In this document: one piece after another, positions 1 to 56,299 of the stretch
Numbering within the stretch: the first letter of the stretch is position 1
Layout of the letters: every line of letters starts with the position of its first letter
Notes under the pieces: model-generated
Database searches by the model: none
What the model was told of the DNA's origin: nothing
What the model saw: the letters and a program-made list of their open reading frames with translations, nothing else
Position numbers and translations under genes: made by a program
DNA from: a virus
Taxonomy: Duplodnaviria; Caudoviricetes
Length of the DNA: 56,299 nucleotides
Reading direction: 5' to 3' (one strand)
IMG/VR virus record: IMGVR_UViG_3300021368_000027
Coordinates: 1 to 56,299 of that record

Positions 1-521
1 GCGCTACGAAGACGTGACCTCATATAATCCCAAGCGTAAGGTGTAGGCCATTGAGTAAGTTCGTCAAATCCAATCCAGTTAAAAGCCTGTCCTTGGTAGC
101 GTGTGACATCGGTATCCTTATCCAGATAAGACATCCACAGTCTTCCACCTTTAGGAGATACCCATTGTGATTTACGCTCTGACCATTTGATTCCTGGTAC
201 GGCACGTGGATATAACTCCTGCGACTTCTGTATAAGTTCCCTTAGTTCCTCAGTTGTATGTCGTACAAGGAGTCCAGAGAAGTGTGGATTGTTCAGGCCG
301 TGTAATGGATCTGCTAACATTGCGTAGCTTTTGCCACCACCTGCTGCCCCACCGTACAGCACTTCTCTTTCAGAAGAACTTAGAAAGGATGTCTGTGGAC
401 CTGGGTTGGGTCTGAATACGACATCCTGCGCTTCTTCAACGTCATAGTCAGGGGCTACTACCTGCGCTGGGATAGGTTCTGGCTGGGGGGCTTCTATCTC
501 CGCTGGCTTCTGAGTATGCAC
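1..521 (-). CDS. terL: Terminase large subunit, N-terminal ATPase domain (runs off window start; absent from ORF track)
   Basis: Manual translation: ...VFRPNPGPQTSFLSSSEREVLYGGAAGGGKSYAML...YQGQAFNWIGFDELTQW...; Q motif, Walker A GGAAGGGKS, Walker B WIGFDE. Start uncertain (GTG at 521 after AAGGAG; frame is open to ~623). Confidence 0.92.
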   Translation of the reverse strand, partial: MHTQKPAEIEAPQPEPIPAQVVAPDYDVEEAQDVVFRPNPGPQTSFLSSSEREVLYGGAAGGGKSYAMLADPLHGLNNPHFSGLLVRHTTEELRELIQKSQELYPRAVPGIKWSERKSQWVSPKGGRLWMSYLDKDTDVTRYQGQAFNWIGFDELTQWPTPYAWDYMRSRLRS

Positions 522-903
522 CGACTCCTTGTGTTTCGAGCTTCTCGATTTCCGAAAGCGTTTCTTCGAGCCACTTGGCAAGCTTGCGTTTAATGTTAGA
601 TGCTTTTCTACGTCTTTGCTCAACTTCTATTCTCTTCTTTAGACCCATATGTGATATGTATCGGTCTGTTTCTTTACTCAACCACTGTGCTACTACTCTG
701 TAACTATACTGCTTGAGGTGACGTTTTGCAAGCTCTAATGCTTCTAATTCATGCTCAATAGGTACAAGTATTCTATCATTGTCAGGATCTACCTCGTAAC
801 CAAACGGTATCTTTCTTGTTAGCCTGACAATCTTGTGCCATTGTTTGTTGTGTGTCTTAGGAGGTTTAGGTAGTTGCCAAAACCCCAGTTCTCGTTGTGG
901 TAT
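448..903 (-). CDS. Putative DNA-binding protein resembling the recombinase domain of large serine recombinases; non-canonical start
   Basis: Frame of track ORF 448..681 stays open to ~912: IPQRELGFWQLPKPP...RKIPFGYEVDPDNDRILVPIEHELEALELAKRHLKQYSYRVVAQWLSKET...; ATA at 903-901 overlaps the terS stop (TAATA) behind GAAGGTGA. Confidence 0.6.
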   Translation of the reverse strand: MPQRELGFWQLPKPPKTHNKQWHKIVRLTRKIPFGYEVDPDNDRILVPIEHELEALELAKRHLKQYSYRVVAQWLSKETDRYISHMGLKKRIEVEQRRRKASNIKRKLAKWLEETLSEIEKLETQGVGAYSEASGDRSPPARTYPSAGSSP

Positions 904-1271
904 TATTCGTTCTCACCTTCTTTGGGTGGTAGATAGAAGATGCCACCACCGCTAGTAACATCTACTTTATCTACCTTACCAAGTCCTGCTCTGTCAAGCA
1001 AGTCTTTTGCTGCTACCATCTTTTCTTTTATGCCTAGCTCCGTTGGATCATACAACGCACCAACCATAGCCATAGCAGCTTTAGGAGCAGTACGTGCAAA
1101 AAATGTGCGAGTCTTCTCACCGATCTCATCCTTTAGAGATTCAACAATCGCTGCAGTGTTGCTGTTATCGCCGTAACCTGCCAGTTTTTTAGCAGCGACA
1201 ACATCACCATTAGCTTCATCAAATAGTACATCTAGAAACCGCTGCTGCTTATCTGTTAAATTTCTCGCCAT
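903..1271 (-). CDS. terS: Terminase small subunit
   Basis: N-terminal LTDKQQRFLD...AAKKLAGY HTH pattern typical of TerS, AAKDLLDRAG oligomerisation helix, located upstream of terL. Confidence 0.75.
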   Translation of the reverse strand: MARNLTDKQQRFLDVLFDEANGDVVAAKKLAGYGDNSNTAAIVESLKDEIGEKTRTFFARTAPKAAMAMVGALYDPTELGIKEKMVAAKDLLDRAGLGKVDKVDVTSGGGIFYLPPKEGENE

Positions 1272-1413
1272 ATATTGCTTCCCTTATTTGTGACCGACCT
1301 ATACCTAAGTCATTCAACTCTCTGTCGGTCATCATGTGCATCATACGAAAGTCTGCACGTTTTTGCTGTCTAATACAATGGTTATCCCATAGACGTTTTA
1401 ATAAATTTTTCAT
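1249..1413 (-). CDS. DUF1127 (YjiS-like) small protein, 54 aa (below ORF-track cutoff)
   Basis: MKNLLKRLWDNHCIRQQKRADFRMMHMMTDRELNDLGIGRSQIREAIYGEKFNR; matches the DUF1127 core (L/M)xDR(E)LxD(I/L)G(I/L)xRxxI; RBS AAAGGAGA 7 nt upstream. Confidence 0.85.
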   Translation of the reverse strand: MKNLLKRLWDNHCIRQQKRADFRMMHMMTDRELNDLGIGRSQIREAIYGEKFNR

Positions 1414-1444
1414 AGCACTATCTCCTTTGTTTGTGTGCGGAGAT

Positions 1445-1499
1445 AGTTATACTCAAATATACGTCAGGTAGTAGTACCTATTATTGCATACCCGATATG
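1445..1499 (-). promoter_or_regulatory. Candidate activator-dependent promoter of the DUF1127 gene
   Basis: -10-like TATAACT (1451-1445) as in other phage promoters, no TTGACA; dyad CATA-N5-TATG (1487-1499) overlapping a T-N11-A (LysR-type) box. Confidence 0.35.
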
Positions 1500-1775
1500 T
1501 TATTTCTTCTTTTTCATAGGACGTTCTGGTGGGTTAGATGCACCACAAGCTAGTCCTCCATGAGCCATGCCCATTTTCTTTTTAGCCATGCCACCATACA
1601 TGTAGCCCATCTTCTTTGCTACTGCAGGTGCAGCTTTCTTTAATGCTTTCATTCCTTCATTCATAGGTTTCTTTCCCATAACACCACCTTTGTTCATTTT
1701 AGATTTATGATAACCAGTACCTCCACAATGAGCGCACCCTTTGCCTTTACACTTTGGACATATAGTCTTCTTCAC
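1500..1775 (-). CDS. Small basic protein with DnaJ-type zinc finger and three xxGG motifs
   Basis: GTG start at 1775 after GGAGGA, overlapping upstream TGA; CPKCKGKGCAHCGGTG; MNKGG, MYGG, MAHGG; very Lys-rich. Confidence 0.75.
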   Translation of the reverse strand: MKKTICPKCKGKGCAHCGGTGYHKSKMNKGGVMGKKPMNEGMKALKKAAPAVAKKMGYMYGGMAKKKMGMAHGGLACGASNPPERPMKKKK

Positions 1776-2032
1776 TTTCGCTTCCTCCCTGAAGCTGTTA
1801 CTGACCATTTAACTTTCTTAGGTCCAGTCTTTTTTCTTGCTTCTGCTTTACTAATTCTACCTGCTACTGCTGCAGGTCTACATGCAGGGTAGGGTCTGTT
1901 CTTATCCTTGCCACCAGAACGCCCACACTTTTTGCCTGTCTTTACGTCACGCCAATCTTCCTTGAACCACTTAGTGAGTCCACCTTCAGCGTAACCTCTA
2001 CGACTTTCTAGTACGTGCTTTGACCTTTGCAA
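1772..2032 (-). CDS. Small basic hypothetical protein (GLxKWFKEDW...CGR...YPACRP type)
   Basis: Track ORF 1772..2062; TTG at 2032 follows GGAGG; K/R-rich, contains YAEGG. Confidence 0.7.
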   Translation of the reverse strand: MQRSKHVLESRRGYAEGGLTKWFKEDWRDVKTGKKCGRSGGKDKNRPYPACRPAAVAGRISKAEARKKTGPKKVKWSVTASGRKRK

Positions 2033-2180
2033 CTGAACCTCCCTTGCTGTAAGTACCCCCACGTGCTTTATACGTCTTAACTAGCCAAGCACTTCCGTAT
2101 GCGCTGGGCCACGTCTTAAACTTTCTCTTAGCTTCTGACTTTACTTTAGAATACAATGCTTTGTTCTTAGGTGTAGCCAT
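1998..2180 (-). CDS. Small basic hypothetical protein (WPSAY motif)
   Basis: MATPKNKALYSKVKSEAKRKFKTWPSAYGSAWLVKTYKARGGTYSKGG; TAATG coupling to upstream gene. Confidence 0.75.
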   Translation of the reverse strand: MATPKNKALYSKVKSEAKRKFKTWPSAYGSAWLVKTYKARGGTYSKGGSVAKVKARTRKS

Positions 2181-2449
2181 TATGTACGCCTCGACTTTGT
2201 ACCACTACACTTCCACTTCTTACGTGACAGACGTAGTGGACTGTTAGGATTAGCTGCTGCCTTTGGGTGCTTCTTCATCTGACCAGCGCTTCTTGCACAG
2301 TACGAATCGCCTTTACCTGTGCCTGGACGTATACGCTTACCACCGTCTTTAGCTTTACCTGATTGACCGTAGCTTACTTTAATTGTACGCCCTGTCTTAG
2401 GGTTCTTAACTTTCTTGGCAAACATCTTGCCTTTACGTGGTGTAGCCAT
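2180..2449 (-). CDS. Small basic hypothetical protein (SYCARS...KKWKC type)
   Basis: 89 aa K/R-rich ORF with VSYGQ, DSYCARS and SRKKWKC motifs seen in small marine-virus proteins. Confidence 0.75.
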   Translation of the reverse strand: MATPRKGKMFAKKVKNPKTGRTIKVSYGQSGKAKDGGKRIRPGTGKGDSYCARSAGQMKKHPKAAANPNSPLRLSRKKWKCSGTKSRRT

Positions 2450-2467
2450 TACTTGCCTCGAAATTTT

Positions 2468-3112
2468 TTATAGAGGGTTCTCCACCAAGCTATCATACGC
2501 TTTCCAAATGTCATCAATTTCTGTTTGAATAACATCTAACTTCTCTCCTATGCCATTTGTTATCGTTGTTGCTTTATCTACTTGACTACGCAGATCTAAT
2601 AATACTTTCTGCTGCTCTAGTATCTGCTGCATGTTTGTGGTCAACTGTGCTAGTTTAGTATTGAGTCCACGTACATCGTTATCTACTACAGCCTGTTCTA
2701 CTGTTTGTATTCTACTTGTTATCCCAGCTTCTAGTGTTGTTATCTGTTGATTTAACTGTTGCATTTTTACAACAATATCATCGTTTAGTTTTGTTTCGGC
2801 TTCTTGTAATTCTTTTCGTATTGCTTGACTAGCTGTCGTTAATTGATTTGCCGCAAATGTTTTATTTGCTGTTCGTTCTCTTGCAGTGTCGTTGCTTAAT
2901 TGAGTTAAGCTTTTTTGTATTTCTAAAATTTGCTTTGCATTTGCGCTGGCTTTATCTATTGCTTCACTAACGCCACCCTCTACACCGTAGAACCTATTCA
3001 GTGTATCGTATCCCCAATAGACACCACCTGATACAGCAGATAGAACTGGAAGTGCTACAGCAACCATCCAGCCCTTTACGTTAAATCCCCCTATGCTGAA
3101 CTCCATAGACAT
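2468..3112 (-). CDS. Membrane-anchored coiled-coil protein
   Basis: N-terminal hydrophobic helix WMVAVALPVLSAVSGGVYWG followed by long heptad-like Q/L/T-rich region. Confidence 0.75.
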   Translation of the reverse strand: MSMEFSIGGFNVKGWMVAVALPVLSAVSGGVYWGYDTLNRFYGVEGGVSEAIDKASANAKQILEIQKSLTQLSNDTARERTANKTFAANQLTTASQAIRKELQEAETKLNDDIVVKMQQLNQQITTLEAGITSRIQTVEQAVVDNDVRGLNTKLAQLTTNMQQILEQQKVLLDLRSQVDKATTITNGIGEKLDVIQTEIDDIWKAYDSLVENPL

Positions 3113-3945
3113 TAGTTCGGCATAGTTCCGTATTCTTCTACATACTCACCAGCAGCGTATATCTCTGCTGCAGTCTTCATATCATCTTCTAGATAGCCTT
3201 GCCAACCAGAACCAAACCCATCGTTATCCCACAGTATTACAAACTCGTCTATGTTCTGTGTATACGTAATGGCTGTATAGCTACCAACTACAAAGTTATT
3301 CTGTGTTGCGTAACTGTCGATACTCGCTGTTAGTTCAGTGTTATTAGCTGCAGCCATGAATGCACCAGCTTGTTGAGCGTAGTTCTCTACCTGTGCTACA
3401 GCTTGGTTGTACGCATCAACCTCTGCTTGGTCTATGCTGTACTCATCTGTTTCTATCATGCCTTGCAATGCAGTCTGCTCTGGTGATGTATCTGCTGTTG
3501 CTGCAGCTTCCATTACACCAGTAGCACTTAGTATCTCTGCTGAAGCATCAGCTAGAATATCTATAGCTTCATCCAAGTCATTCATAGAAGCTTGGTATTC
3601 TTGTGTAAACAACTGCTGTGCGTTGGTAGCAGTCTCGTAGTCGTGACCTAGTACAAGATCCTTTGCATCTAAGTAATCATCTAACTCCTGCTGTGTAATA
3701 AGTCCATCATCAAATGCGTCATCTATAACAACACCGCCCAGCGCAGCATATCCTACTGCACCTACTGTGTGATATCCATTGTCCGTCACCCTGTTCTTAA
3801 TAGCACCTAGTGTGCTAATTAGTTGGTCTATCTTCTCCTGACCTGTCATTGTTAGCGCTGGGTCCGTCACCTCTGCGTTTGCTTGACCTGAACTGATCAC
3901 TAAGGCTGCGCTTAGTAGTAGTGACTTCAGTGAATGCTTCATCAT
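3112..3945 (-). CDS. Secreted acidic helical protein
   Basis: Signal peptide MKHSLKSLLLSAALVISSGQANA; very D/E/A-rich mature part; RBS AGGAGAGG. Confidence 0.75.
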   Translation of the reverse strand: MMKHSLKSLLLSAALVISSGQANAEVTDPALTMTGQEKIDQLISTLGAIKNRVTDNGYHTVGAVGYAALGGVVIDDAFDDGLITQQELDDYLDAKDLVLGHDYETATNAQQLFTQEYQASMNDLDEAIDILADASAEILSATGVMEAAATADTSPEQTALQGMIETDEYSIDQAEVDAYNQAVAQVENYAQQAGAFMAAANNTELTASIDSYATQNNFVVGSYTAITYTQNIDEFVILWDNDGFGSGWQGYLEDDMKTAAEIYAAGEYVEEYGTMPN

Positions 3946-4624
3946 ATTCCTCTCCTACCTGTAATAAGGTATCCCAAAACTCTTTGTCTAATTCATAACC
4001 TACAACAAATAATGCAGGGTCTTCTCTGTATTTCTTTATAGCGTTCCTGCCCATGAGCAACTTACCAGTACGTGCATCATTTATAGGACACGGAGTATTG
4101 GCTAACATCATACTCCTGAACACTGTAGGATCTTGACACATCACTGAGATGGCAGACACCTGTAATCCTAACCCACCAACCTGTTGAGGTAAACCCAGCA
4201 ATCTAGCATTCTTCCTGCGATTGCAGTTGGGGTCTTGCTGCATCTCACCGTGAGACAGGCCAATTATATTTAACTGAAGCCCTCTGCTCTTCGGGATTAA
4301 GCAAGAGTCATTACCTCCCCCACCCATCATTGTTGGAGCTATGCTGGACATTACAGGACTGCTGCCTGGAGATGAACCTGCTCCGTTATAATTTATGACT
4401 TCACTTTGATTGTTTGAATCTACAACTGAATCTTCATAGTTGTTAGAAAAGTCACCTGTAACATCATTACCAGTATCTGTAGTCGTTGTGGTATTGTTAG
4501 TTATGCCATCATCTAGCTGCGTCTGTTCCTGTGCAGATACCGTAGTCGTCCACAAAACTAGGACTAATACACATAAGCTTAGTAGCTGCGTCTTTATGAC
4601 CGATAAGTGCGAGTGTTTGTGCAT
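3815..4624 (-). CDS. Secreted cysteine-containing protein
   Basis: Signal peptide ending TTVSA; low-complexity T/N/S linker; SIAP...DSC...CNRRKNAR...SVMCQD...TPCP motifs (4 Cys). Confidence 0.75.
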   Translation of the reverse strand: MHKHSHLSVIKTQLLSLCVLVLVLWTTTVSAQEQTQLDDGITNNTTTTTDTGNDVTGDFSNNYEDSVVDSNNQSEVINYNGAGSSPGSSPVMSSIAPTMMGGGGNDSCLIPKSRGLQLNIIGLSHGEMQQDPNCNRRKNARLLGLPQQVGGLGLQVSAISVMCQDPTVFRSMMLANTPCPINDARTGKLLMGRNAIKKYREDPALFVVGYELDKEFWDTLLQVGEEYDEAFTEVTTTKRSLSDQFRSSKRRGDGPSANNDRSGEDRPTN

Positions 4625-4745
4625 CTTGATTTCTCTGACATACAGTATCTCCCACCCTGCATGACGCTGTATATGTTATTGTTTGACAAGCTGTAACTAT
4701 CATTAATACGCATAGTTGTACGCAGAGTTTTAGCTTTGTCAACAC
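4509..4745 (-). CDS. Putative small lipoprotein
   Basis: MLTKLKLCVQLCVLMIVTAC lipobox-like signal, further Cys residues; overlaps next gene by ~115 nt. Confidence 0.5.
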   Translation of the reverse strand: MLTKLKLCVQLCVLMIVTACQTITYTASCRVGDTVCQRNQDAQTLALIGHKDAATKLMCISPSFVDDYGICTGTDAAR

Positions 4746-4747
4746 TT

Positions 4748-5008
4748 TTATCCTATGCCTTTACGTTTTCTTTCAGGGTCTAGTACTTCATGCTTTTCCA
4801 GGAAGCCCTCAAGGTACATAGCTCTTTCAATATGATCTAAAGTAAATCTTTTTCCTAGCCTAGCTTCCAGCGCCTCACGCACATAGAATACATCAGACTT
4901 AGGAATGTGTACACGTCTAAGGCGTTTATTGTCACCTTCCGCTATGGCATCGTAAAACTCTTCTATTACATCTTCAGAAGAGTACATACTTAGTTTCTGT
5001 TTATACAT
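4748..5008 (-). CDS. Hypothetical protein (86 aa)
   Basis: Start re-assigned to ATG 5008 (MYKQKLSMYSSEDVIEEFY...) after AGGTAGGA; the upstream extension in the track lies in a hairpin RNA element. Confidence 0.7.
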   Translation of the reverse strand: MYKQKLSMYSSEDVIEEFYDAIAEGDNKRLRRVHIPKSDVFYVREALEARLGKRFTLDHIERAMYLEGFLEKHEVLDPERKRKGIG

Positions 5009-5018
5009 TATCCTACCT

Positions 5019-5142
5019 AAAAAGGGGATATGTGTAGTATCTACATGTAGGAGGAGGAGACATGGAGGAAGAGTAACACACAGATTACTACACATACCCT
5101 AGTGTAACACTTATTGTTTGTTACATTATATTGTGTTACGTA
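5019..5142 (-). ncRNA. Candidate small RNA / leader with anti-Shine-Dalgarno (cuckoo-like) motifs
   Basis: Promoter immediately upstream; long stem 5100-5086 with 5039-5025 enclosing UACUCUUCCUCCAUGUCUCCUCCUCCUACAUG; ends in CCCCUUUUU; 5' hairpin GUAACAC/GUGUUAC. Confidence 0.6.
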
Positions 5143-5148
5143 ATAATA

Positions 5149-5177
5149 AGTATACAGATATACAGTAACACTGTCAA
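5149..5177 (-). promoter_or_regulatory. Sigma70-type promoter TTGACA-N17-TATACT (leftward)
   Basis: TTGACA 5177-5172, TATACT 5154-5149, 17 nt spacer, TG just before -10. Confidence 0.8.
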
Positions 5178-5248
5178 GTTAAACTTTACCTATGTCCAAT
5201 TATTTATTTAGTTTATTATTTATATCGTTTAACTTAAAAAGTTTAACT
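5177..5248. repeat. Perfect 11-bp inverted repeat flanking an AT-rich spacer
   Basis: AGTTAAACTTT (5177-5187) and AAAGTTTAACT (5238-5248), 50 nt apart. Confidence 0.7.
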
Positions 5249-5267
5249 ATCCTGCTCCTGCTCCGCA

Positions 5268-5295
5268 GTTATACCTAAAAAATGGGGTCTGTCAA
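5268..5295 (-). promoter_or_regulatory. Sigma70-type promoter TTGACA-N16-TATAAC (leftward)
   Basis: TTGACA 5295-5290, TATAAC 5273-5268. Confidence 0.7.
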
Positions 5296-5369
5296 GTATA
5301 AAAGAGACTAACTGCGACAATTTGTACCTCTCAAAAAACCACTTCTGTGTAGATATACGTATACACGTA

Positions 5370-5381
5370 GGGGTATACCCC
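5370..5381. other. GC-rich palindrome GGGGTATACCCC, possible genome-end/packaging site
   Basis: Perfect 12-bp palindrome in the otherwise AT-rich divergent region; function is inference. Confidence 0.35.
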
Positions 5382-5532
5382 CCAGTGGCCCTCGCCGCCC
5401 CAACGATTAAGGGCTGCTTTTACAGTTTAGACAGTGTTTTACTAGCTAAGTTACTGTATTTATTACACTTTTATACTGATATATCCTCAATATACTACTA
5501 AAAAGTGTTGTATTTGTGCAACATTCTAGAAA

Positions 5533-5589
5533 TGTGATCACAAATCAAGGAAGGATGCACAGTATATCCCCCCTTTTGTGATCACAAAT
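5533..5589. repeat. Duplicated palindrome TGTGATCACA (13-nt direct repeat TGTGATCACAAAT)
   Basis: Copies at 5533 and 5577, 44 bp apart; second extends to TTTGTGATCACAAA. Confidence 0.7.
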
Positions 5590-5627
5590 AAGCATACCCA
5601 CCCTATACAGTATATATATAATAATAA

Positions 5628-5672
5628 GAACAAACATAGAACAAACACTACAAAGCAGAACCAAACAAGAAC
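5628..5672 (+). promoter_or_regulatory. Two tandem alphaproteobacterial LexA (SOS) boxes, GAAC-N7-GAAC
   Basis: GAAC-AAACATA-GAAC (5628-5642) and GAAC-CAAACAA-GAAC (5658-5672). Confidence 0.7.
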
Positions 5673-5728
5673 AACTAAAAAAAGAATCGTTTAATTACAA
5701 CAACTTATAAAAAAGTTTAAAAAAGTAC

Positions 5729-5758
5729 TTGCAATCTATGTTGCGGTATGCCCTTAAT
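5729..5758 (+). promoter_or_regulatory. Candidate early promoter (rightward)
   Basis: A-tract UP-like element, TTGCAA at 5729-5734, CTTAAT at 5753-5758. Confidence 0.45.
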
Positions 5759-5877
5759 AGTACATCGAAAGCGACAAGTTAAAGCTTGAGAGTAGGCAAC
5801 AAGCCCTTGATCCTCAGATTAACAGCGTCCTTTTGACGGCTCGGTGAAATGCCCTAGCAAATACTAAAACTAAATAC

Positions 5878-5906
5878 TTGACTACAAATACAAATACTGA
5901 AAGACT
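5878..5906 (+). promoter_or_regulatory. Second candidate early promoter
   Basis: TTGACT (5878-5883), 17 nt, AAGACT; preceded by AAATAC. Confidence 0.35.
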
Positions 5907-6110
5907 GAATACAACATAACGAAAGATAATTGATACGATACAAAGTGAAACACATATACAGCGATAGCACATAGGCGTGGAAGTGAGAATACACTACAAG
6001 CCCAGTCGATAAGACACGCAATCAATAAACGTAGATGCTACTAAGATTGTGAGAGAGTTGACTTACTCATAACCACTGAAAAGGTGCTAACCTACTGTTT
6101 AACTGTTTCT

Positions 6111-6196
6111 GTATTTCTTGGACACATTAGCAGCTAATTTAGGCCAACCTAAACTTATGCTTGACATATGGGTTGCTGATGTGTCTTACTAAATAT
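6111..6196 (+). other. Branched RNA stem-loop directly before the first early RBS
   Basis: GACACATTAGCAGCT (6121-6135) pairs with GGTTGCTGATGTGTC (6171-6185), 15 bp with 3 G-U; inner hairpins TTTAGG/CCTAAA and TATG/CATA. Confidence 0.6.
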
Positions 6197-6207
6197 AGGA
6201 GGAAGCT

Positions 6208-6351
6208 ATGCAAGAATATTATTTAAGAGTTATGGACTGTGAGACTGGCTATAGCGAAATGTGGAAAGTAAAAGCTAATAGCGAACAAGAAGCTATTGAC
6301 AATGTAGAAAATAACTTTGAGAATAAAGAAGTAATAGAGGAGGACTTCTAA
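6208..6351 (+). CDS. Small acidic early protein, 47 aa (not in track)
   Basis: MQEYYLRVMDCETGYSEMWKVKANSEQEAIDNVENNFENKEVIEEDF; RBS AGGAGGA; TAATG coupling. Confidence 0.75.
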   Translation: MQEYYLRVMDCETGYSEMWKVKANSEQEAIDNVENNFENKEVIEEDF

Positions 6352-6602
6352 TGAAAATACTTGAAGGACAAAGGTATGACCGCAACGGATTGTTTGCTAT
6401 ACCTGAGACTATTGACGATTTGACAGACCAACTAAACAGCCCAGAACAATGGGTTGCCTATGGACTGACACATAATTTTCTAGCTACTGAGTTTAACAAA
6501 ACGTTGGACAATATACAGAAAGAGCTTGACAAGAAATACATATTCCACTCATTATCGGATATGATAAAATTTGTAAAAGAATTGGAGGATGCTAATGTCT
6601 AA
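6351..6602 (+). CDS. Hypothetical early protein
   Basis: 83 aa ORF, RBS GAGGAGGA, coupled to neighbours. Confidence 0.75.
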   Translation: MKILEGQRYDRNGLFAIPETIDDLTDQLNSPEQWVAYGLTHNFLATEFNKTLDNIQKELDKKYIFHSLSDMIKFVKELEDANV

Positions 6603-7323
6603 CTACAAGCTACTTGGAGTAGGAACCAACGCCAAAACTATCAAGGGTGATGGCTCCGAATATCTCACAGCTATCTTATACATGACGCCTTACAAAGTTA
6701 TGGTAGATGGCAAGCTATTCAACTCATGCTCTATGGCTGCTATAGCAAGCTGTATTGAGGGTTGCTTATACACTGCTGGACGTGGGAAGTTTAGCAACGT
6801 ACAGACAGCTAGACAGCGTAAAGCTGAATGGTTCTATCGTGATCGTGTAGGCTTTATGAAGCAGCTATATCACGACATACAGAAGTTTAGTAACTACTGC
6901 AAGAAACGTGGCATACAACCTTGTGTCAGGCTCAATGGTACTACCGATATTAGGTGGGAGTTGATACCTGCAATGCCACACAACAAGATGAATATATTTC
7001 AGGAGTTTCCAGAAGTACAATTCTATGACTACACAAAGATACCAAACAGGAAAGTTGCTGACTATCCAAACTATCATTTGACATGGAGTTATAGTGCTGC
7101 TAATCCTAAGTATGAGGAATTATTCTGGAATGTTATACGCAATGGCATGTCCGTTGCTGTAGTATTCCGCAAGCCTGTCAACATGACTACATGGCGAGGC
7201 TACAATGTTGTGGACGGTGACAAAGATGACCTTCGTTTCCTAGACCCACAACAATCAATCGTTGCACTCTATGCAAAGGGTGCAGCTAAACATGACAGCA
7301 CAGGCTTTGTGCAAGATATATAG
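6595..7323 (+). CDS. gp88-like protein (Cys cluster, possibly radical-SAM-related)
   Basis: NAKTIKG, CSMAAIASCIEGCLY, VRLNGTTDI, FYDYTK, VDGDKDDLRFLD, AKGAAKHDSTGFV motifs; ATG 6595 after GGAGGA. Confidence 0.75.
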   Translation: MSNYKLLGVGTNAKTIKGDGSEYLTAILYMTPYKVMVDGKLFNSCSMAAIASCIEGCLYTAGRGKFSNVQTARQRKAEWFYRDRVGFMKQLYHDIQKFSNYCKKRGIQPCVRLNGTTDIRWELIPAMPHNKMNIFQEFPEVQFYDYTKIPNRKVADYPNYHLTWSYSAANPKYEELFWNVIRNGMSVAVVFRKPVNMTTWRGYNVVDGDKDDLRFLDPQQSIVALYAKGAAKHDSTGFVQDI

Positions 7324-7335
7324 GAAGGAGATATC

Positions 7336-7551
7336 ATGTTTATAATATTTGCAACTAAACCAACTCAGGACGGATGCAAAGGTTTCCGTTTCAACTTTCT
7401 TGGCAAGAAGGGTATCTACCGCAAGCGTAGTGTTATCAATCGCTATGGTAGGACACAAGGTAAGGTTATGACTGGCTATCACTTTGGCAAGCGTAGTCTA
7501 TACCTTGAGAATGCTGAAGCCTATCGCAAGCTGTACCATTTCGCAGGATGA
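7336..7551 (+). CDS. Basic hypothetical protein
   Basis: 71 aa, RBS AAGGAGA. Confidence 0.7.
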   Translation: MFIIFATKPTQDGCKGFRFNFLGKKGIYRKRSVINRYGRTQGKVMTGYHFGKRSLYLENAEAYRKLYHFAG

Positions 7552-7628
7552 TAGGACTGCTTATCTTATGGCTAGGTGGGATCATAATGTTTCTTAGCCT
7601 AGCCCAACTCATTCAGTACTTACATTAG
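7548..7628 (+). CDS. 26-aa single-helix membrane peptide (not in track)
   Basis: MIGLLILWLGGIIMFLSLAQLIQYLH; ATGA overlap, fills the gap. Confidence 0.5.
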   Translation: MIGLLILWLGGIIMFLSLAQLIQYLH

Positions 7629-7637
7629 GAGTGCAGT

Positions 7638-7778
7638 ATGGAAATAGAAATCAATGATTTTACAAATCAAGAAATTGATTATTTATCAGAATTAATATTA
7701 GAAAAATTGAATGATATGGGATACAACACCGAAGCATTCAGTTTTACTTTGTCAGTGCAATTTGAGGAGGATGCGTAA
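7638..7778 (+). CDS. Small acidic protein, 46 aa (not in track)
   Basis: MEIEINDFTNQEIDYLSELILEKLNDMGYNTEAFSFTLSVQFEEDA; RBS AGGAG; TAATG coupling. Confidence 0.7.
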   Translation: MEIEINDFTNQEIDYLSELILEKLNDMGYNTEAFSFTLSVQFEEDA

Positions 7779-8056
7779 TGGCTAAAGGATTTGACGTAAA
7801 GAATAACATGGCAGTGAAAGCACTAGCCAAGAAACTAAACATGGAAGTGGGCATGAGTACAAGCATGGCTGTTGAGGAAGCTATGACTTACTTGCTAACA
7901 TCATTCCACAAGAGAAACGTGGATAGTATCAAGGCTGCTGAACTTCTTAGATGGTGGCTCAGTGACTTCCAAGATGAGGAACTTGAATACTTTGAGACTA
8001 GAGTAGACTTAGCAAAGCAAGTTAAGCTTGTAGATACAAGGAGGAAACAAGCATGA
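7778..8056 (+). CDS. Hypothetical protein
   Basis: 92 aa, RBS GAGGAGGA. Confidence 0.75.
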   Translation: MAKGFDVKNNMAVKALAKKLNMEVGMSTSMAVEEAMTYLLTSFHKRNVDSIKAAELLRWWLSDFQDEELEYFETRVDLAKQVKLVDTRRKQA

Positions 8057-8475
8057 AAGATTTCGTAATGGATGACAAAACAGGAGCGAGAGTGTTCCGC
8101 AACCCACATCATGACTTTGACGCTAACACGTGGCGAGGTGTGCAGCAAGGTAACTCTTTGTTGCTACACTGGATAACACACTGGATAGACAAGCATGAGT
8201 GGGATGGTGGCAAAGTGTCACTCGATGGGTGGATGGAACTGCAATACGAATACAGTGCAGGTATGAAGCCCAGACCTATGAAAGGTAAGGTATGTGAGTA
8301 CGATGGTGCGTATGATAGTGAGGACGGTGACCCACCACTTCAACCACTACTCATGGTCAAGATTATATTGGATGCTACTGGTGGTGTAGGCAAGAGGTTA
8401 GTCTACATATATGACTATGGTATCGTGGCTATACCTATCATATCAGGTGGATACAAAGTAGTAAGGATGGACTGA
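8053..8475 (+). CDS. Hypothetical protein
   Basis: 140 aa, RBS AGGAGGA, ends EDGDPPLQP...IYDYGIVAI...VVRMD. Confidence 0.75.
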   Translation: MKDFVMDDKTGARVFRNPHHDFDANTWRGVQQGNSLLLHWITHWIDKHEWDGGKVSLDGWMELQYEYSAGMKPRPMKGKVCEYDGAYDSEDGDPPLQPLLMVKIILDATGGVGKRLVYIYDYGIVAIPIISGGYKVVRMD

Positions 8476-8669
8476 TGAAGATTGACTATCAATACGAAGT
8501 ACAAGATGAACTACCGCTTGACCATGAGGACAGCCTAGATCATTGGGCTAGACTACTGGCTGACCAAGAGGTAGGTGATGATGAAGAAAACTACGAGTGG
8601 GATTACCATTACGAAAACTATTGGATGCAACTTGACGCAGAATATAACTATGACATACTTAGACCATAA
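8475..8669 (+). CDS. Highly acidic, aromatic-rich small protein (possible DNA mimic)
   Basis: 64 aa, about one third D/E, many Y/W. Confidence 0.7.
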   Translation: MKIDYQYEVQDELPLDHEDSLDHWARLLADQEVGDDEENYEWDYHYENYWMQLDAEYNYDILRP

Positions 8670-8680
8670 AGGAGGACACA

Positions 8681-8863
8681 ATGCCTGAGTATAAAGTAAC
8701 TGCCACAATGGACGTGGGATACACTGCTATTATCGAAGCTGATACTGAAGAGGAAGCATGGGCGATAGCACGTGGTGACAGCATATCAGACCCTGACTGG
8801 GAAAAGACAGACGATGGACACGACTGGACATTGGAAAACATTTGGGAGGTTAAAGATGCCTAG
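8681..8863 (+). CDS. Small acidic protein with IEAxxEEEA motif
   Basis: 60 aa, RBS AAGGAGGA. Confidence 0.75.
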   Translation: MPEYKVTATMDVGYTAIIEADTEEEAWAIARGDSISDPDWEKTDDGHDWTLENIWEVKDA

Positions 8864-9101
8864 ATATATTATAGTAACGGAGACAATGTGTGGTGACAGC
8901 TACGAGTGGACAACTGATGAGGATGGCAACGAGGCTATCTATACATACGAGAGTGAAGAAGCTGCTGAGAAAGAGTTAGCTGATGATATCAAAGCTATCA
9001 ATGAGGACAGAGAACCAGAGGATTATGTACACAGGGATGAATACTTTATCCAAGAGTACACTGGTAACGAGACAGAGGAGGGCAGAGGTAATGCTACCTG
9101 A
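8856..9101 (+). CDS. Acidic hypothetical protein
   Basis: Start re-assigned to ATG 8856 (MPRYIIV...) after GGAGG. Confidence 0.7.
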   Translation: MPRYIIVTETMCGDSYEWTTDEDGNEAIYTYESEEAAEKELADDIKAINEDREPEDYVHRDEYFIQEYTGNETEEGRGNAT

Positions 9102-9360
9102 TGAAATGGAAGCTGAGAAAAACAGAAAGATAGTCGTTGCCCAGGCTGACGAGATAGATATATTAAAGAACAATATCAAAGAGTTACAAGAGCAACTTAA
9201 TGCTGCACATAAGAGGATAGCCTCACTCAATGAGGACTGGGGCGACATGCGTGACAAACTAGATTCAGCAAACAAGCACAATAAAAGCTTGACACAAAGT
9301 TTGTCCAACGCTTACGATGACATATCTAATCTGATAAAGGAGGACTTAGAATGCAGATAG
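9091..9360 (+). CDS. Coiled-coil hypothetical protein
   Basis: Start ATG 9091 (MLPDEMEAEKNRK...), heptad pattern. Confidence 0.7.
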   Translation: MLPDEMEAEKNRKIVVAQADEIDILKNNIKELQEQLNAAHKRIASLNEDWGDMRDKLDSANKHNKSLTQSLSNAYDDISNLIKEDLECR

Positions 9361-9557
9361 ATGAACTTAAACCTGAGTATAAACAAATCATACGAGAGGT
9401 AGTAGTAGAACTATTCAAAGAGGTAGCATCCAAGCAAACGTTTGGAGTTAGCGATGATGTGCTACAACTAGATGAACACCTACATGAATGGACTAGTAGA
9501 AAGCTAGACAAGTACAAAGTAAATGTGTACGGTGTATCATTACAGGAGGGTTTCTAA
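9351..9557 (+). CDS. Hypothetical protein
   Basis: 68 aa, RBS AAGGAGGA. Confidence 0.7.
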   Translation: MQIDELKPEYKQIIREVVVELFKEVASKQTFGVSDDVLQLDEHLHEWTSRKLDKYKVNVYGVSLQEGF

Positions 9558-9808
9558 TGCAACCACAAAACATGAGCGCACACCAACGTGTGAAGTATGA
9601 ACCAACAAGAATCAAACGAGGCAGACAGTGCAGACTATTTGGTGTGGACTTCCACAGTGTAGCAGAAGCTGCTCGATACTGGAAGATATCATACTCATGG
9701 GCTAAAGAACAAATTGATGAACGTCAAAACATGGACAGCTTACCCAAGAGATATATACACAAGGGTAAATACAGAGGACAATGGAGGACAAAACATGAAG
9801 CTGTATAG
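9557..9808 (+). CDS. Small HTH (NUMOD1-like) DNA-binding protein
   Basis: FHSVAEAARYWKISYSWAKEQI resembles the FxSxxEAA helix-turn-helix. Confidence 0.55.
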   Translation: MQPQNMSAHQRVKYEPTRIKRGRQCRLFGVDFHSVAEAARYWKISYSWAKEQIDERQNMDSLPKRYIHKGKYRGQWRTKHEAV

Positions 9809-10127
9809 GAATAGCGAAGGTGTATGGGCAGGTACACAAGCTGATGCACGTAAGATATGCGGCAAGACTTATAGCACTGTCGATGTACCAACCGACAAGC
9901 CTAACCTATTGAAGTTCCTTAATCTCAATCAGGTTGGCTCCTATACTAGTAACGGTAAGCAAGATACTATTACAGGAGATATTGATACCTCAAACAAGAG
10001 TGCAATGTCTTGGATACGATGGAGCCATGACCATATGTGCAGAGGACAGTATGAAGAAGCAAAAGAAATGTTAAGAAAAGGATTGGAGTTAGCTTTAAAT
10101 GATAGAACTACTACTAGCGATGGTTGA
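9795..10127 (+). CDS. Hypothetical protein
   Basis: Start ATG 9795 (MKLYRNSEGVWAGTQADA...VPTDKPNLLKFLN) after GGAGGA. Confidence 0.75.
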   Translation: MKLYRNSEGVWAGTQADARKICGKTYSTVDVPTDKPNLLKFLNLNQVGSYTSNGKQDTITGDIDTSNKSAMSWIRWSHDHMCRGQYEEAKEMLRKGLELALNDRTTTSDG

Positions 10128-10374
10128 GGAACAGAACCCTATCCATAAGTACTGCATGTCCAAGCATGAACACTGGACTGGCAGAGCAGCGTGTGTCCAA
10201 GAGTTACGACATGCCCAACGCAAGATGGAAGTAGAAGAACTACGACAGTTCTTGAAAGAGAACCCACACTACAGATACCCAGGCATGGCTTTGCCTAACG
10301 GAAAGATAAAACCTCTTGACGTTTGTTGGGGATCTGCTAAAACTTATGGCACAAACAAAGAGAGGAGATGCTAA
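10099..10374 (+). CDS. Hypothetical protein
   Basis: 91 aa ORF tiling with neighbours. Confidence 0.65.
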   Translation: MIELLLAMVEEQNPIHKYCMSKHEHWTGRAACVQELRHAQRKMEVEELRQFLKENPHYRYPGMALPNGKIKPLDVCWGSAKTYGTNKERRC

Positions 10375-10529
10375 TGAAGTATGAAGTATGGTTTGGACAG
10401 AATGGTAAGTGGTTTGGTTACCACACATTCAAATATAAAATGGATGCTGAACGTTATGAGGAACGTTATAAAACGGTATTCCCTAACTTAACTGTAGAGA
10501 TACGGAGGAAAGAGTATGGTTACTGCTAA
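10374..10529 (+). CDS. Small hypothetical protein, 51 aa (not in track)
   Basis: MKYEVWFGQNGKWFGYHTFKYKMDAERYEERYKTVFPNLTVEIRRKEYGYC; RBS GAGGAG, TAATG coupling. Confidence 0.7.
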   Translation: MKYEVWFGQNGKWFGYHTFKYKMDAERYEERYKTVFPNLTVEIRRKEYGYC

Positions 10530-10686
10530 AGTATTACCTATACACCAACTCATTAAGCAGACACAGCGTAGGAAAGATGACTACGAATGGGAAGGTGACT
10601 TCGAGAAAGCACTGCTTGAAGGTGAGTACTTAAAGTTATTAAAAGAAGATGAAGCAAAGGGGATTACATGGTATCCGAATTTCTAG
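10516..10686 (+). CDS. Small hypothetical protein, 56 aa (not in track)
   Basis: MVTAKVLPIHQLIKQTQRRKDDYEWEG...GITWYPNF; RBS GGAGGA. Confidence 0.7.
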   Translation: MVTAKVLPIHQLIKQTQRRKDDYEWEGDFEKALLEGEYLKLLKEDEAKGITWYPNF

Positions 10687-10769
10687 CTAACCTATTTCCT
10701 ATCACGTTTGCAGCGTTGTACTTTTTTGGATGGGTTTACTTGGTGTATGCACATGTTAAAGGAAAGTAA
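10668..10769 (+). CDS. 33-aa membrane peptide (not in track)
   Basis: MVSEFLANLFPITFAALYFFGWVYLVYAHVKGK; fills the gap up to 10772. Confidence 0.55.
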   Translation: MVSEFLANLFPITFAALYFFGWVYLVYAHVKGK

Positions 10770-10771
10770 CG

Positions 10772-11026
10772 ATGGACAAGATACGAATGCGCCTTTCGAT
10801 GATGTTACACATTGGTTGGGTTACCTATCTCGTAAGGATAATGATAGCACTAAGTGTTCTACTGAACGTGGTACTTGGTGGAAGATTAAATCAAACCTTT
10901 TCAGCTAGGAACTGGGAATGGAAACGTAATAATAAATACAATCTAGTGCGACCAATAGACACATTGCTAGGTGATGGACATTGTAGTAGAGCATGGTCAT
11001 ACTGGAAGGTAAGGAGGAAATGGTAA
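10772..11026 (+). CDS. Conserved small phage membrane protein
   Basis: LNVVLGG..NQTFSAR.W...IDTLLGDGHCSRAW pattern; hydrophobic N-terminal half. Confidence 0.7.
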   Translation: MDKIRMRLSMMLHIGWVTYLVRIMIALSVLLNVVLGGRLNQTFSARNWEWKRNNKYNLVRPIDTLLGDGHCSRAWSYWKVRRKW

Positions 11027-11943
11027 TGAAGAATATCCCCAAGCAGTCAGCCACCCTGACACAGATAGTAGATTTTTACTTGCACTCTGACGTGTTTCGT
11101 AGACTTTCTTCCTCCTCCCAAAAGGACTACGAGTCACACTTGCAAGCTGCTGTGCTGACACAGGTTGAAGGCAAGGCTCTTGGGGGTTATCGTTGTAAGA
11201 ACTTGAAGGTTCGACACATCACACAAGCATACGATCAATGGCTGTTGACTGGCACTCGCACTGCCAACTACAGACGCAGTGTCCTTTCCGCTGCGTGGAG
11301 ACATGCCATGAGGTATGATGTAATGATTCACAATCCAATCAGCTTAGTAAAGACTGAAGTACCTGAACCTCGTAGGGTACACTGGACACGTGAACAGGTG
11401 TCACTCTTTCTTGACACAGCTTACAGCGATTTTCGATGGCGCAGCATTGGACTGATAGTTCATATGGCATACGACTGGGGTCAACGTGTAGGAGATGTTC
11501 GGCTTCTTACATGGGATAGTTTAGACTTAAACAACTGTCGTATTGATATGACTCAGAGCAAGCGTAATGCAGAGGTACACCTCCCGATCTCTCATGGCTT
11601 GTGTTCAATGCTGCGTCAGCAGAAGGAAGACTTTGGATTCCAAGAGTACGTTGCTCCCAGGGTGAAGCCTAGAGCAGGTGCTTACACACCATATGACAAA
11701 GAAGAAATAGCTAATCTTATCAACGTGTTACTAGATGAAGCTAACCTACCACGTGAACTTACAGCTATGGATTTACGTAGGACAGCAGTGACTGAGATGA
11801 TGGAAGGTGGTGTTGACTTGGCAGGTATCATGCAAGTAACAGGTCACAAAAACACAGCATCAGTCAAGCCTTACATGGTGAACACATTCAGTGGTGCAAG
11901 CAAGGCACTAGCAGCGAGAGGTAAACAAGATGAAGATGCGTGA
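11026..11943 (+). CDS. int: Tyrosine recombinase / integrase
   Basis: GQRVGD (R), QSKRN (K), MDLRRT (HxxR box with His replaced by Met), TGHKN (H), VKPY (Y); N-terminal core-binding helices. Start ATG 11026 after AGGAGGA. Confidence 0.9.
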   Translation: MKNIPKQSATLTQIVDFYLHSDVFRRLSSSSQKDYESHLQAAVLTQVEGKALGGYRCKNLKVRHITQAYDQWLLTGTRTANYRRSVLSAAWRHAMRYDVMIHNPISLVKTEVPEPRRVHWTREQVSLFLDTAYSDFRWRSIGLIVHMAYDWGQRVGDVRLLTWDSLDLNNCRIDMTQSKRNAEVHLPISHGLCSMLRQQKEDFGFQEYVAPRVKPRAGAYTPYDKEEIANLINVLLDEANLPRELTAMDLRRTAVTEMMEGGVDLAGIMQVTGHKNTASVKPYMVNTFSGASKALAARGKQDEDA

Positions 11944-12745
11944 GTTTGTTGACAGTCTAGCTCTCAAAGATGACGAGAGATACAGAGGTGACTGCCCTCA
12001 ATGCAGAGGCAAGAATACTTTTACTGCTGCCAACATACTTGGTGAGATAAGGTACAACTGTTTCAAGCTAGGCTGTACTGTTGGTGGTATCTATGATACA
12101 GACATGACAGCAAGAGAGATACAACACCGTCTGAAAGAACAGCAAATAGCACGTGCATACACAAACATAAAGAAAGAGAAGGAGACTATGGAGATACCAC
12201 CCTATGTCGTGTCGCCCAAGGCACAACACACCAAGCACCAACGCTTTGTTAGACGATGGGGATTAGCAATAGCTGATACCATGTATGATGTGAAGGATGA
12301 ACGTGTTGTCTTTCCTATCAAGCACAAAGGTAGAATTATTGATGCTGTGGGCAGGGCTGTAGGTAAGAAGCAGCAACCCAAATGGTATCGCTACACAGGT
12401 GAGGCTGATTACTATATGCATGGTAACGGTAATATATTGTTGATAGTAGAGGACGTACTGTCAGCTATCATAGCTACCCAAGAAGTACCATACATTACAG
12501 CTATGGCTATACTAGGCACAAGCCTGAGTCCTAAACATATGGAAAAGATACAAGAGTACAACAGAGTTATCATAGCCCTTGACCCTGATGCTATTGGTAA
12601 GACAGTTGAGTATCGCAGAGAGATAGAGTTGTGGACAGGTAACAAGACCACAGCTATGAACTTACTAGATGATATAAAGTATAAGATGGAAGAAGATATT
12701 GACAAACTAAAGGAGTTATGTAATGAAGTTAGCAGTAACCATTGA
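11930..12745 (+). CDS. DNA primase (Zn finger + TOPRIM)
   Basis: CPQC...CFKLGC zinc site; IVEDVLSA, ILGT, LDPDAIG TOPRIM motifs. Confidence 0.9.
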   Translation: MKMREFVDSLALKDDERYRGDCPQCRGKNTFTAANILGEIRYNCFKLGCTVGGIYDTDMTAREIQHRLKEQQIARAYTNIKKEKETMEIPPYVVSPKAQHTKHQRFVRRWGLAIADTMYDVKDERVVFPIKHKGRIIDAVGRAVGKKQQPKWYRYTGEADYYMHGNGNILLIVEDVLSAIIATQEVPYITAMAILGTSLSPKHMEKIQEYNRVIIALDPDAIGKTVEYRREIELWTGNKTTAMNLLDDIKYKMEEDIDKLKELCNEVSSNH

Positions 12746-13001
12746 CGTAGACGGAGACATAATGTATGTACCAGAGGGTGCAGTGTTCGAGAACTTTCCC
12801 AAGCCTAAGTTGTTTGACAACATGAAGGATGCGGAAGAGGAACGTGCTAAGTGGAACACTGGTGTGATAGTAAATTATGAGACAGGTAGGTGTGTAGAAA
12901 AGATAAGATCATTCACTGATGCAGAGAGAGCGAGAGCAGAGGAAAGAGCGAGGATAAACAGCAATGATGGAACTAGCACTGATAAAGACTCTACTAGATA
13001 G
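12723..13001 (+). CDS. Hypothetical protein
   Basis: 92 aa between primase and helicase, RBS AAGGAG. Confidence 0.7.
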   Translation: MKLAVTIDVDGDIMYVPEGAVFENFPKPKLFDNMKDAEEERAKWNTGVIVNYETGRCVEKIRSFTDAERARAEERARINSNDGTSTDKDSTR

Positions 13002-14184
13002 AGAGTTCTACAATCAACACAAGGGGATACGTTGCCCTGATAAGATCTTTAGCAAGGATGTACGTAAGATTAAGCAAGCATTGGATACAGCGATGGAGAC
13101 ATATGACAATGACTTCAATGTATCTGACTTGCAAGCGGTGTTCAATCGTATCAATGCAAGCATGACCACCGCTACACGTACAGCATATGAAGATCTGTTC
13201 AAGCGTATAGAATTAGCTGAACCTATCAAAGGTGAGATAGCAGAGGACACACTGTCTCAGTTGTTTCAGCAGCACGTGGGTGACCTCGTTGCTAACCTGG
13301 GGTTTGACTTTGTGAATGGTGCAGAGAATAGCCTTGAACCATTACGTAAACTATTAGAGGAATACAAAGATGACTTTACTCCAAATCTTCGTGTCGAGTG
13401 GGATGATCATAGTCTTGATACTGTACTTGATGCAACGGCACTTGATTCGAAATGGGCATTCAATATATCCAGTCTGGCTCGTAGGGTGGAGGGTATCAGT
13501 GGTGGTCATCTTATTCTGGTTGGCGCTCGTCCTAATACTGGAAAGACTAGCTTTCATGCCTCACTTGTAGCAGCAGAGGGTGGCTTTGCACATCAAGGTG
13601 CTAAGTGTATTGTACTGTGTAATGAAGAAGCATACACACGTGTGGCTGCACGATACATCAGTGCTTCATCTAACATGACAATGACTGAGGTACGTACCAA
13701 CAAAGCCCTAGCATCCAAGCGATACCATCCTGTGTCTGAGAACATACAGTTCAAGGATAGTACTGGCAAGGGCATGGACTGGGTAGAGTCTGTCGTTAAG
13801 TACGAGAAGCCTGACATAGTTATACTAGACATGGGTGACAAGTTTGCTGACATCAAGTCAGAACGTTCAGACATTACACTCAAGGCAGCAGCTATCCATG
13901 CACGTAACATAGCCAAGCAGTATGACTGTGCTGTGATATGGATGTCTCAACTATCAGCAGAAGCAGAGGGCAGGGCTGACCTGAACCAAGCTATGATGGA
14001 AGGTAGTAAGACAGGTAAGGCAGCAGAGGCTGACCTGATGGTACTCATTGGTAAAACACAGCAAGCAGAAGGAGAAGAGGAAGACCCTATCAGATACTTG
14101 AACATAGCTAAGAACAAACTGAATGGCTATCAAGGTAAGATTACCTGTGTGCTTGACGGTTCAAGATCAGTGTACTCAGCATGA
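12964..14184 (+). CDS. Replicative DNA helicase (DnaB/SF4)
   Basis: Walker A GARPNTGKT, IVILD, MSQLS, IAKNKLNG motifs. Confidence 0.93.
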   Translation: MMELALIKTLLDREFYNQHKGIRCPDKIFSKDVRKIKQALDTAMETYDNDFNVSDLQAVFNRINASMTTATRTAYEDLFKRIELAEPIKGEIAEDTLSQLFQQHVGDLVANLGFDFVNGAENSLEPLRKLLEEYKDDFTPNLRVEWDDHSLDTVLDATALDSKWAFNISSLARRVEGISGGHLILVGARPNTGKTSFHASLVAAEGGFAHQGAKCIVLCNEEAYTRVAARYISASSNMTMTEVRTNKALASKRYHPVSENIQFKDSTGKGMDWVESVVKYEKPDIVILDMGDKFADIKSERSDITLKAAAIHARNIAKQYDCAVIWMSQLSAEAEGRADLNQAMMEGSKTGKAAEADLMVLIGKTQQAEGEEEDPIRYLNIAKNKLNGYQGKITCVLDGSRSVYSA

Positions 14185-16232
14185 GACTAGTGCTAGACGT
14201 AGAGAACACTGTCACTAAGCGTGACGATAAGGTTCACCTTGATCCCTTTGAACCTACCAATCATTTAGTACAGGTGGGTATGCTAGATGCTGATGATCCT
14301 AAAGCTACCCTGACTATCAAGACACTAGATCACAATGAAGCTACTGACTTCACAGGCTTTCAAAGACTAGAGGTACAGTGGAACTTAGACAACACTGATC
14401 TACTTATCATGCACAATGCACAGCACGACTTAATGTGGCTGTGGGAATGTGGCTTCAAGTATGACGGTGCTATCTATGACACTATGCTTGCTGAGTATAT
14501 CTTAGATCGTGGGCAGAGAAACGGACTAAGCCTCCAGGCTTGTGCAGAACGTAGACAACTAAAGGTACAGAAGGATGATACACTCAAGAAGTATTTCAAA
14601 GAAGGTAAGAACACAAACGAGATACCGTTGGAAGAACTCTGCTTTTATCTTGAGCATGACTTGCTTACTACTTGTGAGTTGTTCCACGCTCAAGAAGCAG
14701 ACTTCGCCAAGCCTGAAGCTGCCTCCCTTAGTACAATCAAAAGAGTTACCTTCAACACCTGCAAGACCCTCACAGAAATCTATATGGCAGGATTCAAAGT
14801 CGATCTTCCAGAGTTGGAAAGAGTAGCAAAGGAGTTTGAAAATGAGAAAGCTGAAATCGAAACACGTCTGCAAAAGAAAGTCAGGGAAGTTATGGGGGAT
14901 ACTCCGATCAACCTACGTTCACCTGAACAGAAGTCGCAGGTATTATTCAGCAGAAGAGTACATGACAAGAAAGAATGGGCTGATCTCTTCGAGTTCACTA
15001 CGACACAAGAAGAGTTTAAGGATGCCGTTAAAGCCAACTCCTCACCGATCTACAGGACACAGGCATACACCTGCCCTAGTTGCGAAGGGCAAGGTAAAGT
15101 ATACCGACTTAAAAAAGATGGAACAAAGTTTGCTAGACCGAATAAATGCAAAGATTGTAATGCACAAGGATACAAACTAAAGGATAGCAAACAGATAGCA
15201 GGGCTACGCTTTACTGCACCAAGTAAGAAGTGGGTCAGTGCTAATGGATTCAACACAGGAAAGGATGAACTAGATGTACTTTCTTCAACTGCTAAGAACA
15301 ATAGAATGGACGAGGCTTTTAATTTCCTTTCTGACCTTAAACGTCATAATGCTGTCTCTTCTTATCTATCTGCTTTTGTCAACGGAATACGGACATACAC
15401 TAAGGCAAACGGATTCCTGCACGTTGGACTTACTCAGCATATTACAGCCACTGGACGTTTCAGTGGAAGAAATCCCAACATGCAAAACATGCCAAGAGGA
15501 GGTACATTCCCAGTAAAGAAAGTATTTGTATCACGATTTGATAATGGATTAATAATGGAGGCCGACTTTGCACAACTCGAATTTAGGACAGCAGCGTTCT
15601 TGGCACAGGATGAAACAGCGATGCGAGAGATTGCAACTGGTTTCGATGTACATGCTTACACAGCAAAAGTTATTACTGATGCAGGGCAACCAACATCACG
15701 TCAAGAAGCTAAAGAACACACGTTTGCACCGCTCTTTGGAGCAAGCGGTTATGGACGTACAAAAGCTGAAGCAACGTACTACACCCACTTCAATGAAAAG
15801 TACAAAGGCATAGCTAACTGGCACAGGAACTTAGCTGACGAGGCACTACGCTTCATGAAGATAACAAACATATCAGGCAGACAGTACGCTTTCCCTGATG
15901 TGACAAGACGTAGCAGTGGTGTACCAACGCACTTCACAATGATAAAGAACTATCCAGTGCAGGGCTTTGCTACTGGTGATGTAGTGCCAGTGGTACTCAA
16001 TGAAATGCATGAACGTTTACGACATATGAAGTCGTGTTTAGTTAACACTGTACATGATTCTATGGTAGTAGATGTACATCCTGACGAGAAAGACTTAGTG
16101 TTGTCTCTTGTTTGGACTATGAACCAAGACTTAAACAATATAATAGAGGAGACATATGGTATAAAGATGAATGTTCCTATGCTTTTAGAAGCAAAGATAG
16201 GAAAGAATTGGCTTGACACAGTTGATATATAG
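14181..16232 (+). CDS. polA: Family A DNA polymerase with 3'-5' exonuclease and DnaJ-type Zn-finger insertion
   Basis: Exo I DVE, Exo II HNAQHD, Exo III YLEHD; TATGRFS, NMQN, motif A DFAQLEFR, motif B RQEAKEHTFAPLFG, motif C VHDS; CPSCEGQG...CKDCNAQG insertion. Confidence 0.96.
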   Translation: MRLVLDVENTVTKRDDKVHLDPFEPTNHLVQVGMLDADDPKATLTIKTLDHNEATDFTGFQRLEVQWNLDNTDLLIMHNAQHDLMWLWECGFKYDGAIYDTMLAEYILDRGQRNGLSLQACAERRQLKVQKDDTLKKYFKEGKNTNEIPLEELCFYLEHDLLTTCELFHAQEADFAKPEAASLSTIKRVTFNTCKTLTEIYMAGFKVDLPELERVAKEFENEKAEIETRLQKKVREVMGDTPINLRSPEQKSQVLFSRRVHDKKEWADLFEFTTTQEEFKDAVKANSSPIYRTQAYTCPSCEGQGKVYRLKKDGTKFARPNKCKDCNAQGYKLKDSKQIAGLRFTAPSKKWVSANGFNTGKDELDVLSSTAKNNRMDEAFNFLSDLKRHNAVSSYLSAFVNGIRTYTKANGFLHVGLTQHITATGRFSGRNPNMQNMPRGGTFPVKKVFVSRFDNGLIMEADFAQLEFRTAAFLAQDETAMREIATGFDVHAYTAKVITDAGQPTSRQEAKEHTFAPLFGASGYGRTKAEATYYTHFNEKYKGIANWHRNLADEALRFMKITNISGRQYAFPDVTRRSSGVPTHFTMIKNYPVQGFATGDVVPVVLNEMHERLRHMKSCLVNTVHDSMVVDVHPDEKDLVLSLVWTMNQDLNNIIEETYGIKMNVPMLLEAKIGKNWLDTVDI

Positions 16233-16240
16233 TGTATAAC
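16213..16240 (+). promoter_or_regulatory. Promoter TTGACA-N16-TATAAC for the recombination/nucleotide-metabolism genes
   Basis: TTGACA 16213-16218, TATAAC 16235-16240; overlaps the polymerase 3' end. Confidence 0.75.
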
Positions 16241-16274
16241 TAAGATCTCTTTGACTCTATAAAAAGGATATAGA

Positions 16275-17147
16275 ATGAGTAATGAATTAGCAATAGCAAC
16301 AGAACGTGGTCAATCAATGGCTGAACTTATGGGTGTATCTTCTGCACCTAGCACTGAGTATACTCCAAGCATATCACGTTTGGGAATGCTTCATCAACCT
16401 ATCATGGGTGAGGTAGATCTCAATGGTAAGATGATAAAGACAGAGGTAGTACCTGTAGGTGCATTCACCCTCAAGACAGGGGATGATATTGTCTACAGTG
16501 TAGGTGTAACTGTCCGTGTCTTTGCCCAACGCAATCAGTGGCAACGTTGGAATAGTGACACTGAAGAGATGGAAAAGTCTGTGATGTCTAACACTCTCAA
16601 CGGTGACTTGAAGGATAGCATTGGTGGGTTTAACTTAGGTAGACCTACTGGTTACATCGAAGACTTCAACTCACTAGACGAGGCTACCAAGCAAGTGATA
16701 CGTTCAGTCAAACGTGTCGTAGTCTACTACGGTACAGTCACACTGGACAACCCAATGAATGAGAAGGGTGAAGCTGTTGATGCAGTAGAGTCCGTACCAT
16801 TTGTATTAGATGTCAAGAACCGTGACAGCTTGAAGAGTATCAATGGTGTGATGGGTCACCTAAAGAAGAAGAACTTACTACCTATCTTATCTACTATAAA
16901 ACTAGAGGGTGTCGAAGATAGCATACCTACTGGTGCTAAGTTTGGTAAGATACATGCTACCCTGGGTGAGCCTGTGGAGATTAGTAGTGTTGATAATGAT
17001 ATGCTCAAAGACTTCTTAGAACTTATTGAGTATAGCAATGGTAAGATCTTAGACCTACACCATGAACGTGCTAAAGGACACTCTGATGAAGATGAAGCTT
17101 TGGTACAAGAGATACTAGACAATGAGTTCGTAGAGGTGGATGCATAA
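16275..17147 (+). CDS. Putative ssDNA-binding/annealing protein
   Basis: 290 aa with acidic C-terminal tail, located between polymerase and exonuclease; function inferred from position. Confidence 0.55.
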   Translation: MSNELAIATERGQSMAELMGVSSAPSTEYTPSISRLGMLHQPIMGEVDLNGKMIKTEVVPVGAFTLKTGDDIVYSVGVTVRVFAQRNQWQRWNSDTEEMEKSVMSNTLNGDLKDSIGGFNLGRPTGYIEDFNSLDEATKQVIRSVKRVVVYYGTVTLDNPMNEKGEAVDAVESVPFVLDVKNRDSLKSINGVMGHLKKKNLLPILSTIKLEGVEDSIPTGAKFGKIHATLGEPVEISSVDNDMLKDFLELIEYSNGKILDLHHERAKGHSDEDEALVQEILDNEFVEVDA

Positions 17148-18010
17148 TGAACCACCCTGCTGAACTACAAGTCTTTAGCTTTTTGCAAAAGGCTATGTCT
17201 GGTGAAGCTACTATGACAGAGGAGGTAGCCACTCAGGTTGCCTCCGATGTTAAGGCTGCTATGGACAAACAGTTTAACTCAGGTCCACGTGACGAGTTCA
17301 AGCTACGTATGTCTAACATAGGCAGACCTACATGCCAGTTGTGGTTTGAGAAGAATGACCCTGAAGATAAGATACCATTACCTCCACACTTCCTGATGAA
17401 CATGATCCTTGGTGATATTGTTGAGGCTGTGTTCAAAGGATTACTACGTGCAGCAGGTGCTGAGTTCAAAGATAATGATACTGTCACACTCAAGCTACCA
17501 GATGGACAGGAGATAAACGGTGAGTACGACATGGAAATGGATGGCAAGATAGATGATGTTAAGTCTGCATCACCTTGGTCATACAATAACAAGTTTGATT
17601 CATTCGAGTCTTTATCTAAAGGTGATGGCTTCGGTTACATACCTCAGTTAGTCGGCTATTCAGAGGCCGCAGGAAAAGAGGTAGGTGGTTGGTGGGTGGT
17701 CAACAAAGGCAACGGTGAGTTTAAGTACATCAGTGCGGCTGACGTTGATCGTGAAGCAGTGTTAAAGGATATCCAAGATACGGTAAATTATATAGAGAAA
17801 GATGAACCATTCAAGAGATGCTTTGAGCCTGTACCTGAGACATACTTTAAGAAGCAATCAGGTAACCTAGTACTCAACAGTGCATGTAAGTTTTGCAGCT
17901 ACAAGCATAAGTGTTGGGATGGTTTAAAGACGCTACCATCAAGGGTATCTAAAGCAAAGAATCCACCTGAAGTAGACTATGTATTTATAGGTGATGGCCT
18001 TGCCACGTAG
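17147..18010 (+). CDS. PD-(D/E)xK Cas4-like exonuclease
   Basis: RMSNIGRPTC, GEYD...IDDVKS, QLVGY, CKFCSYKHKC. Confidence 0.85.
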   Translation: MNHPAELQVFSFLQKAMSGEATMTEEVATQVASDVKAAMDKQFNSGPRDEFKLRMSNIGRPTCQLWFEKNDPEDKIPLPPHFLMNMILGDIVEAVFKGLLRAAGAEFKDNDTVTLKLPDGQEINGEYDMEMDGKIDDVKSASPWSYNNKFDSFESLSKGDGFGYIPQLVGYSEAAGKEVGGWWVVNKGNGEFKYISAADVDREAVLKDIQDTVNYIEKDEPFKRCFEPVPETYFKKQSGNLVLNSACKFCSYKHKCWDGLKTLPSRVSKAKNPPEVDYVFIGDGLAT

Positions 18011-18431
18011 ACATAACAAAAAGTTATATCGTAGCGGTCTTGAACAAGAGGCTGCTGCGTTTTTAAAGACTAGACAGAGGACGGTAGAGTATGAGAAGAT
18101 AAAGATAGAGTGGGAAGATCTACGCTATCGTACATACACACCAGACTTTGAATTAGACAACGGAGTAATAATAGAAACTAAAGGAATATTTAGTCCTGCA
18201 GATAGACGCAAACATTTAGAAATACAGAGGCAGCATCCAAAGCTAGACATCAGGTTTGTATTCAGCAACGCTAAACAAAGACTTTATAAAGGAGCCAAGT
18301 CTAGGTACTGTGACTGGTGTGAACAAAAAGGTTTCAAGTGGGCGCACCGTGTTATACCTGAAGGTTGGTTATTAGAGAAGGGCAAGCGTATGAAAGTGCA
18401 GCGTGTCGTAGTGAAAAGGAGATCCTCATGA
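17994..18431 (+). CDS. Endonuclease I / Holliday junction resolvase (T7 gp3-like)
   Basis: YRSGLE, YTPDF, IIETKG, DIRFVF motifs. Confidence 0.92.
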   Translation: MALPRRHNKKLYRSGLEQEAAAFLKTRQRTVEYEKIKIEWEDLRYRTYTPDFELDNGVIIETKGIFSPADRRKHLEIQRQHPKLDIRFVFSNAKQRLYKGAKSRYCDWCEQKGFKWAHRVIPEGWLLEKGKRMKVQRVVVKRRSS

Positions 18432-18784
18432 GTCATGAGATACAAGATAATGAAGTTGCAATAATCATAAAGCCTGACATAGATGCAGAAGGTAACTGGA
18501 CAGGAGAACTAAAGACAGGTTTGTTGTTTGGTAATAGTAATCATCCTATTGCTACTAGGAATGCTATGGACTTAGCTTTAACTATGGCAGCATCTATAAA
18601 TGTAATAGAAGATTTTCCTGACTTGTATGAGTACTTTGAAGAAGCCAGACATGAGTTGCTCAAGGAAATGTTTCCTAAACAGTATGCTGAATCAGAGCTT
18701 GCAATCAAGGATGAAATGGATTATACCACAGAGGGTAACGTAATCAAGTTAACCAAGTGGACAAAGACAATGGGTGAAGCATGA
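18428..18784 (+). CDS. Hypothetical protein
   Basis: Start ATG 18428 (MSHEIQDNE...) after AAGGAGA. Confidence 0.75.
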   Translation: MSHEIQDNEVAIIIKPDIDAEGNWTGELKTGLLFGNSNHPIATRNAMDLALTMAASINVIEDFPDLYEYFEEARHELLKEMFPKQYAESELAIKDEMDYTTEGNVIKLTKWTKTMGEA

Positions 18785-19086
18785 GCAAACACGAACAAGA
18801 AGAGTTTACTATAGAAGAATTGTTTGATGACATTGGCGACATAGATGAATTAAAGGAAGTAAAAGTGAGTGACTTGGTAAATCATCCACCACACTACAAT
18901 CAAGCAGGTATAGAGTGTATTGATGCTATCCTTGCTGCAACTAATCATAACAAAGAAGGATACTTACAAGGCAACATACTGAAGTACGTATGGAGGTATG
19001 ACTACAAGGGTGGCCTAGAAGATTTGCAAAAGGCACAGTGGTATTTAAACAAACTTATTGAGGTATATAAAGAGAAGCACAAATGA
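18781..19086 (+). CDS. DUF3310 protein (T7 gp1.7-like nucleotide kinase family)
   Basis: VNHPPHY...IECIDAI...GNILKYVWR...KGGLEDLQKAQWY. Confidence 0.88.
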   Translation: MSKHEQEEFTIEELFDDIGDIDELKEVKVSDLVNHPPHYNQAGIECIDAILAATNHNKEGYLQGNILKYVWRYDYKGGLEDLQKAQWYLNKLIEVYKEKHK

Positions 19087-19253
19087 AACGTAAGTTTAGT
19101 GTAACATATATGATTGAAGTTGATGAACAGAATAACTTTTTATCTGCTCATGAAGAAGGGCATACAGAAGATGTGCATGACTTAGTGAGTAATCTTATGC
19201 ATGATGTAGATGATATTAGAATACACAATTTGATGGTCAAGGAGAGACAATGA
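19083..19253 (+). CDS. Small hypothetical protein, 56 aa (not in track)
   Basis: MKRKFSVTYMIEVDEQNNFLSAHEEGHTEDVHDLVSNLMHDVDDIRIHNLMVKERQ; overlaps both neighbours by 4 nt. Confidence 0.7.
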   Translation: MKRKFSVTYMIEVDEQNNFLSAHEEGHTEDVHDLVSNLMHDVDDIRIHNLMVKERQ

Positions 19254-19606
19254 TAACACAAGAAGACATAGATCACTTTGCAGATATGCAATCCCCTATC
19301 ATGGACATGGGGTACTATCAACAGGAAGCAGTGAAGACTGCTATCTATACTGACCCTATAATATACCCTGCGTTGGGCTTGGGTAATGAAGCAGGTGAAG
19401 TCCAAGGTAAGATCAAGAAGATGTTGCGTGATGGTACGTTCAACAAGGATGCTATAGCTGCAGAGATTGGTGATGTGTTGTGGTACATTGCTGCGCTGTG
19501 TCGTGACTTAGAGATAGACATGGCAGAGGTAGCGTTGAAGAACTTGTCTAAGCTGAAGAGCAGACAGGAGAGAGGAACTATAAAAGGAAGCGGTGACAAT
19601 AGATGA
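19250..19606 (+). CDS. mazG: MazG-like nucleotide pyrophosphohydrolase
   Basis: LGLGNEAGEV...KK...EIGDVLWY...N..KL..R motifs. Confidence 0.92.
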   Translation: MITQEDIDHFADMQSPIMDMGYYQQEAVKTAIYTDPIIYPALGLGNEAGEVQGKIKKMLRDGTFNKDAIAAEIGDVLWYIAALCRDLEIDMAEVALKNLSKLKSRQERGTIKGSGDNR

Positions 19607-19698
19607 CAGACATTTATATGGCTATGATCATATTGTTTCTTGTAATTGTAGGAGCAGTGTGGGTGTTTACTAGAGACTACGGAGGAAAAGATGAGTAA
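19603..19698 (+). CDS. 31-aa membrane peptide (not in track)
   Basis: MTDIYMAMIILFLVIVGAVWVFTRDYGGKDE; bridges mazG and nrdJ. Confidence 0.55.
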   Translation: MTDIYMAMIILFLVIVGAVWVFTRDYGGKDE

Positions 19699-21589
19699 CT
19701 TATTACCGACAGACTATCAAAGTTTTATACACCAATCACGGTACGCAAAGTACATTGATGGTAAAGGCCGTGAGTCATGGGCTGAGACAGTAGGACGCTA
19801 CGTTGATAACGTGGTACGTCCAAAGCTAGGCAACGACTCATGGGTTAATTCTATAGAACAAGCCATACTTGGACTTGAAGTTATGCCAAGCATGAGAGCC
19901 ATGATGACTAGTGGTGCTGCGTTGGATAGAGATAATACAGCAGGATACAACTGTAGCTATCTACCAGTGGATGACCCTAAGTCATTCGATGAAGCTATGT
20001 TTATCTTGTTATGCGGTACAGGCGTTGGCTTCAGTGTTGAGCGTCAGTTCATACAGCAGCTACCAGAAATACCTGAGTTGTTTGAGAGTGAGACTACCAT
20101 CGTTGTTAAGGATAGCAAAGAGGGTTGGGCTAAAGCATACAGACAACTACTAGCATTACTGTGGGCAGGTGAGATACCTAAGTGGGATGTTTCCAAGGTT
20201 AGACCTGCAGGTGCTAGGCTAAAAACTTTTGGCGGTAGAGCCAGTGGTCCTGGTCCTCTTGTTGAGTTGTTCAACTTCACAGTTACAACATTCAAGTTGG
20301 CACAAGGACGTAAGCTATCTTCTATGGAATGCCACGACTTGATGTGTTTCATAGGTCAGATAGTTGTAGTAGGTGGTGTCAGACGTAGTGCTATGATATC
20401 TCTGTCTAACCTTAGTGATGATCGTATGCGTCACGCTAAGTCAGGACAATGGTGGGAAACAGCAGCACACAGAGCATTAGCTAACAACAGTGTATCTTAC
20501 ACAGAGAAGCCTGACATTGAAACATTCATGCGAGAATGGACTGCTCTGGTAGAGAGTAAGTCTGGTGAGAGAGGTATATTTAATCGTGAAGCATCTAAGA
20601 AACAAGCTGAGAAATATGGTAGGCGAGATCCCAACCATGAGTTTGGAACTAATCCTTGCAGTGAGATCATACTTAGGCCGTATCAGTTCTGCAATCTTAC
20701 GGAGGTTGTTGTTAGGGCAACTGACACATTGGATACGCTCAAGCGTAAGGTCAAGTTGGCTACGATTCTTGGCACTATTCAATCTTCCTACACCAGATTT
20801 CCATACCTACGTAAAGTCTGGCAAAGAAACACAGAAGAAGAAAGACTCTTAGGTGTATCACTAACAGGTATCATGGACAATCCATTGATGACTGCAGTCA
20901 ACTCTAACTTGGAGAAAACATTAAATGAACTACGAACTATCGCAGTGGATACTAATGCTGAATATGCTGAGTTGCTTGGTATACCTCAGTCTGCTGCTAT
21001 TACCTGCGTCAAGCCTTCGGGTACTGTCTCACAACTCGTTGACAGTGCCAGTGGTATACATGCTCGTCACTCTCCATATTATATCCGTACTGTACGAGGT
21101 GATAATAAAGATCCCCTCACACAGTTTATGATAGACCAGAAAGTTCCTAACGAACCATGTGTATTCAAGGGTGACACTACAACTGTGTTCAGCTTCCCTG
21201 TCAAATCACCAGACGATGCTGTAACACGTAACGACATGACTGCTATTGAGCAGCTAGAGACATGGCTCATGTACCAACGCCATTGGTGTGAGCATAAACC
21301 TAGTGTAACAATATCAGTACGTGATGATGAATGGCTTGATGTGGGAGCCTTTGTCTATAAACACTTTGATGAGATGTCAGGTGTGTCTTTTTTACCACAC
21401 TCAGATCATACCTATCAGCAAGCCCCATACCAAGACTGTGGTAAGCATGACTACGAAATGTTATTGTCATGTATGCCAGAAACTATTGACTGGAGTAAAC
21501 TTTCAGAGTATGAACAAGAAGATAACACTAAGTCCAGTCAAACTTTTGCTTGCTCTGGTGATGTGTGTGAAGTAGTAGATATAACATAG
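19691..21589 (+). CDS. nrdJ: Class II (adenosylcobalamin-dependent) ribonucleotide reductase
   Basis: PSMR, YNCS, GTGVG, GGVRRSA, TNPCSEI, TCVKPSGTVS, C-terminal CSGDVC; no beta subunit gene in the window. Confidence 0.93.
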   Translation: MSNLLPTDYQSFIHQSRYAKYIDGKGRESWAETVGRYVDNVVRPKLGNDSWVNSIEQAILGLEVMPSMRAMMTSGAALDRDNTAGYNCSYLPVDDPKSFDEAMFILLCGTGVGFSVERQFIQQLPEIPELFESETTIVVKDSKEGWAKAYRQLLALLWAGEIPKWDVSKVRPAGARLKTFGGRASGPGPLVELFNFTVTTFKLAQGRKLSSMECHDLMCFIGQIVVVGGVRRSAMISLSNLSDDRMRHAKSGQWWETAAHRALANNSVSYTEKPDIETFMREWTALVESKSGERGIFNREASKKQAEKYGRRDPNHEFGTNPCSEIILRPYQFCNLTEVVVRATDTLDTLKRKVKLATILGTIQSSYTRFPYLRKVWQRNTEEERLLGVSLTGIMDNPLMTAVNSNLEKTLNELRTIAVDTNAEYAELLGIPQSAAITCVKPSGTVSQLVDSASGIHARHSPYYIRTVRGDNKDPLTQFMIDQKVPNEPCVFKGDTTTVFSFPVKSPDDAVTRNDMTAIEQLETWLMYQRHWCEHKPSVTISVRDDEWLDVGAFVYKHFDEMSGVSFLPHSDHTYQQAPYQDCGKHDYEMLLSCMPETIDWSKLSEYEQEDNTKSSQTFACSGDVCEVVDIT

Positions 21590-21598
21590 GAGTAAGTA

Positions 21599-21799
21599 AT
21601 GGGTTTTTGGGTTTTAATAGCACTGTTTATATTTGATGGTAAGCCAATGGTTATGAGTGACAACATCTTATATCCCAGTGTAGAGTCGTGCCACGAAGCA
21701 GCACAAGCACGTAGAGATACATTAGATGCTACCAAACCTGACTACGATTTTAAAGCAGACTACTGGGTATGGTGTACACAAATGCCAAAGGAGTTATAA
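21599..21799 (+). CDS. Hypothetical protein
   Basis: 66 aa, hydrophobic N-terminus, YPSVESC...C; RBS AGGAG. Confidence 0.7.
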   Translation: MGFWVLIALFIFDGKPMVMSDNILYPSVESCHEAAQARRDTLDATKPDYDFKADYWVWCTQMPKEL

Positions 21800-22473
21800 T
21801 GCCTAATTGTAAATATTGTAATGTAGAGTTAGTAGGTGGATATAAAAGTGAAGGTGGTAACTGGAATCCATCTTGGGCTAAAAAAGGTACACATAAAGTA
21901 TGTAAGCCTTGTTTCAACAAGAAATATATGAAGAAGTGGAACGATAAAAGAAACGTAAAAAATAATCCTATAAATAATCCTCTTGCCATGTATGTAAATG
22001 GTAAATACATATCACGTAAACATCCACTATACAAACCTGGACGCTACAAAACTTTTAGTGATGCAGCTTTTGATGGTACGTATAAATTAGAATCTATTAA
22101 AGAAGGATACGTGTATGCTATAACTAATCCTGCTTGGCCTGAGTGGGTTAAGATAGGTATGGCTGTAGATGCTGACGATAGATGCAATGGCTATCAGACT
22201 AGTAGCCCTTTTAGAGACTACAAAGTAGAGCATATGGTTGTGACAAACAACAGACGTGAAGCAGAAGCACAGGCGCACAAAGCAGCAGGTAAGGTTGCAC
22301 AAGAGAAGAGAGGTGAATGGTTTAAGTTAAGTATTGAACAGGCTAAAAATATATTAAACACTTGTTCTGTCATAGTAGAACCAGAAGCTAAAAAAGAAGA
22401 GCAACCTAAACAAAAAGAGCAGGTAAAACCTGCCATACAGGATCTATTTAGTTATGCAGAAACTGGAACGTGA
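21799..22473 (+). CDS. GIY-YIG superfamily (T5orf172/Mug113-like) nuclease with N-terminal Zn finger
   Basis: CKYC...CKPC; GYVYAITNPAWPEWVKIG, R...YQTSSPFRDY, E...H, GEWF; start ATG 21799 by TAATG coupling. Confidence 0.82.
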   Translation: MPNCKYCNVELVGGYKSEGGNWNPSWAKKGTHKVCKPCFNKKYMKKWNDKRNVKNNPINNPLAMYVNGKYISRKHPLYKPGRYKTFSDAAFDGTYKLESIKEGYVYAITNPAWPEWVKIGMAVDADDRCNGYQTSSPFRDYKVEHMVVTNNRREAEAQAHKAAGKVAQEKRGEWFKLSIEQAKNILNTCSVIVEPEAKKEEQPKQKEQVKPAIQDLFSYAETGT

Positions 22474-22636
22474 AGCCAAGAAGTGGATGGAAGAAAAACG
22501 TAAAGGAAAGATAATCTGCCCTAAGTGCGACACTGAAATGATACAAGGTGGTGACCACGATGGAGAAGATGATTACATAGTTAGTAACTTTAGTTGTAAT
22601 ACTTGTGATACATTCTTATTGTTATACTGGAAATGA
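22454..22636 (+). CDS. Small zinc-ribbon protein
   Basis: CPKC...GGDHD...CNTC. Confidence 0.7.
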   Translation: MQKLEREAKKWMEEKRKGKIICPKCDTEMIQGGDHDGEDDYIVSNFSCNTCDTFLLLYWK

Positions 22637-22666
22637 AAAGGGCCGCTAGTTGCGGCCCCTTCTCTT
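22636..22666. terminator. Intrinsic terminator between the convergent arms (probably bidirectional)
   Basis: AAAA-GGGCCGC-TAGTT-GCGGCCC-CTTCTCTTT. Confidence 0.85.
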
Positions 22667-25600
22667 TATAGTTTACCTACTTCATCGTATATATCTTCCA
22701 GATAATCTATGTAGTCTAACACTACACCAAGCTCCCTGTGGTTAAGATCCTCTACAGCACCCTCTATGCCGAACTGTTCTTTAGCCATCTCCATAGCTTT
22801 TCTTCTTATAGACTTCTTCTTAGTTCCTTCTATCTTAGTTATCAACGCAAGCCTAGATGCCTCTGGCCCCATGTAACCTTCTCTCATGCGTTGACGTATA
22901 GCTGTCTTAACATTAGATACTTTCTCTCTTAGCATCTCTCTCTTGTCTGTCGAGTCTCCTCTAATGTAGGCTTTGTTCCTCATTAAAGATGTAACTTCTC
23001 TTTCAAGAATAGGAGCTAGGAAGCTATTAAATATTCTATCATACTCTGGTATCTTTGTTCTCTCTGAGGCAGTCCATTGAAACATATCACCCATAGAATA
23101 TGCTTTCTCTGTGGCTGTACGTCCTTGCTTCACAGTTAATCCAAACATTCTAGCCAAAGGATTAGGATCATATATCTGTCCTTCTCTCTGTCCTACTCTT
23201 AGTTCTTTACCTGTTAATGCTTCTGCTGGTGTGTCAGATACTTTATCAACAAAGGTTTCTAGTATGTTGTCTATATATTTAGTAGCCGACTGAGTAAAGA
23301 CATTCATACCTTCTGCTTGTCTTACATCTTTACCTGCATCATTCTGTGCAACAAAACCCCACAACTTATTCACAGCATCTACTGGTCTTGTCACACCTGC
23401 AACTACATTACCTGTTGCTCTAGTGAATGCGTCAATAGATCTACCACGCTGTCCTTCATCAAAGTTCATGATTGTATCTGCTGCAGCTAGTAAGTCATTA
23501 CCAAACTGTATGTCTCTAGACACCTGACCTATAGCAAGCTGTGTTAATACTTCTGTTGATATCTCTTTAGGTATCTCTTGACCTTGCCTTTTTAGATTAC
23601 CAGCACGTCCAACAGCTAGAAAGATAGATAGAGGGAATGTATTCTTAGCATCTATGATAGTACCAGCGCCAGCGTCTACTTCAAATATACCAAGACCTTT
23701 CTTCTGCCTTTCTTCATCATACTCCATAGCCATCTTGTAAGCAGCAGAACCTACCATAAATCTACCTATGGCTTCTTGTTCACTCATACTGATAGCTTCA
23801 CCTGTGCCACCTAAAAGCTTTTTCCTTTTTACAAAATCTTTAGCAATAGTCATTGATGCAAATGGTGACCACTGATATGCAGTAGCGACAACGTTGTTCA
23901 TGAACCTACCAAAAGGTATAATGAAACCTATGCCTGGAGTATTAGATGCATTCTCCACTAACTTAGCTACACCTTTCAATAGCTGATCATCTGTTGTGTA
24001 GTCTTTAGCGTACACAGACTTTAGCGTACCATCTAGTGCAGCTTGTATTACATCCTCTCCTATTTCTATACTGTCATCATTCAAAGCTTTTGCTAGTGTA
24101 GTATCTTTATTCATACGTAGATACTTATCCATCTCAGTCATAAACATCTGAGACTTAGTAAAGCTGTCTTGTACTTTTACGCCACTGATACGTGCAGATG
24201 CATTAGCTACAGCTTCTGTCCATTTGATTGCAGTACCATCTGGGTTTATACCAAACCTGTTAGCTGTAGATTCTACACCACCTGCGTAAGTTTCAAACAA
24301 TATCTTTTGTATGTCTTTGTTCTCTCCTAAGAACTTCATGTATGCATCGTGAGTAGTGTAAGGATCTAGAAGGTTACGCAACTTCTGTCCTTGTATCATA
24401 GTCAATGCTCTCATTTGTCTGAACGTTCTACTAGCTTCTTTAGGATTGATATACATTTGAGCTAAACCTTTAGCCCCAAGTAATCCAGAGTTAGCTAGAT
24501 CAGCCAATGTCTGACCCATGTAGAATTGACCAAAGCCGAATACGTTAACGGCTGTTGTTGAGGTAGATGATACAAGCATCCGTTTCCACACAGACTGTCC
24601 ATACCTTAGAGCCTCTGCTCTTTTTAGTTCTTGCCCTACTGCTTCTTTAGACTCAGCACTATTTAACGTAGCCTGTATAGCATCTTGTGACGCTACTATT
24701 GTTGTGTCTAGTGTTCTACGTAGCTGAGACATAACGTTCATTGTAGAAGCTGCATCACTAATCTTACCTGCAAGCAAGTCACTTGCTCTAGCTTGACTAC
24801 CTGCTAAGTCGCCAATGGTAAAACCTGCTATCTCTAATTTCTTGTTTATCTTCTCAATAGCTTCATCATCCATGTTACGTACAACATTTGTCATAACATC
24901 AGAGATCGTATCTTTTCTGGTAAACTTGATATTGTTCTCTTTAAATATCTTAGACAGACCACTAGTACCATCGTCACCAAATACAATACTGCGAACTAGA
25001 TTAGCTGGCATACGTTCTGCTGACATCAAAGAACCAGAAGCTACTTTGGTAATCCAGTCTTCAGACTTCTGTATAAATACTTCTTCTGCTTCTTTAGTTG
25101 CACCTTTGCTCAAGATAGGAGCAGCATCTTCTATTATTAGATTTGTAATATTTGATAGCTTATCATCTACATCTTCAGCTAAGTTAGAAGCACCACGAAA
25201 CTTACCAAAGCCTAGCTGTGCTGCACCTGCTACACCACCAAGCAAAGAGGAGAAGCCTGTCTGTAACAAACTATACTTCTCTTGTGATCCTGCTGTTAGT
25301 AAAGTATTCTGTGCCATGACATCATTCATTACAGCAAAGGTGGCATCTAATCCTGTTGTAGCATATAAAGATTTAGTAGCGTTGGTTTCGAATAGTTCTT
25401 TCTGCTTGGCGTTTGCAGCTTTCTTTGCCAAGGCTCTACGGTTTTCTTTTGCTACACGTTGAGCTACTTGTTCTGCTGCTTTATCTGCAGCCTTACTGCT
25501 TGCACCTCTGGCTATGGATTTCTTTGCAGCAATCTCTCCTGCTTTGATACCAGCTTGCTTGGCTGCTTCACGCCCTGCACCACCTAGTGCAGCTTCCTGT

Positions 25601-26133
25601 GCTGCTCTCTTTACTGCTTCTCTTACAGTCTTCTTACCTGTTACACTAACACCTGCTGCTGCTGCACGTCCTATACCACCAGTAGCTAGACCTATATAGT
25701 TTGTTGGATCTTTAGCTGCAGCAAAGACATAATCTTTTACACCATCTACAGCACCAAACACACCGTCATTTTGAAACACATTACCAAGGTTGTCATAGAT
25801 AGTGTACGCTTTTCTAGCATTATCTTTCTTTAAGTCATCAGCTTTACTAATAAACCTTGCCTCTGCAGCAGTAGAGAAAGTGTTTGCATTGAAGTATCTC
25901 ATGTGCTGTACGAAATCATCAACTACTGTTTCAGCATCTAGATCTGCGTAGTCTACACCCTTCCTGTCTATCATGTAGTCTCTGATAGAGTCTAGGTATT
26001 GCTGTTGTTTAAGATCGTCTTTACTTAAAGCATCACCTGAAAAGATAGGCTCTGCACTACGTGATCTAGTGTTTGAAGAAATCGCACTAGACCCCTCGTA
26101 GAAGTCTTTCATATATGCATCCCAGCTACTCAT
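22666..26133 (-). CDS. Large internal virion (ejection) protein, 1155 aa
   Basis: Size, Ala/Gly-rich helical composition, DPTNYIG-type motif, last gene of the structural arm. Confidence 0.7.
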   Translation of the reverse strand: MSSWDAYMKDFYEGSSAISSNTRSRSAEPIFSGDALSKDDLKQQQYLDSIRDYMIDRKGVDYADLDAETVVDDFVQHMRYFNANTFSTAAEARFISKADDLKKDNARKAYTIYDNLGNVFQNDGVFGAVDGVKDYVFAAAKDPTNYIGLATGGIGRAAAAGVSVTGKKTVREAVKRAAQEAALGGAGREAAKQAGIKAGEIAAKKSIARGASSKAADKAAEQVAQRVAKENRRALAKKAANAKQKELFETNATKSLYATTGLDATFAVMNDVMAQNTLLTAGSQEKYSLLQTGFSSLLGGVAGAAQLGFGKFRGASNLAEDVDDKLSNITNLIIEDAAPILSKGATKEAEEVFIQKSEDWITKVASGSLMSAERMPANLVRSIVFGDDGTSGLSKIFKENNIKFTRKDTISDVMTNVVRNMDDEAIEKINKKLEIAGFTIGDLAGSQARASDLLAGKISDAASTMNVMSQLRRTLDTTIVASQDAIQATLNSAESKEAVGQELKRAEALRYGQSVWKRMLVSSTSTTAVNVFGFGQFYMGQTLADLANSGLLGAKGLAQMYINPKEASRTFRQMRALTMIQGQKLRNLLDPYTTHDAYMKFLGENKDIQKILFETYAGGVESTANRFGINPDGTAIKWTEAVANASARISGVKVQDSFTKSQMFMTEMDKYLRMNKDTTLAKALNDDSIEIGEDVIQAALDGTLKSVYAKDYTTDDQLLKGVAKLVENASNTPGIGFIIPFGRFMNNVVATAYQWSPFASMTIAKDFVKRKKLLGGTGEAISMSEQEAIGRFMVGSAAYKMAMEYDEERQKKGLGIFEVDAGAGTIIDAKNTFPLSIFLAVGRAGNLKRQGQEIPKEISTEVLTQLAIGQVSRDIQFGNDLLAAADTIMNFDEGQRGRSIDAFTRATGNVVAGVTRPVDAVNKLWGFVAQNDAGKDVRQAEGMNVFTQSATKYIDNILETFVDKVSDTPAEALTGKELRVGQREGQIYDPNPLARMFGLTVKQGRTATEKAYSMGDMFQWTASERTKIPEYDRIFNSFLAPILEREVTSLMRNKAYIRGDSTDKREMLREKVSNVKTAIRQRMREGYMGPEASRLALITKIEGTKKKSIRRKAMEMAKEQFGIEGAVEDLNHRELGVVLDYIDYLEDIYDEVGKL

Positions 26134-27440
26134 TATTCACCTTTTAATTTTTTAGGGCTACCATCTGGATTATGTGTATCGCCAAACAACTCATCCCATT
26201 GGCCTGGTCTTAGGTATTTAGGCACAGGCATTTCACCTTTTAGTATTGCTTCTATATCATCACCTCCCATACCTTGTCCAAAGAATAAAGTAGAAAGTTC
26301 TCTTGTCGGTCTAGGAGGTACTCCCTTTACGACATTCCCCTCGTCATCACGGTAGTATACATTTTTTTCAATTCTTTCTTTTGTAAGTAGCGCTTCTTCT
26401 TCAACTGGTTCAAGGGGCGTTTCCTCTTCGGGGTCTTTCTTTTTAGTTTCTTTGGTAGTGTCTGGTTCAATGGTTTCCTCTTCTACTCTTTCTGGAAAAG
26501 TTTCTGCTAGTAATGAATTATAATAATCTAATCCTTCATTTGCTTCCGTTCCTGGTACGTCCATTGTCTTTATGATAATCTCTTTAGTTGTAGGATCATC
26601 AAAGAAACCCATTTGACCATAGTTACCAGCAGCTTTTCTGAATAGCATATCTGCTGTGTTCATTTGTATCTGCTTTCTAAGCTTGGTTGCTGCTTCTGGA
26701 TCAGTTATCCTTAGTGCTTTTATTTCATCTTCTCTTGCTTCTACTGCATTGACTATATTCTCTGTCAAGGTTGTAGCAAATTCATACTTGGCATCAGAAT
26801 CATATCTAGGTAGATCTGCAAAGTTCATCACTGCGTTGGGTACAAGTTCTTGAAACTCGCCTTGCTCTGCTAAAAAGTTTATGTCTGCTATTGACATATC
26901 TCCCATGAATGAATCTTGTTCTAGCTTTCTCTTTACTCTATCTTTAGCATCGAAACCAAACAAGCTTCTCATAGTACTAGAATCAGCAGGAGACTCATAA
27001 CTTCTTTCAGGCGCTACTGCTCCGTATGCTTTCTTGGCTAGGCTTTCTAGATCCATGCTAATTAAGTTAGGATCTACATTAACAGAAGTAGGCATAGATA
27101 TTCCTAGCTCTATATCTGCTTGACTAATCTTTTGCCCAGGCCGTAGCTTTTGTGAAGCGTGTATAGCCTGTAGTTTTTGTAGTAAGTTAACTACACCTGC
27201 AGTACCAGTAGACATAGCATTTATTACTTGCTCTTTACTAGCACCTAAAGCCATAGCCTGTTCTCCTATACGAGCAGCCTCTTGTGCTTTAGCAGTACGT
27301 TCTTGTACAAGGCTAAAGTTTCTTTGTGCTTTTGCTTCTTCTTTCTCAGCAAACTCCTTGGCTTCGTCTTCACGTTCTTCTATGCCCTCAGATAGTTCTG
27401 ATAAAAAGCTACCAGCAAATGTTTTCCAATTAAATGCCAT
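26133..27440 (-). CDS. Putative internal virion protein
   Basis: 435 aa, amphipathic N-terminus MAFNWKTFAGSFL then coiled coil; position. Confidence 0.6.
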   Translation of the reverse strand: MAFNWKTFAGSFLSELSEGIEEREDEAKEFAEKEEAKAQRNFSLVQERTAKAQEAARIGEQAMALGASKEQVINAMSTGTAGVVNLLQKLQAIHASQKLRPGQKISQADIELGISMPTSVNVDPNLISMDLESLAKKAYGAVAPERSYESPADSSTMRSLFGFDAKDRVKRKLEQDSFMGDMSIADINFLAEQGEFQELVPNAVMNFADLPRYDSDAKYEFATTLTENIVNAVEAREDEIKALRITDPEAATKLRKQIQMNTADMLFRKAAGNYGQMGFFDDPTTKEIIIKTMDVPGTEANEGLDYYNSLLAETFPERVEEETIEPDTTKETKKKDPEEETPLEPVEEEALLTKERIEKNVYYRDDEGNVVKGVPPRPTRELSTLFFGQGMGGDDIEAILKGEMPVPKYLRPGQWDELFGDTHNPDGSPKKLKGE

Positions 27441-27444
27441 CTTA

Positions 27445-27972
27445 TTAACCCTTCGCCATTAAGCCTTGTGGCTTTTCTTCTGGTGTTACTTCTTCCTCTG
27501 GCTCCTCGCCCTCAACTATCTCTGATAGTAACTGCTTTCCTGGATCTCCCTTATCGTCAGGATTCTCATTAAGATACTTAGCAGCCATCAATCTAAATCT
27601 TGCTAACTCCCTGTCTTCTGACTCTTTCTGATAGTCACGCCCATCATCATCTACAGTAACACCTTGAGCTTCTATAGCTTGCTTCAAGAACTGGTGTATG
27701 ATAGGGCTGACATTCATACTTACATCTACTGTATGCAAACCACGCATCACACCTGATGTAGTTATACTTTCTACTACAGGCTTGAGAGGTACACCTACTT
27801 GCATCAACACAGCTAGATCGTCTATCACATCTTGGTTAGCTAGTCTGTTAATGTAGTACTTCGTAACCTCTTCTAGGTCTGCCATTTGTGGTGGGTTTTC
27901 CCAAGGGTTATTACGAGGTTCGTCTGTTAGAGACTGACCTGGGATAGGTCTATCGAAGGGGGATATAGCCAT
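27445..27972 (-). CDS. Conserved hypothetical structural-module protein
   Basis: PIPGQSLT.EP...PWENPP motif; ends GLMAKG. Confidence 0.7.
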   Translation of the reverse strand: MAISPFDRPIPGQSLTDEPRNNPWENPPQMADLEEVTKYYINRLANQDVIDDLAVLMQVGVPLKPVVESITTSGVMRGLHTVDVSMNVSPIIHQFLKQAIEAQGVTVDDDGRDYQKESEDRELARFRLMAAKYLNENPDDKGDPGKQLLSEIVEGEEPEEEVTPEEKPQGLMAKG

Positions 27973-27981
27973 AATGTTTTC

Positions 27982-28428
27982 CTACTTAGTAAATCCTGCA
28001 CCAAAGTATAAGCCTACGATAGCTGATACAATGTGTGTATCTAGTGGTGTTATTACAAATCCTTGTGCATACTTCCACTTAATTACTTCTTCGCCTGGTC
28101 CGAAGATAAAGTCAAGGAAGCCTACCTGTATCTCAGTGTAGCCTACGTACACACCTACTTCTGGGTAGAACACAGCAACCAACTTTGGCAACACTATTAT
28201 AGCAAATACTGCAGATAATGCAATAAGTCTTCTTGTCCATGCAAAGTGTTTGTCGTTCTTTCCAGCGTTACGTGCTTCTGCTGCAAAGCTTGCATTAGCG
28301 TTGGCACGTTCCATGAGCATCTTGTTCTGCTCTTGTTTCATCTTCATGCTCTGCCCCCATATGGACATCACTCCACCTAGTACGGTAGAGCCAAGCATGG
28401 TTATTAATTCTAGTGGTAATCCAAACAT
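27982..28428 (-). CDS. Membrane protein, holin-like
   Basis: Three hydrophobic segments (TM, WTRRLIAL-TM, IVGLYFG); adjacent to the lysozyme gene. Confidence 0.6.
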   Translation of the reverse strand: MFGLPLELITMLGSTVLGGVMSIWGQSMKMKQEQNKMLMERANANASFAAEARNAGKNDKHFAWTRRLIALSAVFAIIVLPKLVAVFYPEVGVYVGYTEIQVGFLDFIFGPGEEVIKWKYAQGFVITPLDTHIVSAIVGLYFGAGFTK

Positions 28429-29877
28429 TTAATTAGGTACTCCTGATCCCATATTTGCTTTTGGTAAGACTGATTGTACCTCGCTCCTATTTGTAATGAT
28501 ACCTGCATAGTATAGCTCTTTCATTACCCTATTATCCATACCTTTCGTATACTCTCCTGCAGATTTTCTTCTTAACTCTTTTGCAAAAGCTACAGGATCT
28601 TCAGCTATAGCAGCATCTAAAACCTTAGTCCAATCATCTCCTGCCTTTGCACCTCCTACATTCATAGCCAAAGACGTTAAAGCATTTTTATATTTCTTAT
28701 CTAATAGATCCCAAGAAGATCCTTTGTCTTTTAGCTTTTTGTTCCAGCCATTATCAAGAGCTAGTTTTGTATTCTTTTCAAAGTCTTTTCTAAGTATAGT
28801 TAGTTTTTGTGCATCAGTTAAAGGTATGTATGATCCATCTTCGTTCTTATATTTAATTCCATATATTTCTCCAGATGTATCTTCCTCACCGCCTCTTATA
28901 ATCTTATGTCCGTAACCTATATCTAGTGACTTTTCACTGTCAGGCTTACCTGCTTCTGCTGCATCCTTTGTAAATACTGGGGTGCTGCCATGATCACCTT
29001 CGCCAAACTTTCCTATACTTTTTTGAAAATCTGTCAAAGGATCTGTCAATTTAGGCATAAGTGCGTTAGCTAGAGGATAAGCACCAGCAACTTCAACGCC
29101 CTCACCTTCTTTGTCTCTATCAAAACCTCCACGTAATGCTGCTTGTGTGGCAGACAAAGGTAACTGTATAGTATCACCAGCATCTATAACATCTGCTTCT
29201 TCTATCTCAGCGTTAAGATCCATTATAGCTTTTACAGTAGTATTATTATCTTTAGCAATCTCAGATAGAGTATCTCCATCCTTTATTCTATAAGATTTTG
29301 TAGGAGTAGCATTGCCAAGAGCTAGTCCTCTAGGTATTCCTGTTAGCGCTTCTGGTGTAGAAGGTTGATCCATTGTAGGAGGAGCCATTAATCCTCTGCG
29401 TGGATCATTCATATCAGGGTCTTGTGTTTGAGTAACCTGTGGTGCTGCATCCCTAGTATCGTCATACCCACCAAACTTAAAAGGATTTACATTGAACTGA
29501 TCAAACGGATCTACTATTCCTTGCTCTGTAACTTCAGGTACAGTAGGTATCTTAAACATAGGACTTTCATAGACAGGCATAGCATAAAAATCTTTTTCTG
29601 GTTCTGTTACATCAGCACCAGCACCTACAAAAAAGTCATACACCTTTTCAGTAAATGTTTTTTCTTTCTTGTCTTCCTTTTCAGTACGAGAACCCAATCC
29701 TGGCAAGGGGCTGCTTGTTATTACTTGAGGTACTTCATCGTATGTGCTACCCCTATTATTATTAGGAGTACCAGCGCCAACAGACAGTCCTTGCTGTTTA
29801 CTTGTCTGTGTTCCTGCTGCTCTGCTAAAGGATAGCTCTTGAGCTTTGAATGTTTGTCGAGGATCGTATGTTGCCAT
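28429..29877 (-). CDS. LysM + lysozyme-like peptidoglycan hydrolase
   Basis: LysM YRIKDGDTLSEIAKDNNTTVKAIMDLN...IDAGDTIQLP; lysozyme-like EG...DIGYGHK, LTSLAMNVG, MDNRV; start re-assigned to ATG 29877 (MATYDPRQ). Confidence 0.82.
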   Translation of the reverse strand: MATYDPRQTFKAQELSFSRAAGTQTSKQQGLSVGAGTPNNNRGSTYDEVPQVITSSPLPGLGSRTEKEDKKEKTFTEKVYDFFVGAGADVTEPEKDFYAMPVYESPMFKIPTVPEVTEQGIVDPFDQFNVNPFKFGGYDDTRDAAPQVTQTQDPDMNDPRRGLMAPPTMDQPSTPEALTGIPRGLALGNATPTKSYRIKDGDTLSEIAKDNNTTVKAIMDLNAEIEEADVIDAGDTIQLPLSATQAALRGGFDRDKEGEGVEVAGAYPLANALMPKLTDPLTDFQKSIGKFGEGDHGSTPVFTKDAAEAGKPDSEKSLDIGYGHKIIRGGEEDTSGEIYGIKYKNEDGSYIPLTDAQKLTILRKDFEKNTKLALDNGWNKKLKDKGSSWDLLDKKYKNALTSLAMNVGGAKAGDDWTKVLDAAIAEDPVAFAKELRRKSAGEYTKGMDNRVMKELYYAGIITNRSEVQSVLPKANMGSGVPN

Positions 29878-29890
29878 TGTTATACCTATA

Positions 29891-32038
29891 CTAGAAGAAT
29901 ATTGTTTCCATTGCTTTGTCGGTGAGCTTACCAACAAAACTACCAAGACCAGCTTCAAATACATCTTGACCTTTTCCATCTGAACTAATTTTGGCTGTAG
30001 CTATTGCGTTATCTCTGTCTAATGCACTCTCTGCAGAACGCCATGCCCAACCCATTATGTCTCTTTCTTGTTGTAGAACAGCATCATACGCTGCTCTTGT
30101 CAAGTTGTTAGCTGTCATAGCTGCATCTCTATTAGCTTGGTTCTGTGCTGCATTCTCTGCAGTAGTTATAGATTGCGCCCACTGAGCGTTAGCCTGTGCC
30201 ACAACCAAATGATTGTTTGCGTTGAACTGATCACGCTGGTTTTGTAAGCCTGTGTTGTATTGAGATAAAGCATTAGCTTCCCCTGCATTGAAACGTGCCA
30301 TACCATTAGCTTGCTCAGTGTTGAACTGTTCTACCTGAGTAGATAGGCTTGCAAAGAATTGATCTGTCTGCATTTGGGAAGTAGCATTGAACTGTTTAGC
30401 TGCATTGTCAGCAGCAGTATCAGTGAACAAAGAGTTTACTACGGCTTGATGTTTAAATGTTGTAGTAGCTTGCTCGTTACTTAGGTTTGCCATATCCATG
30501 TCTAAGAAAGCTTTTGCATTCTGTACTTGTGCTTGCTGTCTATTGTTTAGATTAGCCATATCCATCTGTGACAACGTAGCAGCATCAGCCATAACTTTAG
30601 CTTGCCTGTTAGATAAGTTAGCTAAGTCTACAGTTTGTGCCATCTTAGCATTTTCTAAAGCTACCTGTTGGTCTGCACTAAAGTTTATGTTAGCTATCTC
30701 AGATATACGTGCAGCATTCTTTACTTTAGCTTGGAAGTTCTGATCAAACTCCATACCCATAAACTTAGCACGTTGCTCTGCTTTAGCCATAGCCATTTGT
30801 TGCTTGTTGGCTGCGTCCATCTGTGCAATAGGTAGCGCTGATTCCATAGCAGCCTGTACTACAGCCATACCTGCCATGCTTGATGAAGATAAACCACGTG
30901 CAGCCATTGCTGCGTTAGCTGCCCTCATAGCTCCTGCAGCCCAAGGAGGTGTGTTCCCACCTTCAAAGTCCTGCATAAGATCACCAAGTTCATCTTGTAC
31001 AGATGCTGCTTGGGATAGGGCTAGTGTTTCTTCTACTTGTTTCTGATCTACAGAGCTACCATCAACAAGCTGATCCTGTGTTACTCTTAGATCGTCAGGG
31101 GCATCTACTGTTTGTGCCTGTCCTAATTGTGCTGCCTCTAATCCTAAAGAAGAAGCTTTCATGGGATCTATTTGAGCAGCTTCTACTTGAGCCTGTTGGC
31201 TTACCTCTCCTTGTGCTGCTTGCATTCCACTAGTAGCATCCCTTACTGCACCAGCAGTTTTACTAGCATCCATTGTTTGAGCTTGTATTGAATCAGGAGC
31301 ATTTGCTTGCTGTGCATCTGCCATAGTTTGCGTTGCTTGGTGTGTATTGCCTAGCTGCCCTGTTCCTTCTGCTATCTCTGTACCCTCACCCTGATCAGCT
31401 ACTACTTTTGCAGTAGTTACCATTGCAGTCGGATCTGTTTGTATTTGTTTAGTAGACTGACTTCCTGTTAAGGGTGCATTAGGATCTCTTTCATACGTAT
31501 TGCTCATATCGTTATTCTCTGTAGTTGTTGTATCCGTTGCAGTTGTGTTTGTAGTAGTATTAGTTGCTGGTTGAGTATTGGCAGCAGGTTTGTTATCATC
31601 TTGTGTTCCTATGCTTTTACTAAATTCACGTATACCTGCTTGGTGCTGTCCTGCAGTAATTCCTGCACCTGGATCTACTCCCCTGTCTATATTGTCTTGT
31701 CTGTTTTTATCTCTTTCATCATGCATCTTTTGTATAGGGTTGCGTGTATCTACTACGGTACGCTTGATACCCATATCTTCAGGCGTAGTTCCTCCATCAA
31801 AACCTGTGCGTTTTTTACCTTTATTTGTGTATCCTCCTGGGGCGAAGCCTCTCATGGGCTTACCTTCTACCATCTGCATTGCTGTCATGGTATACTTACC
31901 CATCTTAGCTGCAGCAGCAGGGTTAGCAGCTAAAAACATATTTATAGATTTTTCATCAGTAGGTCCATTATAGCCCAGCGCTGGTAGTATCTTTTTTGTT
32001 AGTGTCTCAGGCTTAAACCCTGCAAATTTATTAGCCAT
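29891..32038 (-). CDS. Putative internal virion protein with A/Q/N-rich helical repeats
   Basis: 715 aa; repeats such as ANLSNRQ/ANLNNRQQ/ANLSNEQ and QFN; GFAPGG near N-terminus. Confidence 0.7.
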   Translation of the reverse strand: MANKFAGFKPETLTKKILPALGYNGPTDEKSINMFLAANPAAAAKMGKYTMTAMQMVEGKPMRGFAPGGYTNKGKKRTGFDGGTTPEDMGIKRTVVDTRNPIQKMHDERDKNRQDNIDRGVDPGAGITAGQHQAGIREFSKSIGTQDDNKPAANTQPATNTTTNTTATDTTTTENNDMSNTYERDPNAPLTGSQSTKQIQTDPTAMVTTAKVVADQGEGTEIAEGTGQLGNTHQATQTMADAQQANAPDSIQAQTMDASKTAGAVRDATSGMQAAQGEVSQQAQVEAAQIDPMKASSLGLEAAQLGQAQTVDAPDDLRVTQDQLVDGSSVDQKQVEETLALSQAASVQDELGDLMQDFEGGNTPPWAAGAMRAANAAMAARGLSSSSMAGMAVVQAAMESALPIAQMDAANKQQMAMAKAEQRAKFMGMEFDQNFQAKVKNAARISEIANINFSADQQVALENAKMAQTVDLANLSNRQAKVMADAATLSQMDMANLNNRQQAQVQNAKAFLDMDMANLSNEQATTTFKHQAVVNSLFTDTAADNAAKQFNATSQMQTDQFFASLSTQVEQFNTEQANGMARFNAGEANALSQYNTGLQNQRDQFNANNHLVVAQANAQWAQSITTAENAAQNQANRDAAMTANNLTRAAYDAVLQQERDIMGWAWRSAESALDRDNAIATAKISSDGKGQDVFEAGLGSFVGKLTDKAMETIFF

Positions 32039-32041
32039 TTC

Positions 32042-32281
32042 TTATTTCCCTATTTGCATCCACAATGATGCTGCAATGAATGTTATTACTGCTACGGTTG
32101 ACATCTTTACTATGGTAGACCATACACCTCTGCGTGTGTCACGCCATGTTTCTAATAAGTTACGCATCTCAATTATATCTTTACGTGCATCATCATCGTG
32201 TAATCCCACTTCACGCAATGCTGCTGCTGCTCCACGCTTGGCTGCACGATCTAACATATCTTCTAATTCTTCAGGTGTCAT
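32042..32281 (-). CDS. DUF6127-like membrane protein
   Basis: LDRAAKRGAAAALREVGL.D..A..DI.EMR.LL..WR followed by C-terminal TM helix. Confidence 0.75.
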   Translation of the reverse strand: MTPEELEDMLDRAAKRGAAAALREVGLHDDDARKDIIEMRNLLETWRDTRRGVWSTIVKMSTVAVITFIAASLWMQIGK

Positions 32282-33381
32282 TACGTTGTAGCTCCGTAGA
32301 TTGTTCCGCTATTTGTTAGAGTATAAGTGTTGCCAGTATCTTCTACAGCTTTACCTGCTGCACCACCTGCGCCATTAGTGCCGCCACCACCATTAGCACC
32401 AGCAGCACCCCAGCCACCGCCACCGCCGCCATGAACGCCACCAAAACCACCGTTAGTGCCTCCACTTCCTGCATTATTGCCGCCACCACCTGCGCCACCT
32501 ACTAGAGTAGAACCGCTTCCACCATCTATAGCACCACTACCGCCTGTGCCTGTAAGTATACGGCCTCCACCACCGCCGCCTCCAGCACGTCCAAAGCTTG
32601 CATTGGCTGAAACAGAAAAACCGCCGCCGCCTCCAGTACCTCCACCTGTTGCTGCTGTACCTCCTGATACACCACCACTACCGCCAGAAGCATTTAGTAT
32701 TCCACCAGTACCACCTGCAAGAAACAGATCATTGTTCTTTCTATAACTGGATTTACCTGCGCCGCCACCTGAACCACCGCCACCACCAGCTTTGGTGTAA
32801 TAGTCGCTGTCACTATGTAAGGGGCCAGTAGAAGCACCGCCTCCACCGCCTCCACCACCAGCTATGTATGCGCCAGAGTTATTCTGAATAGTAACATTAG
32901 AAACATTTAAATTAATCTTGATAGCATTGCCACCTGCTCCACCTACATTTTGTGCTGCTGTTGGGGCTGTTATGCTTACGTTGGTAGTACCTCCACCGCC
33001 GCCACCTTTACCTATAATTTTACCATTGTTTATAATAGTACAAGGAATATCTATTGTTAGTGCTGCAGTTGAAGTGCTATCTGACCATATCCACATAGAA
33101 GACGGTATAGTAAGTGTGCCACCAGAGTTTATATAATTTGAAACTGTTATCTCTTGCAACTGGCTTTGTCCATTTATGTTTGTGCCACTGTCAGGTACAG
33201 GTAAGTCAACGTTAGCTGATGCACCAAAGTATTCGCTAAAGGCGTTGGATGCTCCATCAGCTTTACCTATTAAGCCTCTGATATCAGAATCATTTATAGT
33301 GACAGATGTTTCTGTAGTGCCACCTACCTCTACATGCATTTGATTTAAACTTATAGGGTTGCCACTACTTGGTAAAGGCAT
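32281..33381 (-). CDS. Glycine-rich tail-fibre adhesin (T-even gp38-like), paralog 2
   Basis: MPLPSSGNPISLNQMHVEVGG N-domain, IINNGKIIGKGG, IAGGGGGGG, GGGGGWGAAG, C-terminal GTIYG. Confidence 0.75.
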   Translation of the reverse strand: MPLPSSGNPISLNQMHVEVGGTTETSVTINDSDIRGLIGKADGASNAFSEYFGASANVDLPVPDSGTNINGQSQLQEITVSNYINSGGTLTIPSSMWIWSDSTSTAALTIDIPCTIINNGKIIGKGGGGGGTTNVSITAPTAAQNVGGAGGNAIKINLNVSNVTIQNNSGAYIAGGGGGGGGASTGPLHSDSDYYTKAGGGGGSGGGAGKSSYRKNNDLFLAGGTGGILNASGGSGGVSGGTAATGGGTGGGGGFSVSANASFGRAGGGGGGGRILTGTGGSGAIDGGSGSTLVGGAGGGGNNAGSGGTNGGFGGVHGGGGGGWGAAGANGGGGTNGAGGAAGKAVEDTGNTYTLTNSGTIYGATT

Positions 33382-33396
33382 TATACTGTGACTCCA

Positions 33397-33822
33397 CTAC
33401 TCGTAAATAACATAAGAAGACATATCTTCGTTTGTCACTTCATGTACAATAAACTGTTCACCTTCTTCTACCTGAGTGTCTAAGTATTTAGTAACGTTCA
33501 ACCAGTTTGCATAAGATGCTCTCATTAATCTTACTTTTGCAGCAACACCGCTTTCTGCTAGTTCTGTAAAATTATAGCCATCATTGATTGAAAAAGCATT
33601 ATATATAGTATCAGAACTACTTAATCCGTTTATATCTGCATCACTTAACGGATCTCCATATTGGTAACCTACAATACCATTTACTGTTACTGGAGTAGTA
33701 GCTCCTTTGACCACACACCAATCAGTTGGATTATTATCGAGTCGAGCTTTCATAGCAGTAACTGCAGCTTCAACTTCTTCTATTGTTTCGTATGCAACTT
33801 CAGCATAAATATATCTACTCAT
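33397..33822 (-). CDS. Hypothetical protein between the two adhesins (possible assembly chaperone)
   Basis: 141 aa acidic ORF, TAATG-coupled to adhesin 1. Confidence 0.65.
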   Translation of the reverse strand: MSRYIYAEVAYETIEEVEAAVTAMKARLDNNPTDWCVVKGATTPVTVNGIVGYQYGDPLSDADINGLSSSDTIYNAFSINDGYNFTELAESGVAAKVRLMRASYANWLNVTKYLDTQVEEGEQFIVHEVTNEDMSSYVIYE

Positions 33823-35069
33823 TACGTACCGCCATAAATTGTACCACTATTACTTAGCGTATATGAAACACCACTATCATCTACCGCTTTACCTGCATCA
33901 CCGCCCTGACACTGTGTAGATACAGAAGCACCTCTATGTCCTCTGCCTCCTGCTGAACCCCAGCCACCGCCACCACCAGATGAACCTGAGTGACCGCCAG
34001 TAGAGTTTCCATTACCTCCAGCTTCACCTCCTGCGCCACCATAACAAACAGTAGTATTTGACCCATAGGGTGGGGAGTTTACCCTAGCACCTGGAAGTAT
34101 TCTACCACCAGCATTTCCTGATGGTGAACCTGAATCTTCTCCTGCTGACGCTGCTCCTGGGCCACCAGCATTACCACCATATGTATAATTCTTTGACCAA
34201 ACGTAGTACCCACCACCTGAGTGGAGTGATGTACTAATTTTCCAACCTCTTTCGTTTAGTTCACCACCAAAACCTATAGAAGGTCCATTGCCATTGTTTG
34301 TTCCTGTTATACCAAAGTCAGAATATTGTGGTCCTTGTGTGGTGTAATTAGGCCAACCACTACCTGATGTAGAATACAATCCACCAGGGCCATGTCTAGC
34401 GCCACCGTCTGCGCCACCTGCACCACCACCGCCACCTGCTCCAGTATTGTTAGGCTCAACGTGTGAAGAACCACCGCCTCCACCGCCACCAGCAATGTAG
34501 CCACCAGACATATTCTGAATAGTTACATTACTTACCCCTGAGTTAATCTTGATAGCAGGGCCACCGTCTGAGCCAGTACCTAAGTCCGTAGTACTGTAAC
34601 CTGAGTTATAATTACCACTGCCAGGAGCAGGGTGTGGTAAATTCTTTATGCGTAAACCTGAACCACCTTGTCCACCTTTACCTATAATCTTACCATAGTT
34701 CTTAATAGTACAAGGTATGTCAACAACTAATGCTGCTGTTGTTCTGTCATCTGACCATATCCATAGCGAGGAAGGTATAACTAGAGTACCACCAGAGCTT
34801 ACATAAGTAGATGCTGTAATTTCTTGTAGCTGACTTTGACCATTTATATTAGTTCCACTACTTGGCAGATCTAATTCTGTTTCAGAAGTCGCACCATAGT
34901 AGTCTGAAAAATCTGTAGCCCCACCTGAAGTAGAGTTAATTGTTCTTCCTGCAGCAGCAGTAAGACCTCTAATATCGGTGTCGTTCATGCTGGCCTGACT
35001 ACCTGAAGTACCACCTGCCTCTACATGAATATCATTTAGACTTATAGCACCACTAGTCTGTAGAGCCAC
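33822..35069 (-). CDS. Glycine-rich tail-fibre adhesin (T-even gp38-like), paralog 1
   Basis: MALQTSGAISLNDIHVEAGG N-domain, polyglycine segments, GGGGGWG, C-terminal GTIYGG. Confidence 0.75.
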   Translation of the reverse strand: MALQTSGAISLNDIHVEAGGTSGSQASMNDTDIRGLTAAAGRTINSTSGGATDFSDYYGATSETELDLPSSGTNINGQSQLQEITASTYVSSGGTLVIPSSLWIWSDDRTTAALVVDIPCTIKNYGKIIGKGGQGGSGLRIKNLPHPAPGSGNYNSGYSTTDLGTGSDGGPAIKINSGVSNVTIQNMSGGYIAGGGGGGGSSHVEPNNTGAGGGGGAGGADGGARHGPGGLYSTSGSGWPNYTTQGPQYSDFGITGTNNGNGPSIGFGGELNERGWKISTSLHSGGGYYVWSKNYTYGGNAGGPGAASAGEDSGSPSGNAGGRILPGARVNSPPYGSNTTVCYGGAGGEAGGNGNSTGGHSGSSGGGGGWGSAGGRGHRGASVSTQCQGGDAGKAVDDSGVSYTLSNSGTIYGGT

Positions 35070-36795
35070 CTTTTAGCTCCTCTATTTCAGCTTTAAGTTC
35101 TTTGATTGCTTCTATGAGTAAACCATGTAACTGATCATACTGTACTGTTTTGTATTCTACATCAGATTCACTATGGAATACAAGTGATTTATTATCTACC
35201 GCACTAGGTAATACTTTCTCTATCTCCTGTGCTATCACACCTGCAGATTGCTTTCCATCTTTGTTGTTATAAGTAAATGTATAACCATTGATTTGAGATA
35301 CTTTATCTAAGGCATTGTCTATCTTCTGTATGTCATGCTTTAGTCTTTTATCAGAAGGTACAGTACCTGAGTATGCAGTGATGTTTCCATCTACGTGCAG
35401 GTCACCACCGTTTGCAAGCCTCATTTCCTCTGTACCAGCAGCATACCAACGAATACCTACAGATGCATCATAGAAAGTGTAGTCGTGTGTATTACCACTG
35501 TAAATATCAACAGTATTAGAGTTTCTCCTACGATCATCCTCTAGTCTAAATTCTGTACCCGATAAGGTTAAGCCGTAGTTGCCTCCTGCAGTGTATTCTG
35601 TGTTATCTGCAGCAAAGTTTAATTTACCATTAGTATCATCATAAGTTACAGATATATTAGTTTCTGTATTACTACCTACCATTGCACCTACAATGTCTTG
35701 TATGCTTTCATCCTTCAAAGATACAGCACCCGAAGACACACTGAAGTCTGTAGAACTGAATGATGCAATACCTTTGTTAGTTGTTGATGCATCTTCACCA
35801 GCTATTGTACCAGAAGTTATGTCTATACCTTCACCTGCAGATATAGCTGCTTGCGCTCTAGCATCTGTAAAGTATAAATTATTTCCCTCTGCTAAGTCTG
35901 TTGTGCTGTGGTTAGATATATCTGAAACAGTACCAGTTACATTACCTGTGACGTTACCTGTTAAATTACCTGTAACGTTACCAGTTACTGCACCTGTTAC
36001 AGGGCCAGTGTGTGTACCTGCAGTGTCACCTGTGACATCTCCTGTGACATTCCCTGTCAAGTTACCTGTGACATTTCCTGTAACGTTACCAGTTACTGCA
36101 CCTGTGACATCACCAGTCAGATTGCCTGTTATACCATTACTAGCACCTAATGTTGTAAAACTACCAGCAGCAGCAACTGTGCCACCTATAGTGGTATTAT
36201 CAATAGTACCACCATTGATGTCTGCTGTGTCAGCTACTAAGCTATCTATGTTAGCTGTACCATCAATATATAAATCACGCCACTCTTTTCCTACAGCCCC
36301 CAGGTCATATGTATCGTCATCGTCTGGTATAATGTTACTGTCAATGTCAGCACCAAACGTAACGCTATCTGTAGAGGCATCTCCAAAAGTTAAGTTACCG
36401 CTAATAGTAGCATTACCTGTGACACTAAGATTACCACCAATAGAAACATCAGCTACAGTTGTTACATTGCCTGTAAAGGTAGAGGTTTCATCTACAGCAA
36501 GTATATCTGTCCTTAATGTTCCATCAAAGAAACCGTCTTTCCATTCAATCGTAGATGTGCCTAGATCGTAGGTATCGTCTGTCTTTGCCCTAACAACAGT
36601 AGAGGTAACAACTAAATCATTAGCTGGTCCTACGCTTTCAATAGGTGGACCATTGCCTGTAGTACCATCGTGGGTGTGTCCAGTAGAACCATTGAAAGCT
36701 GCTTCAAGAGCGTTGTACTCTGCGTTAAAGTCTGCAGCATCAATAACTGCACCTGTAACTATGTTAGCTGTCGCTTGACGTGTATATCCTGCCAT
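35053..36795 (-). CDS. Tail fibre with C-terminal intramolecular chaperone (peptidase S74)
   Basis: GHTHDG N-terminal motif, G(N/D/A)VT repeats, SDKRLKHDI cleavage motif, GVIAQE, C-terminal coiled coil. Confidence 0.88.
   Translation of the reverse strand: MAGYTRQATANIVTGAVIDAADFNAEYNALEAAFNGSTGHTHDGTTGNGPPIESVGPANDLVVTSTVVRAKTDDTYDLGTSTIEWKDGFFDGTLRTDILAVDETSTFTGNVTTVADVSIGGNLSVTGNATISGNLTFGDASTDSVTFGADIDSNIIPDDDDTYDLGAVGKEWRDLYIDGTANIDSLVADTADINGGTIDNTTIGGTVAAAGSFTTLGASNGITGNLTGDVTGAVTGNVTGNVTGNLTGNVTGDVTGDTAGTHTGPVTGAVTGNVTGNLTGNVTGNVTGTVSDISNHSTTDLAEGNNLYFTDARAQAAISAGEGIDITSGTIAGEDASTTNKGIASFSSTDFSVSSGAVSLKDESIQDIVGAMVGSNTETNISVTYDDTNGKLNFAADNTEYTAGGNYGLTLSGTEFRLEDDRRRNSNTVDIYSGNTHDYTFYDASVGIRWYAAGTEEMRLANGGDLHVDGNITAYSGTVPSDKRLKHDIQKIDNALDKVSQINGYTFTYNNKDGKQSAGVIAQEIEKVLPSAVDNKSLVFHSESDVEYKTVQYDQLHGLLIEAIKELKAEIEELKGGSTD
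35934..36132 (-). repeat. Tandem 12-nt coding repeats encoding G(N/D/A)(V/L)T
   Basis: GNLTGDVTGAVTGNVTGNVTGNLTGNVTGDVTGD... within the tail fibre. Confidence 0.8.
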
Positions 36796-36797
36796 AA

Positions 36798-38624
36798 TTA
36801 TTGCCTATCATTCTCTCTATATTGTAATACTGCTGTGTCCAATGTGAAGGGTGGGTTAGTGTCGTTACTTGTTATTCTCATAGCAACTGTGTGAAACGAA
36901 CCAATTAAGTTTTCATTGTATATTCTTTTTACTTTACTACCAAACTTAGCTGCATCTGTTCCTGTACCGCCATACAATGATGTAGCTGCACCGTATAAAA
37001 AGATACCACCACCACCAGACAAAGAGCCTACATCAATTTCATCTGGTTGTAATATTCTGGTATCATCTCCTGAATCAAGGTTAAACAGTAACCTAAACTT
37101 GAGAGCCATTTGTCCTGTAGGATCTGCATATAAAGTTAGCTTGTATGCTGTCTTTCTTTTTTCTGAATCTGTTATTGGCATATATGGAGTTTCTAGTATA
37201 GTCTCTATATTACTACCATCAAACCCATTAGTCTTTTCCATCTCATAAACATAGCCATCACTGTTTGCAAACATGATAGCCTCAGACGTACCAGAATAAA
37301 CACTGTCAGCTATATAAGCTTTTATACCTTTTGTTGATGACCACTCAATACCTTCAGCACCCTGTGCTATAAACTTTGTTGCTACTAAACCTTGTGCAAC
37401 GTCATCATCAATGGATTCTATATACGCAAAGATCCTATACTGACCTTTCTCTCTAAGTATAACAGAAGAATATATTGGTGTCGATCTTAAAAAGTCATCT
37501 GCGTCTTTATTTATCTTATCAGACGCAACGTCTAATCCAAAGTCACCGATACGATCTGTAGCACTTAAAAGTCTGATACCATCAGGTGATAGATACATAA
37601 TATCACCACCAAATTCCTGTATAGTATCTGCGTTTATACAACCTATCTTGTTTGTTATTGGAGTTATTCTAAAGTCAGAAGATGTATTTCCTGTTAGTCT
37701 TTTTATACTGTCACTAGTAAATATAATTAATTGGTCACGAAAGACAACCATACCAGTTACATCATTACCAACAAATAAACTACCAGCGCCATTACCTGTA
37801 GAAAAATCATCAACAGTGTTAGGTGCAGTGAAATATATTTGGCTACCTTTTGAATAGAATGTTGTTTCCTTAAATACAACAACTAATTCTGCACCCTGTA
37901 CATCTGTATTTATATTAGGGCTAGATGCCGTAAGAAATGACATGGTATTGCCATTCGAGTTGTATATCCCTGGGTAGTCTTGTCCATCTACGAATACAAC
38001 CTTGTCATCTCCAGAAAAATTAAATGCAGCCTTTTTAGCTTTTCCACCACCTATGTCTGCAGTGGTAGCCATATGTGTCCATGTAGTTCCTGTACCTACA
38101 TAATACGCTGTATGGTTTATATCTGCGTCCTGAAGACCTACCTTTTGAAAAGTAAGAGCAGTATCGTCTGATAATGTTTGAACAGAAGAAAGAACTATAT
38201 TGTTCTGGTCTGTCACGGTTGCAACGGTCACAGTACCTGATATACCTGAACCTGTAACAACCATACCTTGCTCTATAGTATTATTGTTACCGTCAAGAAC
38301 TACAGCCGTAGAAGAAGTAGTAGCTCCATTTACATTAGCAGTTGCTTGTAAGGCTGTGATAGTATTAGAGTCTAGCTTTCTGGCTACAACAACACGTCCT
38401 CCTGATATGACATGCATAGCTTCAATCTTACCATACCCAGGAACTTGCGTGGTGCTAAACTTTTCATAGCCTCTTATCTTAGTATAGCCACCCTGTCTGT
38501 CTGCCTCCATGTTTTGTAATATTGTAGCAGAGCCGATTGCATTTATACCCTGTTGCAAAGGAGACAGGTTAGAGATTAATCCACCCTTAAACTCTACAGG
38601 AAAAGTATTCCATTGTGTTGGCAT
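36798..38624 (-). CDS. Tail tubular protein B / nozzle
   Basis: 608 aa beta-rich; GGL N-terminus, IGC...TIQE.GGD...LSPDG.R motif; follows the adaptor gene. Confidence 0.75.
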   Translation of the reverse strand: MPTQWNTFPVEFKGGLISNLSPLQQGINAIGSATILQNMEADRQGGYTKIRGYEKFSTTQVPGYGKIEAMHVISGGRVVVARKLDSNTITALQATANVNGATTSSTAVVLDGNNNTIEQGMVVTGSGISGTVTVATVTDQNNIVLSSVQTLSDDTALTFQKVGLQDADINHTAYYVGTGTTWTHMATTADIGGGKAKKAAFNFSGDDKVVFVDGQDYPGIYNSNGNTMSFLTASSPNINTDVQGAELVVVFKETTFYSKGSQIYFTAPNTVDDFSTGNGAGSLFVGNDVTGMVVFRDQLIIFTSDSIKRLTGNTSSDFRITPITNKIGCINADTIQEFGGDIMYLSPDGIRLLSATDRIGDFGLDVASDKINKDADDFLRSTPIYSSVILREKGQYRIFAYIESIDDDVAQGLVATKFIAQGAEGIEWSSTKGIKAYIADSVYSGTSEAIMFANSDGYVYEMEKTNGFDGSNIETILETPYMPITDSEKRKTAYKLTLYADPTGQMALKFRLLFNLDSGDDTRILQPDEIDVGSLSGGGGIFLYGAATSLYGGTGTDAAKFGSKVKRIYNENLIGSFHTVAMRITSNDTNPPFTLDTAVLQYRENDRQ

Positions 38625-39313
38625 TAGAAATGTACTCTTGTATCACGTATGTAATCCATACGATTTATGTTTAAGCTTCTCAAGTACTTTATACCGTCTT
38701 GAAACTTTCGATTTGATATGTCAGCCATTTGTGTATCACCACGAAATTGGTAGACATAATACATAGCACCATCAATAATACAGAAACGATATTGTTCTGG
38801 TAAAGACGGAACGTCTGTAGCGAGTTCCAAGTCATACCCTGTTCTGTAGTATTCATACACTAGCTCATAAGCTTTGTCTGGATTGGGATAACATATAAGT
38901 TCTCTACTAGGAGTTCTTACAATGTGTGTAGGTGTCGATCTATTACTTGTACCTGTATTATACTCTGAGTCAACATACTTTTCTAACCACTCTTCATAGG
39001 TCATGTTCTTTAGTCTAATAGTACCTACGTTAAGATTGTCATCTCTTTTAATACGAACACTATTCATATCTATAGTTTTAGCATCGTTAGGATATGAATA
39101 CCTTACAGTTCCTGGAGCAAGAATTTCAATCTCTTCTACGTGATTCCAAGGCCACTGAAACTCTTCTTGATTGATATGCCTTATTGCAGCATTGACAGCA
39201 TCTTTAGCAAAAGAAAAATACCCTGTTGCTGTAGGAAAATTATCTGTTGTTAACTCTACTTCATTTAAGCGATTGTTAACATCATTAGTTAAACCTATAA
39301 AATCATATGCCAT
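38624..39313 (-). CDS. Tail tubular protein A / head-tail adaptor
   Basis: NxVNNRLNE, AVNAAIR.I...WPW, YPNPDKAY, P.LPE motifs. Confidence 0.75.
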   Translation of the reverse strand: MAYDFIGLTNDVNNRLNEVELTTDNFPTATGYFSFAKDAVNAAIRHINQEEFQWPWNHVEEIEILAPGTVRYSYPNDAKTIDMNSVRIKRDDNLNVGTIRLKNMTYEEWLEKYVDSEYNTGTSNRSTPTHIVRTPSRELICYPNPDKAYELVYEYYRTGYDLELATDVPSLPEQYRFCIIDGAMYYVYQFRGDTQMADISNRKFQDGIKYLRSLNINRMDYIRDTRVHF

Positions 39314-39314
39314 A

Positions 39315-39638
39315 TTACTTCTCTTTTATTCTCAACTGGATAGATCTTTCAAAAGTAAGACCATTACCTGTTGTTATAGAACAGCTTGTACTATAAGTTT
39401 TATTTACTGTTCCTAGTGCAAAACGTGCAGTAACTACTTTTGTTGCAGCAGATATTGTTGATGTAATAAACTGTAGCCCATCAACAACATCACCATTATT
39501 GACAGATACTTTAGTACCACTGGCATCTTTAATTGTCCAAGAAGCAGCAGACAATGAAGTATCAGGTATAAACCTTGACCAATCTACGCTGAAGTCTGCT
39601 GTCTCGTCAGGGTCTTTATCAGGCCATCTGTAAGCCAT
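39315..39638 (-). CDS. Small tail/fibre adaptor-like protein
   Basis: KDPDETADFSVDW motif, beta-rich. Confidence 0.65.
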   Translation of the reverse strand: MAYRWPDKDPDETADFSVDWSRFIPDTSLSAASWTIKDASGTKVSVNNGDVVDGLQFITSTISAATKVVTARFALGTVNKTYSTSCSITTGNGLTFERSIQLRIKEK

Positions 39639-39648
39639 TGCATAATCC

Positions 39649-40614
39649 TTAGTTTGTTATGAATACGGTTTTTGGTAAATCTCTGTAAGGCTCAATACTT
39701 ACAGTAAAATTTTGCGCTGGTATAAACACAGTGCTAGGTTGAGAATTGCTAGTTACAGATTCTATAGTTACTGTAAAATTTTCTGGAGGGATTGTAATCG
39801 TACTAGGCGGTTGATTTAACCCTGCAGGTAGTATTATTACTGTGCTTTCTTTGCGGTATACTAGCGCAGAAGCAATAGCTTCATAGTCAAATACAACAGC
39901 AGTAGGGTCTTCTATCTGTACACTAAATAACCCAAACACACTAGTTGGGAAAGCAGTAGCGTCTACAAATAATGTTGGTAAAGGTTCAACAAACGTTGAA
40001 GAAGTTACACTGCTTAATGTTATACTTGATTTTGCCTGAAAGTCAAGTGTAGAATTAACTAAAGTAGGAGATATTGTATCTAAAACAGGATTTGCTGTAC
40101 CTGTAGCTGAGATACTATTTATATTACTAGTAGTTACTACAGTTGTGGGGAATGCGCTGGTAACCCCTTTTGCAGTTATAGTACCTAACTCTAGTGAGCC
40201 TAGAACACCACCATCAGGAGAGGCAGCAGTATCATCTATAGGTGTTACAGCAGTTAAAGATGCAGTAACCTCAACGCCTGTTATGGCTACATTATTTACT
40301 GTACTTACTGTAAGAGTTCCTACAGAAGATGTACCAACAACACCTGTTAATTCTTTAGCTTGGAAAAATCCTAGTGAACCTACAGCACCAGATGAAATTA
40401 CACCAGTTAAAGATACTGCTGAATCTACAGATAATCCAAGAGTATTAGAAGTTGTTGTACTAACAACAGAAGCAATAGGAAAGTTATTGTTAGTAGATAA
40501 GGATAGGGCATTAAGAGTTGCAGTAGAAGTTGCAGCAGCTAATGTAACACTAGCATTAACAACTGTACCGCTTTCTGCGATAGTCTCAGATGCAACTGGA
40601 TAATGCCCAAACAT
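39649..40614 (-). CDS. S/T/V-rich virion structural protein
   Basis: Repeated LTGVxxxxxVGxL pattern; C-terminal duplicated PSTxxIPxxNFTV. Confidence 0.65.
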   Translation of the reverse strand: MFGHYPVASETIAESGTVVNASVTLAAATSTATLNALSLSTNNNFPIASVVSTTTSNTLGLSVDSAVSLTGVISSGAVGSLGFFQAKELTGVVGTSSVGTLTVSTVNNVAITGVEVTASLTAVTPIDDTAASPDGGVLGSLELGTITAKGVTSAFPTTVVTTSNINSISATGTANPVLDTISPTLVNSTLDFQAKSSITLSSVTSSTFVEPLPTLFVDATAFPTSVFGLFSVQIEDPTAVVFDYEAIASALVYRKESTVIILPAGLNQPPSTITIPPENFTVTIESVTSNSQPSTVFIPAQNFTVSIEPYRDLPKTVFITN

Positions 40615-40625
40615 CTACCTAATCC

Positions 40626-40910
40626 TTATGTTCGAGCATTCACCCAAGCTGTAACCATAGCAGATACTTCTGCGTTGGTCATGTCTGTATCATCTTCGTT
40701 CTTAAAAGTACTAGCACTATGCATAGCTAATACCTTTGTGTCTAACTCAGCAGCAGTTAATACTGTAACTGTACTGGGTATATGCCATTCAGGATTGTCA
40801 CGTGTCCAACCTATATATCTGTTACCATTAACAAAGTAACCACCGTCCTCTACCCAGTCAGGACATTTCATTCCACCAGGAGACATCTCTAGTTTGTATT
40901 CAAGTATCAT
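40626..40910 (-). CDS. Hypothetical protein
   Basis: 94 aa, ILEYKL...PDWVEDGGY; RBS AAGGA. Confidence 0.7.
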   Translation of the reverse strand: MILEYKLEMSPGGMKCPDWVEDGGYFVNGNRYIGWTRDNPEWHIPSTVTVLTAAELDTKVLAMHSASTFKNEDDTDMTNAEVSAMVTAWVNART

Positions 40911-41727
40911 CTTTGCTTTCCTCTTTCTCTAATCTTAGCATGTACTCAGGGTTTATGAAGTCTGCTTTACCAAATATTCTTTCGGCTGTCTTATCGGCAT
41001 TCTGGTAATATTTATCTGCCATCTTATCTAGAAACTCTTCCAGATCATTAGAATGTAATAACTCATGGTTAGCTATTCTTTGTGCTGTATACTTTAGATA
41101 GCCAGATACTTCAGTCATAGCTACCTGTGGGTGTACACCATACTGCTGCATGTATTCTATAGTAGATGTTGATGCTCTGCCACCATCCATCAAGTTACGA
41201 TACATAAGCTCGAAGCCACGTCTTACATGGTGTCGCTTCTCTTCTCTTTCGAATGCTTCTTCATCCCACTCATCAATGTCATTCTTAGCTTTTATATTCT
41301 CGTAGCTATCTATCAGTGTGGCAATATCTTTTATAGAACCATTGATCTTGTTCTCCATCATAACAAGACCATGACGTGCTGCCTTTAGTTCTGCCTCAGA
41401 TACAGGATCGTCTTCACCCTCTAGCTCTAGTATCTTAACACGTTGCTTGGCGTGACTTACTTGTGCTTCTGACAAAGCCATCTTACGCTTCTCTACTTCA
41501 GCAGTAATCTGTCGTAGCATACGGTATGGCGAATGACCATTGAGCATAGTCAATGTCATCATAGACAAAGTTGTTTGTGAGTTGTTACGATCAAAAGCTC
41601 TAGTAGCTTTGTCTATTTCTGGTAACTTCTCTGCTACTCTAGCTGCAGCTACTTGATTTATATTATCAGATGCTTCTATAGGCAGTGAGAATGTTATAGG
41701 TTTAGTTACTACATTTGATTTGGTCAT
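40900..41727 (-). CDS. Helical/coiled-coil protein downstream of the propeller-repeat genes
   Basis: 275 aa; SPYRMLRQI.AE...RK.AL.E and WDEEAFE.EE motifs; has its own promoter. Confidence 0.75.
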   Translation of the reverse strand: MTKSNVVTKPITFSLPIEASDNINQVAAARVAEKLPEIDKATRAFDRNNSQTTLSMMTLTMLNGHSPYRMLRQITAEVEKRKMALSEAQVSHAKQRVKILELEGEDDPVSEAELKAARHGLVMMENKINGSIKDIATLIDSYENIKAKNDIDEWDEEAFEREEKRHHVRRGFELMYRNLMDGGRASTSTIEYMQQYGVHPQVAMTEVSGYLKYTAQRIANHELLHSNDLEEFLDKMADKYYQNADKTAERIFGKADFINPEYMLRLEKEESKDDT

Positions 41728-41753
41728 ATGCTATCCTTATGTTTTAGTTTGTT

Positions 41754-41781
41754 ATTATAGCATTTAAACAAGTTTTGTCAA
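41754..41781 (-). promoter_or_regulatory. Internal promoter TTGACA-N16-TATAAT
   Basis: TTGACA 41781-41776, TATAAT 41759-41754. Confidence 0.75.
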
Positions 41782-42960
41782 TCACGATGCGTTTCCTGAT
41801 GATCCTGCGCTAAGAAAATGGGCTACAACCAAGTCTCCATGATCTGTAGCATTTCCAGTTGTTTGTATTGTAACTCTGTCTATTACATTACTAAAAGATG
41901 TACCTGTTCCTACTTGACCACCTTGCCTACAAGCGTAGGTTCCATCACTAGTTGCAGAAGGATGATCTCCTCGTTCTGTCAAGTCACCAAAGTCTGTAGC
42001 ATTTCCAGTAGTAGCTATAGTAACATATTGCATCCTTGGTGTTCTTGCATAGGTTTCTGAGGAGTCAGTACTTCTTCCTGTAAATGTCATAGCTCTAGTG
42101 TCATCTCCTGCCCCTGCATGTTGCTCTGTAGGGCTTATAAGATCCCCAAAATCCGTAGTATTTCCTGTGGTTGCGATTGTAATATATTGGATTTCGTTTA
42201 GTCTAGAACCTGTAGTGCCTCCCATAATAACACCTCTAGTGGCATTAGCCCATCCAGCCAAACGCTCTATAGTACCACTCAGATCTCCAAAGTCCGTACC
42301 GTTACCAAGTGTATCTATAGTATTATATTCCATTTCATTAATTTTAACAAAAGATCCGCTAACGCTTGACCTTCCTCCAGTAGTAACAGCCCTAGAAGAG
42401 TCGCTTAAAGTATCATGATAATATCTAGCAGTAATTAAATCTCCAAAATCTTGAGCATTACCAGTAGTTGCTGTTGTAATGTAATCTATAGAATTTTTTA
42501 TAGTATTACTACCAGTACCATTATTTCCTGCAGTGATAATTACTCTACTACCATTAGAAGCTGCTGCTGGACCTACTGATCTAGCTGATAGATCTCCAAA
42601 ATCTGTACCGTTACCTGCTGTGGGTATAGAGTAATACTCTATAGAATCACCGTCAGTTGAACTACCTCCTTTACCAGCACGAATACCTCTTGCTCCGTAT
42701 CTAGAAGGGGTGCTGCCACTACCACTACCTATCAAAGTCTGCCACGCTCCGTTAGCATATACTTTGTACTCATTAGTATCAGAGTTCCACCATGTGTCAC
42801 CATTAGCAGGACTAGTTGGGTCACCGTCTGAATCAGTATTTGTGTGATGAGTAAAACCTGAAAGCCCACTATCAGCACCTGCAATCGTAAAGCCATTAGT
42901 AAAGTTAGGTGAACCATTTCCTATTCTGTCTGTTATCTTTGTTATCTCAACTTTACTCAT
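41782..42960 (-). CDS. GNATDFGD-repeat (beta-propeller-like) tail-associated protein 3
   Basis: Six ~48-aa repeats I.Y.TIATTGNA.DFGDL; N-terminal GDTWWNS fibre motif; ends SGNAS. Confidence 0.75.
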   Translation of the reverse strand: MSKVEITKITDRIGNGSPNFTNGFTIAGADSGLSGFTHHTNTDSDGDPTSPANGDTWWNSDTNEYKVYANGAWQTLIGSGSGSTPSRYGARGIRAGKGGSSTDGDSIEYYSIPTAGNGTDFGDLSARSVGPAAASNGSRVIITAGNNGTGSNTIKNSIDYITTATTGNAQDFGDLITARYYHDTLSDSSRAVTTGGRSSVSGSFVKINEMEYNTIDTLGNGTDFGDLSGTIERLAGWANATRGVIMGGTTGSRLNEIQYITIATTGNTTDFGDLISPTEQHAGAGDDTRAMTFTGRSTDSSETYARTPRMQYVTIATTGNATDFGDLTERGDHPSATSDGTYACRQGGQVGTGTSFSNVIDRVTIQTTGNATDHGDLVVAHFLSAGSSGNAS

Positions 42961-43238
42961 GACGCTGATCCTGATGTACTACTCATTGATTGAAAACCAG
43001 TATTTCCAATATCCCCAAAGTCTGTGGCATTTCCTGGGGTATCTATAGTAACATATTCTATTGTGTTTACCATGTATCCATTACCACTACCTTCGCTACC
43101 ACCAGCGCTAACTATAGCACGTGTTAGGTTACTAGTTGATGTTATTCTTTTTCTAGCAGCACTCAAGTCTCCAAAATCGGTAGCATTACCTGGTGTATCA
43201 AAAGCAGCGTAACCTATTGCATTAGTTCTAGTACCCAT
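42957..43238 (-). CDS. C-terminal fragment (2 repeats) of GNATDFGD-repeat protein 2
   Basis: Continues the repeat register of 43238..44128 in the -1 frame; ends SGSAS. Confidence 0.65.
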   Translation of the reverse strand: MGTRTNAIGYAAFDTPGNATDFGDLSAARKRITSTSNLTRAIVSAGGSEGSGNGYMVNTIEYVTIDTPGNATDFGDIGNTGFQSMSSTSGSAS

Positions 43239-44128
43239 TACGTATCTCCCCCTACATACAAGACTCTAGTAGCACTTCCTGTCATTCCAAAGTATTCTCT
43301 ACCATCATCCATATCGCCAAAATCTGTAGCGTTACCTGGTGTAGCTATTGTAATATAACTAACAGTATCTCTGAAGCCTCCTACGCCTGATGCATTACCA
43401 CCAGCAATTAAACCATATGTACTGTTTGCAGCACCTGCACATCCTTTACCATTCTCTGTAGCATCTCCAAAGTCTGTACCGTTTCCTAGAGTTGCTATCG
43501 TAACATACTCAATTCCGTTTGTATTAGCAACCGTAGTTACACCCCCACTAGTTAGATAACCTATTCCCATAGCCGTTACGCCGTAAGTACCATCACTAAA
43601 TCCTGCAGCAGAATATCTTGAATAGTATAGATCACCAAAATCTTGGGAGTTTCCTGTGGTTGCTATAGTAATATATTGATAATTTTCTTTTGTTACAGAT
43701 CCACCAGAAACTACTCCTCTAGTTCCATTGCTAAATGCACATGAGTTTTGAGTCTCATACAACATATCTCCAAAGTCTGTAGCGTTTCCAGGTGATGTTA
43801 TATCAAAGTAAGACATTTGATGATACGTACCGCCATCACCACCAGTCTGATATCCACCAAATATAACTGCTCTGTCACCAGAATAAGTACCACCACCACT
43901 ACTACCACCAGAACCAGTTAACTCTTTGAACTCTCCATCTATATATCTATATATCTTCTCGTTAGCACTATCCCACCAGAAGTCACCAGTCTCACCGTCT
44001 GTAGGTTGTGTCTCACTAGCTGTATATCCTTGTTCTACACCAGCGCCTCCTACCTTTAACTTATTAGGCATATCTATGGCGCTGGTAGCAGTCTCATGTT
44101 CTATTGTATCTACTTTTAAAGTACTCAT
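43238..44128 (-). CDS. GNATDFGD-repeat protein 2, N-terminal part (4 repeats)
   Basis: MSTLKVDTI N-terminus, GDFWWDS motif, repeats; stops mid-repeat just after a G5 run. Confidence 0.7.
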   Translation of the reverse strand: MSTLKVDTIEHETATSAIDMPNKLKVGGAGVEQGYTASETQPTDGETGDFWWDSANEKIYRYIDGEFKELTGSGGSSGGGTYSGDRAVIFGGYQTGGDGGTYHQMSYFDITSPGNATDFGDMLYETQNSCAFSNGTRGVVSGGSVTKENYQYITIATTGNSQDFGDLYYSRYSAAGFSDGTYGVTAMGIGYLTSGGVTTVANTNGIEYVTIATLGNGTDFGDATENGKGCAGAANSTYGLIAGGNASGVGGFRDTVSYITIATPGNATDFGDMDDGREYFGMTGSATRVLYVGGDT

Positions 44129-44136
44129 AATCGTTC

Positions 44137-45267
44137 CTATGCTATAGCTAGAAATATTGTATTGTCAATGTCAAATGTTCCGCTTCCTGAAGGGAGTTGA
44201 AAGCAAAGCCTTATAATTTCACCTCCACTAAAAGTGTAAGCAGGACTTCTCATAACGTATTCGTCATACCTACTTGCACCACTGGTTTCTACATAATGAT
44301 AATATGTTCCAGCTTGTTGAGGTACTCTTAATATACTAGTATTAGAAGGGGCAGGTAGTACAATAGAAGTATTGTATGCTGTAGATATACCATCTGCCAT
44401 GCCAGTATAAGTAGAACTTGTACCTGAAGCCCTGTTCCATCTCCTAGCATATGAGCTAGAGGAGTACATACTTGAGTAACTTGCACCAGTGGCTGTACTT
44501 AAAGGAGCGAAACCTATAGCACTACTGTTTCTTATCCTAGCAGTTACTGTAGTATAACCTTCCGTACCTGCAGAGAATATATCAGCCCTTAGTACAGAAT
44601 TGCCAGCAGAGTTAAGTATTTGAACACCTGCAACAGTAATATCATTTCTATAACTGGTTGGATGTGTACATTTACAGCCTATATATATTCTCTTACTTCC
44701 ACTAGCATTAGCAGGTACAGTAAAGTCGTGAGTATCGTATGGTTGAGTAGTATCACCAGAACTGGTATAAGTAATTGTTGTCGCAGGTGTGGCTGCTATA
44801 AATTGTGTTGTTATATTAATAACAAAATTTGCCATAGACACAACAGGCGAACTTGCAATTATAGGACCAGAAGTGCTACCAGTTCTATAGTCTAGATAAA
44901 ACGTTTCAGTACTTTCTGAGGTAGTATCTGTTTTTGTTTCTATTGCTATGGTACTTGAACTGCTACCTAATTCTACCGAACCACTAGCAGCGCTTAAAAA
45001 GTCTGATGCTGAAGAACTACCATTATAGTTCATAGTCCAATAAATAGTGCCTGAAGAATGATAGTTGCTGCCAATAGTAAATGTTACTATATCTCCTTCA
45101 GTAATACTAGTACTACTTGCTGTATTTGTATCAAGTACAATAGGATTAGGCCACTGTTTATTTAGTGAATATGTATGCTGATCATATAAATCACTAATTT
45201 TAGCAGTAGAACTATCAAGAGGAGCAATAGTCTGTTTTGGTCCTATTATGGCTGAGTTTCTTCTCAC
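44137..45267 (-). CDS. Virion structural / adhesin-like protein with Calx-beta-like domain
   Basis: ITEGDIVTFT...ASDF...D.T.E.TETF.L..RTGSTSG; S/T-rich beta protein. Confidence 0.6.
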   Translation of the reverse strand: MRRNSAIIGPKQTIAPLDSSTAKISDLYDQHTYSLNKQWPNPIVLDTNTASSTSITEGDIVTFTIGSNYHSSGTIYWTMNYNGSSSASDFLSAASGSVELGSSSSTIAIETKTDTTSESTETFYLDYRTGSTSGPIIASSPVVSMANFVINITTQFIAATPATTITYTSSGDTTQPYDTHDFTVPANASGSKRIYIGCKCTHPTSYRNDITVAGVQILNSAGNSVLRADIFSAGTEGYTTVTARIRNSSAIGFAPLSTATGASYSSMYSSSSYARRWNRASGTSSTYTGMADGISTAYNTSIVLPAPSNTSILRVPQQAGTYYHYVETSGASRYDEYVMRSPAYTFSGGEIIRLCFQLPSGSGTFDIDNTIFLAIA

Positions 45268-45271
45268 TTAA

Positions 45272-46276
45272 CTAAACCTTTGTGATTGTAACATATCCAT
45301 GACCTCTCGTAGAAGCAACGGTATTAGTTTGGTTAGAACCGTTGTTTACGCTTCCTCCACCTCCTCCCATGCAATTTCCTGATGAAGAATTTTGACTTCC
45401 TGTGCCACCTCCAGAGTATCCTCCTCCACCGCCACAGCCACGGAAACCAGTTCTCTGAGTGAATCCACCACCCCCAAAAGGCCCATCACGACCATCATCG
45501 GGGTGAGTGCCTAGAGCGCCTTCTGCTCCATTAACAAAAGCATCCCCTCCATAGCCAAATCCAGTAGATTGTGAGTTATATGCACCATTAGTTAAAAAGC
45601 CACCACCGCCTGTGGCACGATTTGTAGAGCTACCACCAGATCCATTTGTACCGCCATTTGAACTACTAGTAGCACCATAACCGTTACCTCCACTAGTGCT
45701 TAACTGACCATTTTTGCGGTTGTATGGGTTAGATACTGCTGTAACATTATAAGAATCTCCTCCTCCACCTCCTGCTACAATCAAAGCATTACTGAGAGCC
45801 GTATAAGGTGCTTCAACTACAAAAGATCCTCCCCCACCAGTACCATTAATATAAGTGGGGTATTGTGTTAGTCCTTCTTGTCCTACAACAATTTTTATAA
45901 CCGCACCTTGAGATAAAGTAAAAGTTCCTGTATAGTCTGCGCCATACCCAGAATATGGACCTCCTCCACTTGCCCCCACACATTGTATAGTATAAGCACC
46001 ATTAGCAGGAACAGTCCACTCTTGGATACCACGAGTGGTAGCATTGAGATAAGCTGTGTTTTGAGTCCATGATTCTGCAGAATAAGCTGTTTGAAGGTCC
46101 GATAAAGTTGGGCCTAATCTGCCAGTGTCACCTGCATTTGTAAATGTAAACGAGCTAAATGCGTACAAACCATCGCCTACTATATGCCCTGTTACCACGT
46201 CAAATTTGCCAGCTTTAGTAGGAGCAGCTATATCACTTCCAATATAACTTCCAAAGCGATGATAATTAAATGGCAT
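45272..46276 (-). CDS. Glycine-rich virion protein (ALK/LTK-like Gly-rich pattern)
   Basis: GIQEWTVP..G.Y.I...GASGG, IVVGQ.G, GGGGSF, VAGGGGG, GGGGGYSGG, G.VTIT. Confidence 0.7.
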   Translation of the reverse strand: MPFNYHRFGSYIGSDIAAPTKAGKFDVVTGHIVGDGLYAFSSFTFTNAGDTGRLGPTLSDLQTAYSAESWTQNTAYLNATTRGIQEWTVPANGAYTIQCVGASGGGPYSGYGADYTGTFTLSQGAVIKIVVGQEGLTQYPTYINGTGGGGSFVVEAPYTALSNALIVAGGGGGDSYNVTAVSNPYNRKNGQLSTSGGNGYGATSSSNGGTNGSGGSSTNRATGGGGFLTNGAYNSQSTGFGYGGDAFVNGAEGALGTHPDDGRDGPFGGGGFTQRTGFRGCGGGGGYSGGGTGSQNSSSGNCMGGGGGSVNNGSNQTNTVASTRGHGYVTITKV

Positions 46277-46283
46277 TATTCAC

Positions 46284-46652
46284 CTATGCGTCATCAAGCT
46301 CTTCGTAAGAGATAACAATATGTGCATCACTGTTTGCACTTGCTCCTGCTTTTATTTCATCACCCTCTTCTAAATAGATAGATGTATCTTTACTAATAAC
46401 AACTAAAGTAGATTTTGCTGGAACTGTGATTAAATTTGCAAGCCCTCTTTGTGATCCAGCACTGTTATCCATAAATAATACTGTAACATCAACGTCATTA
46501 CTTCCATCTACGTTTGCACAAACGATAGTATTTATCTTTAATACTTTGTTACTAGGACACACTAATTGAGTTGTCGTTACTGTTGTGTTTAATGCGTTAC
46601 TATACGTTTTGCCGTATATACTTGATACATTTACTATATTTGGTGCTGCCAT
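46284..46652 (-). CDS. Small conserved tail-associated protein
   Basis: MAAPNIVNVSSIYGKT...VPAKSTL...IYLEEGD...SYEE. Confidence 0.7.
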   Translation of the reverse strand: MAAPNIVNVSSIYGKTYSNALNTTVTTTQLVCPSNKVLKINTIVCANVDGSNDVDVTVLFMDNSAGSQRGLANLITVPAKSTLVVISKDTSIYLEEGDEIKAGASANSDAHIVISYEELDDA

Positions 46653-46665
46653 TGTTTGACCTTTC

Positions 46666-48900
46666 CTATCCGAATACTATTGCCATTGCTATGGCTTTAC
46701 CTGTTGAGAACGTGGGTACTGTTGCTGTACCAACTCCAATTACATGACCATTAGAATCTACTGTAACATCTTGAATAAACGTAGTTCCTGAATTGTTTGA
46801 TGAGCCTTGATTTGAAATAATAGGGTGTGCTGTTAAATATCCTGCACTAGCATGATCTCCCCAACTATACGCTGTATCCCAATTAGAGGAATTATCTGTT
46901 GTAGTACTATAAGAGCCAGAGCCTGTACGTGTCATAATGCCGTTAGAGCTAAAGTCACCATCCATAACAGCACCAGCAGCAGCAACATTTGTTGCGTCTG
47001 TGACATCTGCTGATGTCTCTACACCATCTAATTTAGTCTTATCTGCAGCAGACATAAACCCATCTGCAGAGGTAGTAGCATTAGCTGCAGTAGCACTAAT
47101 TGTAATATCAGCAGATCCATCAAACGATGCAGAACCTGTAATATCACCACTTAATCCTATGCTTCTAGCAGTAGCTAATGTAGTTGCTGTAGTAGCATTA
47201 CCACTCACATTACCTGTAACATTACCAGTTAAGTTACCTTCTACGCTATCTAGTTTAAGTAAACCGAAAGACGTAGATGCGTCAGCTAAGTTTATTGCGC
47301 CTGATGGCGTGGGATCATACTCATCTAACAGTGTCCACTTATCTTCTGATACATCATAGAACAGACCCATATGAGTATATCCAACACCTGATGTACCAGT
47401 GTTTCTATTAGAAAAGAATCCTGTATCTACTAGTACTGGACCTGCTACACCTGTCCAAGTATCGTTTAATGTGTGGCCTGTAGTTGCACCAAACTTTACA
47501 GATATGTTATCTGCACTGTGTATCATTTGCTCGTTGCCAGTGATAGCATTACCAGTAGATATAGTAGTATTAAAGTTGTCTGTACTTACAGCAAATGTAT
47601 CTGGTGTGCCTGTACCATCAATCTTTACATAGTAGGTTGTAGAAGTTGTACCTGTAAAGTGTCCTGAAAAGAAAGCGTCATCTAAGCCTGTACCACTAAA
47701 AGTAGTATTAGCATCACCAATGGCATCACCTTCATTGGCACGATAGAAGGGCGCACCTGCAGTAACATCTGATGTACTTGTTGATGTAGTTGTACCCAAT
47801 ACAGATAAGTTACCACCTACAATAAGATCATCACCTATATGTGCATCTGTTCTGACTCTGAAGGAGTTAACTGAGTGGTTCTGTTGATTTATTAGTAGTA
47901 TACCATTTGTAGAATCAGAGTTAACTACCCACCCAAGGCACATAGGATAGTTAGGATAAGTTGGTGAAGCATTTTGTACAGCCCCAGGAGTTAATCCTAC
48001 AAAAAAGTTTGTACCTGCTGTAAGGCCACTAGTGTCTACTCCATGCAACTGTCCTGCAATAATACAGTAACCGTAGCTATTATTAGGTATGTCTGCTGCT
48101 GCTAAACCTTGTGCGGTGTATGCGTTAACATCTGTAGCGTCTGCTAAACCAACAGTAGGAACATCAAGAGAACCTGCTGTGTAGTTACCTGAGAAGTACA
48201 AGGGTTTACCTTTACCTATTGTAGCACCTGTACTATTGTATACACGTTGATGTTCTTCTAAGCCTAACTCATGTACAACATTCTGTGTATCTGAATAGTA
48301 ACTTAAAGTTTTAGTGCTAGTGTCATACCATACTCTACCCTCAGAAAAGGATGGTACTGACCCTTGACTTGTCATATCAATATGAGTGCCTACATTTACT
48401 TCACCTGTAGCCGTAGCATTAACAAAGCTTGGACTGTCCGTTGTAGCTAGTCCTTGATTTATGGCCTTTACTGCAGTTTCATCTGTTAACTCACTATCCA
48501 TAACAGCACCTGCTGCTTGGACATTTGTAGCATCTGTTACATCAGCGCTGGTTTCAATACCAGTTAATTTAGTTTGCTCTGCATCAGTAAAGGCGTTGGT
48601 GTCTGCGTTATTCTCGTAAGCAGTCTTTATCTCTGCATCTGTCTGGTCTGCAGTAGCAGCAGTCTCTATACCAGCTAGTTTAGTTTCTTCTGCTGTTGTA
48701 AAAGAAGCTGTAGTATTATCTAATACACTTGATTGTGTTTGTGCGCCAAGAGTAGTTCTAGCAGTACCTGCATCTGAATCATCAAGAACTGTAGAAGCAA
48801 ATGCACTTATGGTGGTATTAGAAGGTACGTTTAACTCTTTTAAATCAGCTAAGTCTCCACCAGCAAGATCACCTAATAGTCTATTCTTTGATTTTGTCAT
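46666..48900 (-). CDS. Long tail fibre protein
   Basis: 744 aa; TKLxG(I/V)ET repeats, GNVT repeats, LATARSI.LSGD..GS.SFDGS module, C-terminal GKAIAMAIVFG. Confidence 0.8.
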   Translation of the reverse strand: MTKSKNRLLGDLAGGDLADLKELNVPSNTTISAFASTVLDDSDAGTARTTLGAQTQSSVLDNTTASFTTAEETKLAGIETAATADQTDAEIKTAYENNADTNAFTDAEQTKLTGIETSADVTDATNVQAAGAVMDSELTDETAVKAINQGLATTDSPSFVNATATGEVNVGTHIDMTSQGSVPSFSEGRVWYDTSTKTLSYYSDTQNVVHELGLEEHQRVYNSTGATIGKGKPLYFSGNYTAGSLDVPTVGLADATDVNAYTAQGLAAADIPNNSYGYCIIAGQLHGVDTSGLTAGTNFFVGLTPGAVQNASPTYPNYPMCLGWVVNSDSTNGILLINQQNHSVNSFRVRTDAHIGDDLIVGGNLSVLGTTTSTSTSDVTAGAPFYRANEGDAIGDANTTFSGTGLDDAFFSGHFTGTTSTTYYVKIDGTGTPDTFAVSTDNFNTTISTGNAITGNEQMIHSADNISVKFGATTGHTLNDTWTGVAGPVLVDTGFFSNRNTGTSGVGYTHMGLFYDVSEDKWTLLDEYDPTPSGAINLADASTSFGLLKLDSVEGNLTGNVTGNVSGNATTATTLATARSIGLSGDITGSASFDGSADITISATAANATTSADGFMSAADKTKLDGVETSADVTDATNVAAAGAVMDGDFSSNGIMTRTGSGSYSTTTDNSSNWDTAYSWGDHASAGYLTAHPIISNQGSSNNSGTTFIQDVTVDSNGHVIGVGTATVPTFSTGKAIAMAIVFG

Positions 48901-50378
48901 GATGCGTTTCCTGATGCTCCATTTGGTCTTTCATTTGCCTGTGTCAAATCTCCATGATCTGTAGCATTGCCTGGAGTCTGAACAGTAACTCTGTCTATAT
49001 TTACTGAGATGCTTCCACCCACATTGCCTCCTGCAGCACATGCATATGTTCCATCTGATGAACCTGCTCTTTGGTCACCATAATTTGTTAAGTCTCCAAA
49101 ATCTGTAGAATTACCTGTTGTTTGTATTGTGATGTATTCTATAGCGTCTGACCAATTATTAGAGTTGCCAGAACCTGTACGTCTGCCTCCCATAATTAAC
49201 ATTCTAGTAGAATCTCCTGCGCCTTCTCCTCTTTTCCAAGTCGCTAAAAGATCTCCAAAGTCTGATGCATTGGCACTGCTTTGTATAGTAAAGTATTGTA
49301 TCTGATTGGTATCTGGAGATTCTCCTCCAGCAAGAACTCCTCTTGTAGCATCGTTCCATCCAGCCATATTAGCTCTATTTGCAGACAAAACAGCACCTAG
49401 ATCTGTAGCATTACCTGTGGTAGCTATCGTAATATACTCTATGTTAGATGTATAAGAACTACTAGTATCACTATAACCACCACACATACAACCTCTAGTA
49501 CTATCACTTACTGCTGTTGCTGTATATATAGATTCTGTCATATCACCAAAGTCTGTAGCATTACCAGGTGTAGAAACTGTTACATACTCTATGTTGTTAA
49601 TCGCCCCAAAACCGCTACCTGTTTTATATCCACCTGCTTTAAATGCTCTAGTACCACTTGATGCAGCACTAGCTCCATATTCAGCCTGTATTAAATCACC
49701 AAAGTCTGTGGCGTTACCAGTTGCAGATATATCATAATAGTCTATTGTGTTTGTGGCTGTAGCTGGAGAACTACTAGCTATATTACCACCAAACCTTAAT
49801 GCTCTAGTACCGCCCCAAGATATGCCTGAACTGCTACTACCACTACTAGTACCTATAGCTTTGAACTGACTATCTAAGTAGAACTTAACTTCACCATCCC
49901 ACAACATAGCACCATTATTAGGGTCAGACGTTGTAACGCTGGAACCCATACCATCACCATGTACGGTGCAATAATATGTCAATCCTGTTAAAGGTGCATC
50001 AGCAGCTACAGCAAAAGTAACAGTTGCACCAGCCGTACCAGCAGTGCCTGAAGATGTAACTCCTGTGGTGTAGGACGTACCAGCATTCTTGAAAGCTAAA
50101 GGGTGATTGGAATTACTAGAATCACTAACATCAAACGTGTATGTTACTCCTCTTAGTAATGTTATCGTTGGAGTAGTTACACCATCTATGGCATACTTAT
50201 TGCCTCCATCACTTACCACAGTAACTACTCTGGTAGTTGTGTCATATTGATATGTGTTTATTGTACTTAGTGCAGATCCTGAAGAGTGTGTAGGGGCTAC
50301 AGGAAAGTTAGGCTTACCTGTTCCAGCTACATTTACTATGTTATCTACTTTAATCTCTGTCATTACAATACTACCCAT
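48897..50378 (-). CDS. GNATDFGD-repeat protein 1 with cupredoxin-like insertion
   Basis: EIKVDNI N-terminus (start may be ATG 50363); LLRGVTYTFD...HPL...YYCTVHGDGMG; six repeats; ends SGNAS. Confidence 0.75.
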   Translation of the reverse strand: MGSIVMTEIKVDNIVNVAGTGKPNFPVAPTHSSGSALSTINTYQYDTTTRVVTVVSDGGNKYAIDGVTTPTITLLRGVTYTFDVSDSSNSNHPLAFKNAGTSYTTGVTSSGTAGTAGATVTFAVAADAPLTGLTYYCTVHGDGMGSSVTTSDPNNGAMLWDGEVKFYLDSQFKAIGTSSGSSSSGISWGGTRALRFGGNIASSSPATATNTIDYYDISATGNATDFGDLIQAEYGASAASSGTRAFKAGGYKTGSGFGAINNIEYVTVSTPGNATDFGDMTESIYTATAVSDSTRGCMCGGYSDTSSSYTSNIEYITIATTGNATDLGAVLSANRANMAGWNDATRGVLAGGESPDTNQIQYFTIQSSANASDFGDLLATWKRGEGAGDSTRMLIMGGRRTGSGNSNNWSDAIEYITIQTTGNSTDFGDLTNYGDQRAGSSDGTYACAAGGNVGGSISVNIDRVTVQTPGNATDHGDLTQANERPNGASGNAS

Positions 50379-51172
50379 CTAGCATTTGTAGGAACCGTAA
50401 CTGTTACACCATTGTTTATAGTAATAGGTCCAACCGACACGGCATTTTTATTTGTTGATAGTGTATAATCAGTTGTAACAGTTGTTTGATTCTCATGAAA
50501 TACTTGATCTGACCCACCACCAGTAGCTCCACCACCGCCGCCAGCAACATCACTAAAACTAAGAGTACCACTACCATTCGTTGTTAATGCTTGTCCACTA
50601 CTACCATCAGTACCTGGTAATGTAAAGGTGTTAACAAAAGTACTTAGGTTAGTATTACCTATGCCATATTCAACAACTTCTACTTTATCCCCTGCGACAA
50701 CAGCATCATCTAATACCACAGATGTACCATTAGTTGCGGTATAATCTCCCTGTAAAAGTTTTACACCATTAAGGAATACTTCAATAGTGCCTACTAAGTA
50801 ATTGACAGTAAAGGTTGTTTGCCCTGCAGTGGCTGTAAATTCGTTAACTGTAAAAGCGTTTGAAGATAGTATTAAGTCTGATGAACTAGGGCTTATAAAT
50901 ACTAATGTATTATTACCACTAAGATTTAGTAAAGCGTTAGTAGAACTAGAACTTAGATTACGAGAAAGAGTCGTACCCGAATGTGTGTACACTCCAGTGC
51001 CAATCTCCCACGCATTATTGTTTAGGTCTTCTATTACATATCTTACAGTATCGCCATCTACAACACCACCAGCATAAAATGTTTGATATCCTGGAAAAGC
51101 ACTACCTAAAGTAATAGTGCCTGTACCTGTACTTGAGGTATAGACTTTTACTCTGTCTGCTAGGACTACCAT
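50363..51172 (-). CDS. Tail fibre proximal/anchor protein
   Basis: LADRVK..TSSTGTG, WEIG.G, ATAGQTTF...VFLNGVKL...DY, TLP..DG..GQ.L.TNGSG.LS, GPITI..GVTVTVP modules. Confidence 0.75.
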   Translation of the reverse strand: MVVLADRVKVYTSSTGTGTITLGSAFPGYQTFYAGGVVDGDTVRYVIEDLNNNAWEIGTGVYTHSGTTLSRNLSSSSTNALLNLSGNNTLVFISPSSSDLILSSNAFTVNEFTATAGQTTFTVNYLVGTIEVFLNGVKLLQGDYTATNGTSVVLDDAVVAGDKVEVVEYGIGNTNLSTFVNTFTLPGTDGSSGQALTTNGSGTLSFSDVAGGGGGATGGGSDQVFHENQTTVTTDYTLSTNKNAVSVGPITINNGVTVTVPTNARWVVL

Positions 51173-51184
51173 TTTATCTTACCT

Positions 51185-51622
51185 TTAGGCTATTCTTATT
51201 ACTGCGTTACTTGCATCTGCTGTTGGAAACACAATAGTAAAGTCACCGTTTGTTGAAGTAACAGTTGAACCAAAGTTAAATACTGCTATTGCTTTGTTAG
51301 ACTGTGATGAGTTATATATAATAGCACCATCTGCTGAAACTGTTGCATTAGAGAATACTTCATCTGCAAAGTCAACAAATGCTGTGCTTCCTGATAATGT
51401 TATTGTAGCGGAATCTAATACCTGACCACCTGCTGTATATCCAGCACCTGTAGCTTCATCAGTATTACCTGTTACATCAGAATAGTTTGTAGTGGCTGCA
51501 CCATATGTACCTGAATGCGAACCTTTGATGAGAGCTATCTTTAAACTATCTGTATCTAAATCATGCACACCCCCAAGTAGCTCTTCCTTGAAGCTGTTGC
51601 ACATTGCCGTTGTAATTGCCAT
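51185..51622 (-). CDS. Conserved virion structural protein
   Basis: MAITTAMCNSFKEELL...KIAL...GYTAGG.L...A.GA.IYN; directly after capsid. Confidence 0.7.
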   Translation of the reverse strand: MAITTAMCNSFKEELLGGVHDLDTDSLKIALIKGSHSGTYGAATTNYSDVTGNTDEATGAGYTAGGQVLDSATITLSGSTAFVDFADEVFSNATVSADGAIIYNSSQSNKAIAVFNFGSTVTSTNGDFTIVFPTADASNAVIRIA

Positions 51623-51651
51623 TTGAGAATGTCCTATACTGAGTTAAACGT

Positions 51652-51680
51652 ACAAAGAGGCCAGCATATAGCCAGCCTCT
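51652..51680 (-). terminator. Intrinsic terminator after major capsid gene
   Basis: AGAGGCTGGC-TATAT-GCTGGCCTCT-TTGT. Confidence 0.7.
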
Positions 51681-51695
51681 AAGTTTATATTATAA

Positions 51696-52769
51696 TTAAG
51701 CAGCGTTGTAAATAGCTGACACCAATGCTTCTGGGCGTAGAATTTTACGTCCGTAAAGGTGCATACCACGTACAATGTCTGCAAATGAGTCAGGATCTCT
51801 GTAGTTCTCAACTTTGTTGATCTGCTCTGCAGATGCAACTGCGTCTTCTTGACCGCCCAAGATCACACCATAGTTTGCGTCTTGTGCTAATGAACCTGAT
51901 GTACCTGCACCTGTACCTTTTGCAGGTAAGTTGTTAGATACATAGACTCTGAAGCCGTGTAAGTTGTTAACAGCTAGACCGTTTTGTAGACCTGATCCAC
52001 CGTAGTCTGAGTTTAGAAGACGTGAGTCCTCATCCTTCAAGATCTCCATGAATACTGGATCAACAACTAACCAACGTCCACGTGACTCCACGTTTGCTAC
52101 GTCCATTACACGAGCCATACGAGCGATGACTGTTAGTGGTGATACAACGTCTGATGAAAGAGTTGTAGCACCTGGTAGACGTGCAGCTAGTGGGATTGAG
52201 TCACCAGTAGCGTAAGCTGTTGATGCAGAGTCTGCAGAACCTAATTGACCCATGTCAGTAGCATCTAATTGGTTAGCTTTTAAAAATTCACCGTTTAGAT
52301 TGTTTGCTGTCGGGTGCTGTGCAGTACCTGATACGGTAGTGATTAATGCACCTGATGAGTCATAACCTGACATGTACTGTAGTAAGTCTGCGTCCATTGC
52401 GTCAGCCATTTTGTATGCTGCTCTGTCTGCAGCTAGGCTTACGAAATCAACAGATGCAAATTGATCTTCGATGTCATCCATTTTAAAAGCAAAGTAGTTA
52501 GCTTTGTCGATGGTTAACTGGAAGTCACTGTCATCTAGGTCTTGGACAGAGATGGCTGTTTTACGCTCAAGAGCGTTGACTGTTACATCAGGCTCTTTCT
52601 GGATGCGTACAACATCCCCTTGATTGGCAATCTCTCCAAAGTAGGAGTTGTTTGTGATTGCGTTGGCAACTGCTGCTTTTCTTAAAGCAATCTGTGCCTG
52701 TTTGGAATAGATAATCGGGCTAAAATTACCGTCAAATCCTGTTTTGCCAGAGGCAACTGCTATAGCCAT
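51696..52769 (-). CDS. Major capsid protein
   Basis: FSPIIYSK, YFGEIANQGDVVRI, L.IDKANYFAF..DDIE, GRWLVVDP, GF.VY.SNNLP, FADIVRGMHLYGRK; follows scaffold. Confidence 0.92.
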   Translation of the reverse strand: MAIAVASGKTGFDGNFSPIIYSKQAQIALRKAAVANAITNNSYFGEIANQGDVVRIQKEPDVTVNALERKTAISVQDLDDSDFQLTIDKANYFAFKMDDIEDQFASVDFVSLAADRAAYKMADAMDADLLQYMSGYDSSGALITTVSGTAQHPTANNLNGEFLKANQLDATDMGQLGSADSASTAYATGDSIPLAARLPGATTLSSDVVSPLTVIARMARVMDVANVESRGRWLVVDPVFMEILKDEDSRLLNSDYGGSGLQNGLAVNNLHGFRVYVSNNLPAKGTGAGTSGSLAQDANYGVILGGQEDAVASAEQINKVENYRDPDSFADIVRGMHLYGRKILRPEALVSAIYNAA

Positions 52770-52957
52770 AATTAATTCTCCTTATAGATATGGCGTGAAA
52801 ATTGACACTACATATCCACCATGAAGAGGCTCTTTGTATTAGGGTAGTCAACTTTGCTTCTAGGCTGCGCTGCCTGTCTGCGTTGGGCCTGTACTAGGAG
52901 GTAGTTCTTTAGTGTGGCTAGTGTTATTAAACATACACACTAATGCTGTGTATATGC
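52770..52957 (-). other. Long structured 5' leader of the capsid gene
   Basis: ~190 nt between promoter and ATG; hairpins GCATATACAC/GTGTGTATGT and GATATG/CATATC next to RBS AAGGAGA. Confidence 0.5.
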
Positions 52958-52961
52958 TATA

Positions 52962-52989
52962 GTTTTATTCATGATACATAGATTGTCAA
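52962..52989 (-). promoter_or_regulatory. Capsid promoter TTGACA-N16-TAAAAC
   Basis: TTGACA 52989-52984, TAAAAC 52967-52962. Confidence 0.7.
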
Positions 52990-53958
52990 CTACTTTCTAG
53001 TCATATCATAAATAAAATTTCCAGAGCGCTGGGCTTCCATAATTTCTTCCTGGCGCTTCTCATATTCTTTTATAGACATATTTGCTACTTCAGATTCACG
53101 AATCATCTTTTTACTATCGTCTGCTTCTGGTTTAGCTCCTTTAGTCTTTACTGAAGACGCTGCAGCTTTCTCTGCTGTGTTGTCTTTCTTGACCTTAGTA
53201 TTAATACCTGTATCAACTTTATATAAATCAATAACACGTGATACAGATTTTGCATCATCCATGTTTTCATATAAAGCATCTTGTACCCACTTAGGCTGTT
53301 CTTTAGCCCAATTATGAAATGAATCATCTTCACGTATTTGTGCAAAGTCAGGATGCATACCTGCTAACTCAGCTTCAGCTTTTTCACGTTTAGCTGTAAT
53401 GCGTAACTCTTCTAGTTCAGCCATACGTTTTTCAAGATCCTGAGAGGCAGACTTAGATTTTTTATCAGCTATAGTTTCTATAATAGATGCTACATCAGGA
53501 TACTCTTTTGTCCATGCCTCTAATTCTTCATCTGACTTAGGGAGAACAAGCTCTTGTTTAGCTGCTTTAGATAACTGTGCTTCTAACGCTTCTATCTTAG
53601 CGGCAAACTCTTCTTCTTTCTTTTGTTGATGTCTGCGTAAATCACCATAACGTTTCTTAAAGTTTTTCTCTTCAGCACTTAGCTCATCATCTTCTTGTGC
53701 TTTGGCTTCTGGTTTTTCTTCTTGTTTGGGATCACTCTCTGCCTGTACTGGTTCAGCTTCAGGCTCTTCGCTACTGGGTTGATCTTCAGTACTTTCTTCA
53801 TCTGTAATACCTTTAGCAGCACGTGCTTGCTTCATCAGTTCTTTTAGTTCTTCTTCATCCTGCTTTATACGTGCTTCGTTACGTGCATAGGATTGTGAGT
53901 TCATTTGGACACTTCTTATGTCTTGCTTCTCATGAAGCATAGTTCCACCTTCAGCCAT
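52990..53958 (-). CDS. Capsid scaffolding protein
   Basis: Highly charged coiled coil, FKKRYGDLRRH, HPDF, C-terminal I.EA..SG helix; directly upstream of capsid. Confidence 0.82.
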   Translation of the reverse strand: MAEGGTMLHEKQDIRSVQMNSQSYARNEARIKQDEEELKELMKQARAAKGITDEESTEDQPSSEEPEAEPVQAESDPKQEEKPEAKAQEDDELSAEEKNFKKRYGDLRRHQQKKEEEFAAKIEALEAQLSKAAKQELVLPKSDEELEAWTKEYPDVASIIETIADKKSKSASQDLEKRMAELEELRITAKREKAEAELAGMHPDFAQIREDDSFHNWAKEQPKWVQDALYENMDDAKSVSRVIDLYKVDTGINTKVKKDNTAEKAAASSVKTKGAKPEADDSKKMIRESEVANMSIKEYEKRQEEIMEAQRSGNFIYDMTRK

Positions 53959-53982
53959 ATTTATTCTCCTTTTATGTTGGGG

Positions 53983-53996
53983 TCAGCCGTAGCTGA
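53983..53996 (-). other. cUACGg tetraloop hairpin in scaffold leader
   Basis: TCAGC-TACG-GCTGA about 10 nt upstream of RBS AAGGAGA. Confidence 0.55.
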
Positions 53997-54008
53997 GTGG
54001 CCTTATAG

Positions 54009-55541
54009 TTATTTGGATTTTTTCTTTTTATTCTTCATCAAGCCGCCTTTGTTAAGACCTGATATACCGAATCTGCTGTCTAATTCTGCTCCACCTTTTT
54101 TCTCTGAGGAGCCTAGTCCTCTAGTAGCACTTTTTGCCTCTCCTGTTTTTCTATTGGTAGATTTTCCTTGTAGGTTTTTATTCTCCTGCTGTCTGTTTCT
54201 TCTGCGTTGAGAGTCTTTTTCTTGTCTAGTATTTCCTCTAGGTTTAGGCTTAGTCACCTTAAAACTTCTATCTTCAGCATAAGGATCAAGAGCAGGATCT
54301 GCATAAGCAGGTTTACCCAATGCTTTTTCTTTTGCTATCGCATCTATTTCTTCTACTTTCTGCATTATCTCAGGATCAAGCCCTGCATCAGATTCAGTAA
54401 CTTCTGGTGTATATACTTCTGGTGTATATATACCCTGATCAGGAGCTAAAGTAGGATCACTGTAGTCTACATCAGGTGTAACAGGTTTAGGTATTTGTCC
54501 TACAATTCTTTCTAACTCTTTGCCTGTAACTTTGTCCAATATAGTTTTAATCAACCCAGGTTCTTCTCTATTTGCAATCTCTAATAAATTGTTGAGTCGC
54601 ATCTTATCTACTTCAGTTGTAGCTGGATCAGTTAACCTTCTTTCTATTTCTGCTTTAGTCCTACGTGTTTGATCCCACATAGCTATCTTACCTATAACAG
54701 TAGCACCTATCATCTTAGAAGCCATGCTTTTTTGACCATTTACCATGTCTTTAAGTTCTTCTAATGACAACTCTTTATAGTTTATAGGAGTAGGTGCAGG
54801 AGCAGCAGAACCACCTCCACCACCACCGCCTGACGATGCTTCTGGTTGGCTATCAGGTGTAGTTGTGACAGTATCACCTACAGGAAAGTATCCATCAGGA
54901 ATAGGAGTTATAGGCTCTCCGTTTAAGAACATAATAACTATCTTATGTCCTTCTGCATTCATGTAAGTACGTGCTTCAAACGCAGAAGTAGTAGCTACTC
55001 CTGTTGGAACAGTACCAGCTTCTGACATATCAAAGCCACCTTTTTGGTCATAGAATACGTCACCACCTTCATCGTACTTACCACCAAAGTTTATTTGTTC
55101 TGCTATAGACTTACCTTTAAGTTTCTTTTCCTCTTCTTCTTTTTCTTTTAGAAGTTGAGATAAGTAGTACATAATTTTTTCATAACGATTTTTAAACTTA
55201 GGCTCTTTCTTCTTAGCCACACCGCCATCGTCCATAGCCTGTACAACTTCAATATCATCCATTGACAACTCTAATTCGTCTTCAATAGGATCTCCTCCTA
55301 TTCGACCATTAGCAGCCATATCATCGAAACCCATCTTGGCTTGCATACGAAGATCTTCAAAAAACTTAACGCCATAGTATCTAACAACATCAGCAGGTAC
55401 AACATACTCACCTTCGCTTAATTGCGCTGGTATGTCATCACGAACTTCTTCTGGTAAGGAGCCTGTTGGTACTTCATTACCTGATATGGGGTCTACTCCA
55501 CGTGTACCAAAGTTCATTTCCATTTGATCTTCAAGCGCCAT
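54009..55541 (-). CDS. Head-module protein with DxxPAxLSxGEYV domain
   Basis: VRDDIPAQLSEGEYVVPADVVRYYG; MDDGG, YDEGG, LNKGG motifs; between portal and scaffold. Confidence 0.75.
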   Translation of the reverse strand: MALEDQMEMNFGTRGVDPISGNEVPTGSLPEEVRDDIPAQLSEGEYVVPADVVRYYGVKFFEDLRMQAKMGFDDMAANGRIGGDPIEDELELSMDDIEVVQAMDDGGVAKKKEPKFKNRYEKIMYYLSQLLKEKEEEEKKLKGKSIAEQINFGGKYDEGGDVFYDQKGGFDMSEAGTVPTGVATTSAFEARTYMNAEGHKIVIMFLNGEPITPIPDGYFPVGDTVTTTPDSQPEASSGGGGGGGSAAPAPTPINYKELSLEELKDMVNGQKSMASKMIGATVIGKIAMWDQTRRTKAEIERRLTDPATTEVDKMRLNNLLEIANREEPGLIKTILDKVTGKELERIVGQIPKPVTPDVDYSDPTLAPDQGIYTPEVYTPEVTESDAGLDPEIMQKVEEIDAIAKEKALGKPAYADPALDPYAEDRSFKVTKPKPRGNTRQEKDSQRRRNRQQENKNLQGKSTNRKTGEAKSATRGLGSSEKKGGAELDSRFGISGLNKGGLMKNKKKKSK

Positions 55542-55722
55542 TTACTGTCTCCTTCAGTAGCTTTAGCTTTCTAAGTACGTCTATCGCACCCTGTTGTCTG
55601 TACACTATCACAGCATCATTAGCTGATTCCATTGTACGCTGTCTTATATAGATTAAATCATCTATGTGTTTTTGAAACTCTTCGTATAGTTCTTTGTTAT
55701 TGACCAACTGCTTGAGGTGCAT
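55531..55722 (-). CDS. Small conserved protein after portal
   Basis: 63 aa, YRQQG...LR.L..L pattern typical of post-portal genes. Confidence 0.7.
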   Translation of the reverse strand: MHLKQLVNNKELYEEFQKHIDDLIYIRQRTMESANDAVIVYRQQGAIDVLRKLKLLKETVNGA

Positions 55723-56299
55723 TTCCTGTGAATCCTTGTTCTTCAGGCATAGGTGCTGTACCTATACCTATTTGTGATCCTCCACCTCCTGATGTGTCAG
55801 CTACGTCCTGTACACCCTGACCTTCTGGACCTGCTGGTTGTGGAGCAGGTGCTTGAAAGCCTTTTAGTATCTCAGCCTGTATAGCTGCGTCACCCATAGA
55901 ATTAGTAACCTTATCAGGGTCTAAGTCCATGCTCTTCGCAATCTCTCGTATAATATAATCCATTTTTGCAAAAGGTGCAAGTACTGGATTTTGTGCAACC
56001 TGCAAGAACTGCATCAAGCGCTGGCTACGTACTTCGTTAGCCATTAAGCTTTCTGTACCTGATGCATGTACCTCTAGATCACCACGTATCTCTTCATCAA
56101 AGTCAAACTGCATATTAAATGCAAAGAATGCTTTGCCTAAAGGACGTATAAGATAATCATCTACGTTCTTAACAACCGTTCTGATACTTCCGTTGGCAGC
56201 AGACATAAGCATACTAATACCAGAAGCAGTACGACCAACACCACTAACACCTGTTTGTCCGTGTGCGAATGATGGGAATCCCGTTGACTCATCAGCTAA
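55697..56299 (-). CDS. Portal protein, C-terminal part (5' end outside the window)
   Basis: Frame open to window end: LADESTGFPSFAHGQTGVSGVGRTASGISMLMSAANGSIRTVVKNVDD...; RTA.G..ML motif of P22-like portals. Confidence 0.88.
   Translation of the reverse strand, partial: LADESTGFPSFAHGQTGVSGVGRTASGISMLMSAANGSIRTVVKNVDDYLIRPLGKAFFAFNMQFDFDEEIRGDLEVHASGTESLMANEVRSQRLMQFLQVAQNPVLAPFAKMDYIIREIAKSMDLDPDKVTNSMGDAAIQAEILKGFQAPAPQPAGPEGQGVQDVADTSGGGGSQIGIGTAPMPEEQGFTGNAPQAVGQ

Follow-up and report, generated by a model that had tools for sequence, protein, structure and literature searches.

Is the small DUF1127 protein encoded beside the terminase genes of an HMO-2011-type virus the partner of an RNA carried on the same strand, or does it act on the host? 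We addressed this question in IMGVR_UViG_3300021368_000027, a complete, circularly permuted virus record (CheckV 100%) whose entire 56,299 nt make up the window analysed here. An earlier note on this DNA had proposed that the phage carries both halves of a host-like module, a small RNA and an RNA-binding protein. DUF1127 is a large and poorly understood family of small bacterial proteins, and whether its members bind RNA or sensor kinases is openly disputed. New here are the breadth of phage carriage of the domain, a conserved bipartite control element, a predicted hairpin that closes the ribosome-binding site at the promoter, and a negative outcome for the link to cuckoo RNAs.

Genome and its relatives

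The genome belongs to the HMO-2011-type podoviruses, a group that PMC9038755 describes, and its kin are the cultured Roseobacter phages CRP-207, -1, -2, -9, -13, -212, -345 and -603 together with Puniceispirillum phage HMO-2011. The minus strand holds one long leftward block that begins near 5177 and runs from small accessory genes through the terminase genes to structural genes across the record ends, with the large terminase gene divided between both ends. The features needed at the outset are:

6.2–22.5 kb, plus strand: integrase, primase, DnaB-like helicase, family A DNA polymerase and ribonucleotide reductase
4748..5008, minus strand: 86-aa gene, the first in the leftward operon, lying directly 3′ of a leader RNA (homologues in 36 of 80 loci and in HMO-2011)
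1249..1413, minus strand: DUF1127 small-protein gene, 54 codons plus stop (PF06568, homologues, dN/dS)
903..1271, minus strand: gene for the small terminase subunit (TerS), downstream neighbour of the DUF1127 ORF (weak Terminase_2 and phrog_2538 matches)

The TerS homologues of CRP-207 and CRP-603 are annotated as 'putative TerS', and the 86-aa first operon gene matched no Pfam or PHROG family. Since the genome encodes an integrase, expression of the DUF1127 gene from a prophage is conceivable; among the CRP phages, CRP-3 reportedly integrates.

A small DUF1127 gene under purifying selection

The 54-aa ORF with a DUF1127 core is present at 1249..1413 (−) as described earlier. Its product is MKNLLKRLWDNHCIRQQKRADFRMMHMMTDRELNDLGIGRSQIREAIYGEKFNR, with the core TDRELNDLGIGRSQI at residues 29–43, and the ORF shares its final 23 nt with the beginning of TerS. 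A search with the Pfam DUF1127 model, proposed in the earlier note as a check, placed the protein above the gathering score of PF06568 (25.3 versus 23.3 bits, E = 1.3e-5) through a match restricted to profile positions 21–37 of 37, the C-terminal half; this ORF was the sole DUF1127 match in a genome-wide Pfam scan. The same family was matched by 15/15 diverse phage relatives (best E = 2.1e-9; 30.5 bits for the CRP-207 copy and 30.1 bits for the CRP-603 copy), among which L33, D35, G37, I38, R40 and I43 are invariant. PMC12501420 and PMC11707872 give as the hallmark of DUF1127 a small, arginine-rich protein (~14% Arg) with a D-[IL]-G-[IL] core. The phage protein has all three traits: it is small, arginine makes up 8 of its 54 residues (14.8%), and DLGI occupies residues 35–38.

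Relatives were sampled through the neighbouring TerS gene (n = 80 IMG/VR loci), so that presence of the ORF was not itself selected for. A DUF1127 homologue was found in 75 of these loci, every time on the TerS strand; among the five without one, four have just 0.5–1.4 kb of sequence upstream of TerS, and the fifth (L018) lacks the gene across 4.1 kb. It is also present in 11 cultured HMO-2011-type CRP roseophages. Over codons 1–46, which lie outside the TerS overlap, the median dN/dS was 0.245 (48 pairs from 11 close sequences), with the closest pair of ORFs at dN 0 and dS 0.42, and the ORF is thus under purifying selection. Abundant marine roseophages of the HMO-2011 type keep a DUF1127 gene under selection, coupled to a control region that is specific to it and strongly conserved.

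A profile built from the phage proteins found 2749 cluster representatives at E ≤ 1e-3 among 1.84 billion proteins, and the sole PHROGs match was the unnamed phrog_26566 (E = 1.3e-4). An AlphaFold2 model from 92 sequences has three helices (pLDDT 85). Foldseek of this model against the PDB returned nothing at E ≤ 0.001 (best E = 6), VIA-align against 48,161 chains reached a best Z of 5.3 with generic helical hairpins, and a sequence search of the PDB with the phage protein gave a best E of 0.43. These comparisons gave no fold assignment that would bear on a SAM-like or HTH architecture. Together, these results show that 1249–1413 (−) is a real gene of translated type that is under selection, and that its 54-residue product is an arginine-rich, all-helical member of the DUF1127 family.

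DUF1127 homologues in bacteria and other phages

A single-protein scan for bacterial homologues recovered no close one, only 17 distant matches with at most 46% identity outside a core of 16–17 residues; that core is 88–94% identical to Agrobacterium and Rhizobium copies. One of the 17 matches (L085) is a phage contig of the same group that had been binned in a MAG. With an Agrobacterium DUF1127 protein as query, tblastn detected it in 39 records that represent several unrelated kinds of phage, with hosts in Rhizobiales, Rhodobacterales and Methylophilales. The DUF1127 domain has thus been acquired repeatedly by phages of Alphaproteobacteria and Methylophilales. Elsewhere its gene has other neighbours, MazG and ribonucleotide reductase (RNR) in SIO1 and RNR in Melnitz, in early/nucleotide-metabolism regions.

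A conserved box and a likely −10 element upstream of the gene

The region upstream of the ORF contains two conserved elements and a predicted hairpin:

1486..1499, minus strand: conserved box CATATCGGGTATGC with the core T..CGG.TAT.C, placed 34 nt ahead of TATAAC
1445..1452, minus strand: invariant GTATAACT, likely −10 element, with TATAAC at 1451..1446 (18/18 aligned sequences)
1417..1447, minus strand: 5′ hairpin ACUAUCUCC / GGAGAUAGU, 9 bp with a 13-nt loop, whose 3′ arm contains the Shine–Dalgarno sequence

The −10 sequence TATAACT named in the earlier note (GTATAACTA) lies at 1451..1445 (−), and its TATAAC is present in all 77 relatives with enough upstream sequence, each time together with a box of the form T[AG][AGT]CGGNTAT[GT]C; a promoter-like element is thus present and conserved. 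The dyad described at the box fared less well. CATA-N5-TATG does occur at 1499..1487 (−), immediately past the stop codon of the upstream gene, but its outer arms vary (for example, GGTTAACGGGTATGC in one clade), and what is invariant in 18/18 aligned sequences is the asymmetric T..CGG.TAT.C.

Within this one genome, short motifs of this kind are no more frequent than chance: GTATAACTA with at most one mismatch has 37 matches against 29.1 expected, and CGGGTATGCA with at most two mismatches has 22 against 30.9 expected; the exact box has one copy. Judged by their conservation, box and TATAAC are functional despite these chance-level counts. Their spacing is 33–34 nt across 41 unique spacers, while the spacer itself is variable in sequence and unstructured (mean z −0.56). 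Constant spacing with free spacer sequence points to recognition on DNA rather than to an RNA fold, and the box is likely to be a protein-binding site centred near −52. In Rhizobiales, according to the earlier note, DUF1127 genes are controlled by a LysR-type regulator, which is background to the phage box. A structured RNA between box and TATAAC had also been considered and was dropped, given the mean z of −0.56 at fixed length. The best evidence for TATAAC as a −10 element comes from the more distant CRP-3, CRP-738 and CRP-235, in which the same box precedes a consensus TATAAT by 34–36 nt, in two cases in the form TGnTATAAT. The putative DUF1127 promoter has no −35 element, and a simple sigma-70 scan does not list it.

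A predicted hairpin over the ribosome-binding site

The strong ribosome-binding site (RBS) that had been described is there: AAGGAG at 1427..1422 (−), 8 nt ahead of the ATG. It falls within the hairpin listed above, in which 1447..1439 pairs with 1425..1417 (minimum free energy −12.6 kcal/mol, z −5.5). A predicted hairpin joining the bases right after TATAAC to the Shine–Dalgarno region recurs in 35/35 unique relatives (mean z −3.9), with three helix designs in three clades. RNAalifold, run on an alignment of the region upstream of the gene, gave no consensus pairs because the clades use different helices, and the sequences were therefore folded singly.

The 5′ arm (1447..1439) begins within the −10 hexamer. 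Transcripts that start at the cassette promoter would consequently have no 5′ arm and would leave the RBS free, whereas transcripts reading through from the operon promoter would keep it closed. This model of an open and a closed RBS is drawn from spacing and conservation.

A mobile cassette at variable distance from TerS

The gene moves with its own control region of ~85 nt, made up of the box, 33–34 nt, TATAAC and the hairpin that buries the Shine–Dalgarno sequence. Where this cassette sits varies within the stretch from the first operon gene to TerS: it overlaps the TerS start in 52/80 loci, lies less than 1 kb upstream in 13/80 and 1–2.2 kb upstream in 10/80. The module is missing beside TerS in three loci (L070, L055 and L018), and in the first two of these the preceding 214-aa gene is joined straight to TerS. 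In CRP-738 and CRP-235 the cassette sits directly ahead of the promoter of the homologue of the first operon gene. Its own conserved control region and its variable distance from TerS make the earlier description as a gene of the packaging operon too narrow.

The same observations bear on whether the protein might be an accessory packaging factor that is translationally coupled to TerS. The ORF ends 19–40 nt within the TerS start in the 52 overlapping loci, which could mean coupling to the packaging genes, and a block of DNA similarity with CRP-207 spans TerL through the cassette, ending at 1498. Against this, the gene lies 0.5–2.2 kb from TerS with intervening genes in 23/80 loci and ~1.8–1.9 kb upstream of TerS in CRP-3 and CRP-738, SIO1 and Melnitz carry it in the early/nucleotide-metabolism regions noted above, and HMO-2011 packages its DNA without the gene. 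We consider a packaging role highly improbable.

Phage morons are autonomous units of promoter and gene inserted between phage genes, as known from lambdoid phages. The cassette is like a moron in several respects: the gene is small and accessory, a conserved promoter-like element of its own accompanies it, its insertion point varies, and the phage encodes an integrase. It differs in that no terminator was identified 3′ of the gene, which runs into TerS in most relatives: none was found at the overlap of the DUF1127 ORF and TerS, and the nearest site, at 1120..1107 inside TerS, comes from a scan that as a whole is at chance level. The cassette may thus be an autonomous, moron-like transcription unit whose promoter, having no −35 element, would depend on a factor at the box near −52.

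Three marine RNA libraries contain 5–8% of the sampled words of the genome. Library contigs from relatives 90–99% alike cover 1197–1494 in all three runs, and one metatranscriptome contig spans TerS and the ORF (893–1438). Such cover is no proof of transcription, because these are contigs only, they may derive from DNA, and starts and ends cannot be read from them.

The leader RNA of the leftward operon

The proposed RNA partner lies at the head of the leftward block:

5149..5177, minus strand: near-consensus sigma-70 promoter TTGACA-17-TATACT (11/12 matches; conserved in relatives)
5019..5142, minus strand: leader RNA 'R1', made up of a short hairpin, a long hairpin with a 27-nt loop containing three CCUCC, and a U tract (fold z −3.0)

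From its position, the promoter at 5177..5149 would start the leader RNA near 5142. The RNA is real and conserved. Its stem has compensatory changes in 7 of 20 consensus pairs (24 sequences) and its loop is conserved in sequence; a covariance model finds one copy in the genome (4999..5142, 121.7 bits) and matches in 32/80 IMG/VR loci and CRP-207, always directly before the 86-aa first gene. CRP-603 has a divergent version with a CU-rich loop, and HMO-2011 retains both promoter and first gene but has no CU-rich hairpin. In the three marine RNA libraries, 5019–5142 had next to no cover.

The likeness to cuckoo RNAs resides in the loop, where the stretch CCUCCUCCU agrees with 8/9 of the cuckoo motif CCUCCUCCC; the motif is missing from the first hairpin. 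The leader RNA reached the gathering score of no Rfam family. For ar14 (RF02344 / CcsR), the Rfam family to which PMC8034643 assigns the cuckoo RNAs, there was no match at E ≤ 10 in 4600–6300, and the sole match in the genome scored 5.6 bits at 45355; the same model found three control copies in an Agrobacterium genome at 101–115 bits. The leader-RNA model in turn matched 0 of 151 Alphaproteobacteria, a sample of the cellular genomes. By its loop the leader RNA resembles an anti-Shine–Dalgarno RNA, and by these searches it falls outside the known cuckoo family.

Is the protein the partner of the RNA?

The partner reading holds that the DUF1127 protein is a dedicated chaperone or maturation factor of the CCUCC-loop leader RNA, in a phage copy of the CcaF1–CcsR module. 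PMC8034643 reports that CcaF1 of Rhodobacter shares a transcript with CcsR RNAs, which it binds and whose maturation it affects. Both elements are real in the phage, and as stated in the earlier note they share a strand about 3.6 kb apart (the RNA has its 3′ end 3606 nt ahead of the ORF start), within one long leftward transcription unit. The module of Rhodobacter sphaeroides (CIN1) is alike in combining a DUF1127 gene with an RNA bearing CCUCC anti-Shine–Dalgarno hairpin loops on one strand, and there is a tie to Rhodobacteraceae.

The arrangement is different, however. CIN1 is defined in PMC8034643 by adjacency, with cuckoo RNAs in the 5′ or 3′ UTR of a DUF1127 gene, whereas here the RNA has no match to ar14/CcsR and is separated from the ORF by those 3.6 kb and about eight genes. 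Across 36 loci the distance between gene and RNA is 1.8–6.3 kb and the two are never adjacent; neither the 86-nt region upstream of the gene nor the TerS overlap contains a CCUCC cluster. Cuckoo RNAs have two loops with one motif each, and the phage RNA has one large loop with several motifs; CcaF1 has 71 aa and the phage protein 54. The distribution of both elements was as follows:

32 IMG/VR loci with the leader RNA: DUF1127 gene in all 32
HMO-2011 and the freshwater relative MW202701: DUF1127 gene absent, leader RNA absent
CRP-3, CRP-738 and CRP-235 (whole records): gene and cassette present, leader RNA absent and no CCUCC cluster above control
L071: DUF1127 gene and first operon gene present, leader RNA absent within 1 kb
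phiM12, SIO1, CRP-7, Melnitz and Atu_ph07: DUF1127 present, no ar14 and no R1 match better than E 0.8

Co-occurrence, which the earlier note had named as a check, thus held in one direction: all RNA-bearing loci have the gene, and the joint absence of both from HMO-2011 and the freshwater relative also speaks for a link, but three CRP phages have the gene without the RNA, so that the pattern is nested rather than mutual. Clustered CCUCC was likewise missing from four of the five other DUF1127 phage lineages, and in the fifth there are two, which is the control level, both over 40 kb away from the DUF1127 gene of that phage. Because the distribution of the RNA is nested in that of the gene, and other phage lineages with DUF1127 have no such RNA, phage DUF1127 genes generally manage without it, which disfavours a partnership. 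What support there is comes down to co-occurrence within one clade, and that is a single evolutionary event. The claim that the phage holds both halves of a host-like module was not borne out, given the missing ar14 match, the lack of adjacency and the absence of the RNA from the 151 alphaproteobacterial genomes. Overall, we judge a dedicated partnership improbable. A more elaborate version, in which this phage subgroup would have a riboregulatory module of its own, with DUF1127 maturing or loading a strongly transcribed anti-Shine–Dalgarno leader RNA, both jointly hijacking the CcsR/CcaF1 stress network of the host, and the gene translated only from transcripts of its own promoter because the anti-Shine–Dalgarno arm of the 5′ hairpin would fall between −10 element and transcription start, seems to us slightly less probable again.

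Likely function of the protein

We tentatively favour a different role, in which the protein is a phage-borne mimic of the small arginine-rich DUF1127 regulators of the host, made from its own promoter and directed at host machinery rather than at a phage RNA, with a PhoR-type kinase as the most likely target. In PMC12501420, small DUF1127 proteins of Agrobacterium tumefaciens and YjiS of E. coli are reported to bind PhoR, repression of pst genes is tied to these PhoR-binding proteins, and DUF1127 proteins from Sinorhizobium, Rhodobacter (CcaF1 included) and E. coli restore pstS control in an Agrobacterium triple mutant. The phage protein resembles the small DUF1127 proteins of Agrobacterium and YjiS of E. 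coli and Salmonella in consisting of the domain only (~47–54 residues), in its ~14% Arg, in the conserved ...DRELxDIGIxR... core and in its predicted helices; it differs in being phage-encoded and in having at most 46% full-length identity to any bacterial copy found. Kinase-directed activity reported as family-wide, together with the short domain-only format, is why a PhoR-type mimic was taken as the leading reading. Binding to the PhoR sensor kinase would set the phosphate regulon, with an effect in either direction; what a marine phage would gain from damping this regulon is not obvious. Functions of DUF1127 proteins differ between organisms, so that any target in Rhodobacteraceae is a guess.

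By this analogy, PhoR-type kinase mimicry would be the leading mechanism, and RNA binding of the CcaF1 kind would come a close second. The protein would in that case bind RNA generally and, during infection, change the stability or the RNase E-dependent processing of transcripts from host or phage, with no dedicated phage RNA. According to PMC8034643, CcaF1 of Rhodobacter binds RNAs and influences CcsR maturation and RNA turnover; a high arginine content, 14.8% here, is a family hallmark linked to RNA binding (PMC12501420, PMC8034643), and the hosts are Rhodobacteraceae, in which CcaF1 and two further DUF1127 proteins reportedly bind RNA (PMC12501420). Long polycistronic phage operons would presumably gain from altered RNA turnover. 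However, neither Foldseek nor VIA-align recognized an RNA-binding fold, Salmonella YjiS is described in PMC11707872 as membrane-associated and without RNA association, and the phage protein has the short format of the PhoR binders rather than the 71-aa format of CcaF1 (PMC8034643). General RNA binding is, on this evidence, somewhat unlikely.

If PhoR is the target of the proposed mimic, marine phages would have a new route into host phosphate signalling. Phage copies are natural minimal versions that are bound to act on a host target, and for this reason they are convenient probes of the function of the domain.

Annotation of phage DUF1127 genes

In terms of annotation the gene is ordinary: it adds one member to a known family, and records of relatives already include it. 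A literature search found nothing linking DUF1127 with phage-encoded copies, roseophages or HMO-2011, and the supplements of PMC9038755 may list the family. Phage ORFs of the same Pfam family that are already annotated include CRP-603 gp69, gp46 of Methylophilales phage Melnitz and one in Rhizobium phage RHph_I1_18, and the CRP phages share the cassette and the synteny of this genome as well. Nor is the gene hidden, as the earlier note had it, since the identical protein is present in public gene calls on 28 contigs, the longest of which matches this window in length (56,299 bases). A PF06568 label had been precomputed for many relatives, and in some the JGI name is 'uncharacterized protein YjiS (DUF1127 family)'; in GenBank, gp64 of CRP-207 is a hypothetical protein and gp69 of CRP-603 a 'DUF1127 domain-containing protein'.

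Structured leader RNA opening the leftward operon

The leftward operon opens with the following element, found as a single copy in each genome that carries it:
4999-5177 (-): leader RNA and its promoter, comprising a consensus promoter and two hairpins with covariation.
Covariation was detected in 7 of the 20 consensus base pairs of the RNA (5019..5142), and its 27-nt loop is CCUCC-rich and conserved. HMO-2011, CRP-3, CRP-738 and CRP-235 lack the leader RNA, which matched no family in Rfam. That it is a structured RNA in its own right, so far without a name, is well supported. The RNA may act as a free anti-Shine–Dalgarno small RNA or as a terminator/attenuator heading the operon.

The sequence around the start of this operon's conserved first gene (4748..5008 (-), 86 aa) differs between clades. 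In many relatives (L058, L079 and L030 among them), as well as in HMO-2011 (L104, 11176-11190), the start codon lies within ...AAAGT(A/G)TTGACAATG, where the ATG is overlapped by a perfect -35-like TTGACA and no Shine–Dalgarno sequence is present. Members of the window's clade carry AGGTAGGATAATG at this start in place of that context.

Divergent control region and a G-rich block

Two further elements were noted in the window:
5351-5403, approximately (-): G-rich block (GGGGCGGCGAGGGCCACTGGGGGG...) and, after it, repeats of the TATAC type; conserved in position.
5533-5588, approximately: repeat pair TTTGTGATCACA with palindrome TGTGATCACA, two copies 44 nt apart.
The position of the G-rich block is kept in both HMO-2011 (L104, about 11600-11650) and CRP-603 (L002, about 600-640). 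The TTTGTGATCACA pair lies in the divergent control region and recurs in CRP-603 (L002, about 405-450); the two copies resemble operators, in a phage that carries an integrase.

Mosaic surroundings of the DUF1127 cassette

Comparison with L018, L070 and L055 revealed mosaicism in the interval between the 214-aa gene and TerS, the small terminase gene. In some close relatives, with TerS 89-98% identical, both the DUF1127 cassette and the entire block of genes for small basic proteins are missing from this interval; in L018 it holds 2.5 kb of unrelated DNA instead. Upstream of the cassette lie:
1500-1808 (-): 102-aa protein with a CxxCxGxG-type zinc motif (CPKCKGKGCAHCGGTG), directly upstream of the cassette.
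1772..2062 (-): ORF matching Pfam DUF5872 profile positions 46-88, in the +1 frame.
1998..2180 (-): ORF matching DUF5872 profile positions 1-44.
The zinc motif resembles a partial DnaJ motif within the DNA polymerase of this group (14181-16232 (+)). DUF5872 is divided between two overlapping ORFs (1772-2180 (-)), and L085, a distant relative, has it split in the same way (923..1231 and 1131..1484); the arrangement could represent either a programmed frameshift or two genes.

The DUF1127 profile also matched long proteins with many DUF1127 repeats (for example, P0122), one such protein having 13 matched stretches over 1894 aa, and many matches were proteins of 160-300 aa with 2-4 domain stretches each.

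Follow-up and report, generated by a model that had tools for sequence, protein, structure and literature searches.

In this study, we describe a structured RNA in the genome of a tailed bacteriophage whose closest named relatives, CRP-207 and CRP-603, are roseophages of the HMO-2011 type with ~70% DNA identity across the region. On comparative sequence evidence, the element is a genuine conserved structured RNA, read leftward, which presents an exposed CCUCC-rich loop and lies behind a strong promoter of the sigma-70 type. Among the non-coding features that adjoin the structural operon, it is the most conserved one in a large subgroup of these phages. Regarding its function, we propose, with a probability of about 0.4, that it may act as a leader-derived anti-Shine-Dalgarno (anti-SD) riboregulator, cuckoo-like in action. 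This family-wide motif lies outside Rfam, and no description of it was found in the literature searched. The HMO-2011-type phages are presented in the abstract of PMC9038755 as a dominant marine viral group with a wide distribution, and in the text of that paper no mention was found of sRNA, non-coding or intergenic elements, promoters, RNA polymerase or DUF1127.

Genomic context

The window, namely the whole stretch of DNA analyzed (56,299 nucleotides, or 56.3 kb), corresponds to an entire virus record, rated at a completeness of 100 and circularly permuted, in which rightward genes span positions 6208–22473 and leftward genes run from 5008 to 3 and then from 56299 to 22666. The leftward unit headed by the element extends over ~39 kb and holds small genes, the gene of a DUF1127 protein and structural genes, the products of this operon including the major head protein, tail fibers and virion proteins. 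The element itself, all of whose features are on the minus strand, is surrounded by 1.2 kb of AT-rich non-coding DNA containing repeated short motifs.

Promoters and repeats upstream of the element

A leftward promoter of the form TTGACA-N17-TATACT had been proposed in a preliminary description of this DNA, and the present analysis bears it out. This promoter, P1 (5149–5177, minus strand), consists of TTGACA (5177–5172), a spacer of 17 nt and TATACT (5154–5149), thus matching 11 of the 12 consensus positions. It is the top-scoring of six promoter-like sites in 4600–6400; as six sites against 6.5 in shuffled sequences is the chance level, the assignment depends on the quality of the match and on its conservation, and not on the count. 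In most of the relatives aligned, the -35 box and TATACT are kept along with the distance between them, with deviations in rows of the L066 type.

A second conserved leftward promoter, P2 (5268–5295, minus strand), was recognized by inspection of the sequence ~120 nt upstream of P1, with TTGACA at 5295–5290, 16 nt of spacer and TATAAC at 5273–5268. The promoter scan missed it because the final position of its -10 box is not T. The layout TTGAC-N16/17-TATAAC(T) is found in 14 of 15 representative relatives, the remaining one (L057) having a variant hexamer. Directly downstream of P2 there is a purine-rich block, GCGGAGCAGGAGCAGGA (5250–5266, minus strand), conserved in most clades. A long-range pairing of the apical loop of the element with this GGAGCAGGAGCAGG block was considered and can be ruled out: in the L062 and L066 clades the block reads GTAGCAGTAGCAG and the loops are still CU-rich, so block and loop do not covary.

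The heptamer GTAACAC occurs 11 times in the window, with four copies within 5073–5171, one of them inside the P1 spacer, and in other clades heptamers specific to them are repeated; the heptamers flank and overlap P1. These repeats look like binding sites of a protein regulator and are best regarded as candidate sites. The earlier statement that the phage has no evident protein repressor becomes doubtful on this account, since the clade-specific heptamers sit around and over the promoter.

Architecture of the two hairpins

Downstream of P1, the predicted fold comprises two hairpins. Hairpin 1 (5104–5139, minus strand) is formed by a 7-bp stem, GUAACAC/GUGUUAC, in which 5139–5133 pair with 5110–5104, and is closed by a 22-nt A-rich loop. 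Hairpin 2 (5026–5099, minus strand), which bears the apical loop, counts ~23 bp when the window sequence is folded and 19 pairs in the consensus structure, 5099–5086 pairing with 5039–5026 and 5084–5076 with 5048–5040. Its open loop of 27 nt (5049–5075, minus strand) is composed of two CU tracts, CUCUUCCUCC and CUCCUCCUCCU, on either side of AUGU; it is made almost entirely of C and U and contains CCTCC three times. The stem is followed by a short, terminator-like tail, CC and then UUUUU (5019–5025, minus strand, with the U run at 5023–5019). A 5' hairpin followed by a long stem is what the preliminary description had seen, and the coordinates agree within 1 nt. In contrast, the mini-hairpin CAUGU/ACAUG that it placed within the loop finds no support, with 74.2% of cells paired and no compensatory pairs across relatives. 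The consensus structure leaves the whole loop unpaired, and the loop is likewise unpaired, and its motifs not sequestered, in the minimum-energy folds of the window and of seven relatives.

The 141-nt fold has a ΔG of -34.8 kcal/mol and a z score of -2.56, with 3 of 200 shuffled sequences folding equally well. The window sequence by itself is thus only mildly unusual, and the case for an RNA rests on the comparison with relatives.

Conservation and compensatory change

The loci compared were the best 80 of at least 560 IMG/VR relatives of the 86-aa protein encoded by the first leftward gene. They gave 68 strong and two weak matches to a covariance model built here from the element, many of the matches being its training sequences or close kin; four further copies were recognized by eye, five loci have no upstream sequence, and one (L047) does not contain the element. 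The element is therefore present in at least 74 of the 75 relatives having upstream sequence among these best 80 of at least 560. It was also found in the isolates CRP-207, CRP-603 and CRP-2, all of which infect Rhodobacteraceae, and it is absent from CRP-1, CRP-345, CRP-9, CRP-13 and HMO-2011, where the gene order is unchanged. No other hairpin with a CU-rich loop was found in the phages without the element, either by a scan for pyrimidine tracts or with the model (best E 0.25). Among genomic contigs searched with the 86-aa protein, three contigs from metagenome-assembled genomes were recovered, in which the element model gave a weak match (E 0.03), a marginal one (E 0.74) and none, respectively. 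Two of these three contigs are labelled Flavobacteriales or Flavobacteriaceae, which is not informative about the host.

The alignment of the element contains 49 sequences (45 distinct rows) and 26 pairs, that is, 1170 cells, of which 96.2% are paired. Changes on both sides of a pair are seen in 11 of the 26 pairs (92 cells). Neither value was attained in any of 500 column shuffles, and controls in which the structure was slid along the alignment gave 14–60% of cells paired. Hairpin 1 is near-invariant in the main clades: all cells of its helix are paired, two of its seven pairs show double changes and the other five are invariant. Helices 2 and 3 are paired in 94.7% and 94.8% of cells, respectively, and compensatory changes affect 8 of the 13 pairs of helix 2. 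Single-sequence folds of seven divergent relatives reproduce the same shape, with an open loop of 25–27 nt and z scores from -5.0 to -7.7; in two of the sequences folded singly, CRP-603 and L062, both hairpins have wholly different stem sequences at the same positions.

Across the 45 distinct relatives, the loop has a mean length of 26.5 nt and is 89% pyrimidine, with CCUCC in 43 and two CU tracts in all 45. The loop is under selection for its composition while the stems drift. In the clade of L066, L070, L072 and L077, the loop of hairpin 1 also carries a tract of the CUCCCUCCU type. Covariation and a conserved loop in related phages, which the preliminary description had named as points to check, are both present.

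Over all 26 pairs, G-U cells number 111 and A-C cells 6, an asymmetry that indicates selection acting on RNA read from the minus strand, and not on the DNA or on the other strand. This bears on the idea that the locus has no RNA function at all, being instead a DNA-level element, such as an operator array or an origin, or a chance palindrome. The AT-rich non-coding surroundings with their repeated short motifs would suit such an element, but the excess of G-U over A-C, the compensatory changes in 11 pairs and the conserved placement directly behind the promoter bring it close to refutation, and we consider it very improbable.

A leader of the structural operon

The first leftward gene (4748–5008, minus strand) encodes the conserved 86-aa protein, with AGGUAGGA 3 nt past the U run, the order on the minus strand being CC-UUUUU, AGGUAGGA and the ATG at 5008. 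Across relatives, the first start codon is found 11–31 nt past the U tract (median 12), too short a distance to accommodate a promoter of the first gene's own; with the gene so close behind a short U run, the element is to be seen as the 5' leader of the structural operon. In three relatives (L040, L041 and L056) the element is followed by another gene, of 236–244 aa, with the 86-aa gene behind it. The element hence belongs to the promoter, or operon head, and not to one particular gene.

Over the 12 nt that follow the stem, the U run reaches at most 3 nt in 11 of the 45 distinct rows, 4 nt in 24, 5 nt in nine and 8 nt in one, so that it measures 3–5 nt in 44 of 45; it starts 3 nt past the stem. 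A free-standing small RNA gene of ~120 nt, as initially described, is not supported by such a weak U run with the next gene 11–31 nt further on, and a free small RNA is an assumption. RNA-library contigs of relatives (151–194 nt, with 4–12 differences, from four runs of two studies and with small word shares) cover 4977–5207. These are single short contigs that possibly reflect DNA carry-over and reach upstream of the start predicted for P1, over the stretch where conservation is highest in any case, and they cannot show transcription, transcript ends or abundance. No meaning attaches to the flanks that they leave uncovered.

Regarding the 86-aa protein, no Pfam match above the cut-off, no PHROG match and no usable Atlas match were obtained. 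Its AlphaFold2 model is weak (pLDDT 65.4, pTM 0.47), and the best Foldseek match in the PDB, with E 2.5, is meaningless.

Such a constant position could also point to a role only in cis, the element serving as a 5' stabilizer, as a processing site for RNase III or RNase E, or as a device for ribosome standby or occlusion at the first gene. The element always precedes the first start codon by 11–31 nt, whichever the gene; its stem of ~20 bp is of a size that RNase III cuts; and an SD sequence is missing from the first gene in many clades (TTGACAATG). However, pairing of the loop with the initiation region of the first gene, which we considered as a direct cis interaction and rejected, is weak and non-conserved (median -5.3 kcal/mol, range -10.5 to -1.0, against about -3.1 in shuffled sequences), and none of the proposed roles accounts for the conserved CCUCC loop. 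A purely cis-acting element is, in our judgment, quite unlikely.

The main and serious rival to an anti-SD role is an antitermination leader that gates the late operon. Starting from a constitutive promoter of the host type, transcription would stop or pause early in infection at the terminator-like hairpin close behind it, and later a phage factor would permit read-through into the structural and lysis genes. This factor might recognize hairpin 1 or the promoter heptamers. On this view the loop would have its use in pausing or for the factor, with the short RNA as a mere side product. We hold such a leader to be possible, though somewhat less probable than an anti-SD role. It would fit an element that heads the unit with the major head and tail-fiber genes, with no space for another promoter before the first of them, and it would give a reason for the near-invariance of hairpin 1, five of whose seven pairs never vary, and for the heptamers, whether the GTAACAC copies clustered around P1 and within its spacer or those proper to other clades. 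A search of the genome for a single-subunit RNA polymerase gave no match, a weak negative, as the control genomes gave none either. On the other hand, a plain terminator does not need a conserved pyrimidine loop of 26 nt, the U run is weak and no antiterminator protein has been identified in the phage. Moreover, the five named phages without the hairpin have the same gene order, and a strong leftward promoter is also found inside the unit, at 41781.

Relation to cuckoo RNAs and DUF1127

The preliminary description had likened the element to the cuckoo RNAs (CcsR, ar14). As a statement of membership, this likeness does not hold. No Rfam family reached its gathering score in the window or in the loci of seven relatives; searches of 4600–5700 at E up to 10 returned only chance microRNA and snoRNA rows, without ar14. 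The ar14 model itself (RF02344, gathering score 58.8 bits), which had been suggested as a check, does not match the element and has its sole match in the genome, of 5.6 bits, in a coding region (45355–45371).

The structural definition leads to the same result. According to the parts of PMC4615179 consulted, cuckoo (CcsR) RNAs consist of two to four adjacent hairpins, each with CCUCCUCCC in its loop, and the matcher limits are a hairpin of 24–50 nt, a loop of 9–27 nt, a helix of at least 6 bp and a linker of at most 10 nt. The phage element has CU tracts in hairpin 2 only, the hairpin 1 loop being A-rich in the window; the window loop reads CCUCCUCCU, which agrees with the cuckoo motif at 8 of 9 positions, and the exact 9-mer is present in two of the 21 distinct loop sequences listed. 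Hairpin 2 measures 74 nt, against the limit of 50; loop (27 nt), helices and linker (4 nt) all fall within the limits.

One cuckoo subgroup adjoins DUF1127 genes in Rhodobacteraceae and in some families of Rhizobiales, and cuckoo RNAs can originate from a 5' UTR, as stated in the portions of PMC4615179 and PMC8034643 taken into account here. The phage also has a gene for a small DUF1127 protein (1249–1413, minus strand), which Pfam PF06568 matches with 25.3 bits, the cut-off being 23.3. This gene shares its strand and its leftward unit with the element. It lies 3.6 kb downstream, so that there is no adjacency of the CIN1 kind. DUF1127 is found in seven of nine genomes with the element and in four of six without it; it is present in all seven CRP roseophages examined, four of which lack the RNA, and it was not detected in two of the five complete IMG/VR genomes that carry the RNA. 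As DUF1127 occurs in phages without the RNA and is missing from some that carry it, the link between the two is suggestive only. For DUF1127 in HMO-2011-type phages, no description was found in the literature searched.

We thus file the phage RNA as one that would work like a cuckoo RNA and not as a member of the family, because of the outcome with the ar14 model, the hairpin size, the motif in each loop and the adjacency to DUF1127. The likeness includes CCUCC-type anti-SD loops on stems that drift by compensatory change, as described for CcsR1-4 and NfeR1 of Rhodobacterales and Rhizobiales in the sources as consulted; the hosts of the element-bearing isolates, which belong to Rhodobacteraceae, a family listed there with DUF1127-linked cuckoo RNAs; and the DUF1127 gene in the transcription unit of the element, some cuckoo RNAs being derived from 5' UTRs. 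Unlike the cuckoo RNAs, the phage element has one motif-bearing hairpin, with one 27-nt loop holding two tracts instead of one 9-mer, and it is phage-borne and heads a structural operon, with DUF1127 3.6 kb away.

The same protein family suggests another explanation, in which the element is a protein decoy or platform, the CU-rich loop, the A-rich one of hairpin 1 and the U tail jointly titrating or recruiting Hfq, S1 or a protein of the DUF1127/CcaF1 type, including that of the phage. The loop is indeed conserved in composition and size (25–27 nt) and not in exact sequence, and the phage does encode a DUF1127 protein. In the parts of PMC8034643 and PMC4615179 considered, CcaF1, a DUF1127 protein, is described to bind RNA and to affect CcsR levels, and RSs0680a to be bound by Hfq. 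DUF1127, however, does not track the RNA across the genomes compared. Moreover, S1 prefers A/U-rich RNA, and on balance we find a decoy unlikely.

Shine-Dalgarno sites and predicted targets

A split among the possible targets of an anti-SD loop had been noticed in the preliminary description, with GGAGGA sites before most early genes. The split is real. Among 74 genes, with first starts as an approximation of the gene starts, GGAGG is present within 22 nt upstream of 13 of the 19 rightward early genes (6208–11943), of one of the 14 middle genes and of none of the 41 leftward genes (early versus leftward, Mann-Whitney p ~8e-7). AAGGAGA-type sites, reported before for capsid, scaffold and DUF1127, are confirmed for the major head gene, its neighbors and the DUF1127 gene, and the exceptions then placed near 1785 and 2040 correspond to alternative starts at 1775 and 2032, with which two leftward genes gain a GGGAGG site.

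Predicted pairing follows the same distribution. The loop offers an accessible C/U-rich seed complementary to the early SD sites, and its computed duplex energy averages -15.2 kcal/mol with early initiation regions and -8.4 kcal/mol with leftward ones. The strongest pairing predicted among the 74 first-start genes, -25.8 kcal/mol, is with the site before the gene at 10516.

The tests that could make the link between loop and targets specific were all neutral or negative. Among nine genomes, there is no clean correlation between the use of GGAGG by early genes and the presence of the RNA: CRP-9, without the RNA, has the same SD split, and of its 12 rightward starts of the GGAGG type 10 fall in the first 7.1 kb, whereas CRP-207, with the RNA, has only four such starts. 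A specific tie between the RNA and the early GGAGG sites, as previously suggested, is hence unsupported. No conserved specific target emerged, as none of the ten best targets predicted in the window has an orthologue among the top targets of CRP-207, CRP-603 or CRP-2. The orthologues of the gene at 10516 have a GGAGG-type or weaker site in four of five complete relatives, with no change matching that of the loops, and no avoidance of GGAGG was seen inside the leftward coding regions.

Discussion

The anti-SD riboregulator that we favor would operate as follows. The loop would pair with GGAGG-type SD sites and block initiation of translation, its targets being the early mRNAs of the phage and presumably host mRNAs with GGAGG sites, while the leftward phage genes, being without such sites, would escape the block. 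A short form of the RNA might result from processing of the leader or from leaky termination where the weak U run lies, and read-through past the U run would yield the operon mRNA. One aspect fits less well, as a promoter so near to consensus would produce the RNA together with the early mRNAs, a timing ill suited to a switch.

A more far-reaching version can be put forward as a tentative and rather doubtful proposal. A single RNA, as a general anti-SD modeled on the working principle of the cuckoo RNAs of the host clade, would silence the mRNAs of the host along with the early ones of the phage, leaving the leftward mRNAs translated, and would in this way bring about host shut-off together with the early-to-late switch, as an RNA counterpart of T4 RegB, possibly aided by the phage DUF1127 protein in the manner of CcaF1. 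RegB inactivates early mRNAs through the GGAG of their SD sequences, and most middle and all late mRNAs escape, according to the part of PMC3014915 considered. The proposed phage switch would follow the same logic of early versus late SD sequences. Unlike the RNA described here, RegB is a protein nuclease, and T4 is an unrelated phage.

A number of regulatory RNAs offer further points of comparison. RsaE and RNAIII are other small RNAs with C-rich loops. LhrC of Listeria, as far as the consulted part of PMC4132741 describes it, pairs with SD regions through several redundant sites rich in C and U, of which the terminator loop holds one. The phage element resembles it in its CU-rich loop and terminator-like hairpin, but sequence and host are unrelated, and LhrC has a UCCC motif and is encoded by free-standing genes and not as an operon leader. 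By pairing around a ribosome-binding site, loop sequences of the c4 antisense RNA of P1 and P7 prevent translation, as reported in the portion of PMC12197685 used here; c4, however, has one specific target (ant), whereas no specific conserved target was found for the phage element.

If the element were instead an antitermination leader, the model would be phage lambda, with the strong constitutive promoter PR', the 6S RNA and the terminator tR' of its late leader and with Q, or alternatively with N and nut. The likeness lies in a strong promoter followed by a short structured RNA and a terminator-like hairpin directly before the late genes. Unlike in lambda, a Q-like protein is not known in the phage, and the 6S RNA of lambda is not known to carry a conserved anti-SD loop. 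An antitermination leader would define the late switch of the HMO-2011-type group.

In either case, the RNA provides a concrete handle on the timing of gene expression in HMO-2011-type phages. If the loop pairs with SD sites, as we favor, the RNA would qualify as a global regulator of translation encoded by a phage, and it would join phage biology to the alphaproteobacterial cuckoo/DUF1127 system. Isolates bearing the element, together with their hosts, are already in culture.

Promoters and candidate operator sites

Upstream of P1, the leftward promoter of the conserved two-hairpin leader that heads the structural operon (the CU-loop RNA), the minus strand carries a second leftward promoter, P2 (TTGACA-16-TATAAC), which lies about 120 nt away and, together with the GCGGAGCAGGAGCAGGA purine block that follows it, occupies window positions 5250-5295. 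P2 and its block are kept across clades, with GTAGCAGTAGCAG replacing GCGGAGCAGGAGCAGGA in the clades of loci L062 and L066. The AT-rich spacer between the two promoters (5178-5262, minus strand) contains a conserved TGGACATAGG box at 5198-5189 and repeated GTTTAAC/GTTAAAC heptamers, one copy of which abuts the -35 element. These repeats differ by clade, GTAACAC and AGTTGCAAAT being found in others, and the spacer box and the clade-specific heptamers look like operators for a regulator with which they change in step. As for GTAACAC in the window, its total over the genome is at chance level but its clustering is not: 4 of the 11 copies fall within 5073-5171, one in the promoter spacer, two forming hairpin 1 of the leader, and one at the beginning of its large loop in hairpin 2.

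Farther upstream, the stretch of about 0.9 kb that separates the divergent units (5300-6200) includes a conserved GC-rich block at approximately 5362-5405 and several promoter-like sites; it has no open reading frame of at least 60 amino acids and no match in Rfam.

Leader hairpins and translation start sites

In the clade of loci L066, L070, L072, L077, and L080, the loop of hairpin 1 also bears a CUCCCUCCU-type tract, and therefore both hairpins display CU motifs. This clade is the nearest likeness to the two-hairpin layout of the alphaproteobacterial cuckoo RNAs, in which adjacent hairpins each carry an anti-Shine-Dalgarno motif in the loop. Two leftward genes, at 32459-32990 and 45354-45967 on the minus strand, hold dense internal GGAGG runs on their coding strands; the upstream contexts there are GGTGGTGGAGGCGGTGGAGGC-like repeats, and with these the CU loop has its strongest predicted pairing in the genome (-30.2 kcal/mol). 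Strong early Shine-Dalgarno sites are a wider habit of the phage group, since roseophage CRP-9 (L084) has ten early genes with GGAGG-type sites in the first 7.1 kb of its record and yet lacks the CU-loop RNA. The 86-aa gene that directly follows the leader in the window begins with TTGACAATG in most clades except that of the window (L001, 1747-1760; L002, 1741-1755; and many IMG/VR loci). This start, with TTG and ATG codons in frame and an A-rich run ahead, has no Shine-Dalgarno sequence, and it is also retained in CRP-1, CRP-345, and HMO-2011, all without the CU-loop RNA.

Other features of the phage group

A gene for a small DUF1127 protein (1249-1413, minus strand; also in L090-L096) is shared by the window and all seven CRP roseophages of the HMO-2011 type examined; neither HMO-2011 itself nor MW202701 has one. 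The literature searched yielded no published description of DUF1127 in HMO-2011-type phages. Separately, CRP-1 (L086, 53975-53985) and CRP-345 (L087, 54649-54659) have in common a short hairpin, TCTCTCCC-TTTA-GGGTGAGAGA, located near the right end of the record in both.
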